From Emiliania huxleyi CCMP1516 (Eukaryota): DNA of 64,000 bases. Numbering within the stretch: the first letter of the stretch is position 1; each line of letters starts with the position of its first letter. This document shows positions 1 to 64,000 of this stretch, piece after piece. Below the pieces are notes generated by a model. It was not told where the DNA came from. It searched no databases and saw only the letters and a list, made by a program, of their open reading frames with translations. The stretch covers positions 24,198 through 88,197 of the forward strand of contig NW_005201249.1 in assembly GCF_000372725.1 (NCBI RefSeq). Reading direction: 5' to 3'. Both the position numbers and the translations under genes were made by a program.

Positions 1-172
1 CTAGACCTTTCCTGGAACCTTCCAGGCACGCTTGGCGTGGTGACGGCGTGCGCGATGGCGGTGCCGCGCGCCCCCACGTCGGTGCAGCCGGCCCTCCTCG
101 GCTCTCGCCACAGAGCACCGCAATCACCGCGCACTGGCCCTCACCCCGGCCCACCCCAACCCCCGCTCGCGC

Positions 173-432
173 GCAGGTAGAAGGGCTCAAACATGAACTG
201 GGAGATCTTATCGCGGTTCGACTTGGGGATGAGCGGCGCCTCGAACAGCAGGACCGGGTGCTCCTCGGGTGCCACGCGCAGCTCATTGTAAAAGGTGTGG
301 TGCCAGATCTTCTCCATGTTGTCCCAGTTGGTGACGATGCCGCGCTCAATCGGTTACTTGAGCGTCAGGATGCCTCGCCTCAACTGCGCCTCGTCTCCGA
401 CATACACTAATTCGGTGCCGGCTCCTCCGATC
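173..432 (-). pseudogene. Degenerate actin fragment (inverted copy of ~6189-6447), ends at assembly gap
   Basis: Reverse complement reads [55 protein letters not shown]. There is an in-frame TAA at 354-356 and scattered substitutions relative to the intact copy. It may be a low-quality read at the gap edge. Confidence 0.7.
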
Positions 433-1148
433 NNNNNNNNNNNNNNNNNNNNNNNNNNNNNNNNNNNNNNNNNNNNNNNNNNNNNNNNNNNNNNNNNNNN
501 NNNNNNNNNNNNNNNNNNNNNNNNNNNNNNNNNNNNNNNNNNNNNNNNNNNNNNNNNNNNNNNNNNNNNNNNNNNNNNNNNNNNNNNNNNNNNNNNNNNN
601 NNNNNNNNNNNNNNNNNNNNNNNNNNNNNNNNNNNNNNNNNNNNNNNNNNNNNNNNNNNNNNNNNNNNNNNNNNNNNNNNNNNNNNNNNNNNNNNNNNNN
701 NNNNNNNNNNNNNNNNNNNNNNNNNNNNNNNNNNNNNNNNNNNNNNNNNNNNNNNNNNNNNNNNNNNNNNNNNNNNNNNNNNNNNNNNNNNNNNNNNNNN
801 NNNNNNNNNNNNNNNNNNNNNNNNNNNNNNNNNNNNNNNNNNNNNNNNNNNNNNNNNNNNNNNNNNNNNNNNNNNNNNNNNNNNNNNNNNNNNNNNNNNN
901 NNNNNNNNNNNNNNNNNNNNNNNNNNNNNNNNNNNNNNNNNNNNNNNNNNNNNNNNNNNNNNNNNNNNNNNNNNNNNNNNNNNNNNNNNNNNNNNNNNNN
1001 NNNNNNNNNNNNNNNNNNNNNNNNNNNNNNNNNNNNNNNNNNNNNNNNNNNNNNNNNNNNNNNNNNNNNNNNNNNNNNNNNNNNNNNNNNNNNNNNNNNN
1101 NNNNNNNNNNNNNNNNNNNNNNNNNNNNNNNNNNNNNNNNNNNNNNNN

Positions 1149-1260
1149 ATCTCGGACGATCTCGCACGATCTCGCACGACCTCACACGATCTCGGACGAT
1201 CTCGCACGATCTCGCACGATCTCGCACGATCTCGGACGATCTCACATGATCTCGGACAAG
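1149..1260. repeat. Intronic 10-bp tandem repeat (ATCTCGCACG)n
   Basis: Directly visible. Related 10-mers occur in introns at 9795-9935, 10068-10130, 58395-58545 and 60140-60225. Confidence 0.9.
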
Positions 1261-1282
1261 TCTCGCACTCCCCCTTGCCCAG

Positions 1283-2119
1283 GTGTCTGGCTTTGGCCAC
1301 CTCGGCGACGGAAACCTCCACCTCAACATCCACACGCCGGGCGTCTTTGAGAAGCGCGAGGACGTGCAGGCAGACCCGCTCGTAGGCCTCTCGTATCCCT
1401 CTCCAGCAGACCTCTCCTAGACCTCTCCGCGCGCAGGCAAACCCGCCGCCGCAGCCGCTGTCCCGCGCCCTCACTCCGCATCTTGCCCCCCCCCCCNNNN
1501 NNNNNNNNNNNNNNNNNNNNNNNNNNNNNNNNNNNNNNNNNNNNNNNNNNNNNNNNNNNNNNNNNNNNNNNNNNNNNNNNNNNNNNNNNNNNNNNNCGGC
1601 CGAGATGGAGCCGCGCCGCTCGGCGATCCCCCCGGAAAGTGGAGGGCGTCCCTAGGGAAGACTGTGCAGCCGCCATCGAGTCGTCACCGATGAGTCACCA
1701 GCGGCAGTTGATCACAGCCGATGAGTCACCAGCGGCAGTTGATCACAGCCGATGAGTCACCAGCGGCAGTTGATCACAGCCGATGCGTCACCAGCGGTAG
1801 CTGGTCACAGGCCGCCATCGAGCCATACGTCTTCGAGTGGATCGCCGAGCGGCGCGGCTCCATCTCGGCCGAGCACGGCGTCGGCGTGATGAAGCCGCCC
1901 TTCCTGCACATGTCCAAGAGCGACGGCATGATTGGCGTGATGCGAGGCGCGCCCAGCCGAGGTTTGGCCCCCGCCGTGTGGCTGAAGAGCGTCTCTTGAT
2001 CGCTGCCGGAGAGAGTAGGCATCAAGACGATGCTCGACCCGAACAACATCCTCAACCCGCTCAAGGTGCTGCCGCCGCTCGAGGCGGCGGCAGAGGAGCG
2101 CGAGGCGGTCGCAAACTAG
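1283..2119 (+). CDS. D2HGDH: FAD-linked oxidase C-terminal exons, D-2-hydroxyglutarate dehydrogenase-like (5' part outside window or in gap)
   Basis: Exons encode GFGHLGDGNLHLNI (from 1283), IEPYVFEWIAERRGSISAEHGVGVMK (from 1811) and IKTMLDPNNILNPLKVLP, with stop TAG at 2117-2119. These are hallmark FAD-oxidase_C motifs. Confidence 0.85.
1688..1810. repeat. Intronic 31-bp tandem repeat, ~4 copies
   Basis: CGATGAGTCACCAGCGGCAGTTGATCACAGC repeated head to tail with no spacers. Confidence 0.9.
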
Positions 2120-2674
2120 CGCCGCACCGCTCGCCACACGCCGACCCGCCCGCCCTCCCTCCGTCCTCTTCGCCCTGCGGATGGCGGTCCGCTGCCTTTC
2201 ACGGCGAGGGCGACTACGGTACTTCGTGGGCGCGCGGACGCTTGCGCCCTCGCTCTTCCTCGCTGCCCTTTCGTTTCAAGTTCCCCACCGTGCGGCTCGA
2301 TGCCGGTGTTCGCACGGTGTGGAGTGCATCTCCCAGAGCCCCCAGACCGCACTCCCGTCCGAACGGTTCGGCTTTTGTGTACGACGCCCCAGGGCGCCCA
2401 CACGGGTCTCTCTCTCTCTGTCTATCTGTGCGGTATATACGTCCATGATCATGTGACCAAAGATGCGCGCAAGCGTGCGAAAGAAAAAGCGGACGAAAAC
2501 GCGACGGAGAGATAGCCGTCGCGCGTCTCTCGCTCTTGGAGAGGCTCCAAGTCTCTCGCCCTCTCGGCACCGTCGGCTCTCGCGGGTCTCGCGTCTCGGG
2601 GTCGGGCTCTCGGCAAGTCGATGTGTGTAATCTCCTAGTAGAGTGTCCGTTTTTATTTATGTACAGCGAAAGAC

Positions 2675-4258
2675 TCATTTTGCCAGATTGTCAGGGTGTG
2701 ATGGATCATCACCCTCGGGCATACACTCAAGATCAGCCTCCGAGCGGAAGTGGGCACCGGCCAGGTCTGCTGTGCAAGAGAAGGTTGTGACTGCGCAATA
2801 GCCCGTGAACCAAACATAACCGCCGCAAGCGTTCGTCTTGGCATAGTTGGAGAAGCCCGGCTTGCAGCCCACTTCGCAGCTTTGGCCCGGCATGATTTCG
2901 AAACCCGGCTGACAGCTGCTATGAGCGAAAACTGTGTTTGCCCCCGGCAGAGGTAGCATACACTTGCCGCCAGAGGAGTGGTACAAGAAGAAAACTGCGC
3001 CGCAGATCGTACCGGCTAAGGGGAAAGCGCCCAGGTACTTGAAAATGTCCAGCGACGTGTGTTGCCAAGCTCGTGACGCCAGCAATGGCATAATAAACCT
3101 CTCAAATGCGAACACGTACATCGCAACGAACAGGCAAAGCAGGGATAATCCATCGAGGTACTTGCGTTTGTAGCCGGCAACGGTCGTGATGGCAAGATGA
3201 AACACCCACAGAAAGACAAGAAGGACGAGGGAATGCGCCTTTCTGAGCGTCGCTGCGACGCCGGCTGCGACGCCGACTGCTTGCATCACAACTGAGCCAC
3301 CAACCACCCAGGCGGAAAAACCACCAACCACCATCGTAAGCCAGCCTTCCATTTGCGAGTCTCCGAGCGCGTACTTGTGATACTTGGCAATCATCAACAC
3401 GATCCAAATGCCCAGGATCATCTGTGTATGCGTTGCCATGATGCCAGCAATCTCCGCCGACCGCAGCTCAAACTCTTTGCTGGCAGCGTGGTACGCATTG
3501 AGTGCAACTCCCTGCTGCGCTGCGTTTGCAGTCATGACACTCGCGATAGCGTCGAGCATCTGGACTCTCGCCTGTGCCGTACGGTCAACCCCGAGGCCGC
3601 GCTGCTGGCGCAACTCGATCCAGCGACTGTGGATAAAACCCAGCTGCGTCTGCTGCAGACCGATTTCCTCTTTCAACCTAGACCTCTGCTCGCCGTTTGT
3701 CTCTTGTCTGAGTTTCTCAATGCTAGCGTTGACCGTCGCGTTCAGGTCACGGAAAGCACAGTCAGCCTCTGCAAGCTCCGCGTCCGCAGCCATAAGCCTC
3801 TGCTCAAGCATGACGATGCACTCCTTTGCGCCATTGACCGCCTCGGCCACCGCCTCTTGGAGGGCGTTCACCGCGGTCCGTGAGACAACAGCGCCATCCG
3901 CCCCTGCGCCGCGCGCCGCTGCGTCGCCCGCAACATCTACCTCTGCCGCCTCTGCCTCCGCCGCCTGCGCTGCCGCCGCCTGCTCTGCCGCCGCCGCCGC
4001 CTCGGCCGCAGCCGCCTCGGCCGCCGAAGACTCGGCCGCCGCCTCAGCCCGCGCCGCCTCCGCCGCCGCCTTCGCCGCCGCCGCCGCCTCAGCCGTTGCC
4101 TCCGCCTTGGCCTCGGCCTTTGCCACCGCCTCCACCGATTCCGCGTCCTCGAGATCCGCCTGCACCCTCGCCTTCTCCTCCTTCAGCGCGGCGGCCGCGG
4201 CGGCCGCCTGCGCCTCCGCCGCGACTGCGGCCGCCTGCTCTGCTGCAGATGTTCCCAT
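2675..4258 (-). CDS. Hypothetical multi-pass membrane protein: Ala/Glu-rich and coiled-coil N-terminus, ~5 TM helices, Cys-rich (sushi-like) C-terminus
   Basis: Long open frame with hydrophobic stretches (MILGIWIVLMIA; LVLLVFLWVFHLAI; LSLLCLFVAMYVFAF; FPLAGTICGAVFFLY) and C-terminal CMLP...SCEVGCKPGF...FSC...LEC. The start is uncertain because of the gap. Confidence 0.55.
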   Translation of the reverse strand: MGTSAAEQAAAVAAEAQAAAAAAALKEEKARVQADLEDAESVEAVAKAEAKAEATAEAAAAAKAAAEAARAEAAAESSAAEAAAAEAAAAAEQAAAAQAAEAEAAEVDVAGDAAARGAGADGAVVSRTAVNALQEAVAEAVNGAKECIVMLEQRLMAADAELAEADCAFRDLNATVNASIEKLRQETNGEQRSRLKEEIGLQQTQLGFIHSRWIELRQQRGLGVDRTAQARVQMLDAIASVMTANAAQQGVALNAYHAASKEFELRSAEIAGIMATHTQMILGIWIVLMIAKYHKYALGDSQMEGWLTMVVGGFSAWVVGGSVVMQAVGVAAGVAATLRKAHSLVLLVFLWVFHLAITTVAGYKRKYLDGLSLLCLFVAMYVFAFERFIMPLLASRAWQHTSLDIFKYLGAFPLAGTICGAVFFLYHSSGGKCMLPLPGANTVFAHSSCQPGFEIMPGQSCEVGCKPGFSNYAKTNACGGYVWFTGYCAVTTFSCTADLAGAHFRSEADLECMPEGDDPSHPDNLAK

Positions 4259-4526
4259 CTGCGAGAATTCGCCGAACGGCGGCTGCGAGGCCGGCTCGGA
4301 GAACTGGGGGGACAGCGCTGGCGGCGGAGGCAGAGGCGGCAGAGGTAGATGTTGCGGGCGACGCAGCGGCGCGCGGCGCAGGGGCGGATGGCGCTGTTGT
4401 CTCACGGACCGCGGTGAACGCCCTCCNNNNNNNNNNNNNNNNNNNNNNNNNNNNNNNNNNNNNNNNNNNNNNNNNNNNNNNNNNNNNNNNNNNNNNNNNN
4501 NNNNNNNNNNNNNNNNNNNNNNNNNN

Positions 4527-7196
4527 TCGCTGTCCTTTCCAGCATATTCACCCTTTGCACTAGCGGCTTCCGTTCCGGGCTCGTGCTGGTTTGTCATTGG
4601 CGCAGACATCACCTGCAACAACTTCTCGTTCATCGCTGGCCAGTGGAATCACGACACCGATGGCGATGGCGACGCCGGCGGAACCTTGTGCGAGGACAGG
4701 GCGAATGACCTGGCCCGGCGGTGCGGGATCGACTCTCACCTGGTGATCATGCACTTCAATCCACCCTCTCCGTCGCCACCCTCTCCGCCCTCTCCACCAT
4801 CCCCACCATCCCCACAACCATTCGCATCGGCCCCGCCCTCAACGAGCCTCGCGGTCATTGCCATCCTTGCTGTGTGGGCAATTGGGTGGACGGCACAGTG
4901 GGCGGCGGGTCAACGCCGACAGCGGCTCCTCAAGGCGTCACGCTCCAAAACAACAGTGGTCCGTCGCCCGAGGGAAGCGGCGGAGCGGCTGGCGGCGACG
5001 GCGGCGACGGAGCGGCTAGCAGCGGAGGCGGGGGTGGAGGCGGAGGCAAAGCGGCTGGAGGCGAATCCGGAGGTGGAGCGGCTGGAAACGGAGGCGAAGC
5101 GGCTGGCGGCGGAGCGGCTGGCGGCGGAGGCGGAGGCGGAGGCGAAGGCGGAGCGGCTGGCGGCGGAGCGGCTGGCAGCAGAGGCGGAGGCGAAGGCGAA
5201 GGCGAAGCGGCTGGCGGCCGAGGCGGAGGCGGAGGCGAAGGCGGAGCGGCTGGAGGCGGAGGCGAAGCGGCTGGCGGCGGAGCAGCTGCTGGCAGCGGAG
5301 GCGGAGGCGAAGGCGAAGGCGGAGGCGGAGCGGCTGGCGGCGGCAGCGGAGGCGAAGGCGAAGGCGGAGGCGGAGGCGGAGCGGCTGGCGGCAGACGCGG
5401 AGGCGGAGGCGGAGGCGGAGGCGGAGGTGGAGGCGGAGCGGCTGGCGGCGGAGACGGCGGCGAAGGCGAAGGCGGAGCGGCTGGCGGCGGAGCGGCTGGC
5501 AGCGGAGGCGGAGGCGAAGGCGAAGGCGAAGCGGCTGGCGGCCGAGGCGGAGGCGGAGGCGGAGGCGGAGCGGCTGGAGGCAGAGGCGGAGCGGCTGGCG
5601 GCGGAGCAGCTGCTGGCAGCGGAGGCGGAGGCGGAGGCGGAGGCGGAGGCGGAGCGGCTGGCGGCAGACGCGGAGGCGGAGGCGGAGGCGAAGGCGGAGG
5701 CGGAGGCGGAGCGGCTGGCAGCGGACGCGGAGGCGAAGCGGCTGGCGGCGGAACGGCTGGCGGCGGAGGCGGAGGTGAAGGCGGAGGCGGAGGCGGCGTG
5801 GCTGGCGGCGGAGGCGGAGGCGGAGGCGAAGGCTTGGGAGGAGCGGCTCGAGGCGAGGTTCGGCGAGGCTCTGAGCGAGGCGATGCAGCGCTGCCTCCTC
5901 AGCGAGGCGGAGGCGGATGCGCTGATTGACCGGGTCGCGGCGGCGGCGGAGACGGCGGCACGTGCGGCGGTCCTACGGGAGGTGGCGGGCGAGCTGGTGG
6001 CGCGGCTGGCAAGTGCCAGTAGCGGCGGCGGGGTGGGAGGCGGTGCGGCGGAGGCGGAGCAGAGAGAGACGGGTGACGACGAGGTTGCGGCGCTCGTGGT
6101 GGACAGCGGCTCAGGCATGTGCAAGGCTGGCTTCGCCGGCGACGACGCGCCGCGCGCGGTCTTCCCCTCCATCATCGGCCGGCGCATGATCGGAGGGGCC
6201 GGCGCCGAGCTAGTGTACGTCGGGGACGAGGCGCAGTCGAGGCGAGGCATCCTGACGCTCAAGTACCCGATCGAGCGCGGCATCGTCACCAACTGGGACA
6301 ACATGGAGAAGATCTGGCACCACACCTTTTACAATGAGCTGCGCGTGGCACCCGAGGAGCACCCGGTCCTGCTGACCGAGGCGCCGCTCAACCCCAAGGC
6401 GAACCGCGAGAAGATGGCCCAGTTCATGTTTGAGACCTTCAACGTGCCCGCCATGTACGTCGCCATCCCGGCCGTCCTCTCGCTGTACGCGTCGGGCCGC
6501 ACCACGGGCATCGTGATGGACTCGGGCGACGGTGTCTCGCACACCGTGCCTGTCTACGAGCAGAACGTGCTAGCCCACGCCATCCTGCGGCTCGACCTCG
6601 CCGGCCGAGACCTGACCGACTGGATGGTCACGCTGCTAACCGAGGTTACCGCTCGCTACTCCTTCTTTACCCCTGCAGAGCGCGAGATTGCGCGCGACAT
6701 CAAGGAGAAGCTGGCATACGTGGCGCTCGACTTTGACGCCGAGATGCAGACCGCCGCCTCGTCCTCGGCGCTCGAGAACTCGTACGAGCTACCCGACGGC
6801 CAGCTCATCACGCTCAGTGACCAACGCTTCCGCTGCTGCGAGGCGCTCTTCCAGCCTTCCCTCCTGGGGATGGCGCGGTCGGCGGGTGTGCACCAGATGG
6901 TTCACGACTCGATCACCAAGTGCGGCGACGATCTCCGCAAGGAGTTCTACGCCAACGTCGTCCTCTCGGGCGGCTCGACCATGTTCGCCGGCTTTGCGGA
7001 CCGGATGTCCAAGGAGATCACCGCACTCGCGCCCGCGTCGATGAAGGTCAGGATCATCGCGCCGCCGGAGCGCAAGTATTCGGTCTGGATCGGCGGGGCA
7101 ATCCTGGCCTCGCTCTACACCTTCCAGCAGTCGTGGATGTCGAGGCAGGAGTACGACGAGTCGGGCCCGTCCATCGTGCACCGCAAGTGCTTTTAA
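4527..7196 (+). CDS. Actin fusion protein: Pro-rich stalk, TM helix, (EAEAERLAA)n coiled coil, full-length divergent actin (from ~6072)
   Basis: Uninterrupted ORF from the gap to TAA at 7194-7196. Actin is recognisable from [33 protein letters not shown] to [15 protein letters not shown]. Hydrophobic [21 protein letters not shown] at ~4848-4910 is followed by basic QRRQRLLK. Confidence 0.9.
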
Positions 7197-7516
7197 GGGC
7201 CGCCCCAAAAGCATGCGCGTGAACCGCGAGCGAGCGGCGGAAGCGGCAGAGGCGCATGGCGGTGACGCCGCGCGTGCGAGCTCCGAGGCGCATCGACAGT
7301 GGGAACTGGACACGCAGGCACGCGTGGCTTCGCGAGCCGAGGCGGCACGAGAGCGCAGCGTGCGTGAGTGGATCGACGAGCAGCGCTGCGCCCGGCGGGT
7401 AGCGGGGGGACTTTGGTGGCTGTGATCGCCGCACTCGCCGCCCTGGGGAGCGGTTGAGGCAGTGGGTCAACCCCGAAGAGATACGTCCATGAGATACGTG
7501 CGGGAGCGCGCCTATT

Positions 7517-7872
7517 CCTGAGGGAGGGTGTAGAGGATGTAGAGTGTAGAGCGCTGTAGAGATGTAGAGATGTAGAGCGCTCTGGAGCGCTATAGAGCTG
7601 TAGAGCTCTACATCGGTGCGGGACGAACCGTCTGCGTTGCAGAGCGATGTAGAGCGCGATTTTGCTGTAGAGTTTGTTGAGAGGCTCTACAGCAAAACCG
7701 CCGGGAAGGCACAGTGACTCAAAGAGAGGTCGAGCCGCACTATAATGGGGTGTCTCCGAGCTTACTGGAGCTCGGATGGACGGCCCTGACTTTCCCTGAC
7801 ACACAGAGAGTCACTCTGACGGCACACAACACCCTATAACTGCGTCATGACCAGCAGCCTGCCATGCGTCGC
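7517..7872. mobile_element. End of a non-autonomous DNA transposon-like element with TGTAGAG subterminal repeats
   Basis: 7517-7650 matches 48162-48310 in direct orientation. 7645-7872 matches 48706-48921 in inverted orientation. Confidence 0.7.
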
Positions 7873-7992
7873 GAAAACAAAGAAAGAAAAACAAGTGACC
7901 AAATTAGGAGGGATGGGAGGACGGCACGCCGCCATGCAACAGGCGCCTGCGGCGCCGTGCTCAGGAGCTGCTGCTCCAACCTGCTCACAATT

Positions 7993-8490
7993 GGTATGTA
8001 TGTATGTGTGTATGTAGGAAGGTGAAGAACAATCAGGCTCGGACTGGACACCAACGCGGTATGGGTGGACGCTGGACAGATGATGACGACACGCACGAGC
8101 GACACACAGACACAAACAAGCTCACAAGAGTCAAGACACACAGCCAGCTGGCTGCCACACACCCTGAGTTGGCGTACACATAACTCGGGGCCACATCCTC
8201 CCTGTCGCCCCCCCCAGCACTCCACGGTGCCAAGAGTACAAACAAGGGCACAACAACACAACAGACGACAGGAAGTAACATGCGAGCCTAGAGCAGGCTT
8301 GCTCCACCTCTAGCAATCTCGCCGCCCGGCGAGGCACGGACGAGACCGTGTGTGGGGTCTTGTGAGGTGTCTATGGACGCCCCCTCACAGGCTAGCTGCC
8401 TACTGCTAGCCCTAACTCGGCCTCATGGGAGATGTCAATTCATTGTATGAGTGTATGCGAGCGGAGGCGCATGTGCTAAATCTAGGCCGC
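7993..8490 (-). mobile_element. Dispersed retroposon-like repeat (SINE/LINE 3' end) with (TACA)n tail
   Basis: Near-identical copy at ~31876-32349. A short truncated copy with a (TACC)n tail lies at ~8530-8590 and a fragment at ~30920-30980. Shared 3' ends with microsatellite tails fit non-LTR retroposition. Confidence 0.65.
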
Positions 8491-8619
8491 ACGTCGTGGC
8501 ACTATGACGGAGGTAGACAATTGGTACGGTACAGGTAGGTAGGTAGTAAGGTGAAGAACAGCCAGGCTCGGACTGGACACCACGGTACAGCATCGAAGAA
8601 AAAGAAGAAAATCGGGCCC

Positions 8620-11600
8620 ATGCTGGCCGTCGCCACGCTCAGCAGCACGCTCAGCAGCGTTCTGGCCGTCACCACGCCTCCCCGGCTCGTCGTCGGGCTC
8701 AACAAGTACTCGCACGACGCCGCAGCCACGGTGCTCGACGCAAACAGCGGCCGCGTCCGCTACTCGGCGGCACGGGAGCGGCTCACCCGCAAGAAGCACG
8801 ACGGCGGCGGCTGCGGTGCCCTCGTGGCGGCCGGCGTCGCCAGCGCGGGTGGAACGCTATGCGACGTAGCCGCCGTCGTCGCCAACAACCATCATGCGCC
8901 CATCGCGCCGCTCGAACGCCGGCTCGCCGCGTGGGCGGAGAGCTCGAACGCCGGCGATGAGATGATTAGCCGGCTCGACGTCGCGAACCTGCTGCCGGAG
9001 GTGCCGCGCCGCATCGAGATCTCGCACCATCTCGCGCACGCTGCGGCCGCGTCGGCGACCGCGCCTTTTGACTCCGGCCTCGTCGTTGTCATGGACGGGA
9101 TGGGTGAGCGGCGAAGCGACCTGGTCGGCCGGGCGGCCGGCGCGGCGCCGCTGGACAGGGTGGACTACTCTGCGGCCGAGTGGCCCGAGTACGTGAGCGA
9201 CGCGCTGCTGCCTGGCTACGACACGTGCGTGCAGGCCGGTGCCGCGGCGAGCGACGCCGCGCGCGAGTCCGAGTCGGCGTGACCTCTTCGAGACGGTGGT
9301 ATTGCGACAAGGAGGAGCCTTCCCTGAACCGTCTCGGAACCTTCCTGCAGGCGTACCTCTTCGAGACGGTGGCGGCGAGGGGCGGGAGGAGGCGGCCGCG
9401 GCTGCAGAGAGGGAGAGGTGGAGGAAGGGGGGGGGAGGCTCACGCGGCCCGTGAGTCTGGTCGAAGCCCCTCCCCTGCAGGCACCGCGTGCTGCGGCCCG
9501 TGTAATCTCCCCACATCTCCCCATATCTCCCCACACCTGCAGGCACCGCGTGCTGCGGCCCGTGTACAAGCGGTGGGCCGCCGAGACGTCCCAGCTCGGC
9601 TTCTCCGACTGGTACCACGACTTCGACGGGCTCGGCGCCGCCTCTTGCCCCACGTGGCGCCGCTCCGAGGCGAGCCGACCGTCCCGGAGCCTGCTCCGAG
9701 TGTCGCCGCGTAGGAGGCGTCTACTCGCGCGTCGCGGCGCACGTGTTTGGCGACTGGAACACGTGCGGAAAGGCGACGGGGCCCTCGCCCCGCGATCTCG
9801 ACCGATCTCTCGGCCAATCTCGGCCAATCTCGGCCAATCTCGGCCAATCTCGACCGATCTCTCGGCCAATCTCGGCCAATCTCGGCCGATCTCGGCCGAT
9901 CTCGGCCGATCTCGGCCAGATCTCGGCCGATCTCTCGCCAGGTGATGGGTCTCGCCCCTTGGGTGCGCGGCTGGGGCGGCGAGGCGACCGCGGGCGAGGC
10001 GGTGCGCGGCGCGGCTTGGGGCGCGGTGACGGCGGCGGAGTGGGCTTGCGACGCGGCGCGCGACAGCCGAGATGGAGCCGAGATGGAGCCGAGATAGAGC
10101 CGAGGTGGAGCCGAGATAGAGCCGAGATAGAGCCCTGTTAAGTCCGACATGCGGCCGAGATACCGCCGAGTGGGGCGGCGCGGAGCGCGAGAGCGAGGGG
10201 AGGCGGCGTGAGAGAGCGGAGTGTGTGTAACGTGAGGGTGGGCACGTGAGGGCGTGGCGCGGCGGCTGCTGCGCGCGGCTCTGCATGCGGCTCTGCATGT
10301 TGCTGTGCTGCTGCTCGGCTGCTGCTGTGGCTCGGCACGCTGCCCTGCTCGAGTAGGCGCGCGAGCTGAAGGCGGTGCCCACTCTCTGCTCCGGCCGGCT
10401 GCTCCGCGACGACAACACGCCGGGCGACTTCGCTGTCCGCTCGGCCGAGCTGGAGAAGTACCTCTCGGGCCCGGCTCAGCGGGGTGCGGGCCCAGCCTGG
10501 TCTGACCCGCGGCGGCGAGCGGCGGCGGCGGCGCTGTCCGCGGCTGTGCAGCGCGACCTCGAGGCGTGCGCGACCGACTTCCTCGCCACGCTTCGGAGCA
10601 TCCACGCGCCGTGCGGCGAGCGGCTCGCCATCGCGGGCGGCGTCGGCTTGAACTCGGTCTTGAACGGCATCACGGCGGCCGAGGGCCGTAGGGGAGTGTC
10701 TCGTCGCTGCGAGGGCGGGGGCGGCGTCTCTTCACGCCAACGAGCTGTGAACACAGGCGGATTCGACGACGTTTGGGTCCCGTCGGCGCCTGGAGACGAC
10801 GGGATCGCCCTCGGGTGCGCCGCGTTTGGCGCAGCGCTCCTCGACGGCGCATACGGGAGTGAGGCGGCGGCGGGGGCGGCGGCGGCGGGGGCGGCGGCGG
10901 CGGCTGCGGCGGAGGCGGAGGCGGCGGAGGCGGAGGCGGAGGCGGAGGCGGAGGCGGAGGCGGAGGCGGCAGAGGCGAGGGCGGCAGAGGTGGGGGCCAG
11001 AGCGGCGCCGTCGCCCTACGGCGGCACCGCGCACCCGCCGGGTGCTGTCGAGGCGGCGCTCGAGGAGTACGCTGGCTTCGTGGAGGCGGAGTGGCTGACC
11101 GAGGCGGCCGCCATCGAGCGGACCGCCGCCTCGCTCGCCGCGGGCGAGATACTGGCCTTGTGGGCGAGCGGCGGCGCCGAGTACGGCCCGCGCGCCCTCG
11201 GCCGGCGCTCGATCGTCGCCGACCCGCGAAACGCCGCCGCAGTCGACCGACTCAACCGGCTGGTCAAGAAGCGGGAGCCCTTCCGGCCGTTTGCGCCGTC
11301 GGTGCGTCTCGGCCCCGCAGCAGGCGAGGGCCTCCGCTACGACCAGCTTCTCTCTCGCGCCCCCTCTGCAGGTGCTCGCCGAGCACGCCGGAGAGTGGTT
11401 CGAGGGCGAGCCGCCGCCGTCCTCCTGCTAGACCTCTCCTCCACCTCTCCTCCACCTCTCCTCGAGCCGCCGTGCAGGCGTGCCGCCGTCGGGCTCTCCC
11501 TACATGTCCTTCGCGCTGCCGTGCAAGCGGCGCGACGCTATCCCGGCCGTGTGCCACGTCGACGGCTCCGCGCGGCTCCAGACGGCGAGCGGCGAGGCGG

Positions 11601-12647
11601 AGGCCGCGAACGCCTGAGCACCTGAGCAGCGCCTCTTCACCGCGCATCCGCGTGAACAGGTGGGCGGCGAGGCGGACCCGCGCTGGCGCGCGCTGATCGC
11701 CGCCTTCTTCGCTCTCACCGGCGTGCCGCTGGTGTGCGCTCCGCACGACCGCACGCGCCAGAGCCGCGGTGCCACCTCGGCGGACTTGACTTGCTCGCCG
11801 CAGGTGCTCAACACGTCCTTCAACACGCGCCCGGCGGAGCCCATCGTAGAAGGGCCCGCCAACGCGCTCGCCGCCTTCCTACACGTGGCGTCCGAGGCGA
11901 GCGGGGGCGAGGCGGTGAGCGGCGGCGAGGCGGCCAGCGGTGCCGGCGGCAGCGCGCAGGGAGGTGCAGAAGAGGGTGCGGAGGAGGAGAGTGCGGAGGA
12001 GGGCGGCATCGACCGGCTGCTGCTGCTGCTTGGCGATGGGCGGGCGGCTCTCGTGCGCGCGCGACGTTGCCCGCTCGCCGCCGCGGGAGCAGCGGCTGCC
12101 ATCGCTCGGGCCGGGGAGGCTGGCGAGGCGACGCGGCCTGGCTCGGCCTCCGACGCGCTCTGTGAGGCGGTTTCCTTCACGGCGCCACGCTGCGAGCAGG
12201 CGCGGCTCGGCGGGCTGCGCGCGACGCGGCGGCCGGGCGTGCGCCGTTTCGTCTCGAGGATTGGCGCGCGCGAGTCGGGCGAGACGACCGCGGTGCAGCT
12301 GCGGTCGCCGCCCGACGGCGGGGGGGAGGAGTGGGCGGACGGCGCGGCGGGCGAGTGGCTCGCGGCCGACGGCGACGCGGCGGCCGCCGAGACGTTCACG
12401 CCCGACGCGCCGCGGGAGGCGCGCGAGCACCGCTCCATGGGCGGCCGTGCGGGCGGCGAGATCTCTCACACCGGGCTGGTGTGAGCAGGCGTGGGTCGAG
12501 CTGGGCGACGAGCTCGAGCTTGCGGCGCTCGAGCTGTCCGACGGCGCGGAGGTGGCCGACATCGCCCAGGCACTCGACGCGCCGCCCGACGAGGTGGCCG
12601 CCGCGCTGCGCTCGCTGTGGAAGCGGCGCTTCGTCGCACTGGAGTGA
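8620..12647 (+). CDS. O-carbamoyltransferase, NodU/CmcH/TobZ family (multi-exon)
   Basis: Motifs in order: [118 protein letters not shown]. This is the Kae1-like plus YrdC-like architecture. Confidence 0.92.
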
Positions 12648-12877
12648 CAGAGGGAGACCGTGGCGAGCCGCGAGCGCCACGCCTGCAGGGCTCAGCCCGA
12701 ACCCAGGCCGTATCTTTCGAAAGAAAAAGGACATAATAGTGAAAGAATTAGTTTGCTTGTTTACACTTTCTCCCGAACCCAGCCCTCGGTGTGTTTTGCC
12801 GCGAATTCCATGCAGCATGGCAGGCATGCAGCCTGCTATGACTATCACTATGTGTGCTATTGCGTATTGGCCTATTG

Positions 12878-14391
12878 CTAGTACGTCACATCCTTCACCA
12901 GCTTGTTGATCGAGAGGATCTTTGGGAGCTGCATCTCCTTGTCGGACTCGTTGGTCACGGTCACGTCGGGGTCCGACAGCACTTCATATGCCTCTAAATA
13001 CGACTTCTTCGCCCACATCTTGATCAAGCTGTCCTTGAACTCGATCGGAGCGTTGTGGATGTTTCGAACAGTGCACCGCCGTGCCGCCTCAGGCGCAGGG
13101 CGAATGCCCTCGTCCGAAGCCTGCTGCATCGAAAGCCAAGCCTCGAACTACGAACATGGCGGTCCGTGTCAGAGCGCCTCTGGGCAGGGGAAGAGGTAGA
13201 GAAGTGTGAGGCAGCACAGCGGCGAGAGCGAACGCCTGCGTCCAGAAGCGCGACATGTACGAGAGGTCGAGAAGGATGAGGACGGAGGCGCCGAGGTACA
13301 AAGTGTTGATTCTCCCCATCATCGCCTTGAATTCCAGCCTCTCCTCGAGGCTCCGTTCCTGTCTGGGCGTTTTTTGTGGCATGCACCTGCACGGAACCAG
13401 ATGGCGAAGCTGAGCTCCCGTGAAGGGCCGAGAGGAAGAGCGAGGGGGGGGGGGGGGGCATACCAGTAGTCAAACCACACCCACTCGACGGCAGGGTTCG
13501 CCTCCAGGTAGCGCTTGACCTCCCGCAGCTGCACCCCTTTGGTGTCGGGCGACTCTGGCGTCTCCCACCTGTGCGAAATGGCGAGGTACTTGCCCAAATC
13601 ATCTCGCGTCGCTCCAGCCACCCGTCCCGCCCGCGGAGCTCCTGCATGACTGGCAGGATCTTCTGGGTGGACTCGCGAAGCTTGGCGGCCGACACAAAGT
13701 AGAAGGTGCTCTCTGCCTCGAACTTGGCCCGCATCAGCTCCTCCGCCTCTACGTTGTGTCGCCTTGTACTTGGTGTCGCCGTCTTCTCCGGCGCCACCTT
13801 CGCCGCATCACTCTTGTAGGGATCGCCGAAATAACACGGCATGACCAACTTGCCCGGGTGCTCAAGCGCGACGGGAAGGTTCGCGAAGATAGTGCTGTAG
13901 GTCCAATCGGTGATGCGCAGCAGCTCGATGCAAGTCTCGACGCCGCATACCGGGTTTAGCAGCGACATGCCAAATGCAGCCCAGAATGCACTTAAAAGGA
14001 ACGTGATGAGACCGATCATCTCAGAGGCCGCAATAAGGTAGTTGGTCACTTGCGGCAATCCCCCAATGACGTAATAGCAAGCATTTGCGCACTCATTGTT
14101 GGAAAAGCGGCATAACGACCTGCATAACATGTGGAACCAGCCGCCGGACACGTACCGTATGAGGCCGATCACGAAGTGGTTGAGGAAGACCGGGATCGCG
14201 AACACGACCACGAGGAACCACTTGACTCCTGTGTAATATGCAAACGTTGGGCTGCTGTCGTTGCGCCGTGCCCACTGCCGCCACGTGCGGCGCGGCGTGT
14301 CCGGTGCCTCGCAGCATCCTCCGCAGCAGGACAAGTCAACGTCCTTCTCGAGGTCAGGCTGCTTCTCCCCGAGGAGGTCTTGGCCTATCAT
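12878..14391 (-). CDS. Multi-TM protein fused to a HET (heterokaryon incompatibility)-like domain; apparent frameshift near 13600
   Basis: After removing two short introns: YLAISHRW, WVWFDYWCMPQ, INTLYLGASVLILLD, YMSRFWTQFEAW, matching the HET motif order. N-terminal hydrophobic helices include WFLVVVFAIPVFL and MIGLITFLLSAFWAAFGMSLL. The frame changes between GWLERREM and GKYLAISHRW. Confidence 0.7.
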
Positions 14392-14613
14392 GTGTTGGCT
14401 TCTCGGTCTCTGCAGCGGCGATGTGCATTCCGATCCTCCTGTGGCGGGAACGTTACATGTCGTCAGATTAAAATAAAAACTAATTAGCGGCCTGTGGAGC
14501 TGGGAAGAGACCGCCGCGAGCGGCGTGGCGTGGAGCGGTTGAGCCCTAAAAGTTTAAGATATTTTGCGCAAAAGATCGCGTTGCTCTTGCGGCAAGACCA
14601 GGGAGCGATCTCA

Positions 14614-15103
14614 CCCCCTAAACAAATAAAGGTACCGCCCTCGCGGTACCGCAGTGAGTACCGCCCAAAACAGTGCTGCTTTTCGGCCGAAATGGCCTCT
14701 TGACGTCCCGCTCTGGGCTTTCCAGGATGACAGAATTGGCCTTCGCCAGACTGGGGACTATTGTGCGCCTCGGCGAGGCGGTTCCGGACATCCCGATCGC
14801 GAGCGCAGTGGACTCATCTTGCCGGTCACTGCCGGCGGTCGACAACTGCCCTTCGAGCAGCGTCGGGTACCGCCGGCAAGATGAGGTCCACCGCGCTCGG
14901 AATCGGGAATTCGGGATGGCCGGAACCGCCTCGCCGAGGCGCACAATAGTCCTCAGTCTGGCGAAGGCCAATTCTGTCATCCTGGGCCGCCGCTGACATC
15001 TCTCTCTCGACCGGTACCTCGCTTGGGCGGTACCGGGCAAATGCCGGTACCGGCGCTCAAAACCTGCGGTACCGCAGTGCGGTCGCTTTATTTGTTTACG
15101 GGG
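14614..15103. mobile_element. MITE with CCCC-start TIRs, 3-bp TCA target duplication and a long internal hairpin (CMC/EnSpm-like)
   Basis: TCA|CCCCCTAAACAAATAAAG ... CTTTATTTGTTTACGGGG|TCA. Internal ~75-bp arms at 14722-14797 and 14909-14985, inner arms at 14813-14825 and 14873-14885. Confidence 0.85.
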
Positions 15104-15142
15104 TCACTTTCTTTACTTCCACGCGCCGACGAGAGCACTCCC

Positions 15143-17182
15143 ATGCCCGGCCGACCAAAAGCCGCCTCCCGGCGCGGACACGCATCAACGGCGGCTGCTG
15201 CGCCGCTCGCGCTGCCGAAAAAGATCGAGGCCGCGGCGGCGGACGGCAAGGCGGGCGTGGTGCAGACGTGGCTCGCCGGGGACGGGCGGGTTGATGCGAC
15301 GTGCGTGCATCGCGGTGTGAGTGGCTGGACGCTCCTGCCGATCGCCGCCGGACACGGTCACAAGCAGCTGGTCGAGGTTCTGCTGAAGCGGGGCGCGAAG
15401 CCGGACGCGAGAGACAGCTACGGCACTACAGCGGTGATGAACGCCGCCGTCAATGGCCACGTGCAGGTGGTCGAGACGCTGCTGCGGCACGGGGCGGAGA
15501 TCAACCTGCAGAACAGCGGCAGCGTCACCGCGCTGATGCTGGCTGCCATCCAAGGCTACGAGCGCGTGGTCGAGCTGCTGCTGCGGCACGGGGCAGAGGT
15601 CGACCTGCAGGACGGCGCCGGCTATACTGCGCTCGCGAGCGCCGCCCTCAATGGCCATGCTGCCGTTCTGCTCCAGCTTCTGCGGGCGGGCGCAGACATG
15701 ACGCTGCGCACTGCGGACGGCGAGACGGCGCTGCAGCTTGCCAAAGAGAAGGGTCACACCGAGTGCATCGCCGCTGTCAAGACGTTTCTCGGCGAGGTGG
15801 CGGCGGAGAGGCGCGACGCGGCGGCGGTCGAGGCGGGCGGCGAGGGCAGCGCTTCGGGCGGCAGCAGCGGGCCTGTTCCCGAGGAGATCGGCGCGGCGGG
15901 CGGCGCAGGGGCGGACGGCGATGCCGCCTCGGGCAAGGGAGCGGCGGCGGAACCGACTGCCGCGTCCTCTTCTGGCGGCGTGGAGAGCGGAACGGGCGAG
16001 GACGCCGTCCCCGAGGAGGTCGTGGCGGCGGCTAAGCAAGGCGACGAGGCGGTGCTGGCGTGGCTCGACGGCGGCGGGCGGGTGGACGCGACTTTCACTC
16101 GTGAGGGTCTGAGCGGCCTCACGCTGCTGATGGGCGCTGTCTCCGGCGGCCACTGGCGGCTGGCCGCGGCGCTGCTGCAGCGTGGCGCTTCGATCGACCT
16201 TCAAAACAGCGGCGGCAGCACCGCGCTGAAGCTCGCCGCCCTCCTGGGCCACGAGCGGCTGGCAGCGATGCTGCTGCAGCGTGGCGCTTCGATCGACCTT
16301 CAGAACCGCGTCGGCAGCACCGCGCTGACGATCGCCGCCGGTATCGGACACCCCGCTGCTCTCCACTGCCTGCTGCGGGCGGGCGCCGACACGAAGCTGC
16401 GCACGGAGTCTGGACGCACAGCGCTGCAGTTTGCCAAGGAGGAGGGCCACGCCGAGTGCGTGCGCGCCCTTGAGGAGCATGCGGCGGCTGAAAAGGCGGC
16501 GGAGGCGGTGGCGAAGGAGGCGGCGTGGGCTGCGGGGGCGGCGGAGAGGGCGGCGGAGCGGGCGGCGGCGGAGGCGGAGGCTGCGCGGCACGCCGAGGAG
16601 CTGCTGGCGGAGGTCGAGGCGGAGAAGCGCGGCAAGGGCAAGAAGGGCAAGAAGAAGAAGAAGGGCGGCGGGAGCGGCGGCGCTGGGCCGTCGCAGGATC
16701 CCGAGGCGCCGTCGGAGGCAGCCGCAGCCGAGGCCGCAAAGAAAGCCGAGGAGGCGAGATTGATCAGGCTTCTCGAGACGCTCCACGAGGAGCGGATTCG
16801 GTACCGCATCACGGCGGAGACGTCGGTCGAGGGGCTGGCCGAGGCGTTGGGAGAGGAGGCCGAGGCGGCAGGCGAAGCGAGCGAGGAGGAGGCGGCGGAG
16901 GCGGGTGAGGAGGCAGCCTGGGTGGCAGCGGAGGCGCGCCGGGAGGCCGAAGGCGAGGCGGACGCTCTGGCAGCGGCAGAGGAGGAGGCGGCTGCCGCGG
17001 CGGCGGCGGCGGCGGCGGCGGCTGCGGCTGCGGCGGCGGCTGCGGCGGCGGCGGCGGTGGCAGAGGCGGCGGCTGCGGCGGCGGCGGCAGAGGCGGCGGA
17101 GGTGGCGGAGGCGGCACTGGCTGCCGTCAAGGCGAGGCGCGCGTCAGCGGCCGCCGCGAGGGCCAAGGCGAATGCCGACTAG
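15143..17182 (+). CDS. Ankyrin-repeat protein (two ankyrin blocks, Lys-rich patch, Ala/Glu-rich tail)
   Basis: Repeated G-x-TAL-x-x-AA-x-x-GH-x-x-VV-x-x-LL-x-x-GA units. Intronless. First ATG after the MITE is at 15143. Confidence 0.9.
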   Translation: MPGRPKAASRRGHASTAAAAPLALPKKIEAAAADGKAGVVQTWLAGDGRVDATCVHRGVSGWTLLPIAAGHGHKQLVEVLLKRGAKPDARDSYGTTAVMNAAVNGHVQVVETLLRHGAEINLQNSGSVTALMLAAIQGYERVVELLLRHGAEVDLQDGAGYTALASAALNGHAAVLLQLLRAGADMTLRTADGETALQLAKEKGHTECIAAVKTFLGEVAAERRDAAAVEAGGEGSASGGSSGPVPEEIGAAGGAGADGDAASGKGAAAEPTAASSSGGVESGTGEDAVPEEVVAAAKQGDEAVLAWLDGGGRVDATFTREGLSGLTLLMGAVSGGHWRLAAALLQRGASIDLQNSGGSTALKLAALLGHERLAAMLLQRGASIDLQNRVGSTALTIAAGIGHPAALHCLLRAGADTKLRTESGRTALQFAKEEGHAECVRALEEHAAAEKAAEAVAKEAAWAAGAAERAAERAAAEAEAARHAEELLAEVEAEKRGKGKKGKKKKKGGGSGGAGPSQDPEAPSEAAAAEAAKKAEEARLIRLLETLHEERIRYRITAETSVEGLAEALGEEAEAAGEASEEEAAEAGEEAAWVAAEARREAEGEADALAAAEEEAAAAAAAAAAAAAAAAAAAAAAAVAEAAAAAAAAEAAEVAEAALAAVKARRASAAAARAKANAD

Positions 17183-17570
17183 CCGCGCGCAAGGACAGCA
17201 ACCAAGTACAGTACTGCTACTGGCGCCGGCGCACGGATCGTGGTTGGAGCTTGGAGGCATGTGTTGGGAGGAAGGTGAGTGCAGGGAGGGGGAGGGGGGT
17301 GAGCTCGCTGTCCCGTGGTCTTGTCTGTTCAAGGGGGCTCCGCGATCTCCACCGGCACCACTAAAAGGGGGAGCGGAGTGAGGTGAGAGGACTTTTGTGG
17401 GAGTGGGTGGAGTTTTTTATCCGGCGCTTTCCTTACGCCAAGCTGAGATGCTCTGCGAGTGCGACTGCCCGCCCTTCCCCGTCTCGTTTATTTCAACTAT
17501 GTGACTCAGGCATACATGGGCTATCCTATGAATGATAAATCTTCCGCACGCACCACCGTGCGCTGCTCTT

Positions 17571-18617
17571 TCACTCCGCAAAGTCGCTCTCTAGCTTTAT
17601 CGCCGACAGCCGCTCCTGCCACGCCTCGCCCCGCGCGACCAGCCGCGCCCACCGCGGCAGGTCCTCGCCGTCCTCCAGCGCGGCGGCCGCCCCCTCCGGG
17701 TCGGCCATCCTCGCGGCGGCCTCCTCGTCCAACCGGAGGTGCACCTGCCGGGAGGCGGGTGTTGGGAGGCGGCGTGGCGCGTGGCGGATCCGAGGCGGAG
17801 GCGGGGCGCGGAGGCTGGAGCCGAGAGAGAGGAGGTGTGGGCGAGCGCCTCGAGAGGCGCCGCCATCAGCTGCGCCTCTGTGGGCGAGAGCCGCTCCGGC
17901 CACTCGACGAGTGAGACGCAGTCGCGGAAGACGGCGGGCAGGTCGACCAGCTGCCCCACCTGAGAGGTTGGAGACAGCGGCGCCCTGGGTGAGGAGGGCG
18001 TCGTGTCTGGCCACTGCGTGCCGCGGCCGGTAGGTTGGACTCCGTTCCGCATCTAGCCCCTCGCCTTGCCCTCAGGCAGCCTCCACAGGTCCATGTGGTG
18101 CACGGTGACGCCTGAGCGAAAACAGAGAGGCAGGCTAGAGGACCACCAAGCTCTGCAGATTGTGCGTGCGTGTCCATGTCTGTGTGCGCGTGCGTGTGCT
18201 TGCTGCGCGTGCTGTGCGTGCTGTGGCGTGGCGTGCTGTGCGTGCGTGGCGTGCTGTGCGTGTGTCCTAGTGACGGCCGCCTGGCTGCAGCGCGCCGCCC
18301 TCCTCGTCGGGGTAAGTGTTGTCAATCAGGTAGCTGGGCGAGGCGACGTGGAGCGAGGCGTCCTCGTCGCCCAGCCACCGACGGATAAAGCCGCGTGCCA
18401 GGCACGTCTTGCCCGCACCGTACCCTCCGTGCAGCAGTAGCGTGTCGCCGGCACGCGCGCGCTCGGCCAGCGCGGCGCCGAGCGCCATGGTGTCGCCTGC
18501 CGTTGGGAGCGGCAGCCAAGGTGTCCCAACGTCCGCCGCGGTCACACCCAGGCTGCGATGAGCCGGCCGGGCGGACAGCAGCGTCGGCCAGCCGCGCGCT
18601 AGACTCAGGAGCGCCAT
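17571..18617 (-). CDS. tsaE: TsaE/YjeE t6A biosynthesis P-loop ATPase with N-terminal targeting extension (multi-exon)
   Basis: TMALGAALA...GDTLLLHGGYGAGKTCLARGF, VASPSYLIDNTY, VHHMDLWRL and VSLVEWPERL match the YjeE motifs (GxxGAGKT, SPT(Y/F), HxDxYRL, xEW). Confidence 0.9.
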
Positions 18618-18945
18618 GGACAGGATTGCGCTTTTACTTTTTTTCTAGTCGCGCCGCGCGGGGAGGCCTCATCTCTCCCTCCCTCCGACTCTCTCTATTG
18701 CCGCCCCATTCGTGATAGGGACTTTATTTGCAACTGAGTTTCTTCCTCTTCTCTTGGCCGTAGATTGTTGCTTTTGTTGGCCAGCCGCTCGAGCCGCGAA
18801 GAGGCTTGACCGCAATAAAGGCAAGAGAGGAGTTGGAAGGCGGGAAAAAAAAGAAGTGAAACGCAGCGCGGAGAGTGTCTTGATTGCGTGCGCTCTGCTC
18901 TGGCTGCTCACTTGGTCTCCGAGAGAGAGCCACCTCTCCGGAGGC

Positions 18946-21900
18946 ATGCTGATTCGGATCCGGACGCCCGAGAACGAAACCATCAGGCTGCAGGTTGATT
19001 CGAGCACAAATTTCTCAGACCTCCTCGCGCAGGCGGCGGCCGCGGCTTCGTGCTCTCTCGATGCGGCAAGTCTCTCCCTGAACGGGACGGATGCAATTGT
19101 GGCAGTTTCGAACGCGTCTGTGGCTGAGGCGGGACTGGCGCAAGGAAACTTGATTTACCTGCTCGTTCGTGCCGAGGGTGACGAGACGGCGACTCCGAGT
19201 CCTAGCGACACCCGTCAGGCGCCACCAATCGCCGCCCTGCCGCCGTCACCAATCAAGGCTCAAGGAGAGGCCTCTGGTACGGGGGACGAGACGGTGACTC
19301 CGAGTCCTAGCGACATTGCGCCACCCGTCGCCGCCCTGCCGCCGCCAATCCGAGAGGCCTCTGGGACGATTGCCGGAACATCGGCACGCGCAGCTGCAAG
19401 GCGGCGGCTGGGCAGGCACTTGCGGCAGGACAAGGTTGCCAAGCGCCGCGGCCTCACCGTCGGCCTCACCGTCCCACAGTCACCGGCAGAGAGCGGCGGA
19501 AGCGCGGAGGAGGCCATGCCGGACGGCGCGGTCACGGAGGCCACGCCGGACGGCGCTGTCACGGAGGCCACGCCGGACGGCGCTGTCACGGAGGCCACGC
19601 CGGACGGCGCTGTCGCGGAGCAGGCCACGCCAGACGAGGGCGTGACTGCGCCCGTGGGTGGCCCGCTGGCGGCCATCACCCCGCCGCCGCCCCTCGCCGC
19701 CTCGTGCCGCGAGGAGGAGCTGCGCAAGGCAACGCTCAACAAGTGGAAGGTGCTGCTCTTCGGCAAGAGCTCGCCGGACAAGGGTCTCAAGCCGCTCATG
19801 CGGAGGCTCCGGCGGCTCAAGGCGGGCGGCGCGTCGGCGCCGGCACTCAAGGGCGGCGGCGCTCTCTCCCTGCACGGGCTGCAAGAGGCGGCGAGGGCGG
19901 CGGTGCAGCAGGCGCAGGAGGAGGGCCTCGAGCTCGCAAAGGCGACGCGGAAGGACAACTCGAGCGGCTACGCCAACGTCTCGCTCGACAAGACGCGGTC
20001 CCGCAACCTGGGGCACGACATGTACACCGTGCGCGTCCGCTTCAACGGCAAGCGGCCCAACCTCGGCTGGTTCTCGACGGCGGAGGAGGCGGCGCTCGCC
20101 TTTGCCCGGCACAAGGCGGGCAAGCCCAAGGTGGAGCTGCGCAGCTCCGTCGGCGGCGCGGCCGCGCCCGGGACGCGCAAGCGCAAGCGCTCTGGCGGCG
20201 CCCCCTCGGGCGGCACCGCGCTCCTCGGCGGCACGGTGAGCGTGGGCGGCGACTCCTCCGCTCCGTGGGCGTCGAACCGCCAAGGCGCGGGCCCGCCTTC
20301 GCTGGAGGGGGGCTCGTGGGTGTGGGCCAAAGACGGCGCCGGCAAGTGGGGCAAGGCGACGGTCCTCGCGGTCGAGGGCGGCGCTCCGGCGGAGCTGGGC
20401 GACGAGCAAGAGCTGAAGCTCGCTCTGCTCCTCTCGACGCTCCGCCCGGAGGCTTCGGGCGTCGCGCTCGCTGCCAAGTTCAAGCGGCTGGCGAGCGGCA
20501 AGGCGCCCTCCAGCCCGACCACGGCGCGCGTGCGCTTCTTCCTCTTCTCGTCGAAGCACGACGCGGCCATCCCTGTCGGCTGCGGCAGGCTGCGGCCCTT
20601 CGAGGCGTGGGCGGACGTCGAAGGGCGGCTGCGCCCGGCGTGGTCGGCGACGGGACACAAGTGGCTCGGCCTGCGCGTGGCCCGGAGGTTTCACCCAGCA
20701 GGGCGCTCCGTCGTCAAGTGCTACGGCACCGTCACCAGCTGGGTGCCCGCCGACGAGACGGAGAAGGATCCGCCGCTCTGGCGCATCGAGCACGACGACG
20801 GCGACAAGGAGGACCTCGAGGAGGAGGACGTGCGGGCGGGGATCGAGCTCTTCCAGAAGCAGGCGGCGGCCAAGGGACGGCGCGGCGGCGGCGGGCAGCC
20901 GCAGCAGGAGGAAGGTGTGCTCGAGCCGCTCCCGGCGGCGAGCGCGGCGGCGGAGGGGCAGGGGAGCGGGAGCGACAAGAACGTCGAGGCCCTCTCGCCG
21001 GCCACCGCTGTGGCGGCAGAGAAGGCGGCAGCTGAGGAGGCGGCGGAGGAGGCGGCAGCGGCTGAGGAGGCGTCGGGGGAGGCGGCGGTTGGGATGGCGG
21101 CGGGGGAGGCGACGGGGGAGGCGGAGGCGGCTCCGACCCCGAAGCGCGCGGCGAGGAAGCTGCCGCCGCAGACACCGCAGAAGAAGCTGCCGCCGCAGGC
21201 ACCGCCGCCTGGCGCAGGGCCACCGCTGCCTCGGCTGCCAGGTCTTGGCGAGGCGGAGAAGGTGGAGGAGTGGCTGTCGCTCAAGCAGGGCGACCCTGAC
21301 CTGATCGGCTGGCTGCGCGAGCTCCCGCGCGTCGCTGGCGCCGTGGCGGAACAGTCGGCCTGGGAGGAGCTGATCAGCAGGTTCCGCGTCGGGCTCGTCC
21401 GCCGGACGAACGGCGCCTTCGACCGCTACTATCGGTCGCTCAGCGGCAAGGTGTACTGCTCGCGCGCCGAGATTGCGAAAGCCTTCAACTTTGTGCCCCC
21501 CCGCGGCGGCGGCAGCGGCAGCCGCAGCGGCGGCGGCGGCGAGGCGAGGCCGCTCGCTGTGCACGGAGGCGCGGGTGCCGAGGCGCGGTTGCGGGCGCAA
21601 CTGCTGCAAACGCTTCGCAAGTACTTTGGCCACGAGGCCTTCCGCGGCAGTCAGGAAGAGGTCATCCTCAAGTTGCTCCAGGGGAACCACGTCTTCTACC
21701 AGGAGCGGACCGGCCTGGGCAAGTCGCTCGTCTACCAGCTTCCGGCCCTGCTGGAGACGCCGTCCAAAGGCCGCATCACGCTGGTCATCTCGCCGCTGCG
21801 CTCGCTGATGCAGAACCAGGTCATGCAGCTCAACGCGGCCGCGAGGGCGCGCTGGGAGGAGGACGTCGCCATCTTCCTCGACCAGTCCTGCGGGAAGGGC

Positions 21901-24900
21901 GAGCTGGCGAGCGTCGAGCGGCGGCGCCTGGTGTACTGCACCCCGGAGAAGCTGTTTCACAAGGACGGCCAGAACGACCTTTTCAAGCTGCTCCTCAAAA
22001 TGAACAAGGCGGGCAAGCTGCTCCTCATCGCCATCGACGAGGCGCAATGCGTGCGCAAGTGCTCCTCGTGGCGCCCCTCCTTCGCGCTGCTCGCCTCGGC
22101 CCTCTCACCGCTCAACCAGCTGGACAAGGCGCGGCCCGCCCTCCCCGAGGCCCGCCCTCCCCGAGTTACTCCACACCCTCGACACTCCACACCCTCGACA
22201 CTCCACACCCTCGAGACCGTGGCGCCTGCTGCGACGACTGTAGGTGCGCCGCGTCCCGAAACTGCTCATCACCCCGATGGCCGGCGACGAGGCGGCCCGC
22301 AGCGACATCTTCGAGCGGCTCGGGATGCGCGACGTGTCCGTCTTCCGCTCGCCGTCCCTGCGCAGCGAGCTCTCGATCCGCGTGCACATCGACCCGTTCA
22401 AGTCGACCCGCTATGGCGAGGCGATGGCGCACTCGCTCGGCTGGCTGATCGCCGCGCTGCAGAAGGAGCCCGAGTTCACGCTCGTCCTCGTCTCCACGAC
22501 CAAGCTCTGCGAGAATGTGTGCAAGCTCCTGCGCGACTATGAGGTCTCGGCCGACTGCTTCCACGCGCAAATGGCGGAGGAGGACAAGAAGGTCGCGCAG
22601 TCCAACTTTGAGGAGGCCAAGGTGCTCGTCTTTGTGGCGACGATGGGCTCCTTCGGGATGGGCGTGCACTCGTCCAAGCCGATCAAGCACGTCGTCCACT
22701 ACGGTGCGCCGCAGTCTCTCGAAGACTACTACAATGAGGTCGGACGCGCGGGCCGCGACGGTGCGCACGCGCGCTGCACGCTCATCCTCACCTCGGAGGA
22801 CATCACCAAGTACAGCGGCGGGATGTGGACCAAGGATAAGGACGCGCAGCAGCAGGAGCAGCAGCTCGACGCAATCCGCGGCGTGCGCGAGTTCGCCCTT
22901 AACTGCGAAAAGTGTCGGTGGCAGTCTCTCACGGAGCGCCTGGATGACGGTGCTGTCGTCGACCCGTGCGGCATGTGCGACGTCTGCTGCGCGCCGCTGG
23001 CGGCGCCGCCGAAGGCCGAGTTTGGAAGCATCTTCGCCTTCTTGATCCGCCTCGTCTACGAGGCGACGCGCAAGGGCGAGTCGTACACGCCGCAGACCTG
23101 GCGCGAGCTGTGGGTCTTCGCGCGCAGCAGCACGGCCTTGCGCGCCGAGGAGAGCAAGCTGCCGGCGGCTGTCCGCACAAGCGGGCCTCGCGCGGGCAAG
23201 ATGCTCGGCGCTTGCCTCTCCTTCCTGTTGGCGCCCCAGGGCCTCGTCGACATCTCGCTGCGCTCGCCGAGCAACTACGGGCGCGGCTGGGGCCAGGGGT
23301 TCGAGCAGTTCGCGCTGAGCGAAGCGGGGCTGGCGCTGTACAAGGCGGGGCTCGCGGGCCTCTCGTACCGGGCACCGCTGCCGCCCATGCTCTACTTCTT
23401 GCCGCCCGGGCACGAGTGCGGCTCCACCCGCCCCGCGGGGAGCTTGCTCGAGGTGGCGGCGGAGGCGGAGCAGCCCTCGCCGCGGCTGCGTGGCAGGCGC
23501 ACCGCGTGTGCAGCCTCGTGCGGCTGCCCCCTGGCGGACGGCGCAATCGAGTGCAGCGGCTGCGTGACCTGGTTTCACCCGGTGAGCCTCCCTTCCGCCC
23601 TTTGCCACCCAACGTCGCCACAACCGCGCCGCGCCGCCGCTCGCGCAGGCTTGCCTCGAGAAGGCGGAGGGAGTGAGGTGGCTCCGCGACGCCAACGACG
23701 GCAAGCGCAGGTACCTCTGCGCGAGCTGCAAGGAGCTCGACATCAACTTTGTCGAGCGCGTCGTTGGCAGGCGTCGGGGCAAATCGGTGACGGTGGATGC
23801 GGAGGTGCGGAGGGCCGTCGAGAGCGAGGTGATCGTCGCCGCCCGCGTGTCCGTGGCCGCCGGCGGGCGCGTCGCCTTCCAGCTAAGTGTCAACTCGGCG
23901 CGGGCGAAGATGTGCCGCATCATGGAGGGCGAGGACTCGTCGGCGAGTCGCATCACCGCATGGCGCCGGAGATTGTAGGGCGAGAGGCCGACGCGCCTCC
24001 TCCCGTTTTCTAGGAAACAAAGTGCTACCTCGCCGTGTGGGAGCTCCCGGACGAGGAGGGCTGGTTGAGCTGGCAGTCGGAGGCGAAGCTGACGCAGCAC
24101 GCCAAGGAGGCGCTGCTCGAGTACAAGGAGGCGCATGAGGCGCCGCCGCCGCCAAGGGGCGGCCGCAAGCGCGTCGTGCTGGACGAGGACGAGGACGGAC
24201 CTCGGGTGCCCGACGGTCCGAGCGACGGCCCGGAGCCACCGAGGCCCACGCGATCGCGCAAGCCACCACAGACCTTCCAGGCGGGGTCGGCGACGAGTGA
24301 CTGCAAGAGGCTCAGGCTCGCCGCGGCATCAGCATCGCCACCACGCCCTGCGGCGGCACCGGCGGCGGCAGCGCCCTCTTGCCCGACCGGCGCAAGGTCG
24401 CCGCCACCGGAGCAGCCGCCGCCTCACCTCTTGGACGAGGCGATGGAGGTGGAGGTGGAGGAGCCGGCGGCGGCGGAGGCTTGCCCGTTGCGCAAGAGGG
24501 CGATGGATGCCGCAGAGGCGGCCTTGGCGAAGCTGCCCCCGCAGCTGCGCCGCTCGCTCGAGTCCGAGGGCGTGCGGCGCTTGCGGCCCCAGACGGCGGA
24601 GGCTCTCACGAGGGCGTTCGAGGACGACCAGCCCCAAGCTGCGGGCCGCCTCTTCGCTTGCCTCTTCGCTTGCCGCGAGTCCGGCCTCGCGCTCGCTCAG
24701 CTCGACTCCGACCGCCGCGACGAGCTGCTCGAGGCGGCGGTGGTCGATGGCGGCGACGCGGCGATCAAGATAGCGCAGGATCTGCCAGGCGGGCAGCTCA
24801 CCCGCCCCTTCTTTATGGCGGACGAGGACGAGCTGGCGAAGCAGGGGTCGTGCGTCGTCTACAAGGTCGAGCTGGACGCGGAGGGCAAGCCCGAGAAGTT

Positions 24901-27900
24901 TACCTCCAAGCCCGACACTTCGACGGTCGCCCACAGCGTCCTCGGCTCCTCCAACCTGCTGAGGGTCGTGCCGTACGACTTGTCCGAGTTTACGCCGCTG
25001 GCCAAGCAGCAGGCGCAGCGCGAGCAATGCGAGCAGCTCGGCCAAGGCATCGACGTGCTCGGGCGACGCTTCAAGTTCCTTGCCTTCAAGACAGACCACA
25101 AGGTGTGTGCAGCGCGTGATGAGTCACCGCCCGTAGCCCTCCTCTCGCCCCCAGACCACGTGACGACGCCACCGCAGATGGCTGCGATGAAGATGATCTT
25201 CGTCGCGACGGCGGCGAGCGGGGAGACGGCGACCGCGCGCGACTTTCTCGGCGCAGGGCGCTACGGCGATGGCGATGGCGCATACGACGACGGCGATGAC
25301 GGGGGTGGCCTACCCCGCTTGCTCTCGCTGTCCTCCTCTTCGTCAGAGGCGCTTGGGCCGCGGGGCTGGTCGACGCCCGAGGAGGCTCGCGGCCTGCTCG
25401 GCTCCTTTGGCAAGCTCCCCAAGGTCCACAAGTTCGTCAAGCGCCTCGAGCTCATGCTCTCGCACACGCTGCCGGTGCTGACCCACTTGCAGGTCAAGAT
25501 GGGGAAGCGGCTCGAGGGGCGGGTGACGCTCGAGCAGCTCAAGGCCTTGGCTGCAGCGCCCCGGGGCACGGCGCTCGTCGTCATCTGCGACGACATCCCC
25601 GGCCTCGACGCGATGGGCGGGGAGACTTTTGACCCGCGCGGAGCGCAGCGCATCATGACGGACGGCGCGGGGCTGGTCTCGATCTCCCTCGCGAAGCAGT
25701 TTCCCGCCGTGAGCAACGGGCGAGTCGTGTCTGGTGGCGAGTCGGCGCTGCGGGACTTTGGCACCAACGAGAAGGTTGCGCCGCTCGTGACGCAGCTGCG
25801 GGCGTGGGTGCAGGGCAGCCTGGCCAAGGGCACCGTCACAGCGTGCCCGCTGCTGGCCGACGGCATCATCGTATTGCGCCGGTCGATGCTCAAGATCGAC
25901 GCGATCGACCCCGGCCTCTCGGATTTTAGCCGCATTGAGATCTGCGGCACGAGCGAGCGGGCGTCCAAAGTGCGACTCAACGCGAGCTTCGTCCCGCTGC
26001 TGATGGCGGGTGCGAAGCGGCAGGGCGACAAGGCCGCGCAGCAGATGTACAAGATCTTCGAGGAGCTGCAGGACGAGGAGGTCAAGCGCATCCGCTCGCT
26101 GACTGGGGCGCCGAGCGACGGCCAGGGCCTCAAGCAGGCGCTCGAACGGCTGAAGGGCGGGAAGCTCCTCTCGTCGCACGAGCGGGCTGGGGCAATGTTG
26201 CACGCCGGCTTCACCCTGCAGGAGCCGCGCCTCCGCGAGGAGCTCAACTTCATCCAGGCGGACCACCTCGCACGCCTCCGCAGGGCGCGTCGCTGCCATG
26301 CAAGCCCCGGTGCAGGCACGCCTCTGCCCCTCCCATCCTAGCTCGGACCACGTGTAGGCGAACATTCCGGTGCCAAACTCGTACGTCCTGCTCGGCATCC
26401 CCGACCAGAGCGGCACGCTGGAGGAGGGCGAGGTGGTTGTCATCCACGGCGGCAATCTCCTCTCCCCTCTGGCGGACTGCTCGAGCCAGCAGTCCATCGA
26501 TGTCCTCGTCTACAAGCCTCCGGCTTGCGCCCCCTCCCCCGCCCCCGCCGCCTCCTAGCCCGCCCTCACCGCCGCCACCCTCTCGGCCGCTACCGAGCCC
26601 GCCGCCTCCCTCTCGCCGCCTCCTCCCAGCCCACGACTTCCCTCGCCTCCACAGCCCTCTCTTTCTTCACCCAGCCCTCCGCCGCCTTCGCCACCGCCTC
26701 CTTGCGCCTCACCATCCTCTCCGGCCCACAGGGCGCGCACGAGGGCGACGTCCGCAAACTGCGCTGCCTCTGCCAGAACCTCCCCAAGCAACTGAGTGCG
26801 ATGCTGAAGGGAGTGATGTCAAGGCGCGCCAACGCCGTCATTCTCTCCACCAAGGGCGAACGCGCCACGGGCGACAAGTCGGCAGGAAGCGACTATGACG
26901 GTGAGCCTGCAGTTCCGTCACCGCCCACCGTCCGTGCCGCCATCCAGCTCCACGCCCCCCGCCACTACGCAGGCGACCTCTACAGCGTCATCGCTCAGCC
27001 GCAGATCGTCGCCCTCTTCGACGAGAGGACGCCGTGGGACGTCAAGCCGCTCGCCAAGCCCGCCGCCGAGCCCGCCCCCACGAGGCACGACGACCCTCAA
27101 GCGCTGCAGCAGCAGCTCCTCAAGCACTACATGCACCTGCGGTACGACTCGGCGCCGACGGTGGGCACGTCGGCGGTCAATCTCATGGCCTTCCAGGACC
27201 GCGGCGAGACTCAGGCGTGCGAGCGGCTCGTCGACATCTACAACGCCGCGCTCGACGCTGGCGTGACGGGCGAGGTGCCCTCGCTCCCCGACGACCTGCG
27301 GAGCCAGGCGCGTCGAGCTGCTGCCCTGCGCCCCTGCTCGAGCGCCAGCGAGCTCAGCCCTGCCCGTGCCTTGGAGCGCCAGGTGCGGCCGATTTGGATG
27401 CGAGAGCGCTACGCCGGCGGCAAGGGCTTGACGTTTGAGGACACGGACTCGGCAATGTGCAAGCTGTACACGCGCCTCGCGCCGGAATCTACTCCGGCGG
27501 CGACCCGCCTCCCTCAGGTCTTGCTCGACCCCGACCTGCGGGCGCTGGCCACGTCGGGGGGGGAGCAGCGGCCGCTGGTGGAGCTGTGGAAGGGTCGGGT
27601 GGTCCAGTACAAGTCGCTGGTCCGCGACATCCTCTCCAAGCCGCAGCCTCCGCTGCTCTCGAACGAGGCTGCGCCCCGCACCGCTCTCTCGCACCCAGCC
27701 TGGCCAGTAGCCATGACACTCACCCTTTCGGTCTCCGCAGGACGAAGAGGCTGCGCGGCGGCAGGAGATCAAGGAGATCGGCGCCTCGTACCGCAAGCTC
27801 CTCCTCGCCAACCACGACCAGGCCGAGGGCGGCTGGGACATCGAGGTCGAGCCGCCCCGCTCGCTTCTCATCGAGGCGCGTCCTGCTCGCCTTGCGTCTC

Positions 27901-28147
27901 TAACTCAGCCGTCGCCATCGCCCTCCGACTGCAGCGTCCCCGGCCCACGCAGGCCTGCCTCGTGTACAAGGTCACCTACGAGCACGAGATGGCCAAGCGC
28001 CGCGGGCAAGACAAGCGCCCCACGTGCGAGGGAGCCGCCCACGGCGCCACCAGCGGCCTCGCCTTCCCGTGGGTCATCGCCACGGACTTCCTCTGCCGCG
28101 CCAAGGAGCTCAAGGTCAAGCAGCAGGCTCTCGGCCGGCGCCCGTAG
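18946..28147 (+). CDS. Multidomain RecQ helicase / RNA-dependent RNA polymerase (QDE-1/RDR-gamma type) fusion with UBL, AP2, Tudor/PWWP-like, MBD-like, PHD and chromo domains
   Basis: Proposed phase-compatible introns: 22129-22243, 23582-23648, 23805-24013, 25103-25177, 26285-26357, 26523-26731, 26901-26972, plus a few near the 3' end. RecQ motifs: YFGHEAFRGSQ, TGLGKS, ISPLRSLM, YCTPEKL, IDEAQC, FGMGV, YYNEVGRAGRDG, CR...CGMCDVC. RdRP motifs: TDGAG, QLR...AKGT, LRRSMLK, LLGIPDQSGTLEEGEV, YKPPGAHEGDV, STKGER...AGSDYDGDLY, FPW. Confidence 0.88.
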
Positions 28148-28375
28148 TGGTCGTGAGCGGAGGCGCCCGCCCACATGCGTCATGAGCCGTAGGAGCCCAG
28201 AGCGAGGGGTGGGGCCCAAATTGAGTGTACGATCGTGTAGTACTGAGTGCGATGTTTGTGGGTGGTTGGTGACGAGCGACGGTACGGTCGTCTGCAGCAC
28301 CGTGATAGAGGTCGATGTAAGATGACGATCGATGTGTTTTGGCTAGCCTTTGTTGGGACGCTTAGGCTTACACGG

Positions 28376-28548
<173 letters not shown>

Positions 28549-28971
28549 GAGTCGAGAGAGAGAAAGTAAGTACGGCTCTAAAAATAAAATAGACACAGAT
28601 ACTAAGTGATGTCGCTTGTCGGAAGATGTGAGAGACTTCAGACTTGTGGGTACCTGTACCGCGTTGTGGCTCCAGAATTTACCAAAAAATCCGCCGGGCG
28701 GGGTGCGGGTGTGGGGGCGGGGTGGCGAGGACTGCGAGGAGAGTGAGGTGCGTGTCCCCCTAGGTCCAGGTGTCCCCGCGGCGCGCCGTGTGCCGGGGGG
28801 GGCTGCGGCTGGAAACGAGAGACAACGAGAGAAGAGAAGGCTCGACTACGAGGTCCGAGACGGATCCCATATCTGTAGGACAGTGCACACGTTGTCAGTG
28901 CTTTTAGCTTTATGTAGGTTAATGACGGATAAGAACGACAGCCCGGCGAAACCGGAGCGGCACATCGCACA

Positions 28972-30350
28972 TCAGTCGTCGTCCATGGCGCCAAACTCAT
29001 CCGAGTCCTCCTCCGACTCGCCCCCATCCTCCTGCAGCCATGTTTTGTTGGCCAGTCGCTCGAGCCGCGAAGAGGCGTCGGCGGTCAAGCCTGAGGCGTT
29101 AAATAAAGGCAAGAGAGGAGTGTGAGTAGGTAGGCCCGCCGCCACCTGCACCGCGCTGGCCGCCGTCTGCGCCACGCTGGCGAGCTGCTCGACCCCGCCG
29201 CTCCCTCTCCCTCCTCCCACGAGGCTCGAGAACTGGTCGCGAATGGGTCGCCAGTACGCTCTCGCGTCCTGCCCCGACGGAAAGCCCGCCGGGCCGAAGA
29301 GGATCGGCCACACGTGGTTCTGCATGTTTTTGAAGTGCACCCTCACCGTGTTCGCCCCCCGCCCGAGCTCACGCTGCAGCCGCCAGGACGCGAGCGACTG
29401 TCGGATGCGGCTCGTCAGCAGATACTGCAAAAACATGACAGTGAGCTGCTGGCACGGGTACCCGTCCTGCATCCCGTTTGCCCAGCTGGCGCGCATCACC
29501 GCATCGCCGCCGTCTTCGTCAGACCGGTTCATCTCCCCCTTGAACTCGCGCCACCGCTTCAGCACCTCGCCGCATTGCATCCTCAGGTTGTGGCCGAGCG
29601 GCGCGAGCATTGAAGCCGCCCCGCGCTCCGCCGGCGCCGCAATGGGTTGATGCAGCACCGCCGCCACGATGGCGCTCGGCCTCCGCATCCGCGAGTCTCT
29701 CAGCGACGCCGTGGTGTCCGCCGCCGCGAGCGGCGCCAGCAGCGCCGCCTGCGCCGCCGCCTGCTCCTCCGCCGCCCTCTGCCTCTTCTCTTTGGGCGCG
29801 TCAGCCCACTCCTGGTGCTGCAAGGCGCGCGCTCGCCCGCCTCGCGCTTCGCCTTGCTCGTGGGCGGACGGGCGTACGCGAACAGCTCCTCCGCGTCGCC
29901 CGCCGCCGCCCGCCTTGCTGCGGGCACGGTGTGCAGCGCCTCCACCGGCCAAGCCTCCCGCAACGCCGCGCCGCGGCCCTCGCCCAGCCGCCGGAATGGT
30001 CCGCCACCACCGTTCGCCTTGTCCGCCGCTCGGGCCGCCGCCGTCAGCGCCGCGCCCCCGCCGACGAATACGAGCGGACTCGGCATGGTGTGCGGCCGGC
30101 CCTGCGCCACCGCCACGCTCCGGTGGGTGTCGGTCGGTGGGCCTGACGCAATGAGACACGCTCCGCACCTCCGAAGCCTCCGAACGTTCGATTCGCCCCG
30201 TCCGTTAACGTCTAACCGCCCGCCGCGCATAACTGACTCCTCATCACCTCCCTGCTAACATACACCGAAGCCTCTCGTAACGTCTAACCGCCCGCCGCGC
30301 TAACTGACTCCTCATCACCTCCCTACGAACATACAACGACGACGACATCT
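28972..30350 (-). mobile_element. Degenerate element, copy 1, with a frameshifted ORF resembling a tyrosine-recombinase N-terminal (core-binding) domain
   Basis: 29433-30334 is largely duplicated at 31057-31875. The ORF contains KRWREFK...YPCQQLTVMFLQYLL...GRGANTVRVHFKNM, similar to the helical SAM-like domain of DIRS/Crypton recombinases. No catalytic R-H-R-Y region was seen. Confidence 0.4.
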
Positions 30351-31056
30351 CACACCCCGCGCTGGCCAGCGCCATCAGCCCCTCACAGCCCGGCCCAACC
30401 TCCCTTCGCCTCGCCTCCAGCGCCTCCAATCAAGTCGCACCTCTCTTCTTCAGCGAATGCAGCGGCAGCACCACGTCAGAGGCCGGGCCGACTGGCGGAC
30501 CTGCATGCCCAGCCATGCCCCCACTCCCCACCCGCTTGGATCGATCAGCTGACAGCTCCACCAGCTCCCACCACAGTGTGTCGTGTCATGAAGCATGATA
30601 GATAGTAGAAAGCAAAACAAAAACAAAACAAATGAACCATCGAAAGGTCTGATCTCCAAAAAGAGCTCTCGGCCTGCCGCGCGCGCCCGCGCCCCGCCCC
30701 TTTTGCGCAGCAACACCTTAAACTTCATGGCCCTCCAAATTCGGGTCGGAGCGTAGCGGAGTGGGACCCGAGTTTGAAAAAGGCGACGGACGCTTGCGTC
30801 CTAGCCTCCAACAACGCCTCCCCGGCGCAGAGGGGCCCCCAGAGGGATGCTCAACCGCCCCACGCCACGCCGCTTGAGGCGGTCCCCAGCTCGCGGGGCC
30901 ACTTCTTATTTGGCATTTGACACGCATAAGCGACACACAGACACAAACAGGCTCACAAGACAAGAAGACACACAGCCAGCTATGTCGCCCCCCCCCCCCC
31001 CCTAGCATGTATGTATGAGTCCCGTGCCCAGTCCTGTGCCCAGTGTTGTATGTATG

Positions 31057-31875
31057 AACATGACAGTGAGCTGCTGGCACGGGTACCCGTCCTGCATCCC
31101 GTTCGCCCAGCTGGCGCGCATCACCGCATCGCCGCCGTCTTCGTCAGACCGGTTCATCTCCCCCTTGAACTCGCGCCACCGCTTCAGCACCTCGCCGCAT
31201 TGCATCCTCAGGTTGTGGCCGAGCGGCGCGAGCATTGAAGCCGCCCGCTCCGCCGGCGCCGCAATGGGTTGATGCAGCACCGCCGCCACGATGGCGCTCG
31301 GCCTCCGCATCCGCGAGTCTCCCAGCGACGCCGTGGTGTCCGCCGCCGCGAGCGGCGCCAGCAGCGCCGCCTGCACCGCTGCCCGCTCCTCCGCCGCCCT
31401 CTGCCTCTTCTCTTTGGGCGCGTCAGCCCACTCCTGGTGCTGCAAGGCGCGCCGCTCGCCCGCCTCGCGCTTTGCCTTGCTCGTGGGCGGACGGGCGTAC
31501 GCAAACAGCTCGTCCGCGTCGCCCGCCGCCGCCCGCCTTGCTGCGGGCACGGTGTGCAGCGCCTCCACCGGCCAAGCCTCCCGCAACGCCGCGCCGCGGC
31601 CCTCGCCCAGCCGCCGGAATGGTCCGCCACCACCGTTCGCCTTGTCCGCCGCTCGGGCCGCCGCCGTCAGCGCCGCGCCCCCGCCGACGAACACGAGCGG
31701 ACTCGGCATGGTGTGCGGCCGGCCCTGCGCCACCGCCACGCTCCGGTGGGTGTCGGTCGTGGGCCTGCCTGACGCAATGAGACACGCTCCGCTCCAACCT
31801 CCAACCTCCGAGCCTCTCGTAACGTCTAACCGCCCGCCGCGCTAACTGACTCCTCATCACCTCCCTACGAACATA
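31057..31875 (-). mobile_element. Degenerate element, copy 2 (direct repeat of ~29433-30334)
   Basis: Near-identical ~800-bp duplication. Open frame MPSPLVFVGG...QQLTVMF is truncated at 31057. Confidence 0.6.
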
Positions 31876-32349
31876 CATATGTAGGAAGGTGAAGAACAGT
31901 CAGGCTCGGACTGGACACCAACGCGGTATGGGTGGACGCGGGACAGATGATGACGACACGCACGAGCGACACACAGACACAAACAGGCTCACAAGACACA
32001 CAGCCAGCTGGCTGCCACACACCCTGAGTTGGCGTACACATAACTCAAGGCCGCGCCCCCCCCCTGTCGCCTCCCCCAGCCAAGGTGCCGAAGGAACAAA
32101 CAAGGGCACAACAACACAACAGACGACAGGGGCGAACGCGTGAGGCTAGAGCAGGCTTGCTCGGCCTCTAGCAATCTCCGCCGACCGCGAGGCCGGACTA
32201 GACCGTGTGTGGGGTCGTGTGAGGTGTCTCTGGTCACTCTCCTCAGAGGCTAGCCGCCAGCCGCTAGCCCTATCTCGCACTCACTGGCGGTGACAATTCT
32301 ATGGGTGAGCGTATGCGAGTAGAGGCGCGTGAGCCGATTCTAGGTCGCA
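31876..32349 (-). mobile_element. Second copy of the retroposon-like repeat at 7993-8490
   Basis: Colinear similarity from TATGTAGGAAGGTGAAGAACA to TCTAGG(C/T)CGCA. Confidence 0.75.
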
Positions 32350-32976
32350 TGCCATTGGCATATAACTTGGCTTGGCGTGCGACCGCAGCGCGCCCGCCGT
32401 CAGCTCGACGGTGCGCGCATGTCAGCGAGAGGTTTGCCGGTAGAGCGATCCCGGTCTTGTCGAACGCGAGCCCCGCGCCACGGTTGCCAGCCGTGCCTTC
32501 GCGAGAGTCGCCCTCGGGCCGCGTCCCGTCGGCACTACCCTCGAGTGCGTGTCGCTTTGGTTGGCGACACCCACTCGTCGAGGGCAGTCCGGCCGACGGG
32601 AGCCTGTCGCGCGCCGGCGACGAATGCGGCGTGTGTGTGCGTTAGAAGCGACGATGGCACGACCACCGCCCTGCTCCCTGACCGGGCAAGGAGGGGCCTA
32701 CTCCCGTTCCGCGAGGAACAGGAGGTCAACCAACGCGGGCGGGGCGAGCTCAGATCAGCACTGCCGGAAGGGGGGTGGGCGGGGGGCACGCTGGAGAGGG
32801 CGGTCGCTGCCTCGTCTCGGTGGCTCTCAGCAAGAGGCACCGATGTCACACATCAAAATGAGGCAGGGCATCGAGCGATAAAAAAGAAATCGTTTACCCG
32901 GCACGGGACGGTGATCACCTCCTTTGACGCGCGGCGAGTTAACCTTTGGGCGAGCGTCGCCATCGCGCCCGTCCAC

Positions 32977-35900
32977 ATGGTTGCCCCGCCGAGTAAACCG
33001 CCGCCGAGCGCGGAGTACTTGTCCCGCTCAAGGAGAACTGTGGAGGCAAGATCGGCTGAGGCTTGGCAGGCACAGCGCAAGAACTGCCAGGCGGCCGCTC
33101 CGCCGCGCACGGCGGCTTTGGACATAGATCCCTTGCCCCGCGGCAGCGTCACATGGGCCCCGCTCGGCGTCGAGCGCTTCTCCGCCGAGCCCCGCGGCAT
33201 CGGCATCGGCGGCAGCACGCTACTGGAGCAGTGCCGTGAGGACTTATCGAGCAAGGCCTGCAAGCACAAGCAGAAGATCGGGATTGGCATGGTGCTGTGC
33301 TGCTTCCTCGGCATCGCGGGCGGCGTCGGTGGCGGCGTGGGCGGGGGCGTCGGAGCCGGCGTGCCGGCAGTCGCTGCTGCGGCTGCCGTGGTTGCCAGAA
33401 CAATCATGGTGAATGCACCCGCGCCAGCGCCTGCGCCGGGGCCCAGCTCGCCAGCGCCCGCAAACGCGCCGCACGGGCAAGGGCATGGCACCGGCAATGG
33501 GCAGGGTCAAGGTCAGGGTCACGGTCTGGGCATGGCGGGCGCAGGCGCGGCGGGAGCTGGCGCAGCGGGCGCGGGCGTGCTCGACTGCCGCTGGCTCGAC
33601 TTCGACCACGGCTCCTTCTGGCCGATTGCAAACCAGTTCATCGTCGTGATACGGCCCGAATTTGCGGCCAAGGAGTGGGCGGAGGAGTACGAGGACTGGT
33701 GGTACTACACAGACCTGGGTGACCCGATGCTCTTGCCAAACTACTATTCGCACCTCGCCACGATTGAGCGCGTGCTCAACGCCGCCGTCGTTCGTGCGGG
33801 CTGGGGCGTCGTCGTCGACATCCTCCAGGACGAGCGCGTCGAGCGCGTCGCGTTTGACTGCGCCGTGCACGCCGACGTCTCGTTGCACCCAGATGCGGCG
33901 AGCGACGCGGCGGCGGGGCTTGAGCACGAGGCAGAGGTCTGGGCGGCCGACCTTGACCCAACCAACCTGCTCTCGGCCGTGACCCAGTCGTGGCCGCTGC
34001 CACCGCTCTGGCGCCGGCGGCGGGCCCTCGCAGACATCGACGCCGACGGCCTTGAGGAGAACGGGCTGCCTTGGAACCTCGACCGGCTAGACGGCGAAGG
34101 CGGCGTCCTCGACGGTCAGTACAACGATGCGATGGGCGGCGAGGGCGGTAAGGGCGTCAGCGTCTACGTGATGGACACCGGCGTTGCCAAGCACGATGAC
34201 CTTCGAGGCAAGCTGCAGCGCGGCTTCCCAGACGCTGGGATGCTGCGCTCGCTAGAGCGCATCATGGGCCAGGAATGGGACAGCACGGAGTGGCACGAGG
34301 ACGGAATCTTCGAGCCGGGTCCGGGGCGGGGCGATCACGGCACGCATGTTGCGTCTGCAATCGCGGGTGACCGTTTCGGCGTCGCAAAGGGCGCGACGGT
34401 GGTGCCGGTGCAGGTGTTGCAGAACATCGTGCAGAAGGACAGTCAGGGGGAGGTGGACGAGCCCTTTGCGAGCGGCCCAACTTCACTCTTCCTTCTCGCG
34501 CTCGACTGGATCGTCACTGACTTCACTGCCGCCGCCGCCAACACAACCTCGGGGCGGCGCGGTTGCGTCATCAACCTCTCGTACGGCGGCAAGTTCTCAG
34601 GCGACGTGTACGGGTGGTTCTCGCTGCCCGAGGACGCGCTGGCGGCTGTCGAGGCGGCGGGGTGCGTTGTCATCAAGGCGGCAGGCAACGACGGTGGCGC
34701 GGCCTGCAACACCTACCCGGCTGCCTCCCGGCATGGCATCTCGGTCGGCGCGACAGGCAAGCCGCGCCCGTTTGGGAGCGACCCGCTGCTGCCTTGGTCG
34801 AACCACGGCTGCTGCTCCGACATCTTTGCGCCGGGCGAGTCCATCCTCGCGGCGTCAGCCGAGGCGGCCAACGCCACTGCCGCCAGCGACGGCACCTCAT
34901 CGGCTGCGGCGATGGCGTCGGGCGTCGCAGCGCTACTGTGGTCGGAAGACGCCGGCGCAGCGACAGCCGATGAGGTCTTCGTTGCGGTGCTGTGCCTGGC
35001 GGAGCGCGACGCCATCTACGGCGTCTGCCCCTGCGAGGAGGGTGGCACCTGCACCGCCGGCTCGGCCGCGTGTGACGTCGACGAGTCGCCGCTCGCCAAC
35101 GCGACGCTGCAGCAGATGGAAGGCGAAGACGCGGCGACGGCGCAGGCGGCGGTGCAGGATGCGCTGGACACGCCGAACCGCCTCCTCTCGATCATTGCCG
35201 CGGGCGGGAGCTCGGGGTGGCCGCGCACAGGGGAGTGCCTCGCATTCGACCGCCGTGCGTGGGGCTACAAGCCGTGCCTCCCTGCGCAGCCCCTGGCGGG
35301 GAATAGCACCAACGTCACCAACGCCACCGAATGCAAGGATGACCCGTTCGCCCTCCTCCGTCCCGGCTCGGACGCCACGGAGCGGACGGCGGGCGCCGCG
35401 CAAACAGAGCGCGCGGGCAGCGGCGCGGCGGACGCGTCGCAGCAGCTGCCAAAAAAATTCTCATACCCGCAGATCAACTCGACCTGGGTCTGGGCGGGCG
35501 ACTGCCAGTCCGCGATCGAGCACTGGGAGGCCGCGCTGCAGCTTGAGCGCGCCGCCGTCTGCGCCACGAACCTCTCCGTCGCGCTCCGAACCGTCTACCC
35601 TGACGATGCGGAGCGGCCACCGCTGCCGAACGGCCTCAGCGAGGGCTCACAGCTCGCGACGGTCTGCGCCGCGTCGTGCGCGCTGGTCGGGCTCGGCCCA
35701 TGTGTGCCGGGCTGGGAGCCGCACCCCGTCACGGAGGTGGGCGGCTGCCACCCGGCGGGCTCCCTGCTCGAGCTCGCCGGAGGCCGCGCAGTCCGCATCG
35801 AGGATGTGCGGGTCGGCACGCCCGTGCTCACCCCCTCCGGGTACGAGCCGGTGGTCGGCCGGCTGCATGCCGAGCCCATCGTTTCGCGGGAGTACTTTGA

Positions 35901-36687
35901 GATCGTAACCTCCCGCGGTGTGATGTCCATCTCGCCGCTGCACTGGCTGTACGTCAACGGCTCCCTCGCCGACCCCGCGGGAGTGCGCCCCGGCGATTGG
36001 CTCACGGCGCCGGACGATACCCGTGCCGAGGTGCTGTCGGTGCGGCGGACGCTCCGGGAAGGAGCTTACCACATCACGACTCCGAGTGGCGCCTACTACG
36101 TGGATGGACACCTCGCCTCCACCTACATGGCGGTGGTGCCGCACTGGGCGTGGCGGCTCTTTGGCGACGGCTACGTGCGGCTGCGTCACCGCCTCGGCGT
36201 GCCGGTGACCCGAGGGCCGAAAACCGCACAGCCCTTTGAGCAGGCGCCCTCTACACCCGCTGCTGTGAATAGGTGACGCCCGAGGGCGAGGGGCCGCTCA
36301 GCATCTTTTGGCCGTACCATCTCTGGACGGCGCTTGGTGCGCCACCGCCACCGCCACTGGTCGGTCGGTCCGCCAACGCTGCGCGCGAGCATACCCTTCT
36401 CTCGCCCTCTACTCGTAGGCGTGCCGCCCTCTGCTGTGCCTCTCCTGTGGCCCTTCACGATGACCGGCAGACTACCAGGAGGCGTCCGAACCCTTTCTTC
36501 CTTCGCTTTCACGCTCAGCCTGTGAATAGGCACCCTGCTCGCGGAGCTCGCCAACACGGCGGTCCGCCAGCCCCTCGCGCTAGCACACGCCGTCGCCTCA
36601 GGCCTTGCCCTTGGCATGGCGCTGCCTCTGGGGCTGTTGAGGGCGTCGTCGCGAGGCGGCCGCTCTGGGCGCATAAAGATACATTAA
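32977..36687 (+). CDS. S8 subtilisin-like protease fused to a C-terminal Hint (Hog-type) autoprocessing domain
   Basis: Protease motifs: PWNLDRLD, VYVMDTG (Asp 34174), HGTHVAS (His 34336), AAGND, DIFAPG, DGTSSA (Ser 34897), PNRLL. Hint starts at Cys 35746: GG|CHPAGSLLELAGGRAVRIEDVRVGTPVL...ISPLHWLYV...VRPGDWL...GAYHITTPSGAYYVDGHLASTY. Hydrophobic tail exons probably run to TAA 36685-36687. The start Met is uncertain. Confidence 0.88.
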
Positions 36688-37329
36688 GGCTGCATGTGCG
36701 CATCGACAGGGGCCATCGAAAGCTGGGCACCAGGGTGCAAGCAGTACACTGAGTTGTCAGATGAGAGATGTCACTGAGTAGACCATTAGTCCAATAGTGC
36801 ATGCCCGGGGTATAGAGACGAAAAAGAGTCTGTCTCTGCTGTAACCTGTATGGACAGTCTCGTTCATGTACACGTTGTTGCTTATTGTCGTTACAACAAT
36901 ATCTTTGTGTTGCGAGCCTTTATACATGCATAATTATATCACGAGACAACTGTGTTACCTGTTACCCGACTCTCTGCATGGACTATCTCCCCTCAACGAG
37001 GAAGTTACAATAGAGGTTCGGGGGCGCTCTTGGTCTCGCATTCCTCTCTGACCTCTAATCAACCCGACCGGACTCCCCGCGCGGCAAGCTCCTGTACGCG
37101 TCGTGCTCCGCCTCGCGCGCTCGAGCTCTGTCGCTCTGTCGCTCTGTCGCTCTCTCACTCTCTTGTTCTCGCTCTCTCACTCTCTCGTGCCAGCATGTGT
37201 TCTCGACCACAAGAGCGGGTCCATGTGCATGCAAGCCCTGTGTGCCCCAGGTAGGCAGAAGTCGGGCGTGTCCGCTCCCGCGGACCGCCGTCAAGAAGGT
37301 ACAGCGTGCTCGTATCCGCGGGTGGCCCC

Positions 37330-40300
37330 TCAAGCAGGGGGCACGGGTTGCGGCTGTGGTGGCGGCGGCTGTTGCTGCGGCTGTGGCTGAGGCGGTGGGA
37401 AGTATCCTTGGAAGGAGGGCGCTGCCGCCATGGCATAATAGCCGCCGCCGGCGGCGATGTAAGTGTGGGGCTGCGGCTGTGGCTGCAGCTGCGGCTGGGG
37501 TGGCTGTTGCTGTTGCTGCTGTGCCGCCGCGGCGGCGGCGGCGTACTCGTGCACGTAGTACGTTGGGGGAGGCGCCGAGCCCGCGTCGCCTTCCCGCGGC
37601 ATGACGACGCCGCCGTCGCCCGGCGGCGGAGGGGGCGCGCCCGGGTGGGGCGGCTGGATAGCCCGGCGGCGGAGCGTGCATCACCATCACCTGCGGAAGA
37701 AGGCCAAGGAGTTCCGCTGGAAAGGCCGTTGGGGCATTCTTCCGGGGTCAAGAAACTGGGGGGGGGGGCGGGAGGGGAAAAAAACCCTGCCCCCGGGAAT
37801 CGGGGGGGGGGGNNNNNNNNNNNNNNNNNNNNNNNNNNNNNNNNNNNNNNNNNNNNNNNNNNNNNNNNNNNNNNNNNNNNNNNNNNNNNNNNNNNNNNNN
37901 NNNNNNNNNNNNNNNNAGAAAGACCCACCCGGAGGGGCGCCGCCGACGCCAAAGGGAAGAGACGCCGCACGCCCCGCCGCCACCGGAGGCCGACTGGCCG
38001 CCCGAGTACCAGATAGTCCACGCGCCGGGGGGGGGTCACCTGCCCCGGCATCGGCGGGTGGCCCATCTGAGGCGCGTAGACCATCTGGTACTCGGGCGGC
38101 CAGTAGGCCACCGGCGGCGGCGGGGCGGGCAGCGCGCCGTACCCGCCGTCGTCGCCGACGAGGCCATACGGCGTGCGGCTCTGCTCGTGCAGCCGGAGCA
38201 GCCGGTGGTAGCGGTTGCGGGCGGCGTGGTCGGTGCGGTTGGGCAGGCGCGCGGCGATCTCCATCCACTTTGGCCCGAGCTCCGCCACCGACGAGAGGAT
38301 CAGGTTGTCTTCCTCCTTGGACCAGCCGAGCCGCGAGATGTCGCCAGACTCCGAGTCGGCGGGCGGGTGCGGCTTGACGGGTGGCGGCCGGCGCGCAATC
38401 GCGCGCATCGGGTCGGGCGGCATGGGCTGCGCCGCCTGTGCCTGGCAGATGTGGTGCTTCTTTGGCATGCCGCACTTGGAGCACTTGTAGCCCGCCTGCG
38501 AGGGCCGCAATCATGCTTGGGGTCTTCATCATGCCTTGGGGCTCTACTCAAGCACGGGTTCCCGCGAGGCGACGCGCATGCCGCGCCGGAGCGATCGGAG
38601 GGGGGAGGAGGAGCGGGGGGGGGGGCGGGGGGGAGGAGGCCGCCCAACCTTGCGTACGCCGGAGCTAGGAGCGACGACGGCGGGCGCGAGCCCTTGCGTG
38701 CTCGCAACCTCCTTTTGCTGGTGGTACTTTCGCGCCTGCCGGTGTGGCACGGGGAAGGCACGGGGAGGGTGGGCAGTGGGGAAGGCGGTGTGCGTGAGGG
38801 TGGCGGGCGGAGGAGGTGGAGGAGAGGGCGGGGGAGGTGGAGGAGAGGGCGGCGGCGACGCTCGCTCGCCTCCTCGAGCCGGTGCCACCGGTTGCGCACC
38901 GCGTCGTCGGAGCGGTTGGGCAGCATCTCTGCGATGCGCCGCCACTTGCCTCCGATCGATGCGACGGCCTGCATGATGACTGAGTCTTCGGACTGGGTCC
39001 AGACCTGCGGAGGGGCGGGGCGCGAGGAGCGGGGGTGCGGGCGGAGCGGGGTTCGGAGCGGAGTTGCGAGGCGACGAGGAAGTGGAGAGGGCGAGGGGAG
39101 GTGTGGCGGGGAGGAGGCGGGCGGAGGTCCGACTGACCGTGCGGGTCGTGTCCTTGTCGACGGCTGAGAGGGGAGGCCCGCCCGCGGCGTAGGGGGCGAT
39201 CGTCCCGTCGGGCCCAGGCGGAGGCTGAGGGTAGACCAACGGAGCCGCGCCGATCATCGCGAGCGGCGCCACGGCGTACGGGCCAGGCGAACTGTCCAAG
39301 TAGGGCTGGGGCGGGTAGTGGGCGACGAAGCCGGGGCGAGGCGGCGCGGCGAGCGGGGGCGGCGCGGCGGCGGACGTCCCTTCCGCCTGGCGCGGAGAGG
39401 GAGGGGGTGGAGAGGGGCGGTTGGAGGGCACGCGAGGGTTAGCGGCTCGCAGCGGTGGGCCAACGCCGCTAGGGCGGGCCGGCGGGCGGTTTTAANNNNN
39501 NNNNNNNNNNNNNNNNNNNNNNNNNNNNNNNNNNNNNNNNNNNNNNNNNNNNNNNNNNNNNNNNNNNNNNNNNNNNNNNNNNNNNNNNNNNNNNNNNNNN
39601 NNNNNNNNNNNNNNNNNNNNNNGGGGGGGGCATCGCACCGGCCTCCTCCAGCTCCGACATCTCTCTCGCTGCGTTGATCGCGGCCTGGCGCCGACAGCAG
39701 ACGGGAGGTGAAAAATTGCAACAAGGTGACCAACAGCAAGACTGGTAGCACTGGGGGGAACGGTCAGTTAGTGGTGAGGCAGCCAAAAGGTTGGCGTGCT
39801 GCTTCCGTGGGTATTGAATGGCGGGGAGAGGGATCTCTTGTGGTCGCGGTCGCGGGGCGCCGCCGCCTCCATCGCCGGGTCGAGCCGCGGCGCAGGCGAC
39901 CCTGCTGCTGCTGCGCCACCGCTCCCGGATCGCGACGTTGGTGGCTCCGATTGCCCGCAAGAGTGCATCATGAGGGAGGCGGCGGCGGCCATGGCCTCCT
40001 CCTCCGCTGTGGGGCCGGCCGCGACCGCCGCGGCCGACTCCGCGTCCTCCGCAGACGTGGCGGTCGAGGGGCCAGAGGGGTCCTCTCCCAGCCTAGGCCG
40101 CTTTTTGGCAGGCTCCACCGCCGGCCGGACCCCCAGGCTCGCGCCCTCCTCGGCGGCCGAGGTTGCCGCGGCGGAGGGCTCGGGCGGGGCGCTCACTTCC
40201 GAGGGAGTGGAGCCGCCCGCCGCGTCCTGCTGAGCAGTCATGGCAGCCTCCGCGGCAAAGGCCTCGTGGCTTGCGGTCGACGGCGCCTTGGAGCTGACGC

Positions 40301-40403
40301 CAGGGAGAGAAAGAGCGTCCTGCGGCGATGGGAGGGGCGCGGGGCGATCTGAGCTGATGAGGCGGCCGCCGGGACCGCGTCGCGTCACCGGCACCTCGAC
40401 CAT
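37330..40403 (-). CDS. Myb-domain transcription factor (two Myb repeats separated by a CxxC-H-C knuckle; Q/P-rich tail), multi-exon, spans gaps
   Basis: VWTQSEDSVIMQAVASIGGKWRRIAEMLPNRSDDAVRNRWHRL; YKCSKCGMPKKHHIC; GWSKEEDNLILSSVAELGPKWMEIAARLPNRTDHAARNRYHRL. Ends are approximate. Confidence 0.85.
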
Positions 40404-40979
40404 GTGCGGTAGGAGCCGCCAATTTTCGGGGCTGCAAGCGCCGCAAAGATCCTGGGCAAACTGTGGCGGGCAGTTTAGGCGAGGTGTGGCAGGTTGGGCG
40501 CCGTAGACGTTACAAAGACATGTTCCTCGCTGTCGCGGCGGGCACTTTGATTGGACGGCGAGCGTTGACCCCCAATGAAATGTTTGAGAGACGAGTCGCA
40601 CGTAAGCGAAGAGAGTCTTTAAAAATCTCTCTCTCCGTAAGCGACGGAGAGAAAGACGCCGCGGCTAGAGCCGAGAGGGAAAGCGAAAGGGCGGGGTAGG
40701 CGGGGGAGGGGAGGTGTGTGTGTGTGTGTTATGTGTGTGTGTGTTAAAATCCTTGTGGTGGCGGCGTGCCGTCCTCCCATCCCTCCCTTCTATTGTCCGT
40801 TTTCTTTCTTTCTTTGTGTGTGTGTGGGGGGGGGGACACCCAGGGTGGGAGGGAGGGAGGGAGAGGGAGAAGGAGGGAAAGGGAGGGAGAGGGAGGGGAG
40901 GGGGTCGAGGTGGTCGAGGTGGCGAGGTTTGTCCACAAAACGGACCCGAAGTAAGGTGGTCCGCGAGCCGGCCGGCGTC

Positions 40980-41663
40980 ATGCAGCGCTGCGGCTGGGAA
41001 GGCCGGTGCAAGGCAGTTGGAGACATGGTCGTGGACTGCCCGTCGCCGCCACCACCATCACCTCCTCCTCCTCCACCGCCGCCGCCATCCCCACCGCCGC
41101 CGCCGCCGCCATTGCCGCCGCCGCCGCCACCGCCGCCGCCACCGCCGCCGCCATCGCCGCTGCCACTGTCGATGCCGCCGCCTCCATCTCCGCTACTAGC
41201 GTCGCCGTCGCCTCCGCCTCCGCCGCCGCCACCGAGCCCGCCGCCACCGAGCCCTTCGCCGGAGCTAATTGTCTTTCCGGATGTCACGCCGAGGGCTGTC
41301 CCAGGAGACACCACCTGTCACGCCAAAGTAGGCCAGCCGTACCCCGAATCGTATGGCTGCGCCTGCCACTCTTCGTGTGCGGAGTGTGGGTATCGGTACC
41401 CACGGTTTCCGAACGGTTCGGACGATTGCATAAGCTGCAAAGCTCCCGTGGAAGTCAAGGGTGTCTACGCCGATGGTACGGGCACGTGCCCTCCGGCGCC
41501 TTCACCGTCTCCGGCGCCTTCACCGTCCAAAGGCACGACCCTGGGATCCATGATCACTTGGCCTGCATACACGTCAGCACTTTTCGTTTCCGGAAATTTC
41601 CAGGGAAACCACGAGAGGGTGTTTGGAGCTCCATTCTGGCAACTCTCGAGTTTCCCTGAGTGA
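40980..41663 (+). CDS. Proline-rich protein fragment with a furin-like Cys-rich repeat
   Basis: Poly-Pro/SP stalk followed by CACHSSCAECG...DDCISC. Gene boundaries are unclear. Confidence 0.4.
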   Translation: MQRCGWEGRCKAVGDMVVDCPSPPPPSPPPPPPPPPSPPPPPPPLPPPPPPPPPPPPPSPLPLSMPPPPSPLLASPSPPPPPPPPSPPPPSPSPELIVFPDVTPRAVPGDTTCHAKVGQPYPESYGCACHSSCAECGYRYPRFPNGSDDCISCKAPVEVKGVYADGTGTCPPAPSPSPAPSPSKGTTLGSMITWPAYTSALFVSGNFQGNHERVFGAPFWQLSSFPE

Positions 41664-41956
41664 GTCTGAGAGCTGGTCTGGGGCAAAATCTGAGGCGAAA
41701 CCGAGGAAACCGGCAAAATACCCCGGTATTTTGCCGATTTGGCTGATCTGGGGCCCACCACACCCGTCTCCAGCAAGCGCCGCCGCTTCTTGTCCGCGGA
41801 GTGCAGGCCCTCGTCCGGGGCGGCGGCCAATCCTCTCTTTGCGGCCTTCTGGAGGCGTCGTTCCTCCCGCTTCGCGGCCTGAGCAATCTGGTTGTCCCGC
41901 TTTTTCACCGCTTTCGAGTCCTTCTTAGCGAGCTGCTCCTTGGCCTTCCTCACCGC

Positions 41957-42714
41957 ATGCTGCTCCCGGTGGCCTTCCTCACCGCATTCTGCTTAGTTGC
42001 TTGCGCTGAACCTGGCGCGCCCTTTTTCAACAATAACCACCGCCGATTTTTGGTTGGAAACGATTGCCCGAGGACCGTCGGACCAAACATCATCCATGAT
42101 GAAGATTGCCTCGCTTCTGCTCGTCGCGCTCTCGGCGTCTGCCCTGCCGGTGCGTCGCTCCACCCCGCCACGCATACTCACACCGGCAGGCTGAGCCTAC
42201 ACGCACACACCGCGTGCGCAGGCCGAAACCGTCCACGACGTCAAGCGGCCTCGCCTTTGCGCCCAAGCCCTCTCCCGTGCCCGACTACCGCCGCCTCCTA
42301 AAGTGTGATGGCAAGACCACCGCCGCATGCTTTTTCGCCAACCACACTGAGCATGTCGACTACCGACATGTGCCCAGCGCCAAATCTCGCGGTGCTTGCC
42401 AGCGGCAGTGCAGCTTCGACGCTGCCTGCAACTCTTACGAGTGGCAGACGGGCGACCTCGCGTGCGCCCTGTGGCTGAATGGCGCCTGCACGGGCCCCGC
42501 TTCGTACTTGGACGCTCTCCACCCGGTTTGCCCCACGACCGAGACTTGGGCCAAGTGCACGGACGAATTCAACTGCGAGATACAATCACGACGTCAGCTG
42601 CAGACGTCTTCGATTTGCTATTTCTACAGGGAATGTGAGGAAATGATGGAAGCCCTCCTCTCTAAGAAAATGTTGATCAATGAAATTACCAGTCACGGTT
42701 ACAGAGCTCTGTAA
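41957..42714 (+). CDS. Small secreted Cys-rich protein with a PAN/Apple-like module
   Basis: Signal-like MLLPVAFLTAFCLVACA. A downstream exon encodes SRGACQRQCSFDAACNSYEW...CALW. An intron or frameshift is needed between the two parts. Confidence 0.45.
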
Positions 42715-43090
42715 TTTGGTGTCGTGGCTAGTGTCGTGTCGAGGTATCTGTCGCTGTGTGCTGTTTTGCAAAATGTTCCTCTCCGTCGACCGACGACCCC
42801 CTTCCCGCCGCCCTAGTAGAGGTAGGTGTGGTATTTTAAGGACGTCACCCAGTCCGCATGGTAGTAACCAGCTGATTTCCACGGAGTTTCCTCGGGAAAC
42901 TAGAGAGGAAACGAGAGGGTGCTGTAGAGAAACATCGAAAAAACGAGACGGGGTGAGCGAGGAAACATGTATGCAGCCTAAATGATCACGCACAGGAGAA
43001 ACGGACAGCTGGTCGGAACGTGAGTCACACAGGAAGGCGAATGTGACGACGGCCTCTAGATGAATAACTAGGAAGGATATAACTGGGGCC

Positions 43091-43693
43091 CCGGACGTAA
43101 GTGGGGCGGGGCCGGTTCCGGGCCGGTTCCGGGCCGGCGGGCCCCGGCCGGGTCAAAAGTGTCCGCTCCCGGGCCGCCGAGCGTGCTTTTGCCGGGCCGG
43201 TTTTCTCCTCGCCGGGCCCGCCTCGCGCAAAACGGGCCCGGCAAACCCTCCTGCCCGGGCCCGGCTGTGAGTGAGCGGGCCGGTCGGATGTGCCGCAGAC
43301 GGGCCCGGGCAGGACGGTTTGCCGGGCCGGGTTTCTCCTCGCCGGGCCCGCCTCGCTCCTCGGCCTGCTGATTTGGGCGCTTCGGCCCGGGAGTGGCAAG
43401 CCGGGCCCGGCAAAGCGCGCGGGCCGGGCCCGGGAAGGGCAAGCCGGGCCCGGCAGGGCGCGCGGGCCGGGCGGGCCCGGCAGGGGCCCGAGCCGGGCCC
43501 GGCCTGGCCCGGCGCCCCACCTTGCAAATCGACCCGTTTCCCATCCAATAAATATCTCCCACTCGGCCGCGGAGGCCCCAACTGAGAGCGGGGCCCGGGG
43601 GAGGGGGTCCCTACTGGTCGTGCCCACCCCTCGCACGACCCCGGGCGACAGCGGGGGACCCCGCAGCAGCAAACCCGCCCCACTTACATCCGG
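43091..43693. mobile_element. MITE-like element with 20-bp TIRs and a GGGCCCGG-rich interior
   Basis: CCGGACGTAAGTGGGGCGGG (43091-43110) versus CCCGCCCCACTTACATCCGG (43674-43693), one mismatch. Confidence 0.7.
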
Positions 43694-43734
43694 CGGCTTC
43701 CTAGGCATGTTTGGCATTAAATAAATAAATAAAT

Positions 43735-44150
43735 AAAACGGGCACGCCAAACGAGGGGTGGGAGAAGGACAGGGTCCCCACCTGCACGAGCAGGATCTTG
43801 TAAGGACGATCAGGGACACAGGGGAACGGGAGCGGGGAGCGCATCGCGACACGGAGGGGGGCTGGGCAGGGTTCACCCACACGACAGGGTCCCAGGGATT
43901 CCTCTCTCGTATAGGACAGGTTGCACCCGGCGGCACGGGGGCAGGCGCGGGCCTCCTACTGGTTGCGCTCTCCTAGTTCTCCTGCTCCTGACAAGGGACA
44001 GCGACAGGCTCGCAGCACGGTGGACTCCCTATTCCACTGGCGATCTCTCTCGACTAGCGGCCTTCCTCCGGCTTCTCACCAGCAGTCTCTCACTACCACG
44101 GGCACACTGACAGAGGCGGCCAAAAGGCTCACGTGGGTGGCAGGGCGGTG
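43735..44150. repeat. Dispersed repeat family B copy
   Basis: Similar to 62540-62790 (CACGCCAAACGAGGG...GGACAGGGTCCC(C)ACCTGCACGAGCAGGAT...GGCACACTGACA). Confidence 0.75.
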
Positions 44151-44523
44151 ATAGGAGTCTCCCACTCCGTGGGCTTCGCTAGAGGTGCGGCCCCTGCGCG
44201 TGTCCTCGCCGCTTGGCGTTGCAAAGCCCGAGAGGTTTTTTGGGGGCGCGCCGCCAGGCGCGTCCCCACTTTTGTATCACAGCTGCGAGGGCCAACCAAG
44301 GGATTCGGCGCGTCAAGTTAACTTGACCGCTCGTTCGGGCTTTGGGCCGCAGGCCGGCGCGCAGCGCCACGCCGCCAGGCGTCCGCCGGAGGCCCGCCGG
44401 AGGCTCTTCCTGCGGCCACATTCTGGCAAGATTCCGCCGCGCTCAGGCGCCCAGAGGATGCGTGCGCTGCGCTCAAACGTCGCGATTTGGCAATAGGCGC
44501 TCGAGCCGGCGCACAGCGGACGG

Positions 44524-45291
44524 GTGCGCCGCGCAGGGGGGGTCGGAGGGGTGCGAGAGGGGGCGTGGGTCAGGCGCGCACCGGCCGGCTCCGGGAGCGG
44601 CCGTCACGTCGAGGAGGGGGGCTGTCGGCGGCTCGAGCGGCGAGGCGTGCCACTCTGCTTCGCCGCCGACAGCCCCTCTTCCGAGCCGGCGCGTGGCGAC
44701 GAGCCGCGGCCAGTGTCGCTGGTTCCTTTGGCGGCGCAGCGTTTATCCCCCCCACCCGCGCCCGCCCGCCCGACCGCCCGCCCGCCCTCAGGCCTTGCCC
44801 CTTCGCAGGCGCGGGAGCGCTCGCCGGCGAGCACCTCCTACCTCTCCTCGCCCGGCTGCTCCCTTGCCCCGTCGCCCGCCGCGCCCTCGCCCGGCCTCAA
44901 GAGCTTGGCGGCCTTTGTCCGCCAGCTCAAGGCGTGGGACGAGGCGTGCGCCGACGGCCGCTCGTCGTGCTGGTTCGAGACGGAGGGCGACCTCCCGCGG
45001 CTGGCCGGGGAGGCGCTGCTGGCCGAGGCGGCCGCGACGGGCGCGAGGCGGATCGCCTTTGACGCCGTCGCGGCGCGTCTCGAGGCGACCGCGGCGCCGC
45101 CGCCGCCTCTCGGCACCGCCTTGGCCGCGTGGCCCACGGGATCGGGCATCGAGGAGGGCAACTTCTGCGGGCTGGCGCACTGGGCTGTGGAGGTGTGGCA
45201 CGCGGCCGGGTCGGTCGACGCGAGCCGGTGGCAGGTCGAGGCTGACGGAGGGCGCCTCTTCTTTGTGCGGGTCGCGGAAAAGGCCGCATAA
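44524..45291 (+). CDS. Hypothetical protein
   Basis: The C-terminal half looks globular (GLKSLAAFVRQLKAWDE...GNFCGLAHWAVEVW...). No family recognised. Confidence 0.3.
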   Translation: MRRAGGVGGVREGAWVRRAPAGSGSGRHVEEGGCRRLERRGVPLCFAADSPSSEPARGDEPRPVSLVPLAAQRLSPPPAPARPTARPPSGLAPSQARERSPASTSYLSSPGCSLAPSPAAPSPGLKSLAAFVRQLKAWDEACADGRSSCWFETEGDLPRLAGEALLAEAAATGARRIAFDAVAARLEATAAPPPPLGTALAAWPTGSGIEEGNFCGLAHWAVEVWHAAGSVDASRWQVEADGGRLFFVRVAEKAA

Positions 45292-45336
45292 TCGCGCTCT
45301 CCGCCGAGGCCCGCCTCGGCGACGGCGCTCGCCGCG

Positions 45337-45368
<32 letters not shown>

Positions 45369-45688
45369 CGTGATTCTTGACACATGATTACACTACACAG
45401 TCCTCCCTTCGGTTGTCGTTTCGACCCTGTTTTTTTCTTCTATCGCAGCGCACTCGCATCTGTGAGCCTAGCGCAGCGCGAACTCGCCGTCTGAGCCTAG
45501 CGCAGCGCGAACTCGCTCTGAGCCTAGCGCAGCGCCTCGGAAAACACCATTTTGGCTCGCCAACAAGCCCTCCGCGCCCCCACACCGTTAGGATAATACA
45601 TTTTCTTTTGCCACGTTCCCCGAGCTAGGAAAGGCGGTCCGTCTTAGAAGCCGAGCCCGCCGCCCGCTCCTCCTGCCACCTCTGCGTC

Positions 45689-46853
45689 ATGGGGCTCCTC
45701 GTCAAGAAACGGCGCAAGGCGGCCTCGCGCGGCGAGGCGCAGTGCGAGCAGGATGAGCCGCCGACGCCCGAGCCTGCGCCTGCGCCTGCGCCTGCCGCTA
45801 CACCGTCGATTCAGCCGTCGGCGGCGAGGCCTCTGATGGCACCGCCGGAAGGCACCAGACAGGCAGCGGCCGAGTGGGCCCGCCGCCGCCGGGAGTCTGC
45901 CGAGTCTCAGCCGCGCAGCGTTAGCGCAGCCGCTGTGGGTAGCACGGAGCCCGATGCCGCTGCGCCTATTCATATTGAGGACACCGCCAACGTGCCTGGC
46001 CAAGTCCTCCCCGCCGATGGCGAGCAGGGCGGCGCCGAGGGCGGCGTGGACAGTGGCGACGGCACCGGCGAGGGTGTCGCCGAGGGCGGCACGGCGAAGC
46101 ACGAATCGCCGCGCAACGGCCGGCCGCCCGCCGCGTCACCGCGGGGCAAGGAGCGCAAGGCGGCGCAGGGCGAGCCGAGCTGCGACGAGGGATTCTCCTT
46201 TGCGTACGGCCCGGCCAACTTTGGCTTTTGCTACGTGTCCCTCGAGGAACGCGAAGGGCTCAATCTGCAGGTGAGCACTCCCGACCAAATTGAGGACACC
46301 TGCTGCGGCTAGAGCGCCACCAGCGACAGGGCCAATCGCCGCCTCCAGAGCGGCCCGCCCACTCCCCCGCCCCCGCCTCAGCCTCCCCGCCCCTCCCCTC
46401 CCGCAGCGGATCCGGGTCGACGGTCGCAAGGTTGGCTTCAGCGACGAGAGCCTCCGCGACGCGCTCGCAGCGATGGAGGAGATCATGGAGAGGAGGGTGC
46501 CGGTGACGGTCACGTACGACGTGCGCAACGTGCCCACGCCGAGCATGAAGCACGTGCGCGAGGGGCTCAAATGGGCGGGCGAGCACAAGGAGCTGCTCGA
46601 CGAGTACATCCAGGGCATCACCGTCATACTCAACTCCTGGGTGCTGACCAAGCTGGCCAACTTTGTGCTCTCTGTGCTCAAGCCGCCGCAGCCAACCAAG
46701 ATCTGCCGCGACGAGGCCGAGGCCATCGCCTTCCTGTGGGCGAAGTGCCAGACGGCGCGCTCGTGGGGCGGCGGCGGCAAGGACGCGCCGCGCAGAGGCA
46801 AGACGGCGAGCACCGTGCGAGCCTCGCCGGAGGGCGTGGGAGTGGGAGTCTGA
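45689..46853 (+). CDS. CRAL-TRIO/STAS-SEC14-like lipid-binding domain protein with disordered N-terminus
   Basis: Two exons (donor ~46271, acceptor ~46406). VTVTYDVRNV...LLDEYIQGITVILNSWVLTKLANFVLSVLKPPQPTKI fits the SEC14/SpoIIAA-like fold pattern. Confidence 0.55.
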
Positions 46854-47888
46854 GGTGGTATTGTTGACTGACGGTGTGTATCGTCCGAACCACAGCGTGT
46901 CCCGGTACATATCTCGTGGTGTTTCTCCTGTAACGTGGTGTGTTTGCGCAAAAGGTGGCCTAGTTGGTCGAAGCGCCGACCTTTAGGTCTAACAGAAGGC
47001 ACCAACAACGCGGCACGGCCCGTTTTGGCTGTCGGCTCTGCGGAGATTCTCCGCCGATAACGATTGGGGTGGGGGCCCCAACTCGTGGTAGGCCACTAGT
47101 TTATCGTAGGATACTCACGGATACCTCTCCTGAGTCCCTCTCGTGTTGCCCTCGCGCACATCGCATGCGGTCTTCACTCAGCCTCCGCTGCTGTGAACAC
47201 CAAACTTGCACTTCAGCTGGTGCGCGCTTTCGCCGCCTACTTTCGCGAGCGCGCTTGGCCCTCGCTCCTCATGCGCGGCGCTCTCGCTGCGCTCTCTCCC
47301 TGCTCATGGGACCTTGATGCCGCGCCACCTCTGTGGCCGCTCCATCCTCTCTGACGGCGCCAGCCCTCCGGCTGCGCCATCTCTCTTTGGTTCCCACCCA
47401 CCCTCTCCTTGGTGGCATGCTAAGCTCTCACGCTAGCATGGGATTCACCGTGGCTCTCACGGCGATGTCAGCTCGAGCCTCTGCTCGCGTAATGGGTCCT
47501 GTCGTCGGCCCTTCTTACCTCTCCCCCCCTCTTATGCGGGGGAGACTCCCGCGTCGTTTACGCGGCGGTAGGTGCTCCACGTGTGGTGAGCTCCACCTCT
47601 CTCTCTACTTGGTCTGAGGTGCGATCCCTTACGGCGCCGCGGCCGGCTGCAGGACGTTTGAGGTTACCTCCGGACCTGCAGTTCGTCCAAGCTGTTTGAG
47701 TCCCAACCCTCCGCCTTTAGTGGCAAGACCCCAGGGGATGTCAGGTACTGCGTAGCTCTTCCGTTGTGGAGGCACGCGACTCCAGACTGACCCTTTACGC
47801 GCCAATGTATCACACCTCACGGTGCAGATGCTTGGGTCATGTGGAGAAGCCGAGATAAACTAGTGTCTATAGTGTCTTAGCACACACC

Positions 47889-48136
47889 GTGAAGTCATTC
47901 GGAGTCATTCGATGGCCAGAGTGCGATTGTGTGTGTGCGGGAGTTGGTTTGTCGGGAGGGAGGGGCAGGCTGCTGACCCACGTGCACCGGGCCAGTGCTT
48001 GGATGCACTTTGTCTTTGAATGCCGTGGGGCTCCTGGCCTCCTGCCCCTGTCCGGGCGGGTGTGGAGATGCGAGGGTCGCCCCCCCTTGCCCCACCACTT
48101 TGTGTGTGTGGAGAAATTTACCTTACCTTACCTTAC
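47889..48136 (+). mobile_element. Possible degenerate LINE 3' end
   Basis: A C-x-C...HFVFEC knuckle-like peptide followed by a (TTACC)n tail at 48118-48136. Confidence 0.3.
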
Positions 48137-48161
48137 TTGTGGGAGTTCGTACAGCCTAAAT

Positions 48162-48921
48162 CCTGAGGGAGGGTGTAGAGGATGTAGAGTGTAGAGCGCT
48201 GTAGAGCTGTAGAGATGTAGAGCGCTCTGGAGCGCTGTAGAGCAATGTAGAGCTGTAGAGCTCTACATCCACCGCGTGACGAACTGCCTCCGTTGTAGAG
48301 CGATGTAGAGGCGCTCTACAACGTGAAATCTCTACAACAAACTAAACATCATAAGCGGCGAACGAGGCACGGTCGCTCTCCGACATGAGGCGCGTTGCAC
48401 TTGCCAGTGCTGCCCTGGCCTTCTGTCTGCCCGCCCAATGGGTGGCAGGTGCCTCTGCTGCTGTGGCATGCCTCGCGGCTGCGACTGGCCGGCGCCTCGG
48501 CGCGTCAGCTCGGCTCGGCGTAGCGATCGTGGCCAGCGCAACTCGCCTGGACTCAACGCTCAGCCAGGAGCTCCCGCACGCGCTGGCGCGAGTCATGGCG
48601 CATGCAACGCGTCTAAATGCTCGCCTCGCCTCGCGCAAATGCGACCGTCCTCGCAGCCGACAGTCCACCGCCTGCTAAAGAAGCACAGCGACGAATGCGG
48701 CACCGGCGACGCATGGCAGGCTGGTCATGACGCAGTTATAGGGTGTTGTGTGCCGTCAGAGTGACCTCTGTGTGTCAGGGATAGTCAGGGCCGTCCATCA
48801 GAGCTCCAGTAAGCTCGGAGACACCCCATTAGTGCGACTCGACCTCCTTGAGTCACTGCCTTCCCGGCGGTTTGGCTGTAGAGCCTCTACAACAAACTCT
48901 ACAACAAAATCGCGCTCTACA
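48162..48921. mobile_element. Non-autonomous TGTAGAG-repeat element; right end cut off at a TTAA site
   Basis: Both ends match 7517-7872 (left end direct, right end inverted). Similarity stops at TTAA 48922. Confidence 0.7.
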
Positions 48922-49109
48922 TTAAGGCCCTTGCCCTGCGAACGCGCACCCCCGGGGCTAGGGCTCTCTAGCCCGTAACCCGATGCCAATCATCCGGCCC
49001 GCTGGGTGCGCTTCTGAGCTCCCCGGCCCTGGATGTGCGGTTGATGACTGCACTCCATAGATTAGTGGTGGCGCGACACGGGCCGTGCTAGTGTAATAAG
49101 AGTGAACTG

Positions 49110-49958
49110 ATGAGACTGTGCGCGACGCTGGTCCTGCTTTTGTCGGCCGCACACGCCTTTCCGGCTAGCGGCATCCACAGTGCATCACTGCCGCGGCTGC
49201 GGCTCGCACGGCATGAGCCGCTGCTCGCGATGTCTGGCGCCAGTGGGCAGGAATCTGCCCGAGGGGCGGCTCCAGCCGGGGAGCCAAAGGCGCCGCTCGC
49301 CAGGGTACTCGGCTGGGGCATGACGTGCGGCGCGCTCGGCGTCTTCCTACCCATTATCCTGCGTCTGGTGGAAACGCGTTCCGCAGCTGGGCTCTCTCCG
49401 CTCACGTGGAGCCTTCAGCTGCTCGGCTACGCCCTTTTTGTTGTCTACCCTGCGCGGTCCGGCTTTCCGCTCTCCTCGTACGTCGAGTACGCCGTCCTGA
49501 TGGCGCAGAGCCTCGCCATCAACTGTGCGCCAGCCGATATGGACACTGAAGTTGCAATCTGTCGGTAGAGCCACGAGAATCGGTCGAGATGCGTAGGCAT
49601 GATCCGGCTCTTCGCGGGTGTCGCCGCCCCCTCGGTCGCCGCCGGCGCCGCCGCCTATTGCGTCGCCCTCGCCCTCGCGCTGCGCTGCACGCCGCTACGC
49701 CTCGCCAAGCTGTGTGTCCCCGCTGCCACGGCGCTGCTCTCGACAGCGCTGCTGCCGCAGATCTGCCGCAACTTCGCTGCGAGGTCCTCCGGCGGCTGGT
49801 CCGGCATCACTGCCAGCCTCGGCATCGTGGGCAACTCGCTGCGTCTCTACACGACGCTGCGGCTCGCCGGCGGCGACAGGCTTCTCCTCGCCCAGTTCGG
49901 CCTCGGCGTGAGCCTAAACGCGATCCTGCTCACGCAGGTCCTCGTGTGGGGAGTCTGA
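49110..49958 (+). CDS. PQ-loop membrane protein, MPDU1/Lec35-like, with signal peptide and possible plastid transit peptide
   Basis: FLPIILRLVETRSAAGLSPLTWSLQLLGY, GFPLSSYVE, LLPQICRNFAARSSGGWSGIT...GNSLRLYTT. N-terminus MRLCATLVLLLSAAHA-FP. One intron at ~49525-49597. Confidence 0.8.
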
Positions 49959-50065
49959 GAGATCTCCCAGTCTTTTCTCTGCAGCGAAAATAACCAACGA
50001 ACGAGAGGGAGGCAGGCAGGGGGGGAGGCAGGGAGGGAGACTGGGAGAGCCCGTGAGGGAGATTT

Positions 50066-50844
50066 CACAGCCTTGTTATTGACAAGAAAATACGTCCTAT
50101 TTTCACAGACAGTCGAGATGGGAGAGGCAGCGACGGCACGTCAGAAGGCAGCACTGGGTCCCGCGCGGGCCGCGCGGCGCACAACCCGGCCAAATTTCTC
50201 GTCCAGATTCTCTTTCAGATTACCTGGAGGACCAAATTTCTCGTTTCAGCTTACGGCCGGACACGGACCAACGGCTGCCTAGACTACCCCTAGAGCCGGG
50301 TAACCTAGACGAGAAATTTGGTCGACCGGGTAATGAAGTTAGCGGCCGGGTAAGCTGAAAACATGAATTGTGGGTGACTGGGTAAACAATTGCGCTGAGC
50401 AGGAAAATAAATATCATTGCCGGGTGATCTGGACGAGAAATTTGGTCGACCGGGTAATATCGTTAGCCTCTCAAAAACCGCCGGCACACCGTGGGCGGGA
50501 GTGGGGGGGGGGGGGGCTCCGCCGGCCGACCAGGAGGGGCGTGGGGCAGTGCTCCGTCGCCCCCCGAGGCGGCGCATATGTTTGCCGAGCCCGCCTCCAA
50601 GCTCCCGACCCCGTGTTGCTGTCTGGTCACTTGCGATTTCGGGCCGGGTGCTCGCAACATGCGTGTCGCGCACTCCATTCATGACCGGTCTCAATGTCCC
50701 ACCCCCCTGCGCGCGGGCCTTCTAGGGCTAGGCCCGCGGGTAGTCTCACCCCATCCCCAGGGCCTCCAGGGCTCGCACCTCAACCTCTCACAGACCAGCG
50801 CACAGCGCCAGAGGAGGTATTTTCTTCTCAATAACAAGGCTGTG
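50066..50844. mobile_element. MITE-like element with 28-bp CACAG-start TIRs
   Basis: CACAGCCTTGTTATTGACAAGAAAATAC (50066-50093) versus GTATTTTCTTCTCAATAACAAGGCTGTG (50817-50844), one mismatch. No clear TSD. Confidence 0.7.
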
Positions 50845-51147
50845 AACGGCGAGTTTTCTGGACAAAGCGTTTTGGTGACTCACAAATAGCGCATGGTGGA
50901 GGTGTTAGACGAGCTCGCTTACACCGAGACCCAACTGCGTGCAGACGTTGAACTGGCGGAGGCGCGCGCGGCCGCGGCGGCGGACGAAGTGTCTGTCTCG
51001 CGAGTGAACGACAAGCGCCTGTGAGAGTCGGACCGTGGAGTAGGCTGCGCCCGCTGCGCCGCGGCGCCGGAAGGGCTGGCGCCAGCCGCGGCTCAGCCCC
51101 CGTATCCTCCCCTGGTACCCCTCTCCCTGACCCTCCCCGACCTCCTC

Positions 51148-52230
51148 GTGCTGTATAGGCGGCAGCTGCAGGAGGGTGGCCCGTCTGCAAAGGCCCACGT
51201 GCCGGGCCGGTGGTGGCGGAGGCTCGTCCTGGGCGTCGGTGCCGCGCTGCTGGCGTCCCTCTGTGTGACCGGGCTTGGCACCGGGAGCCGCCAGAGTTCG
51301 GCGGGAGGGGAGTCGCCCCCATCATTCGACCTCTACGCGTACCTCATCCACCCTCCCGCGCCGCCGCCGCAGCCGCCGCCCGCACCGCCGCCCGCGCCGC
51401 CCCCGCCCCCGCTTCCGCCGCCGCCCCCGCCCCCGCTTCCGCCGCCGCCACCGCCGCCGCCGTCGCCGCCGTCGCCGTCGCCGTTGCCACCGTCGCCGTT
51501 GTCACCACAGTTGCCACCGCCACAGCAGCCGCCGCCGCCGCGATCCGCGTCTCCCGCGCCGCCGGGAGGCTCGCCGCCGCCCGCCACGTGGACGCTGCAC
51601 GCCTCGACAAATTGCTACGCCGGCGCTGGCGCGGAGGACCTCGAGACGCCGAGCGGTAGCTCTTGTTGTACGCTTCCGTCGAGGGTGGACTGCTTTGCGC
51701 GGTGCGACGCGACGGCGGGCTGCGAGGCGGTAGTCGTCACGTCGACGGATCCGGTCCTTTGCTACCGTCGCCGCTCCGTGGACCTGTCGTCCTGCGCGCA
51801 GGGCGACACTAGTTACGACACGTATGTTCGGCCCAGCACGCCGCCACCGGCGCTTCGGCCGCCGAGCCTTGCGCGCGCCCCCCCGCCGCCCTCGTCTCGG
51901 CCGCCGAGCGGCGGCGGCTCGGGGCTCTCGTCCAAATTTGTGGCTCCGTGGAGGGGCGATGGACGGTGCCGCTTCGCGCGCAACGAGCGGCAGTGCTTCA
52001 CGTACTACGCGCCCAAGGCGGTCTTCTACCCGTGCCTGGTGTGGCAGGGCTGCGCGTACGGCAACCGCTCGGCGGATGCGTGCCAGCGGCTGTGCGCGCA
52101 GAGGGCCGACTGCCGCGCCTATGAGTTCAACAACAAGAACCTGTGCGGCGCGAGCCCCTGCGAGCTCCACGGCGTCGTGCCGACACACGTCGATGCGGAC
52201 CCACGGTACACGTGCAAGATCAAGGCATAG
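51148..52230 (+). CDS. Membrane-anchored Pro-rich protein with two PAN/Apple-like domains
   Basis: TM LVLGVGAALLASLCVTGLG, poly-Pro stalk, DCFARCDATAGCEAVVV...CYRR and ACQRLCAQRADCRAYEF...CELH. Start is uncertain. Confidence 0.6.
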   Translation: MLYRRQLQEGGPSAKAHVPGRWWRRLVLGVGAALLASLCVTGLGTGSRQSSAGGESPPSFDLYAYLIHPPAPPPQPPPAPPPAPPPPPLPPPPPPPLPPPPPPPPSPPSPSPLPPSPLSPQLPPPQQPPPPRSASPAPPGGSPPPATWTLHASTNCYAGAGAEDLETPSGSSCCTLPSRVDCFARCDATAGCEAVVVTSTDPVLCYRRRSVDLSSCAQGDTSYDTYVRPSTPPPALRPPSLARAPPPPSSRPPSGGGSGLSSKFVAPWRGDGRCRFARNERQCFTYYAPKAVFYPCLVWQGCAYGNRSADACQRLCAQRADCRAYEFNNKNLCGASPCELHGVVPTHVDADPRYTCKIKA

Positions 52231-52969
52231 GCCCCGGAGGGCGGGCTTCATGATACGTGGTTCTCTGGAGCTGGGGCGATGGAGACTTTGGCATGCGGAG
52301 CCGCCCGCCGCCCGCGTTCGACAGCCGAAATGTTGGCGAGTGCCTGTCGTGCCTCGGGTGCAGCGGGGCTTGTTGACACGGGTAATGTGAAATGGATAAA
52401 TTTCAGATTAGCCGGCCTCGCAGATTGCCCGGTTTTTGAGATTCGCCTCCGGCCTCGCAGATTACCCGGCCCCAACGGTTCGAGCATCGAGGTTCGACGC
52501 ACGCGACGGATATTTCCTGCTTAGCGCAATTTCTATCAAACCGGTTTACCCAGTCTCCCACAATTCATGCTAACTTTTCTCATGACATATTACCCGAATT
52601 TCTCGTCCAGTTTACCCGGCTGCCGTGAAGTATTTGTCGTTTAACTTACCGGATGCGGAGACGGGCGGATCCTGTGCCACGGGCCCACGGCGTGCGCAGC
52701 CATATTGCGAGGCAGCGTGCACGTCGTACAAGGGCACCTGCGGCACGTGGTCGTAAGGAGAGCACGTCTTCCCTGCCTCTGATGCCACTCTCGCGGCTTG
52801 CAGCGCGTCACTCGCGCATGCTCTCCAGGAGCTATGCCTATGGCGGGCGTGTGTGTGGGGCTGTAGCCTGTGTTTGGCCGGTCCTGACCCGTTTACTATC
52901 AGTACCATGCCTGGGCCACAATAATCGCACAAGGGGGGCGGCTCGCCAAATGTCACAACCCATGCCACC

Positions 52970-53735
52970 CAGGGCTGGACCTAGTCGAACTCGAACGAAC
53001 GCAGCCGGCGGGGCCCAGCCCGAACCTCGAAACTGACGAACGGACCGCGCCGGCTGTGGAAGGCGCGAACTGCGAAACGAACGAACGAACGAGCTCCGTT
53101 CGAACTTAGGAAAAAGGAAACCCTCCGCTAAAGTTCGTTCGCGATCGTGCCGGAGCCGTGCTCGGCCCACGGCGGCTCCGGCCGCTACCTGCTCAAGGTC
53201 GGCATCGCCGACCCGGGACCCGCCCACCCCAGAGCGCCGGTTCCCGCAGCCGGGCCGCTCCGAGGACTAGGGTCCCAATGGTGCCGGCTGCGCTGTGAGC
53301 AGGGCCGCCCTGTGGTGCCTGGGCGCCGTGCGTGCTGAATGGCGAGTAGACTGGGCGGGCGGGGGCTCCCCGAGGCGTCCAGGCGTACTAGGCCTCTAGT
53401 AGGCAACCAGGGACTACAGGCAGGCCTGCAGAGCCAACAAAATAAAACATTTCGTTCGTTCGCGGTTCGTTCGCATTCAGACAAACATCCCTGGTATTCC
53501 TCGGCCTGCGGGTGTGAAAAGGGTCGGGGGGGAGGAGAAAAAGGAAAGGCTCGAGTTCACGAACTAGTTCGAGGCACGAGGGTTCGGCGCCCAAGGGCGA
53601 ACGACCGAACCGATGCAGCGAACCAAGGGGATGCCGTCCACAGCGAACTCCGAAACCGAACGAACGAACCGCGAGCGAGTTCACCGAACCAGTTCATGAA
53701 CCAGTTCACCAGTTCGCCCGCGAACGTCAAGGGCT
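52970..53735. mobile_element. Dispersed CGAAC-rich element (family C)
   Basis: 53367-53710 is present as an inverted near-identical copy at 58914-59258. Confidence 0.7.
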
Positions 53736-55526
53736 GTGGCGTCGCCGTACGAGACTACCTTCGCCTTCTCCCGGTTCGACGCCGCCGAGCGGAAGTTTAC
53801 GCCAGACGAGCGTCTGGCAGCGGCTGAGGCCTCCGCCACGGACCGCGAGCTACCCGAGCGACGGCTATCCGAGCGACGGCTATCCGAGTCGGGGGTTTGG
53901 CTATCTTGCGACTTTTCTCCGCCTCCACCATCGCCGGCAACACCATGCCCAGGGTGCGAGTCTATGACCGTGAGTTGCGACGGAAGCAGAATCACCGGAG
54001 AAGTTAGTTACGACGACGACCCTCTTACCACCGATGGGTGCTGCGCCCAAGCGAAGGCGAAGCCAGGGTCATGCGGCTATGAGGTGCGTGCAAAAGAAGA
54101 CCCCGCGTGCGCAGCCCGCCACTAAACCAGGTTTGTGCATCCGATGTGTCAGGTGCTCGGGTCCACCTGCCGAATCTTCATCGGCACGGCGTGCCAAATG
54201 ACAGGCGGGGGGCGCAGGCTCTCCGAGGCGGCCGTCCCAACCGAGACAGGCCTCGCACTCGACAGCGACAGCGACGGCATCCCGGACCACCTCGACCCCG
54301 ACTCGGACGGCGACAGCATCCCCGATGCCGAGGAGGGCACAGGCGACAGCGACAGCGACGGCATCCCGGACCACCTCGACCCCGACTCGGACGGCGACAG
54401 CATCCCCGATGCCGAGGAGGGCAGGGGTGACAGCGACAGCGACGGCATCCCGGACTCCACGGACCCCGACTCGGACGGCGACAGCATCCCCGATGCCGAG
54501 GAGGGCAGGGGTGACAGCGACAGCGACGGCATCCCGGACTCCACGGACCCCGACTCGGACGGCGACAGCATCCCCGACGCCGAGGAGGGCAGGGGTGACC
54601 GCGACAGCGACGGCATCCCGGACTCCACGGACCCCGACTCGGACGGCGACAGCATCCCCGACGCCGAGGAGGGCAGGGGTGACAGCGACAGCGACGGCAT
54701 CCCGGACTCCACGGACCCCGACTCGGACGGCGACAGCATCCCCGATGCCGAGGAGGGCAGGGGTGACAGCGACAGCGACGGCATCCCGGACTCCACGGAC
54801 CCCGACTCGGACGGTGACAGCATCCCCGACGCCGAGGAGGGCAGGGGTGACAGCGACAGCGACGGCATCCCGGACTCCACGGACCCCGACTCGGATGGCG
54901 ACACGCCGCCCTCGCCACCACCTCCCTCGGCGTCGCCCTCGCCGCCACCTCCCTCGGCGTCGCCCTCGCCGCCCCCACCCTCGCCGCCCCCACCCTCGCC
55001 GCCGCCTCCCTCGCCGCCGCCTCCCTCGGCACTGCCTCCCTCGGCGCCGCCCTCGCCGCCACCTCCCTCTGCGTCGCCCTCGCCGCCACCTCCCTCGGCG
55101 TCGCCCTCGCCGCCACCTCCCTCGGCGTCGCCCTCGCCGCCACCTCCCTCGGCGTCGCCCTCGCCGCCCCCACCCTCGCCGCCCCCACCCTCGCCGCCGC
55201 CTCCCTCGCCGCCGCCTCCCTCGGCACTGCCTCCCTCGCCACCGCCGCCCTCGCCGCCGCCGCCAACAGCGCCGACTCCGCCACTGCTTCCGAGCATCCA
55301 TACTCTCTCGGCCAAGCCTCCACCGCTTCCTCCGACGCTCCCCATACTCTCCCCGCCTCTCCCGCCGCCGCCTTCCCCACCCGAGTCGCGTCGGCGAGAA
55401 CTCCTGCTCGAGACTCTAGCCGCGCCGCCACCAGAGCCACCCGCCCCCCCACCGCCGTCGCCACCGCGCGACGCGCGGCGCGATGTGGCGCGACGCGCAG
55501 CGGAGCGGAGCCCCCCGACCTCATAA
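53736..55526 (+). CDS. Asp-rich thrombospondin type-3-like Ca-binding repeat protein with SPPPP stalk (5' end missing or interrupted)
   Basis: 7 full plus 1 partial 84-bp units (54261-54902) encoding DSDSDGIPD(S/H)(T/L)DPDSDGDSIPDAEEGRG. An upstream Cys-rich exon carries RRLSE motifs, with a probable intron at ~54084-54152. Confidence 0.7.
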
Positions 55527-55736
55527 CCGCTTGCTGGAGTATAAACTGTGTAGCGACCATTTTGTCTTTACGTGGTTGTGAGCACTCTGTGAACCCTGCG
55601 TCATCGTTGTGTGTGGTAACATTCTTTTCCAGTCCCGTGCCTTGTGTCGTGCGAGGGAGTAAAGAAATAGAAAGAAAACAGACAACCCAAGGGAGGGAGT
55701 TTGATTGTAAAATTCTTTCCTAAAATTCTTTTCGAG

Positions 55737-55886
55737 GGAGCCGAGCGGAGCCGAGAGGAGCCGAGCGGAGCCGAGCGGAGCCGAGCGGAGCCGAGCGGAG
55801 CCGCCGAGCGGAGCCGAGCGGAGCCGAGCGGAGCCGAGCGGAGCCGAGCGGAGCCGAGCGGAGCCGAGCGGAGCGAGTGGAGCCGA
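55737..55886. repeat. (GAGCCGAGCG)n 10-bp tandem repeat
   Basis: Directly visible. Confidence 0.92.
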
Positions 55887-56874
55887 ACAGAGCTGCCACC
55901 GCGCCATCTGGCGCTTAAGATTTAAAAACGCTAAGCGATCTCATAGGGGGAGGGGGAGACGCGCATCTACGAATAGGAGCCGTCCTTTCCTGGGGCGAGG
56001 GCGAGCGCGGCTGCCTTGGCCACGGAGAGGACCTGTCGAACCAGCTGCTGCCCAAGAAGGTCGAGACTTGGGCGCAGGGGCAGTGAGAAGCCCGCGCAGT
56101 TCCAGTTGGACTGGAAGGGGATGCTCAGGCTTCTCGCGGCGCTCTCAGCGGGGAGGAGAGGGTTCTCTGCGGGGAGGAGAGGGTTCTGTTCGGCCAGGGG
56201 AGCGGCGTCAAAATTCTTCCTCGTGACAGCATCATTCGACGACTTCGATGTTGCAGAGGGAATTTGTGATCAGTTGGTTGAGCCAATCATTCCCGCATGG
56301 AGCTCATGAGAGAGAGAGAGAGAGAGTCTCTCTCATGAGTAGAGAGAGGCCTTGGGGACGATGTCGAAACGGGGTCGTCATAAGGCCATCTCAGTGGCTA
56401 CACGGCCTGCCACGGCGTGTGTGCCACGACTCTGGACGACACTGAATCGGCGCTGGACGCCTCGAGGCCACGACACTGGACGGAGGACGGCGCGGTTGCT
56501 CATTGAGCACTTGGAGCACTTGGAGTGCAGTTATTAACCTCACATCCAGGGCCGAGGAGCTGAGAAGCGCACCCAGCGGGCCGGATGATCGGTGTCGCTG
56601 TCGGGTTGCGGGCAAGAGAGCCCTAGCCCCGGGGGTGCGCGTTCGCAGGGAAAGGGCCTTAAAGTAAACACGGGTCTCCGAGGGTTAGCTCTGCGCTCCG
56701 GGTTTCCCCTAGCAGCGGAACGCCCCCTCTACTCGGGGGCTAGTAGACACCAGGCGCTCGCGACTTCTTTCTTTCTTTCTGCTGTGAGAGGGGCTTGCAT
56801 GCTAAAATTCTTTCTTTCTCGCACAAAGAGATAGGCTGAAGGCCGAAGGCCCCTCGTTCGGAGGCGGGTCGTTC

Positions 56875-59800
56875 ATGAGGCGGCTTGCATTCGCCTCCAC
56901 CGCCGCCGCTGGTGGTGTCGCCTGGCTCTCGCAAGACTACCAGTCCGGGCCGGCGCGCACTGCTCGCAGCCTCTGCTGCGGCGTCGCGATCGGCATAGAC
57001 TACAAGGTGGCCGGCCGCCTTCCGCACGGCTCGGATGAGCACGCCGCCGCCATGCGTGAGGCGCACGAGCGAGGTGCGCAGCGGCTCCTCGCGCTCTGCC
57101 GTGCGCACGGTGGCCTGTACAACAAGCTCGGCCAGTATCTGGCGTCCATGACGTCGGCGCTGCCACCGCAGTACACCAGCACGCTCTCGGCCTGCCAGGA
57201 CCGCGCGGCGCCCGTGGCGCTCGTGGAGGTGCGCGAGACGGTGGAGACGCAGCTGGGAGCGCCGCTCGCGTCCCTCTTTGCGGAGTTCGACGACGCACCT
57301 GTCGCCGCCGCCTCGCTGGCGCAAGTGCACCGCGCTGTGCTCTCGGACGGCCGGTCAGTCGCCGTCAAGGCGCGCTCTTCACACCTCGATGCTCTTCACA
57401 CCTCGATGCTCTTCACACCTCGATGCTCTTCACACCTCGATGCTCTTCACACCTCGATGCTCGCCGCCTCGCTCTGCGCCCCTGACAGTTCGCCCCTCGC
57501 TCCTCACACCTCCCTCTTCGCACCTGTTCACCGGCACAGCTCGCTTACACGGTGAGCCAGAGCCACCGGGACGGTCTGCTCGGCGCCACCGCTACCCTTA
57601 GCTCGCAGGTGCAGTACCCGCGGGTGGCAGGGCAGGTGGCCTCCGACCTCGGGTCGATGCGCCTGCTCTCGGCTCTGGCGGAGGCTGCCTTCCCCGGCGC
57701 AGGCTACGGCTGGATCATCGGCGAGTTCGAGGCGGCTGCAGAGACGCCTCCTCCTCCGCCTGCCCAGCCACCGCCACACACCCGCGTGCCAGGAACCTTC
57801 TAGGAACCTTCTAGGAAGCTTCCGCCTGCCCAGCCACCGCCACACACCCGCGTGCCAGGAACCTTCTAGGAACCTTCTAGGAAGCTTCCGCCTGCCCAGC
57901 CACCGCCACACACCCGCGTGCCGGCCTGACACACAGCAAGGAGTAGTGTCTACGCCCGAGTGCCAATTTGGCTACGGGCGGCGGGTTGCGTTGTCCTGAC
58001 GCCTCCGTCCGTCCTGGACGGGCGTTGCGGCGCGTGCATATCCACGGCTAGCTAGCAACACTACTGCTACTGCTGGCCTCAAGTTGAGCAGCTTGCCTTG
58101 GCATCGCGGCTTCTCGACTCTGCGGACGCCGACGCCCTGTGGCGGTCGCTGCCGCAGGCGTCGACGCGCGACGAGCTCGACTTTCGGAACGAAGCGGCCA
58201 ACGCCGCCGCCTGCGCCGCGCTGTTCGCCGCGGAGCCGCGAGTGCACGCGCGGGATCGCCTCGCCTTGCCCGACGGGGCCATGGAGGGGGCTTGCTCACT
58301 CTCAGCTGGCGTGGGGTCAGGTCCCGGCCACCGACCCCTCCCTCTCGGGCGAGCGAGTGCTGACGATGGAGTGGGTCGACGGCGAGAGCGAGCCGAGATG
58401 TGGGGAGATGTGGGGAGATGTGGGTCGACGGCGAGAGCGAGCCGAGATGTGGGGAGATGTGGGGAGATGTGGGGAGATGTGGGTCGACGGCGAGAGCGAG
58501 CCGAGATGTGGGGAGATGTGGGGAGATGTGGGGAGATGTGGGTCGACGGCGAGAGCGAGCCGAGATTGAGCGAGATTGAGCGGGATCCAGCCGAGATCTG
58601 AGGCGCGATCTAGGTCAGAGAGACCCCCGTGGGCACCCTGTCCTCGTTCCATCCCACGCTTGGCGCGTCTGTTTTCTTTCTTTCTTTCTTAAAGAGTTCT
58701 TTTGTTTAAATTCTTACACCGGGTACATGAGATAGGAAGAGGCAGACTCCCTAGGGTGGGCGACAGCTAGCGCACCACACCCCTCTCCTTAAAATCCCTG
58801 TGTGGTGGCGGCGNNNNNNNNNNNNNNNNNNNNNNNNNNNNNNNNNNNNNNNNNNNNNNNNNNNNNNNNNNNNNNNNNNNNNNNNNNNNNNNNNNNNNNN
58901 NNNNNNNNNNNNNTGAAATGGTTCATGAACTGGTTCGGTGAACTCGCTCGCGGTTCGTTCGTTAGGTTTCGGAGTTCGCTGTGGACGGCATCACCTTGGT
59001 TCGCTGCATCGGGTTCGGTCGTTCGCCCTTGGGCGCCGAAACCTCGTGCCTCGAATTAGTTCGTGAACTAGAGCCTTTTATTTTTATATTCCCCCACCGA
59101 CCCTTTTCACACCCGCAGGCCGAGGAATACCAGGGATGTTTGTCTGAATGCGAACGAACCGCGAACGAAAGAAATGTTTTATTTTGTTGGGTCTGCAGGC
59201 CCGCCTGTAGTCCCTGGTTGCCTACTAGAGACCTAGTACGCCTGGATGCCTCGGGGAGCCCCAGCCCGGATCAGTCTAGTAGGCAGTTCAGATACGCACG
59301 GGATCCAGGCAGCACAGGGGGTCAGAGATAACAGCTCAGGCAGCAGCATTGGGACTCCTAGTCGTCGGAGAGCACGGGCTGCGGGAAGCAGTGGTCACAT
59401 GTGGACAAATCTCGGCACATCTCCCCACATCTCCCCACATCTCCGCCACGCGGCAGGCGCCAAGCTCGACGACCCCGCCGCGCTGCTCGCGGCCGGCGTC
59501 CAGCCTGCAGAGGTGGCGCCGCTGCTGACGGCTACTTTCTCGGCGGGCGGCGGTGAGGCGCGGAGAGGGCACACGCGCGGCACGACTGCGAACGTCTGGG
59601 CGCGGCTGCGGGTAGGCGATGGTCTTCGAGCACGGGTTTGTGCACTGTGACCCGCACGCGGGCAACCTGCTGGCGAGGCGAATGCCGCAGGCTGGGGCGA
59701 GAGACGGGCGGGGCGGTGGCGGCGGCGGCGGCGGCGGCGGCGCCCAGCTGGCGCACCGCTCGCGGCCCTCCCGCAGCCACACACACACGCGCGCGCGCGC

Positions 59801-60952
59801 GCGCGCGCGCACGCACACACACTCACTCACTCACGCGCGCGCCCCACGCGCGCACACACGCGCCCTCGGCCCACCGCAATCACCGCAATCGTGTCACGCT
59901 GCTCGACCACGGCCGCGCCCGAGACGATGTCGGGCCGACGTCGGGCTGATGTCGAGCTGATGTCGAGATTGGGCGAGGGCAGTGCTGCTCGTAGGTGCTG
60001 CTTGACCACGGCCTGTACCGCCGCCTGAGCGAGGACTACCGCCTCGCATACGCGCAGCTGTGGTGCGCGCTGCTAGCGCAGGACGACGCCGCGGGCCGCG
60101 CCGCCGCAAGCGCGCTCGGTGCGCCTTCCGCCGAGACGGAGCCGAGATTGACGGGCGATTGAGCCGGGGTTGGGCCGAGATAAGGCCGAGATTGAGGCGA
60201 GATTGAGCCGAGATTGAGCCGAGACCGAGCCGTCCGCGACTCGGCCCCGCAGGCGTGCCGCCCGACGACTACGAGACCCTCGCCATCGCGCTCACCTTCC
60301 GACCGCCCGGCTCACGTGCTCCCCTCGGCTCGGGCGCGCCGGCTGCACAGCGGGGCGTCTCTCGGCCGCTCCCCGCCCACCTCTCGGCCGCGTTTCGGCG
60401 CTAGGCATGTCGGCGACGGAGCGGCGCGCGATCCGCGAGCGATACGCCAGCGTTGGGCCAGCTGAGGCGGACGGCATGCCACGCTGCGCCTCGGCGCTAT
60501 CTCGGCTCGACCTCGGCTCGACCTCGGCTCAGTCTCGACTCAATCTCGGCCAGGTGAACGCGTTTCTCGGCCGCCTCCCGCGCGACATGCTCTTCGTGAT
60601 GCGGACGTGGGGCCTCGTCCGCTCGCTCAACCGCGCGTTGGGCGGCACCACTCGCCAGCGATTCGTCACCATGGCAACGTACGCGACGCGAGGCGCGCAC
60701 CGGCGCCGCCCGTCCGCTCGCGCCGAGCCTGCGGCCGCGGGCGCGGCGTGGCTGCCCGGGCAGCTGCTCCGCGCATGCGCTGCGTGCCGCCGCCGCACCG
60801 CGCTCTGGCTCGCGGCGTGGCGCGTGTGGAGCGCGGTGCTCCGCTTCCGAGCGCGTGTGGCGTTCGAGGGGCTGGCCGCGAGGCTTGCGCTTGGCGAGGG
60901 AGGAGGTGCGGTCGAGGGGCTGCTCGCGCCGGGCGCGAAACAGTTTGGCTAG
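56875..60952 (+). CDS. ABC1/UbiB atypical kinase, ADCK1/ADCK5-like (multi-exon, repeat-filled introns)
   Basis: GGLYNKLGQYLAS, FAEFDDAPVAAASLAQVHRA, VAVK|VQYP, ELDFRNEAANA, VLTMEWVDG, GFVHCDPHAGNLL, LLDHGLY, LPRDMLFVMR; stop TAG at 60950-60952. Confidence 0.92.
58637..59258. repeat. Family B (58637-58813) and family C (58914-59258) repeats inside an ABC1 intron
   Basis: Reverse complements of 62400-62578 and 53367-53710 respectively. Confidence 0.8.
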
Positions 60953-61168
60953 AGAGGGGCGTTGTAGTACGCTCGGTGTATAATTGCGCGCGCCGCAGCT
61001 TTGCCGCCGCGAGGAATAAAAACTACACGTGTCTTGGACACATACATCACGAGATATTCCACAAAATAGAATTAGACAATTCCGCGGCCGGCGCACGGAG
61101 ACACACACCGCGACGCGCGGACCGGACCGCGGACCCGACGCATACTACTAACTCGACGCGCAGACGCG

Positions 61169-62012
61169 TCACCTGTCGACTTGCAGGGCCGGGCGGCGGC
61201 CAAGGTTTGCCGCTGCGCTCGCGCAAGCGCCGTAGAGGGCGAGCGTGCCGCAAATGTACACGAGGTAGAGGGCGAGGTGGAGGGACTGCTGCCACTGCTC
61301 AGTGAGCGTTCGATAGTCGCTGTTCGGCCTGAGGGGAGGAGAGGGCGGCGTGAGGCTAGCAGCTGGCGACAGCAAAGGCAGCATGTGTTCTTGTGGGTGT
61401 GTTCCAGCATCTCCGTCACATCCCCCCTCCCTCTCTCGCTGGCAGGACGCACGAGGAGATCATCGCGCGGTACACGCGCAGCACCAGGCAGGAGAGCAGG
61501 CCGAAGATCTGAGTCACGAGCGAGCCTGCCATCGGAGCTTAGAGACTGGGAGAGACATGGGACAGTGTGCGTGCGGGAACCGCTTTATGCGATACCCTTG
61601 TACGACAGCAGCGCATCGACGGTCGAGACTCGCGCCGCTGCAGCCGACGCCACCACGCTGGCCGTGATTGCGAACACCATCAGTCGCAGGAGGAACTGCG
61701 GGAGCACGGAGGCGGGTGAGGACTTTCAGGGGCAGACAGCCGGCGAGGGCATATACACGTGATCAGAGCGGCGCGGTGGTCGCAGCAATGACAGTGCAGC
61801 AATGGTGCGCGTCTGCAGATGGTGCGTGGTGCCTGCAGCACAAGGAGCGCGAGCTCAGTAGGCTGGCTCGCGCCGGGCGAGTCCACCGCATTGCCAAAGG
61901 CGCAGATGGCCGAGTCGAGCACCAGCAGCAGGTACACGCCCGAGACGCTCGAGGCGTAGAAGTCGACCTTCATGACGGTCGTTTCAACGTTCACCCATGG
62001 CGGGGTTCCCAC
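61169..62012 (-). CDS. Small multi-TM protein, TMEM138-like (multi-exon)
   Basis: YLLLVLD...ELALLVLQ|FLLRLMVFAI...VDALLSYKG...W...LYLVYI...AANLG follows the TMEM138 pattern as I recall it. Weak similarity only. Confidence 0.4.
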
Positions 62013-62339
62013 AGCGAGGTGTGGGGGCGCTCAGGCTCGTTGTAGGTCTATTGTTGGCAAATCAAGACACATAGCTCACACAGAATCACAGCGGGAGGAA
62101 AGCGGCGATCACGACTCTCACAGTGATTTCTTCCAGAGATGGTGCGGGGGTACGGGTGTTCCAGGGGGTACGACACGCACCGACCCTTCACGACCCGAAA
62201 GGCTGTCTTGTGGTCGGCCGTGAAAGATTTTTTCCTTTTTGGATGGTTCTTAAAGAAAATTCTTTTCCCATTCTTTTCCCGAGCACTTTCCGACGACGCC
62301 TTCTGTGAGGAGGACGGCATCTGTGAGGGCGACGGCTTG

Positions 62340-63050
62340 TACCCGGTGTAAAAGAAAGAAAGAAAACAGACAACCCAAGGGAGGGATGGGAGAACGGCAC
62401 GCCGCCACCACACAGGGATTTTAAGGAGAGGGGTGTGGTGCGCTAGCCGTCGCCCACCCTAGGGAGTCTGCCTCTTCCTATCTCATGTACCCGGTGTAAG
62501 AATTTAAACAAAAGAACTCTCTAAGAAAGAAAGAAAGAAAACAGACACGCCAAACGAGGGATGGGACGAGGACAGGGTCCCCACCTGCACGAGCAGGATT
62601 TTGGAAGAACGATCAGGGGGACAGGTGGGGCTCTCCTGCTCCTGACAAGGGACACGACAGGCTCGCAGCGCGGTGCGCGGTGGACTCCCACATCCACTGG
62701 CGGTCTCATCTCAGTCTAGCGACCTGCCTCCAGCTTGTCGCTGGCAGTCTCTCCTACCACAGGCACACTGACACAGGGGTGGCAGGGGCGGCGGCACGAG
62801 TCGTATGTACCCGGTGTCGTGCGAGGGAGTTTTGTTCTAAAATTCTTTCCCGTGGTGTACCTGTGTTAGTGCCAGTGCGCGCCAGTCCCGTGCCCAGTGT
62901 TGTGCGAGGGAGTTTTGTTGTAAAATTCTTTTCCCGAGCGTGTACCTGTGTTAGTGCCAGTGCGCGCCAGTCCCGTGCCCATTGTTGCTGGAGTTTTCCC
63001 AAATTCTTTTTGTGAGAGGGGCCTGTATTGCCAGAATTCTTTTCCCGAGG
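62340..63050. repeat. Mosaic of dispersed repeat family B modules with (GAAA)n tracts and short tandem duplications
   Basis: Modules recur at 7873-7934, 40745-40815 (inverted), 43735-44150, 55644-55700 and 58637-58813 (inverted). Confidence 0.75.
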
Positions 63051-63097
63051 ACTGCCTCCATCATCCAGCTGCCTGACGTGCATCCAAGCGTGCATGT

Positions 63098-64000
63098 ATG
63101 CACGCCCTCTTCACGCTCGCGCTCGCTCTCGCATCGCCTCAGATCACCTCCAGGGCAGAGCTTCGCATCGCCATCGGCGACTCGCCTCCACAGACGCTGT
63201 CGCTAGGCCTGTACGGCACCGCGGCGCCTGAATCTGTGGCGCTCTTTGAAGGGCTTTGTCGAGGCATCTCGGACGCGGGTCGGCCGCCCAAAACGCTCAC
63301 CTACGCTGGGTCGAGCATCTCCCGGATCGAGCGCGACAGAATCATCGTTGGAGGCTCGCTCTCTGGTGCAGCTCTCGTTTGCTGCGTCTGTATGAGTCCG
63401 CAGGGGTCGCCGCAGCCTCGTCCACGTCTACGACTGTAGGCGGCAACGGCCGCAAGGTGGATCGCGAGATCGACGCCACCGGCTACGTCCGCACCGAGAC
63501 ACTCAGCCGCGCCGACGCCTTTGCCAACGACGACTCCAACGCCCTGCCACATGACCGCGCTGGCTTGCTGTCGATGCGCCGTGGCGGCCGCGCCTTTGAG
63601 TTCGGGCTGACGCCGTGCGCCAACCGTGCGCTCGACGCGACGCGCATCGTGGTTGGGGAGGTGCTGGGCGAGGCGGACGGCGGCGCGGGCCTCAGGCTCC
63701 TCTCGACGCTCAATGACTTGCCTGCGCGGCAGCCGTCCGCGGTGAGCGAGCTGGGTGGCGTCGCCGCGCTGTACGGCCTGCGGCGCCGCCTCATGCCTCG
63801 GGCCTCGCCGCTCGCGCGTGCCACGACCAGCGAGGCTGCCACGCAATTCCTGTAGGCTCGGCCTCGGGCTCGGCTTCGCTGGCTTGGTGGGCCAGGGCTT
63901 GCGGCTGGCCCGACGGGAGGCCCTCGCGGCGGCGGGCTTGGGGACGGCGGCCGCCTCCTTTGTGGGGACCGACCCGAGGGAGGGGAGGGACTTGGCGTAC
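63098..64000 (+). CDS. Cyclophilin-type PPIase-like protein with signal peptide (divergent; runs off the window end)
   Basis: ITSRAELRIAIG...LSLGLYGTAAPESVALFEGLC, TYAGSSISRI, LPHDRAGLLSM, FEFGLT...ALDATRIVVGEVL. Confidence 0.8.

Follow-up and report, generated by a model that had tools for sequence, protein, structure and literature searches.

The helicase and the RNA-dependent RNA polymerase (RdRP) encoded in the window (the whole analysed stretch of 64,000 nucleotides from contig NW_005201249.1 of Emiliania huxleyi CCMP1516) belong to one gene and are read in one frame: 11 exons run on the forward strand from an ATG at 18946 to a TAG at 28147 (Table 1), and joining these at the 10 joints taken from spliced contigs gives an open reading frame of 8,295 nt that encodes 2,764 amino acids and holds no internal stop. 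A first-pass annotation of the DNA letters had proposed such a gene, and the two parts it named, a RecQ core with its Zn-binding region and a cellular RdRP on the same strand, were both recovered using Pfam (DEAD, Helicase_C and RdRP PF05183), with RecQ_Zn_bind scoring below its cut-off. The annotation had also known of no described RecQ-RdRP fusion, and we likewise found none in the literature searched, where the published helicase-RdRP fusions are of the DEAD-box type.

The transcript evidence derives from eight sequencing runs that carry the label 'RNA?', none of them recorded as RNA, which we took as cDNA because introns are missing from their contigs. A single contig spans the helicase into the polymerase in five of the eight runs (three studies). 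The lists of joints are complete for four of the runs, and for the others, where 25 weaker joints lie outside the lists, our statements hold among the joints listed. GC-AG introns make up 7 of the 10 in this gene. The phase-0 intron at 23582-23648, which had been described as splitting a PHD finger, is spliced out in seven of the eight runs (the contig of the eighth breaks there) and is indeed spanned by the C4-H-C3 pattern of this domain. The following intron had been placed at 23805-24013: all eight runs splice 23943-24013 instead, and we rejected the donor at 23805 since it is absent among the joints listed, whilst bases 23805-23942 are spliced in and show a coding-type GC3 of 0.96. Lack of splicing at 23805-24013 had been named beforehand as telling against the fusion; to the letter this is what we observe, but the fusion survives the wrong donor because the real intron keeps the frame too. 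Retention of this intron, intron 3, would bring translation to a stop at 23976-23978, which fits a locus with two products: a helicase-only protein of ~1,616 amino acids from the unspliced form, or a separate 3' polymerase transcript, with the fused form being minor or an assembly merge. Intron retention is described as common in E. huxleyi in the available part of PMC4028052, contigs break in three of the eight runs, 3' contigs are deeper in runs X1, X4 and X9, and one contig assembled from short reads does not prove one molecule. We nevertheless regard two products as very improbable: intron 3 is spliced in frame in every run and is covered by none of the contig pieces listed, the positions of the breaks differ from run to run, and an NCBI gene model as well as several single predicted proteins elsewhere hold both cores. 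Where the main contigs show strain indels within the coding region, every one listed has a length divisible by three, and the 49 strain differences listed, an incomplete set (15 synonymous, 34 non-synonymous), give no clear indication of purifying selection. A 1-base deletion at 24744 was seen in one contig of run X1 that is not its main contig.

Table 1. Features of the helicase-RdRP gene, in positions of the window.
Feature	Position	Strand	Evidence	Remark
Exons 1-6	18946-22128, 22244-23581, 23649-23942, 24014-25102, 25178-26284, 26358-26522	+	spliced-contig joints	
Exons 7-11	26732-26900, 26973-27307, 27383-27667, 27741-27875, 27953-28147	+	spliced-contig joints	
Intron 3	23943-24013	+	8/8 runs	GC-AG, 71 nt, phase 0; joins helicase half to polymerase half
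Ubiquitin-like domain, likely (aa 1-72)	18946-19161	+	Pfam UN_NPL4 E 0.001, below cut-off	
AP2/ERF-like DNA-binding domain, weak (aa 340-392)	19963-20121	+	AtERF1 E 0.21	
Tudor-like region	20308-20850	+	Pfam PF21743 E 0.014-0.032, below cut-off	
MBD-like (methyl-CpG-binding fold) domain, likely	21358-21495	+	ESM Atlas	just upstream of helicase
RecQ helicase core	21601-22990	+	Pfam, PDB matches, alignment to fused relatives	two RecA lobes and Zn-binding region
Predicted winged helix of RecQ C-terminal (RQC) region	23018-23359	+	model secondary structure, pLDDT 30-70	
PHD finger (aa 1483-1534)	23507-23729	+	C4-H-C3 zinc-ligand pattern	intron 23582-23648 inside
Chromo-like segment, unproven	23745-24118	+		real splice leaves 46 extra residues between halves
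Cellular two-barrel RdRP, gamma-like	24836-28102	+	Pfam PF05183, invariant residues, tree	
Catalytic D2446/D2448/D2450	26891-26977	+		split by phase-1 intron 26901-26972

Profile, sequence and fold comparisons support a RecQ-type helicase with a predicted D2-Zn-winged-helix fold. Pfam returned DEAD (E 2e-17), Helicase_C (E 1e-10) and RecQ_Zn_bind (E 2e-4), the best 36 PDB sequence matches are of the RecQ family, and four Cys/Arg positions in the Zn-binding region are invariant across relatives. The best fold matches of the helicase model are the RecQ core and RECQ1 D2-Zn-WH (Z 26.6, rmsd 5.5, 257 aligned, aligned range up to model residue 389). Walker A is intact in the E. huxleyi copy, whereas the set of motifs II, III and VI, by which ATP is coupled to unwinding, is not intact in the alignment with fused relatives: motif II reads DEAQ (22036-22047; H to Q), motif III TPM (22271-22279) and motif VI N-E-V-GR (N at 22733), as compared with DEAH, TATA and Q-x-x-GR in two full-length relatives (P0014 and P0021), which also keep GK[S/G]. 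This deviation is absent from the first-pass annotation. Because all three motifs deviate, with identical letters in run X1, we propose that unwinding may be impaired and that the E. huxleyi helicase may bind rather than unwind.

The polymerase half resembles the plant RDR3-5 (gamma) enzymes in sequence. PF05183 matches it twice above cut-off (E 4e-23 and 2e-10), and the polymerase exon alone gave no PDB sequence match. Residues D2130, Q2174, R2176, K2185, K2207, P2392, D2446, D2448, D2450 and D2543 are invariant in a seven-sequence alignment, and the positions matching by motif QDE-1 Q736, R738, K743, K767, the Pro-gate proline and the three aspartates are kept when compared with the available part of PMC9508822. 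The catalytic motif of the E. huxleyi copy is DYDGD; we rejected this as a clade marker, since fused members have L, H or Y in second place. Among named proteins, the polymerase is closest to plant RDR3-5-type enzymes, which share the surroundings of the Pro-gate, and to a chlorophyte RdRP: in a tree that includes neither an alpha plant enzyme nor QDE-1, the plant matches that we looked up fall together with the chlorophyte RdRP and, at support 99, with one annotated RDR5. These plant enzymes differ from the fusion in that those scanned have ~1,000 amino acids and the RdRP domain only, and in keeping a lysine three residues after the trigger-loop aspartate (present in both plant gamma enzymes, absent from all four fused members). 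The gamma assignment made in the first-pass annotation is favoured by these relatives and by the sequence near the active site, which resembles that of gamma enzymes and QDE-1, but not by the family and PDB profiles, which score RDR2 above QDE-1 and, in the PDB case, rank it first. The identification of the gene as QDE-3 plus QDE-1 holds in so far as a RecQ-type helicase is joined to an RdRP; it does not extend to orthology, given that bacterial RecQ outscores BLM and that family profiles score RDR2 higher than QDE-1. For the RecQ part of P0014 (Prymnesium), a pure score ranking gave bacterial RecQ 231 bits, WRN 219, BLM 214 and RECQ5 180.

Among the putative reader modules all except the PHD finger score below curated cut-offs. 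The C4-H-C3 pattern was matched in none of 2,000 whole-protein and none of 20,000 local shuffles, and Pfam PHD lies at the matching place in P0014 and P0021; judged by its zinc ligands the PHD finger is real, although a two-sequence PHD profile did not beat shuffles. The chromodomain said to be split by the next intron is unproven: neither half has a Pfam match, the donor site was wrong, and a two-sequence profile reached 0.5 bits with the true splice and 0.9 bits with the earlier one against up to 4.4 bits for shuffles. One relative (P0084) has a weak Pfam Chromo match (E 0.002) at the matching place. An MBD cluster comes first among the Atlas matches of the MBD-like domain, with a score of 0.91, 206 of 256 features and a recognition of 2090 (short of the 2300 mark), whereas Pfam and the PDB sequences gave no match; of the two DNA-reading arginines of MeCP2, one appears replaced. 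The second barrel of the Tudor-like region (aa 570-635) is PTM/DIR17-like, with an ESM Atlas score of 0.88 that we treat as a lead only; the first barrel was recognised by eye only. The AP2/ERF-like region is modelled as three strands and a helix at low pLDDT, and has no Pfam match and no significant fold match; the single-sequence model of aa 319-645 (mean pLDDT 41) also returned no significant fold match. In relatives, weak Tudor matches occur in P0023 and P0052, and P0031, P0053 and P0094 have an N-terminus that looks FHA-like to the eye but lacks Pfam support. Going by these assignments, the readers between the two cores vary among relatives; every long fused member that we inspected has readers, placed either ahead of the cores or between them, and this points to chromatin.

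The first steps by which repeats are recognised and converted into silencing RNA are an open question. To our knowledge, little is understood of what gamma-type RdRPs do outside fungi, and we know of no described Pol IV pathway in haptophytes. The plant Pol IV-RDR2 system with CLSY/SHH1 is conceptually alike, as chromatin marks choose the loci for dsRNA synthesis, but it employs a multisubunit polymerase, a SNF2 remodeller and an alpha RdRP, and only the RdRP fold is shared. In Neurospora quelling and qiRNA biogenesis, QDE-3, QDE-1 and RPA likewise combine a RecQ-family helicase with a cellular two-barrel polymerase: on single-stranded DNA, QDE-1 has strong DNA-dependent polymerase activity, and it depends on QDE-3 for contacting RPA (PMC2950127). 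Like QDE-1, the E. huxleyi copy has DYDGD, and its product-binding and Pro-gate positions match by motif; it differs in being one chain with a PHD finger and other readers, whereas the Neurospora proteins are separate and bridged by RPA. Its helicase motifs also deviate, and we name QDE-3 and QDE-1 as counterparts by analogy and not as orthologues. We give an even chance to the gene product being a chromatin-targeted, one-chain version of this silencing initiator. The PHD, Tudor-like, MBD-like and AP2-like modules would select marked or repetitive chromatin; at forks, D-loops, R-loops or G-quadruplexes within it, single-stranded DNA would be exposed or held by the RecQ core and winged helix; the RdRP would copy this DNA into RNA, as QDE-1 does, and then make the second strand, affording dsRNA for a Dicer-like enzyme. 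The covalent link would replace the QDE-3-dependent, RPA-bridged recruitment of Neurospora, and in the E. huxleyi copy the helicase may act as a weak or uncoupled motor, mainly a clamp on DNA structures.

The same chain could instead be tethered to chromatin but templated by RNA, with readers and RecQ holding marked loci and freeing nascent transcripts from RNA-DNA hybrids for the RdRP to copy, in the manner of RDRC in fission yeast or of RDR2 next to Pol IV in plants. The rank of RDR2 over QDE-1 in the profiles, the deviant motifs, which fit a binding role, and the ability of BLM to unwind RNA-DNA hybrids (a finding cited in PMC2950127) are consistent with this; we hold it to be somewhat unlikely, since relatives at about 28% identity retain a DNA helicase and its predicted winged helix, with canonical motifs in the two complete ones, and the surroundings of the active site look like those of gamma enzymes and QDE-1. 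Instead of silencing, the chain could serve to repair DNA or restart forks, with the RecQ core finding damaged or stalled forks at which short RNAs or primers are made; this would agree with the repair roles of RecQ helicases, with the induction of qiRNA by damage (PMC2950127) and with the likely, below cut-off ubiquitin-like domain. The combination of PHD, MBD-like and Tudor-like modules would suit heritable chromatin states better than breaks, albeit judged from weak calls, and we consider repair improbable. Returning to the silencing initiator, a one-chain RecQ-RdRP suggests how haptophytes could make repeat-derived small RNAs, and would allow the transfer from helicase to polymerase to be tested on one purified protein.

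The architecture search suggested in the first-pass annotation was productive beyond E. huxleyi: as judged from predicted proteins, the order RecQ-[readers]-RdRP recurs in Prymnesium parvum and in relatives, with RecQ parts in six of the nine long enough to show their layout, and both cores persist in fused relatives of about 25-30% identity. A metagenome scan yielded four loci from 596 pattern matches with RecQ sequence in none, an uninformative result since upstream of the match L001-L003 extend by ~1.2 kb at most, and L004 matches distantly, at 27%; word-based homolog searches of window pieces against longer proteins, a weak test, returned no match. It is tempting, if tentative and short of an even chance in our view, to see here a class of single-protein initiators, old and overlooked, that in algae and protists would read DNA methylation and histone marks, open DNA by a RecQ motor and make dsRNA without Pol II or Pol IV, the reader cassette being swapped between lineages for retargeting. 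If true, the RecQ-RdRP pairing known only from Neurospora quelling would be a general eukaryotic route from DNA structure to small RNA. DEAD-box helicase-RdRP fusions from Dictyostelium, peronosporomycete oomycetes, Hydra and Nematostella likewise carry an SF2 helicase (Pfam DEAD and Helicase_C) on the N-terminal side of an RdRP, which PMC4791657 places within its gamma group or at the base of it. Their helicases are treated there as DEAD-box and compared with that of Dicer, RecQ being unmentioned in the text or supplements searched; the E. huxleyi helicase, with its RecQ best matches, Zn-binding region and predicted winged helix, is set apart from them by this published description only. The inventories of PMC4839659 and PMC4791657 seem to have overlooked the E. 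huxleyi polymerase. The Prymnesium parvum protein AB1Y20_007552 (P0138, 2,726 aa), which carries no annotation beyond hypothetical protein or 'DNA 3'-5' helicase', has the order RecQ-Zn ... RdRP within one NCBI gene model; it differs from the E. huxleyi protein in its canonical helicase motifs, DLDGD and N-terminus, and this model lacks the PHD stretch found in P0014 and P0102.

The RecQ-type helicase and the RNA-dependent RNA polymerase (RdRP) form a genuine fusion that is expressed as a spliced frame and is common to other haptophytes and further relatives. Pfam searches of genomic frames located both halves on the same strand (see table). Seventeen sequencing runs share words with the window (GC content about 70%), with roughly 70% of the words present in 14 of them, and contigs of eight runs from five studies, labelled 'RNA?', were aligned to the gene. 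Ten GT/GC-AG segments are missing from these contigs, and the runs were thus read as cDNA. Exons joined at the contig joints yield 8,295 nt from the ATG at 18946 to the TAG at 28147, encoding 2,764 aa with no internal stop. GC donors are found in 7/10 introns; for Emiliania huxleyi, 56–65% of splice junctions are given GC donors in the portions of PMC4028052 covered. Taken with the GC content and the haptophyte relatives, these donors suggest an alga akin to E. huxleyi.

Features of the fusion gene, its domains in order from the N-terminus and surrounding sequence (window positions)
Feature	Position (strand)	Observation
Actin domain	3381-7193 (+)	at end of long stop-free frame
Ankyrin-repeat gene	14885-17182 (+)	
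TsaE-like (tRNA t6A ATPase) gene	18267-18617 (-)	head to head with fusion gene, 328 bases from its ATG
Fusion gene	18946-28147 (+)	11 exons
27-base tandem repeat	19520-19670	within exon 1; strain length differences preserve frame
1, ubiquitin-like domain		E 0.001
2, AP2-like domain		weak
3, Tudor-like region		sub-threshold
4, MBD-like domain		likely; Atlas score 0.91; no Pfam or PDB match
5-6, RecQ core, then Zn region and predicted winged helix	21600-22990 (+; core and Zn region)	Pfam (DEAD, Helicase_C, sub-threshold RecQ_Zn_bind); winged helix from model
PHD		after winged helix; pattern across intron 2, shuffle-tested
Chromo-like segment, unproven		after PHD; shuffles not beaten
Low-complexity linker		before RdRP
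RdRP	24014-28144 (+)	C-terminal; PF05183
CT microsatellite	~28360-28545	directly past 3' end of fusion gene
Duplication, first copy	29432-30264	837 bases, 96% identity; open frame on minus strand; no Pfam match
Duplication, second copy	31057-31877	open frame on minus strand
Subtilase (Peptidase_S8) frame	32344-36273 (+)	ends in sub-threshold Hint module

The first-pass annotation had proposed that helicase and polymerase constitute one gene, and this is borne out by the single stop-free spliced frame together with single contigs linking helicase core to polymerase in five of the eight runs (X2, X4, X6, X7, X11; three studies), those of X6 and X11 measuring 6,272 and 6,025 nt. Contigs of X1, X9 and X12 are interrupted, each at a different position; no single contig covers the gene end to end, and contig evidence is not proof of one molecule. 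The 5' ends of the contigs fall at 18892-18907. In X1, X4 and X9 the 3' contigs have greater depth, compatible with either 3' bias or an additional shorter transcript. That the halves are separate products instead of one fused protein appears very improbable. The TsaE-like gene and the fusion gene probably share a promoter.

At the junction, the donor previously placed at 23805 proved wrong: all eight runs splice 23943-24013 (71 nt, GC-AG, phase 0), 23805-23942 has coding-type GC3 (0.96), and the reading frame is preserved with either donor. Retention of this intron 3 would bring in a stop at 23976-23978 upon translation, and none of the contig pieces listed in the eight runs covers it. The proposed PHD split by intron 2 held, with the pattern spanning the intron and found in 0/2,000 and 0/20,000 shuffles; the chromodomain is unproven, as the true splice sets its putative halves 46 residues further apart and the score does not exceed that of shuffles.

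Bit-score ranking, run with the fused relative P0014, did not place the RecQ half with BLM/Sgs1. Whilst the fused relatives P0014 and P0021 carry canonical helicase motifs, the window helicase has glutamine in place of histidine in motif II, TPM as motif III and asparagine in place of glutamine in motif VI; run X1 is identical at these positions, hence the deviations are not assembly error. The helicase of this copy may be weakened. In the polymerase, the three catalytic aspartates are conserved, as are the positions equivalent to QDE-1 Q736, R738, K743 and K767, the Pro-gate and the trigger-loop aspartate (mapped by motif against the portions of PMC9508822 covered). The lysine 3 residues beyond this aspartate is absent from 4/4 fused members and present in 2/2 plant enzymes. 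The closest named relatives are a Chlamydomonas eustigma RdRP and plant proteins that fall in a group with an annotated RDR5, so that "gamma-like" is a fair label. Profile scores were 120.6 bits for RDR2 versus 107.5 for QDE-1 (2j7n, which we take to be QDE-1), and 65 versus 53 in a second comparison. QDE-1 evolves fast (PMC4861493, in part), which may be the reason for its low score; it is absent from our polymerase tree. Of the earlier QDE-3 plus QDE-1 identification, a RecQ-type helicase with a gamma-like RdRP stands and orthology to either protein is unproven.

The Neurospora polymerase QDE-1 takes single-stranded DNA as template for RNA and makes dsRNA from it, an activity promoted by RPA; contact between QDE-1 and RPA depends on QDE-3 (PMC2950127, in part). 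By analogy, the chances are about even that the fused chain is a QDE-1/QDE-3-like initiator with recruitment built in: the readers would select chromatin, the RecQ core would engage a loop or fork, and the strand exposed there would be copied by the RdRP, which would then copy the RNA it has made. It is the architecture alone that we observe; each functional step we infer. The main rival, in which the chromatin tether is kept and the template is nascent RNA, we consider distinctly less probable, and a repair role for the fused chain improbable. We class the system as a variant in which an already known partnership of helicase and polymerase takes a new form, as one chain that also reads chromatin.

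Searching the full library with exon 5 of the polymerase yielded 101 representatives, of which 28, picked by length or score, were analysed with Pfam and all with the helicase profile. Nine have at least 250 residues ahead of the polymerase profile, the remainder being mostly fragments too short to reveal a fusion. RecQ parts occur in six of the nine (P0014, P0021, P0023, P0052, P0064, P0084); P0079 is 52% identical to P0064, yet has no RecQ match of its own, and neither search found RecQ parts in P0031 or P0053. P0014 and P0102 are identical to Prymnesium parvum AB1Y20_007552 across the searched region, a 2,726-aa NCBI model called hypothetical and named 'DNA 3'-5' helicase' by UniRef; a partial Prymnesium sp. 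protein is likewise fused. Fused members share about 25-30% identity with the window gene in both cores and vary in inter-core readers (a PHD in both P0014 and P0021; a weak Chromo match in P0084; weak Tudor matches in P0023 and P0052). The NCBI model itself (P0138) omits the PHD-bearing stretch found in P0014 and P0102, where it may be mis-spliced, and shows a LysM-like segment immediately ahead of the helicase.

A quick LG+G4 tree covered 39 polymerase cores over 708 columns (rows lacking DxDGD or enough coverage excluded, including P0052, P0079, P0084 and P0139, and P0138 dropped as duplicate). In it, the five fused rows and five unlabelled fragments lie together on one side of a branch (SH-aLRT 93, with a long-branch warning), and a single origin is thus compatible with the tree, nothing stronger. 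A gamma-like sister clade without RecQ (P0031, P0053, P0094, P0066, P0039; support 100) carries CCHC zinc knuckles in 4/5 members; the N-termini of P0031, P0053 and P0094 look FHA-like by eye, with no Pfam match. EmihRDR1 of PMC4791657 (in part) appears to be of this type.

The first-pass annotation, which knew of no RecQ-RdRP fusion on record, agrees with our finding none in the literature searched (RdRP/RDR, haptophyte, algae, diatoms, chromatin, Prymnesium), where subscription journals were little covered and may hold a description; recent diatom Dicer work was likewise not found there. For Dictyostelium, oomycetes and cnidarians, published work describes DEAD-box helicases fused to an RdRP, and 'RecQ' has no occurrence in the examined portions of that paper and two supplements (PMC4791657). 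Within the portions covered, QDE-3 appears only as a separate protein in PMC12366691, and diatom papers mention RdRPs and no fused helicase (PMC2724275, PMC3145265, PMC3155517). For E. huxleyi, the text of PMC4839659 covered names one RDR with motif DLDGD (supplement files 13-19, outside that scope, may bear on this), and PMC4791657 (in part) has two, of 1,174 and 616 letters, whose displayed beginnings are, by eye, unlike the window gene. Elsewhere in the window, the Peptidase_S8 and Hint frame possibly encodes a self-processing protease.
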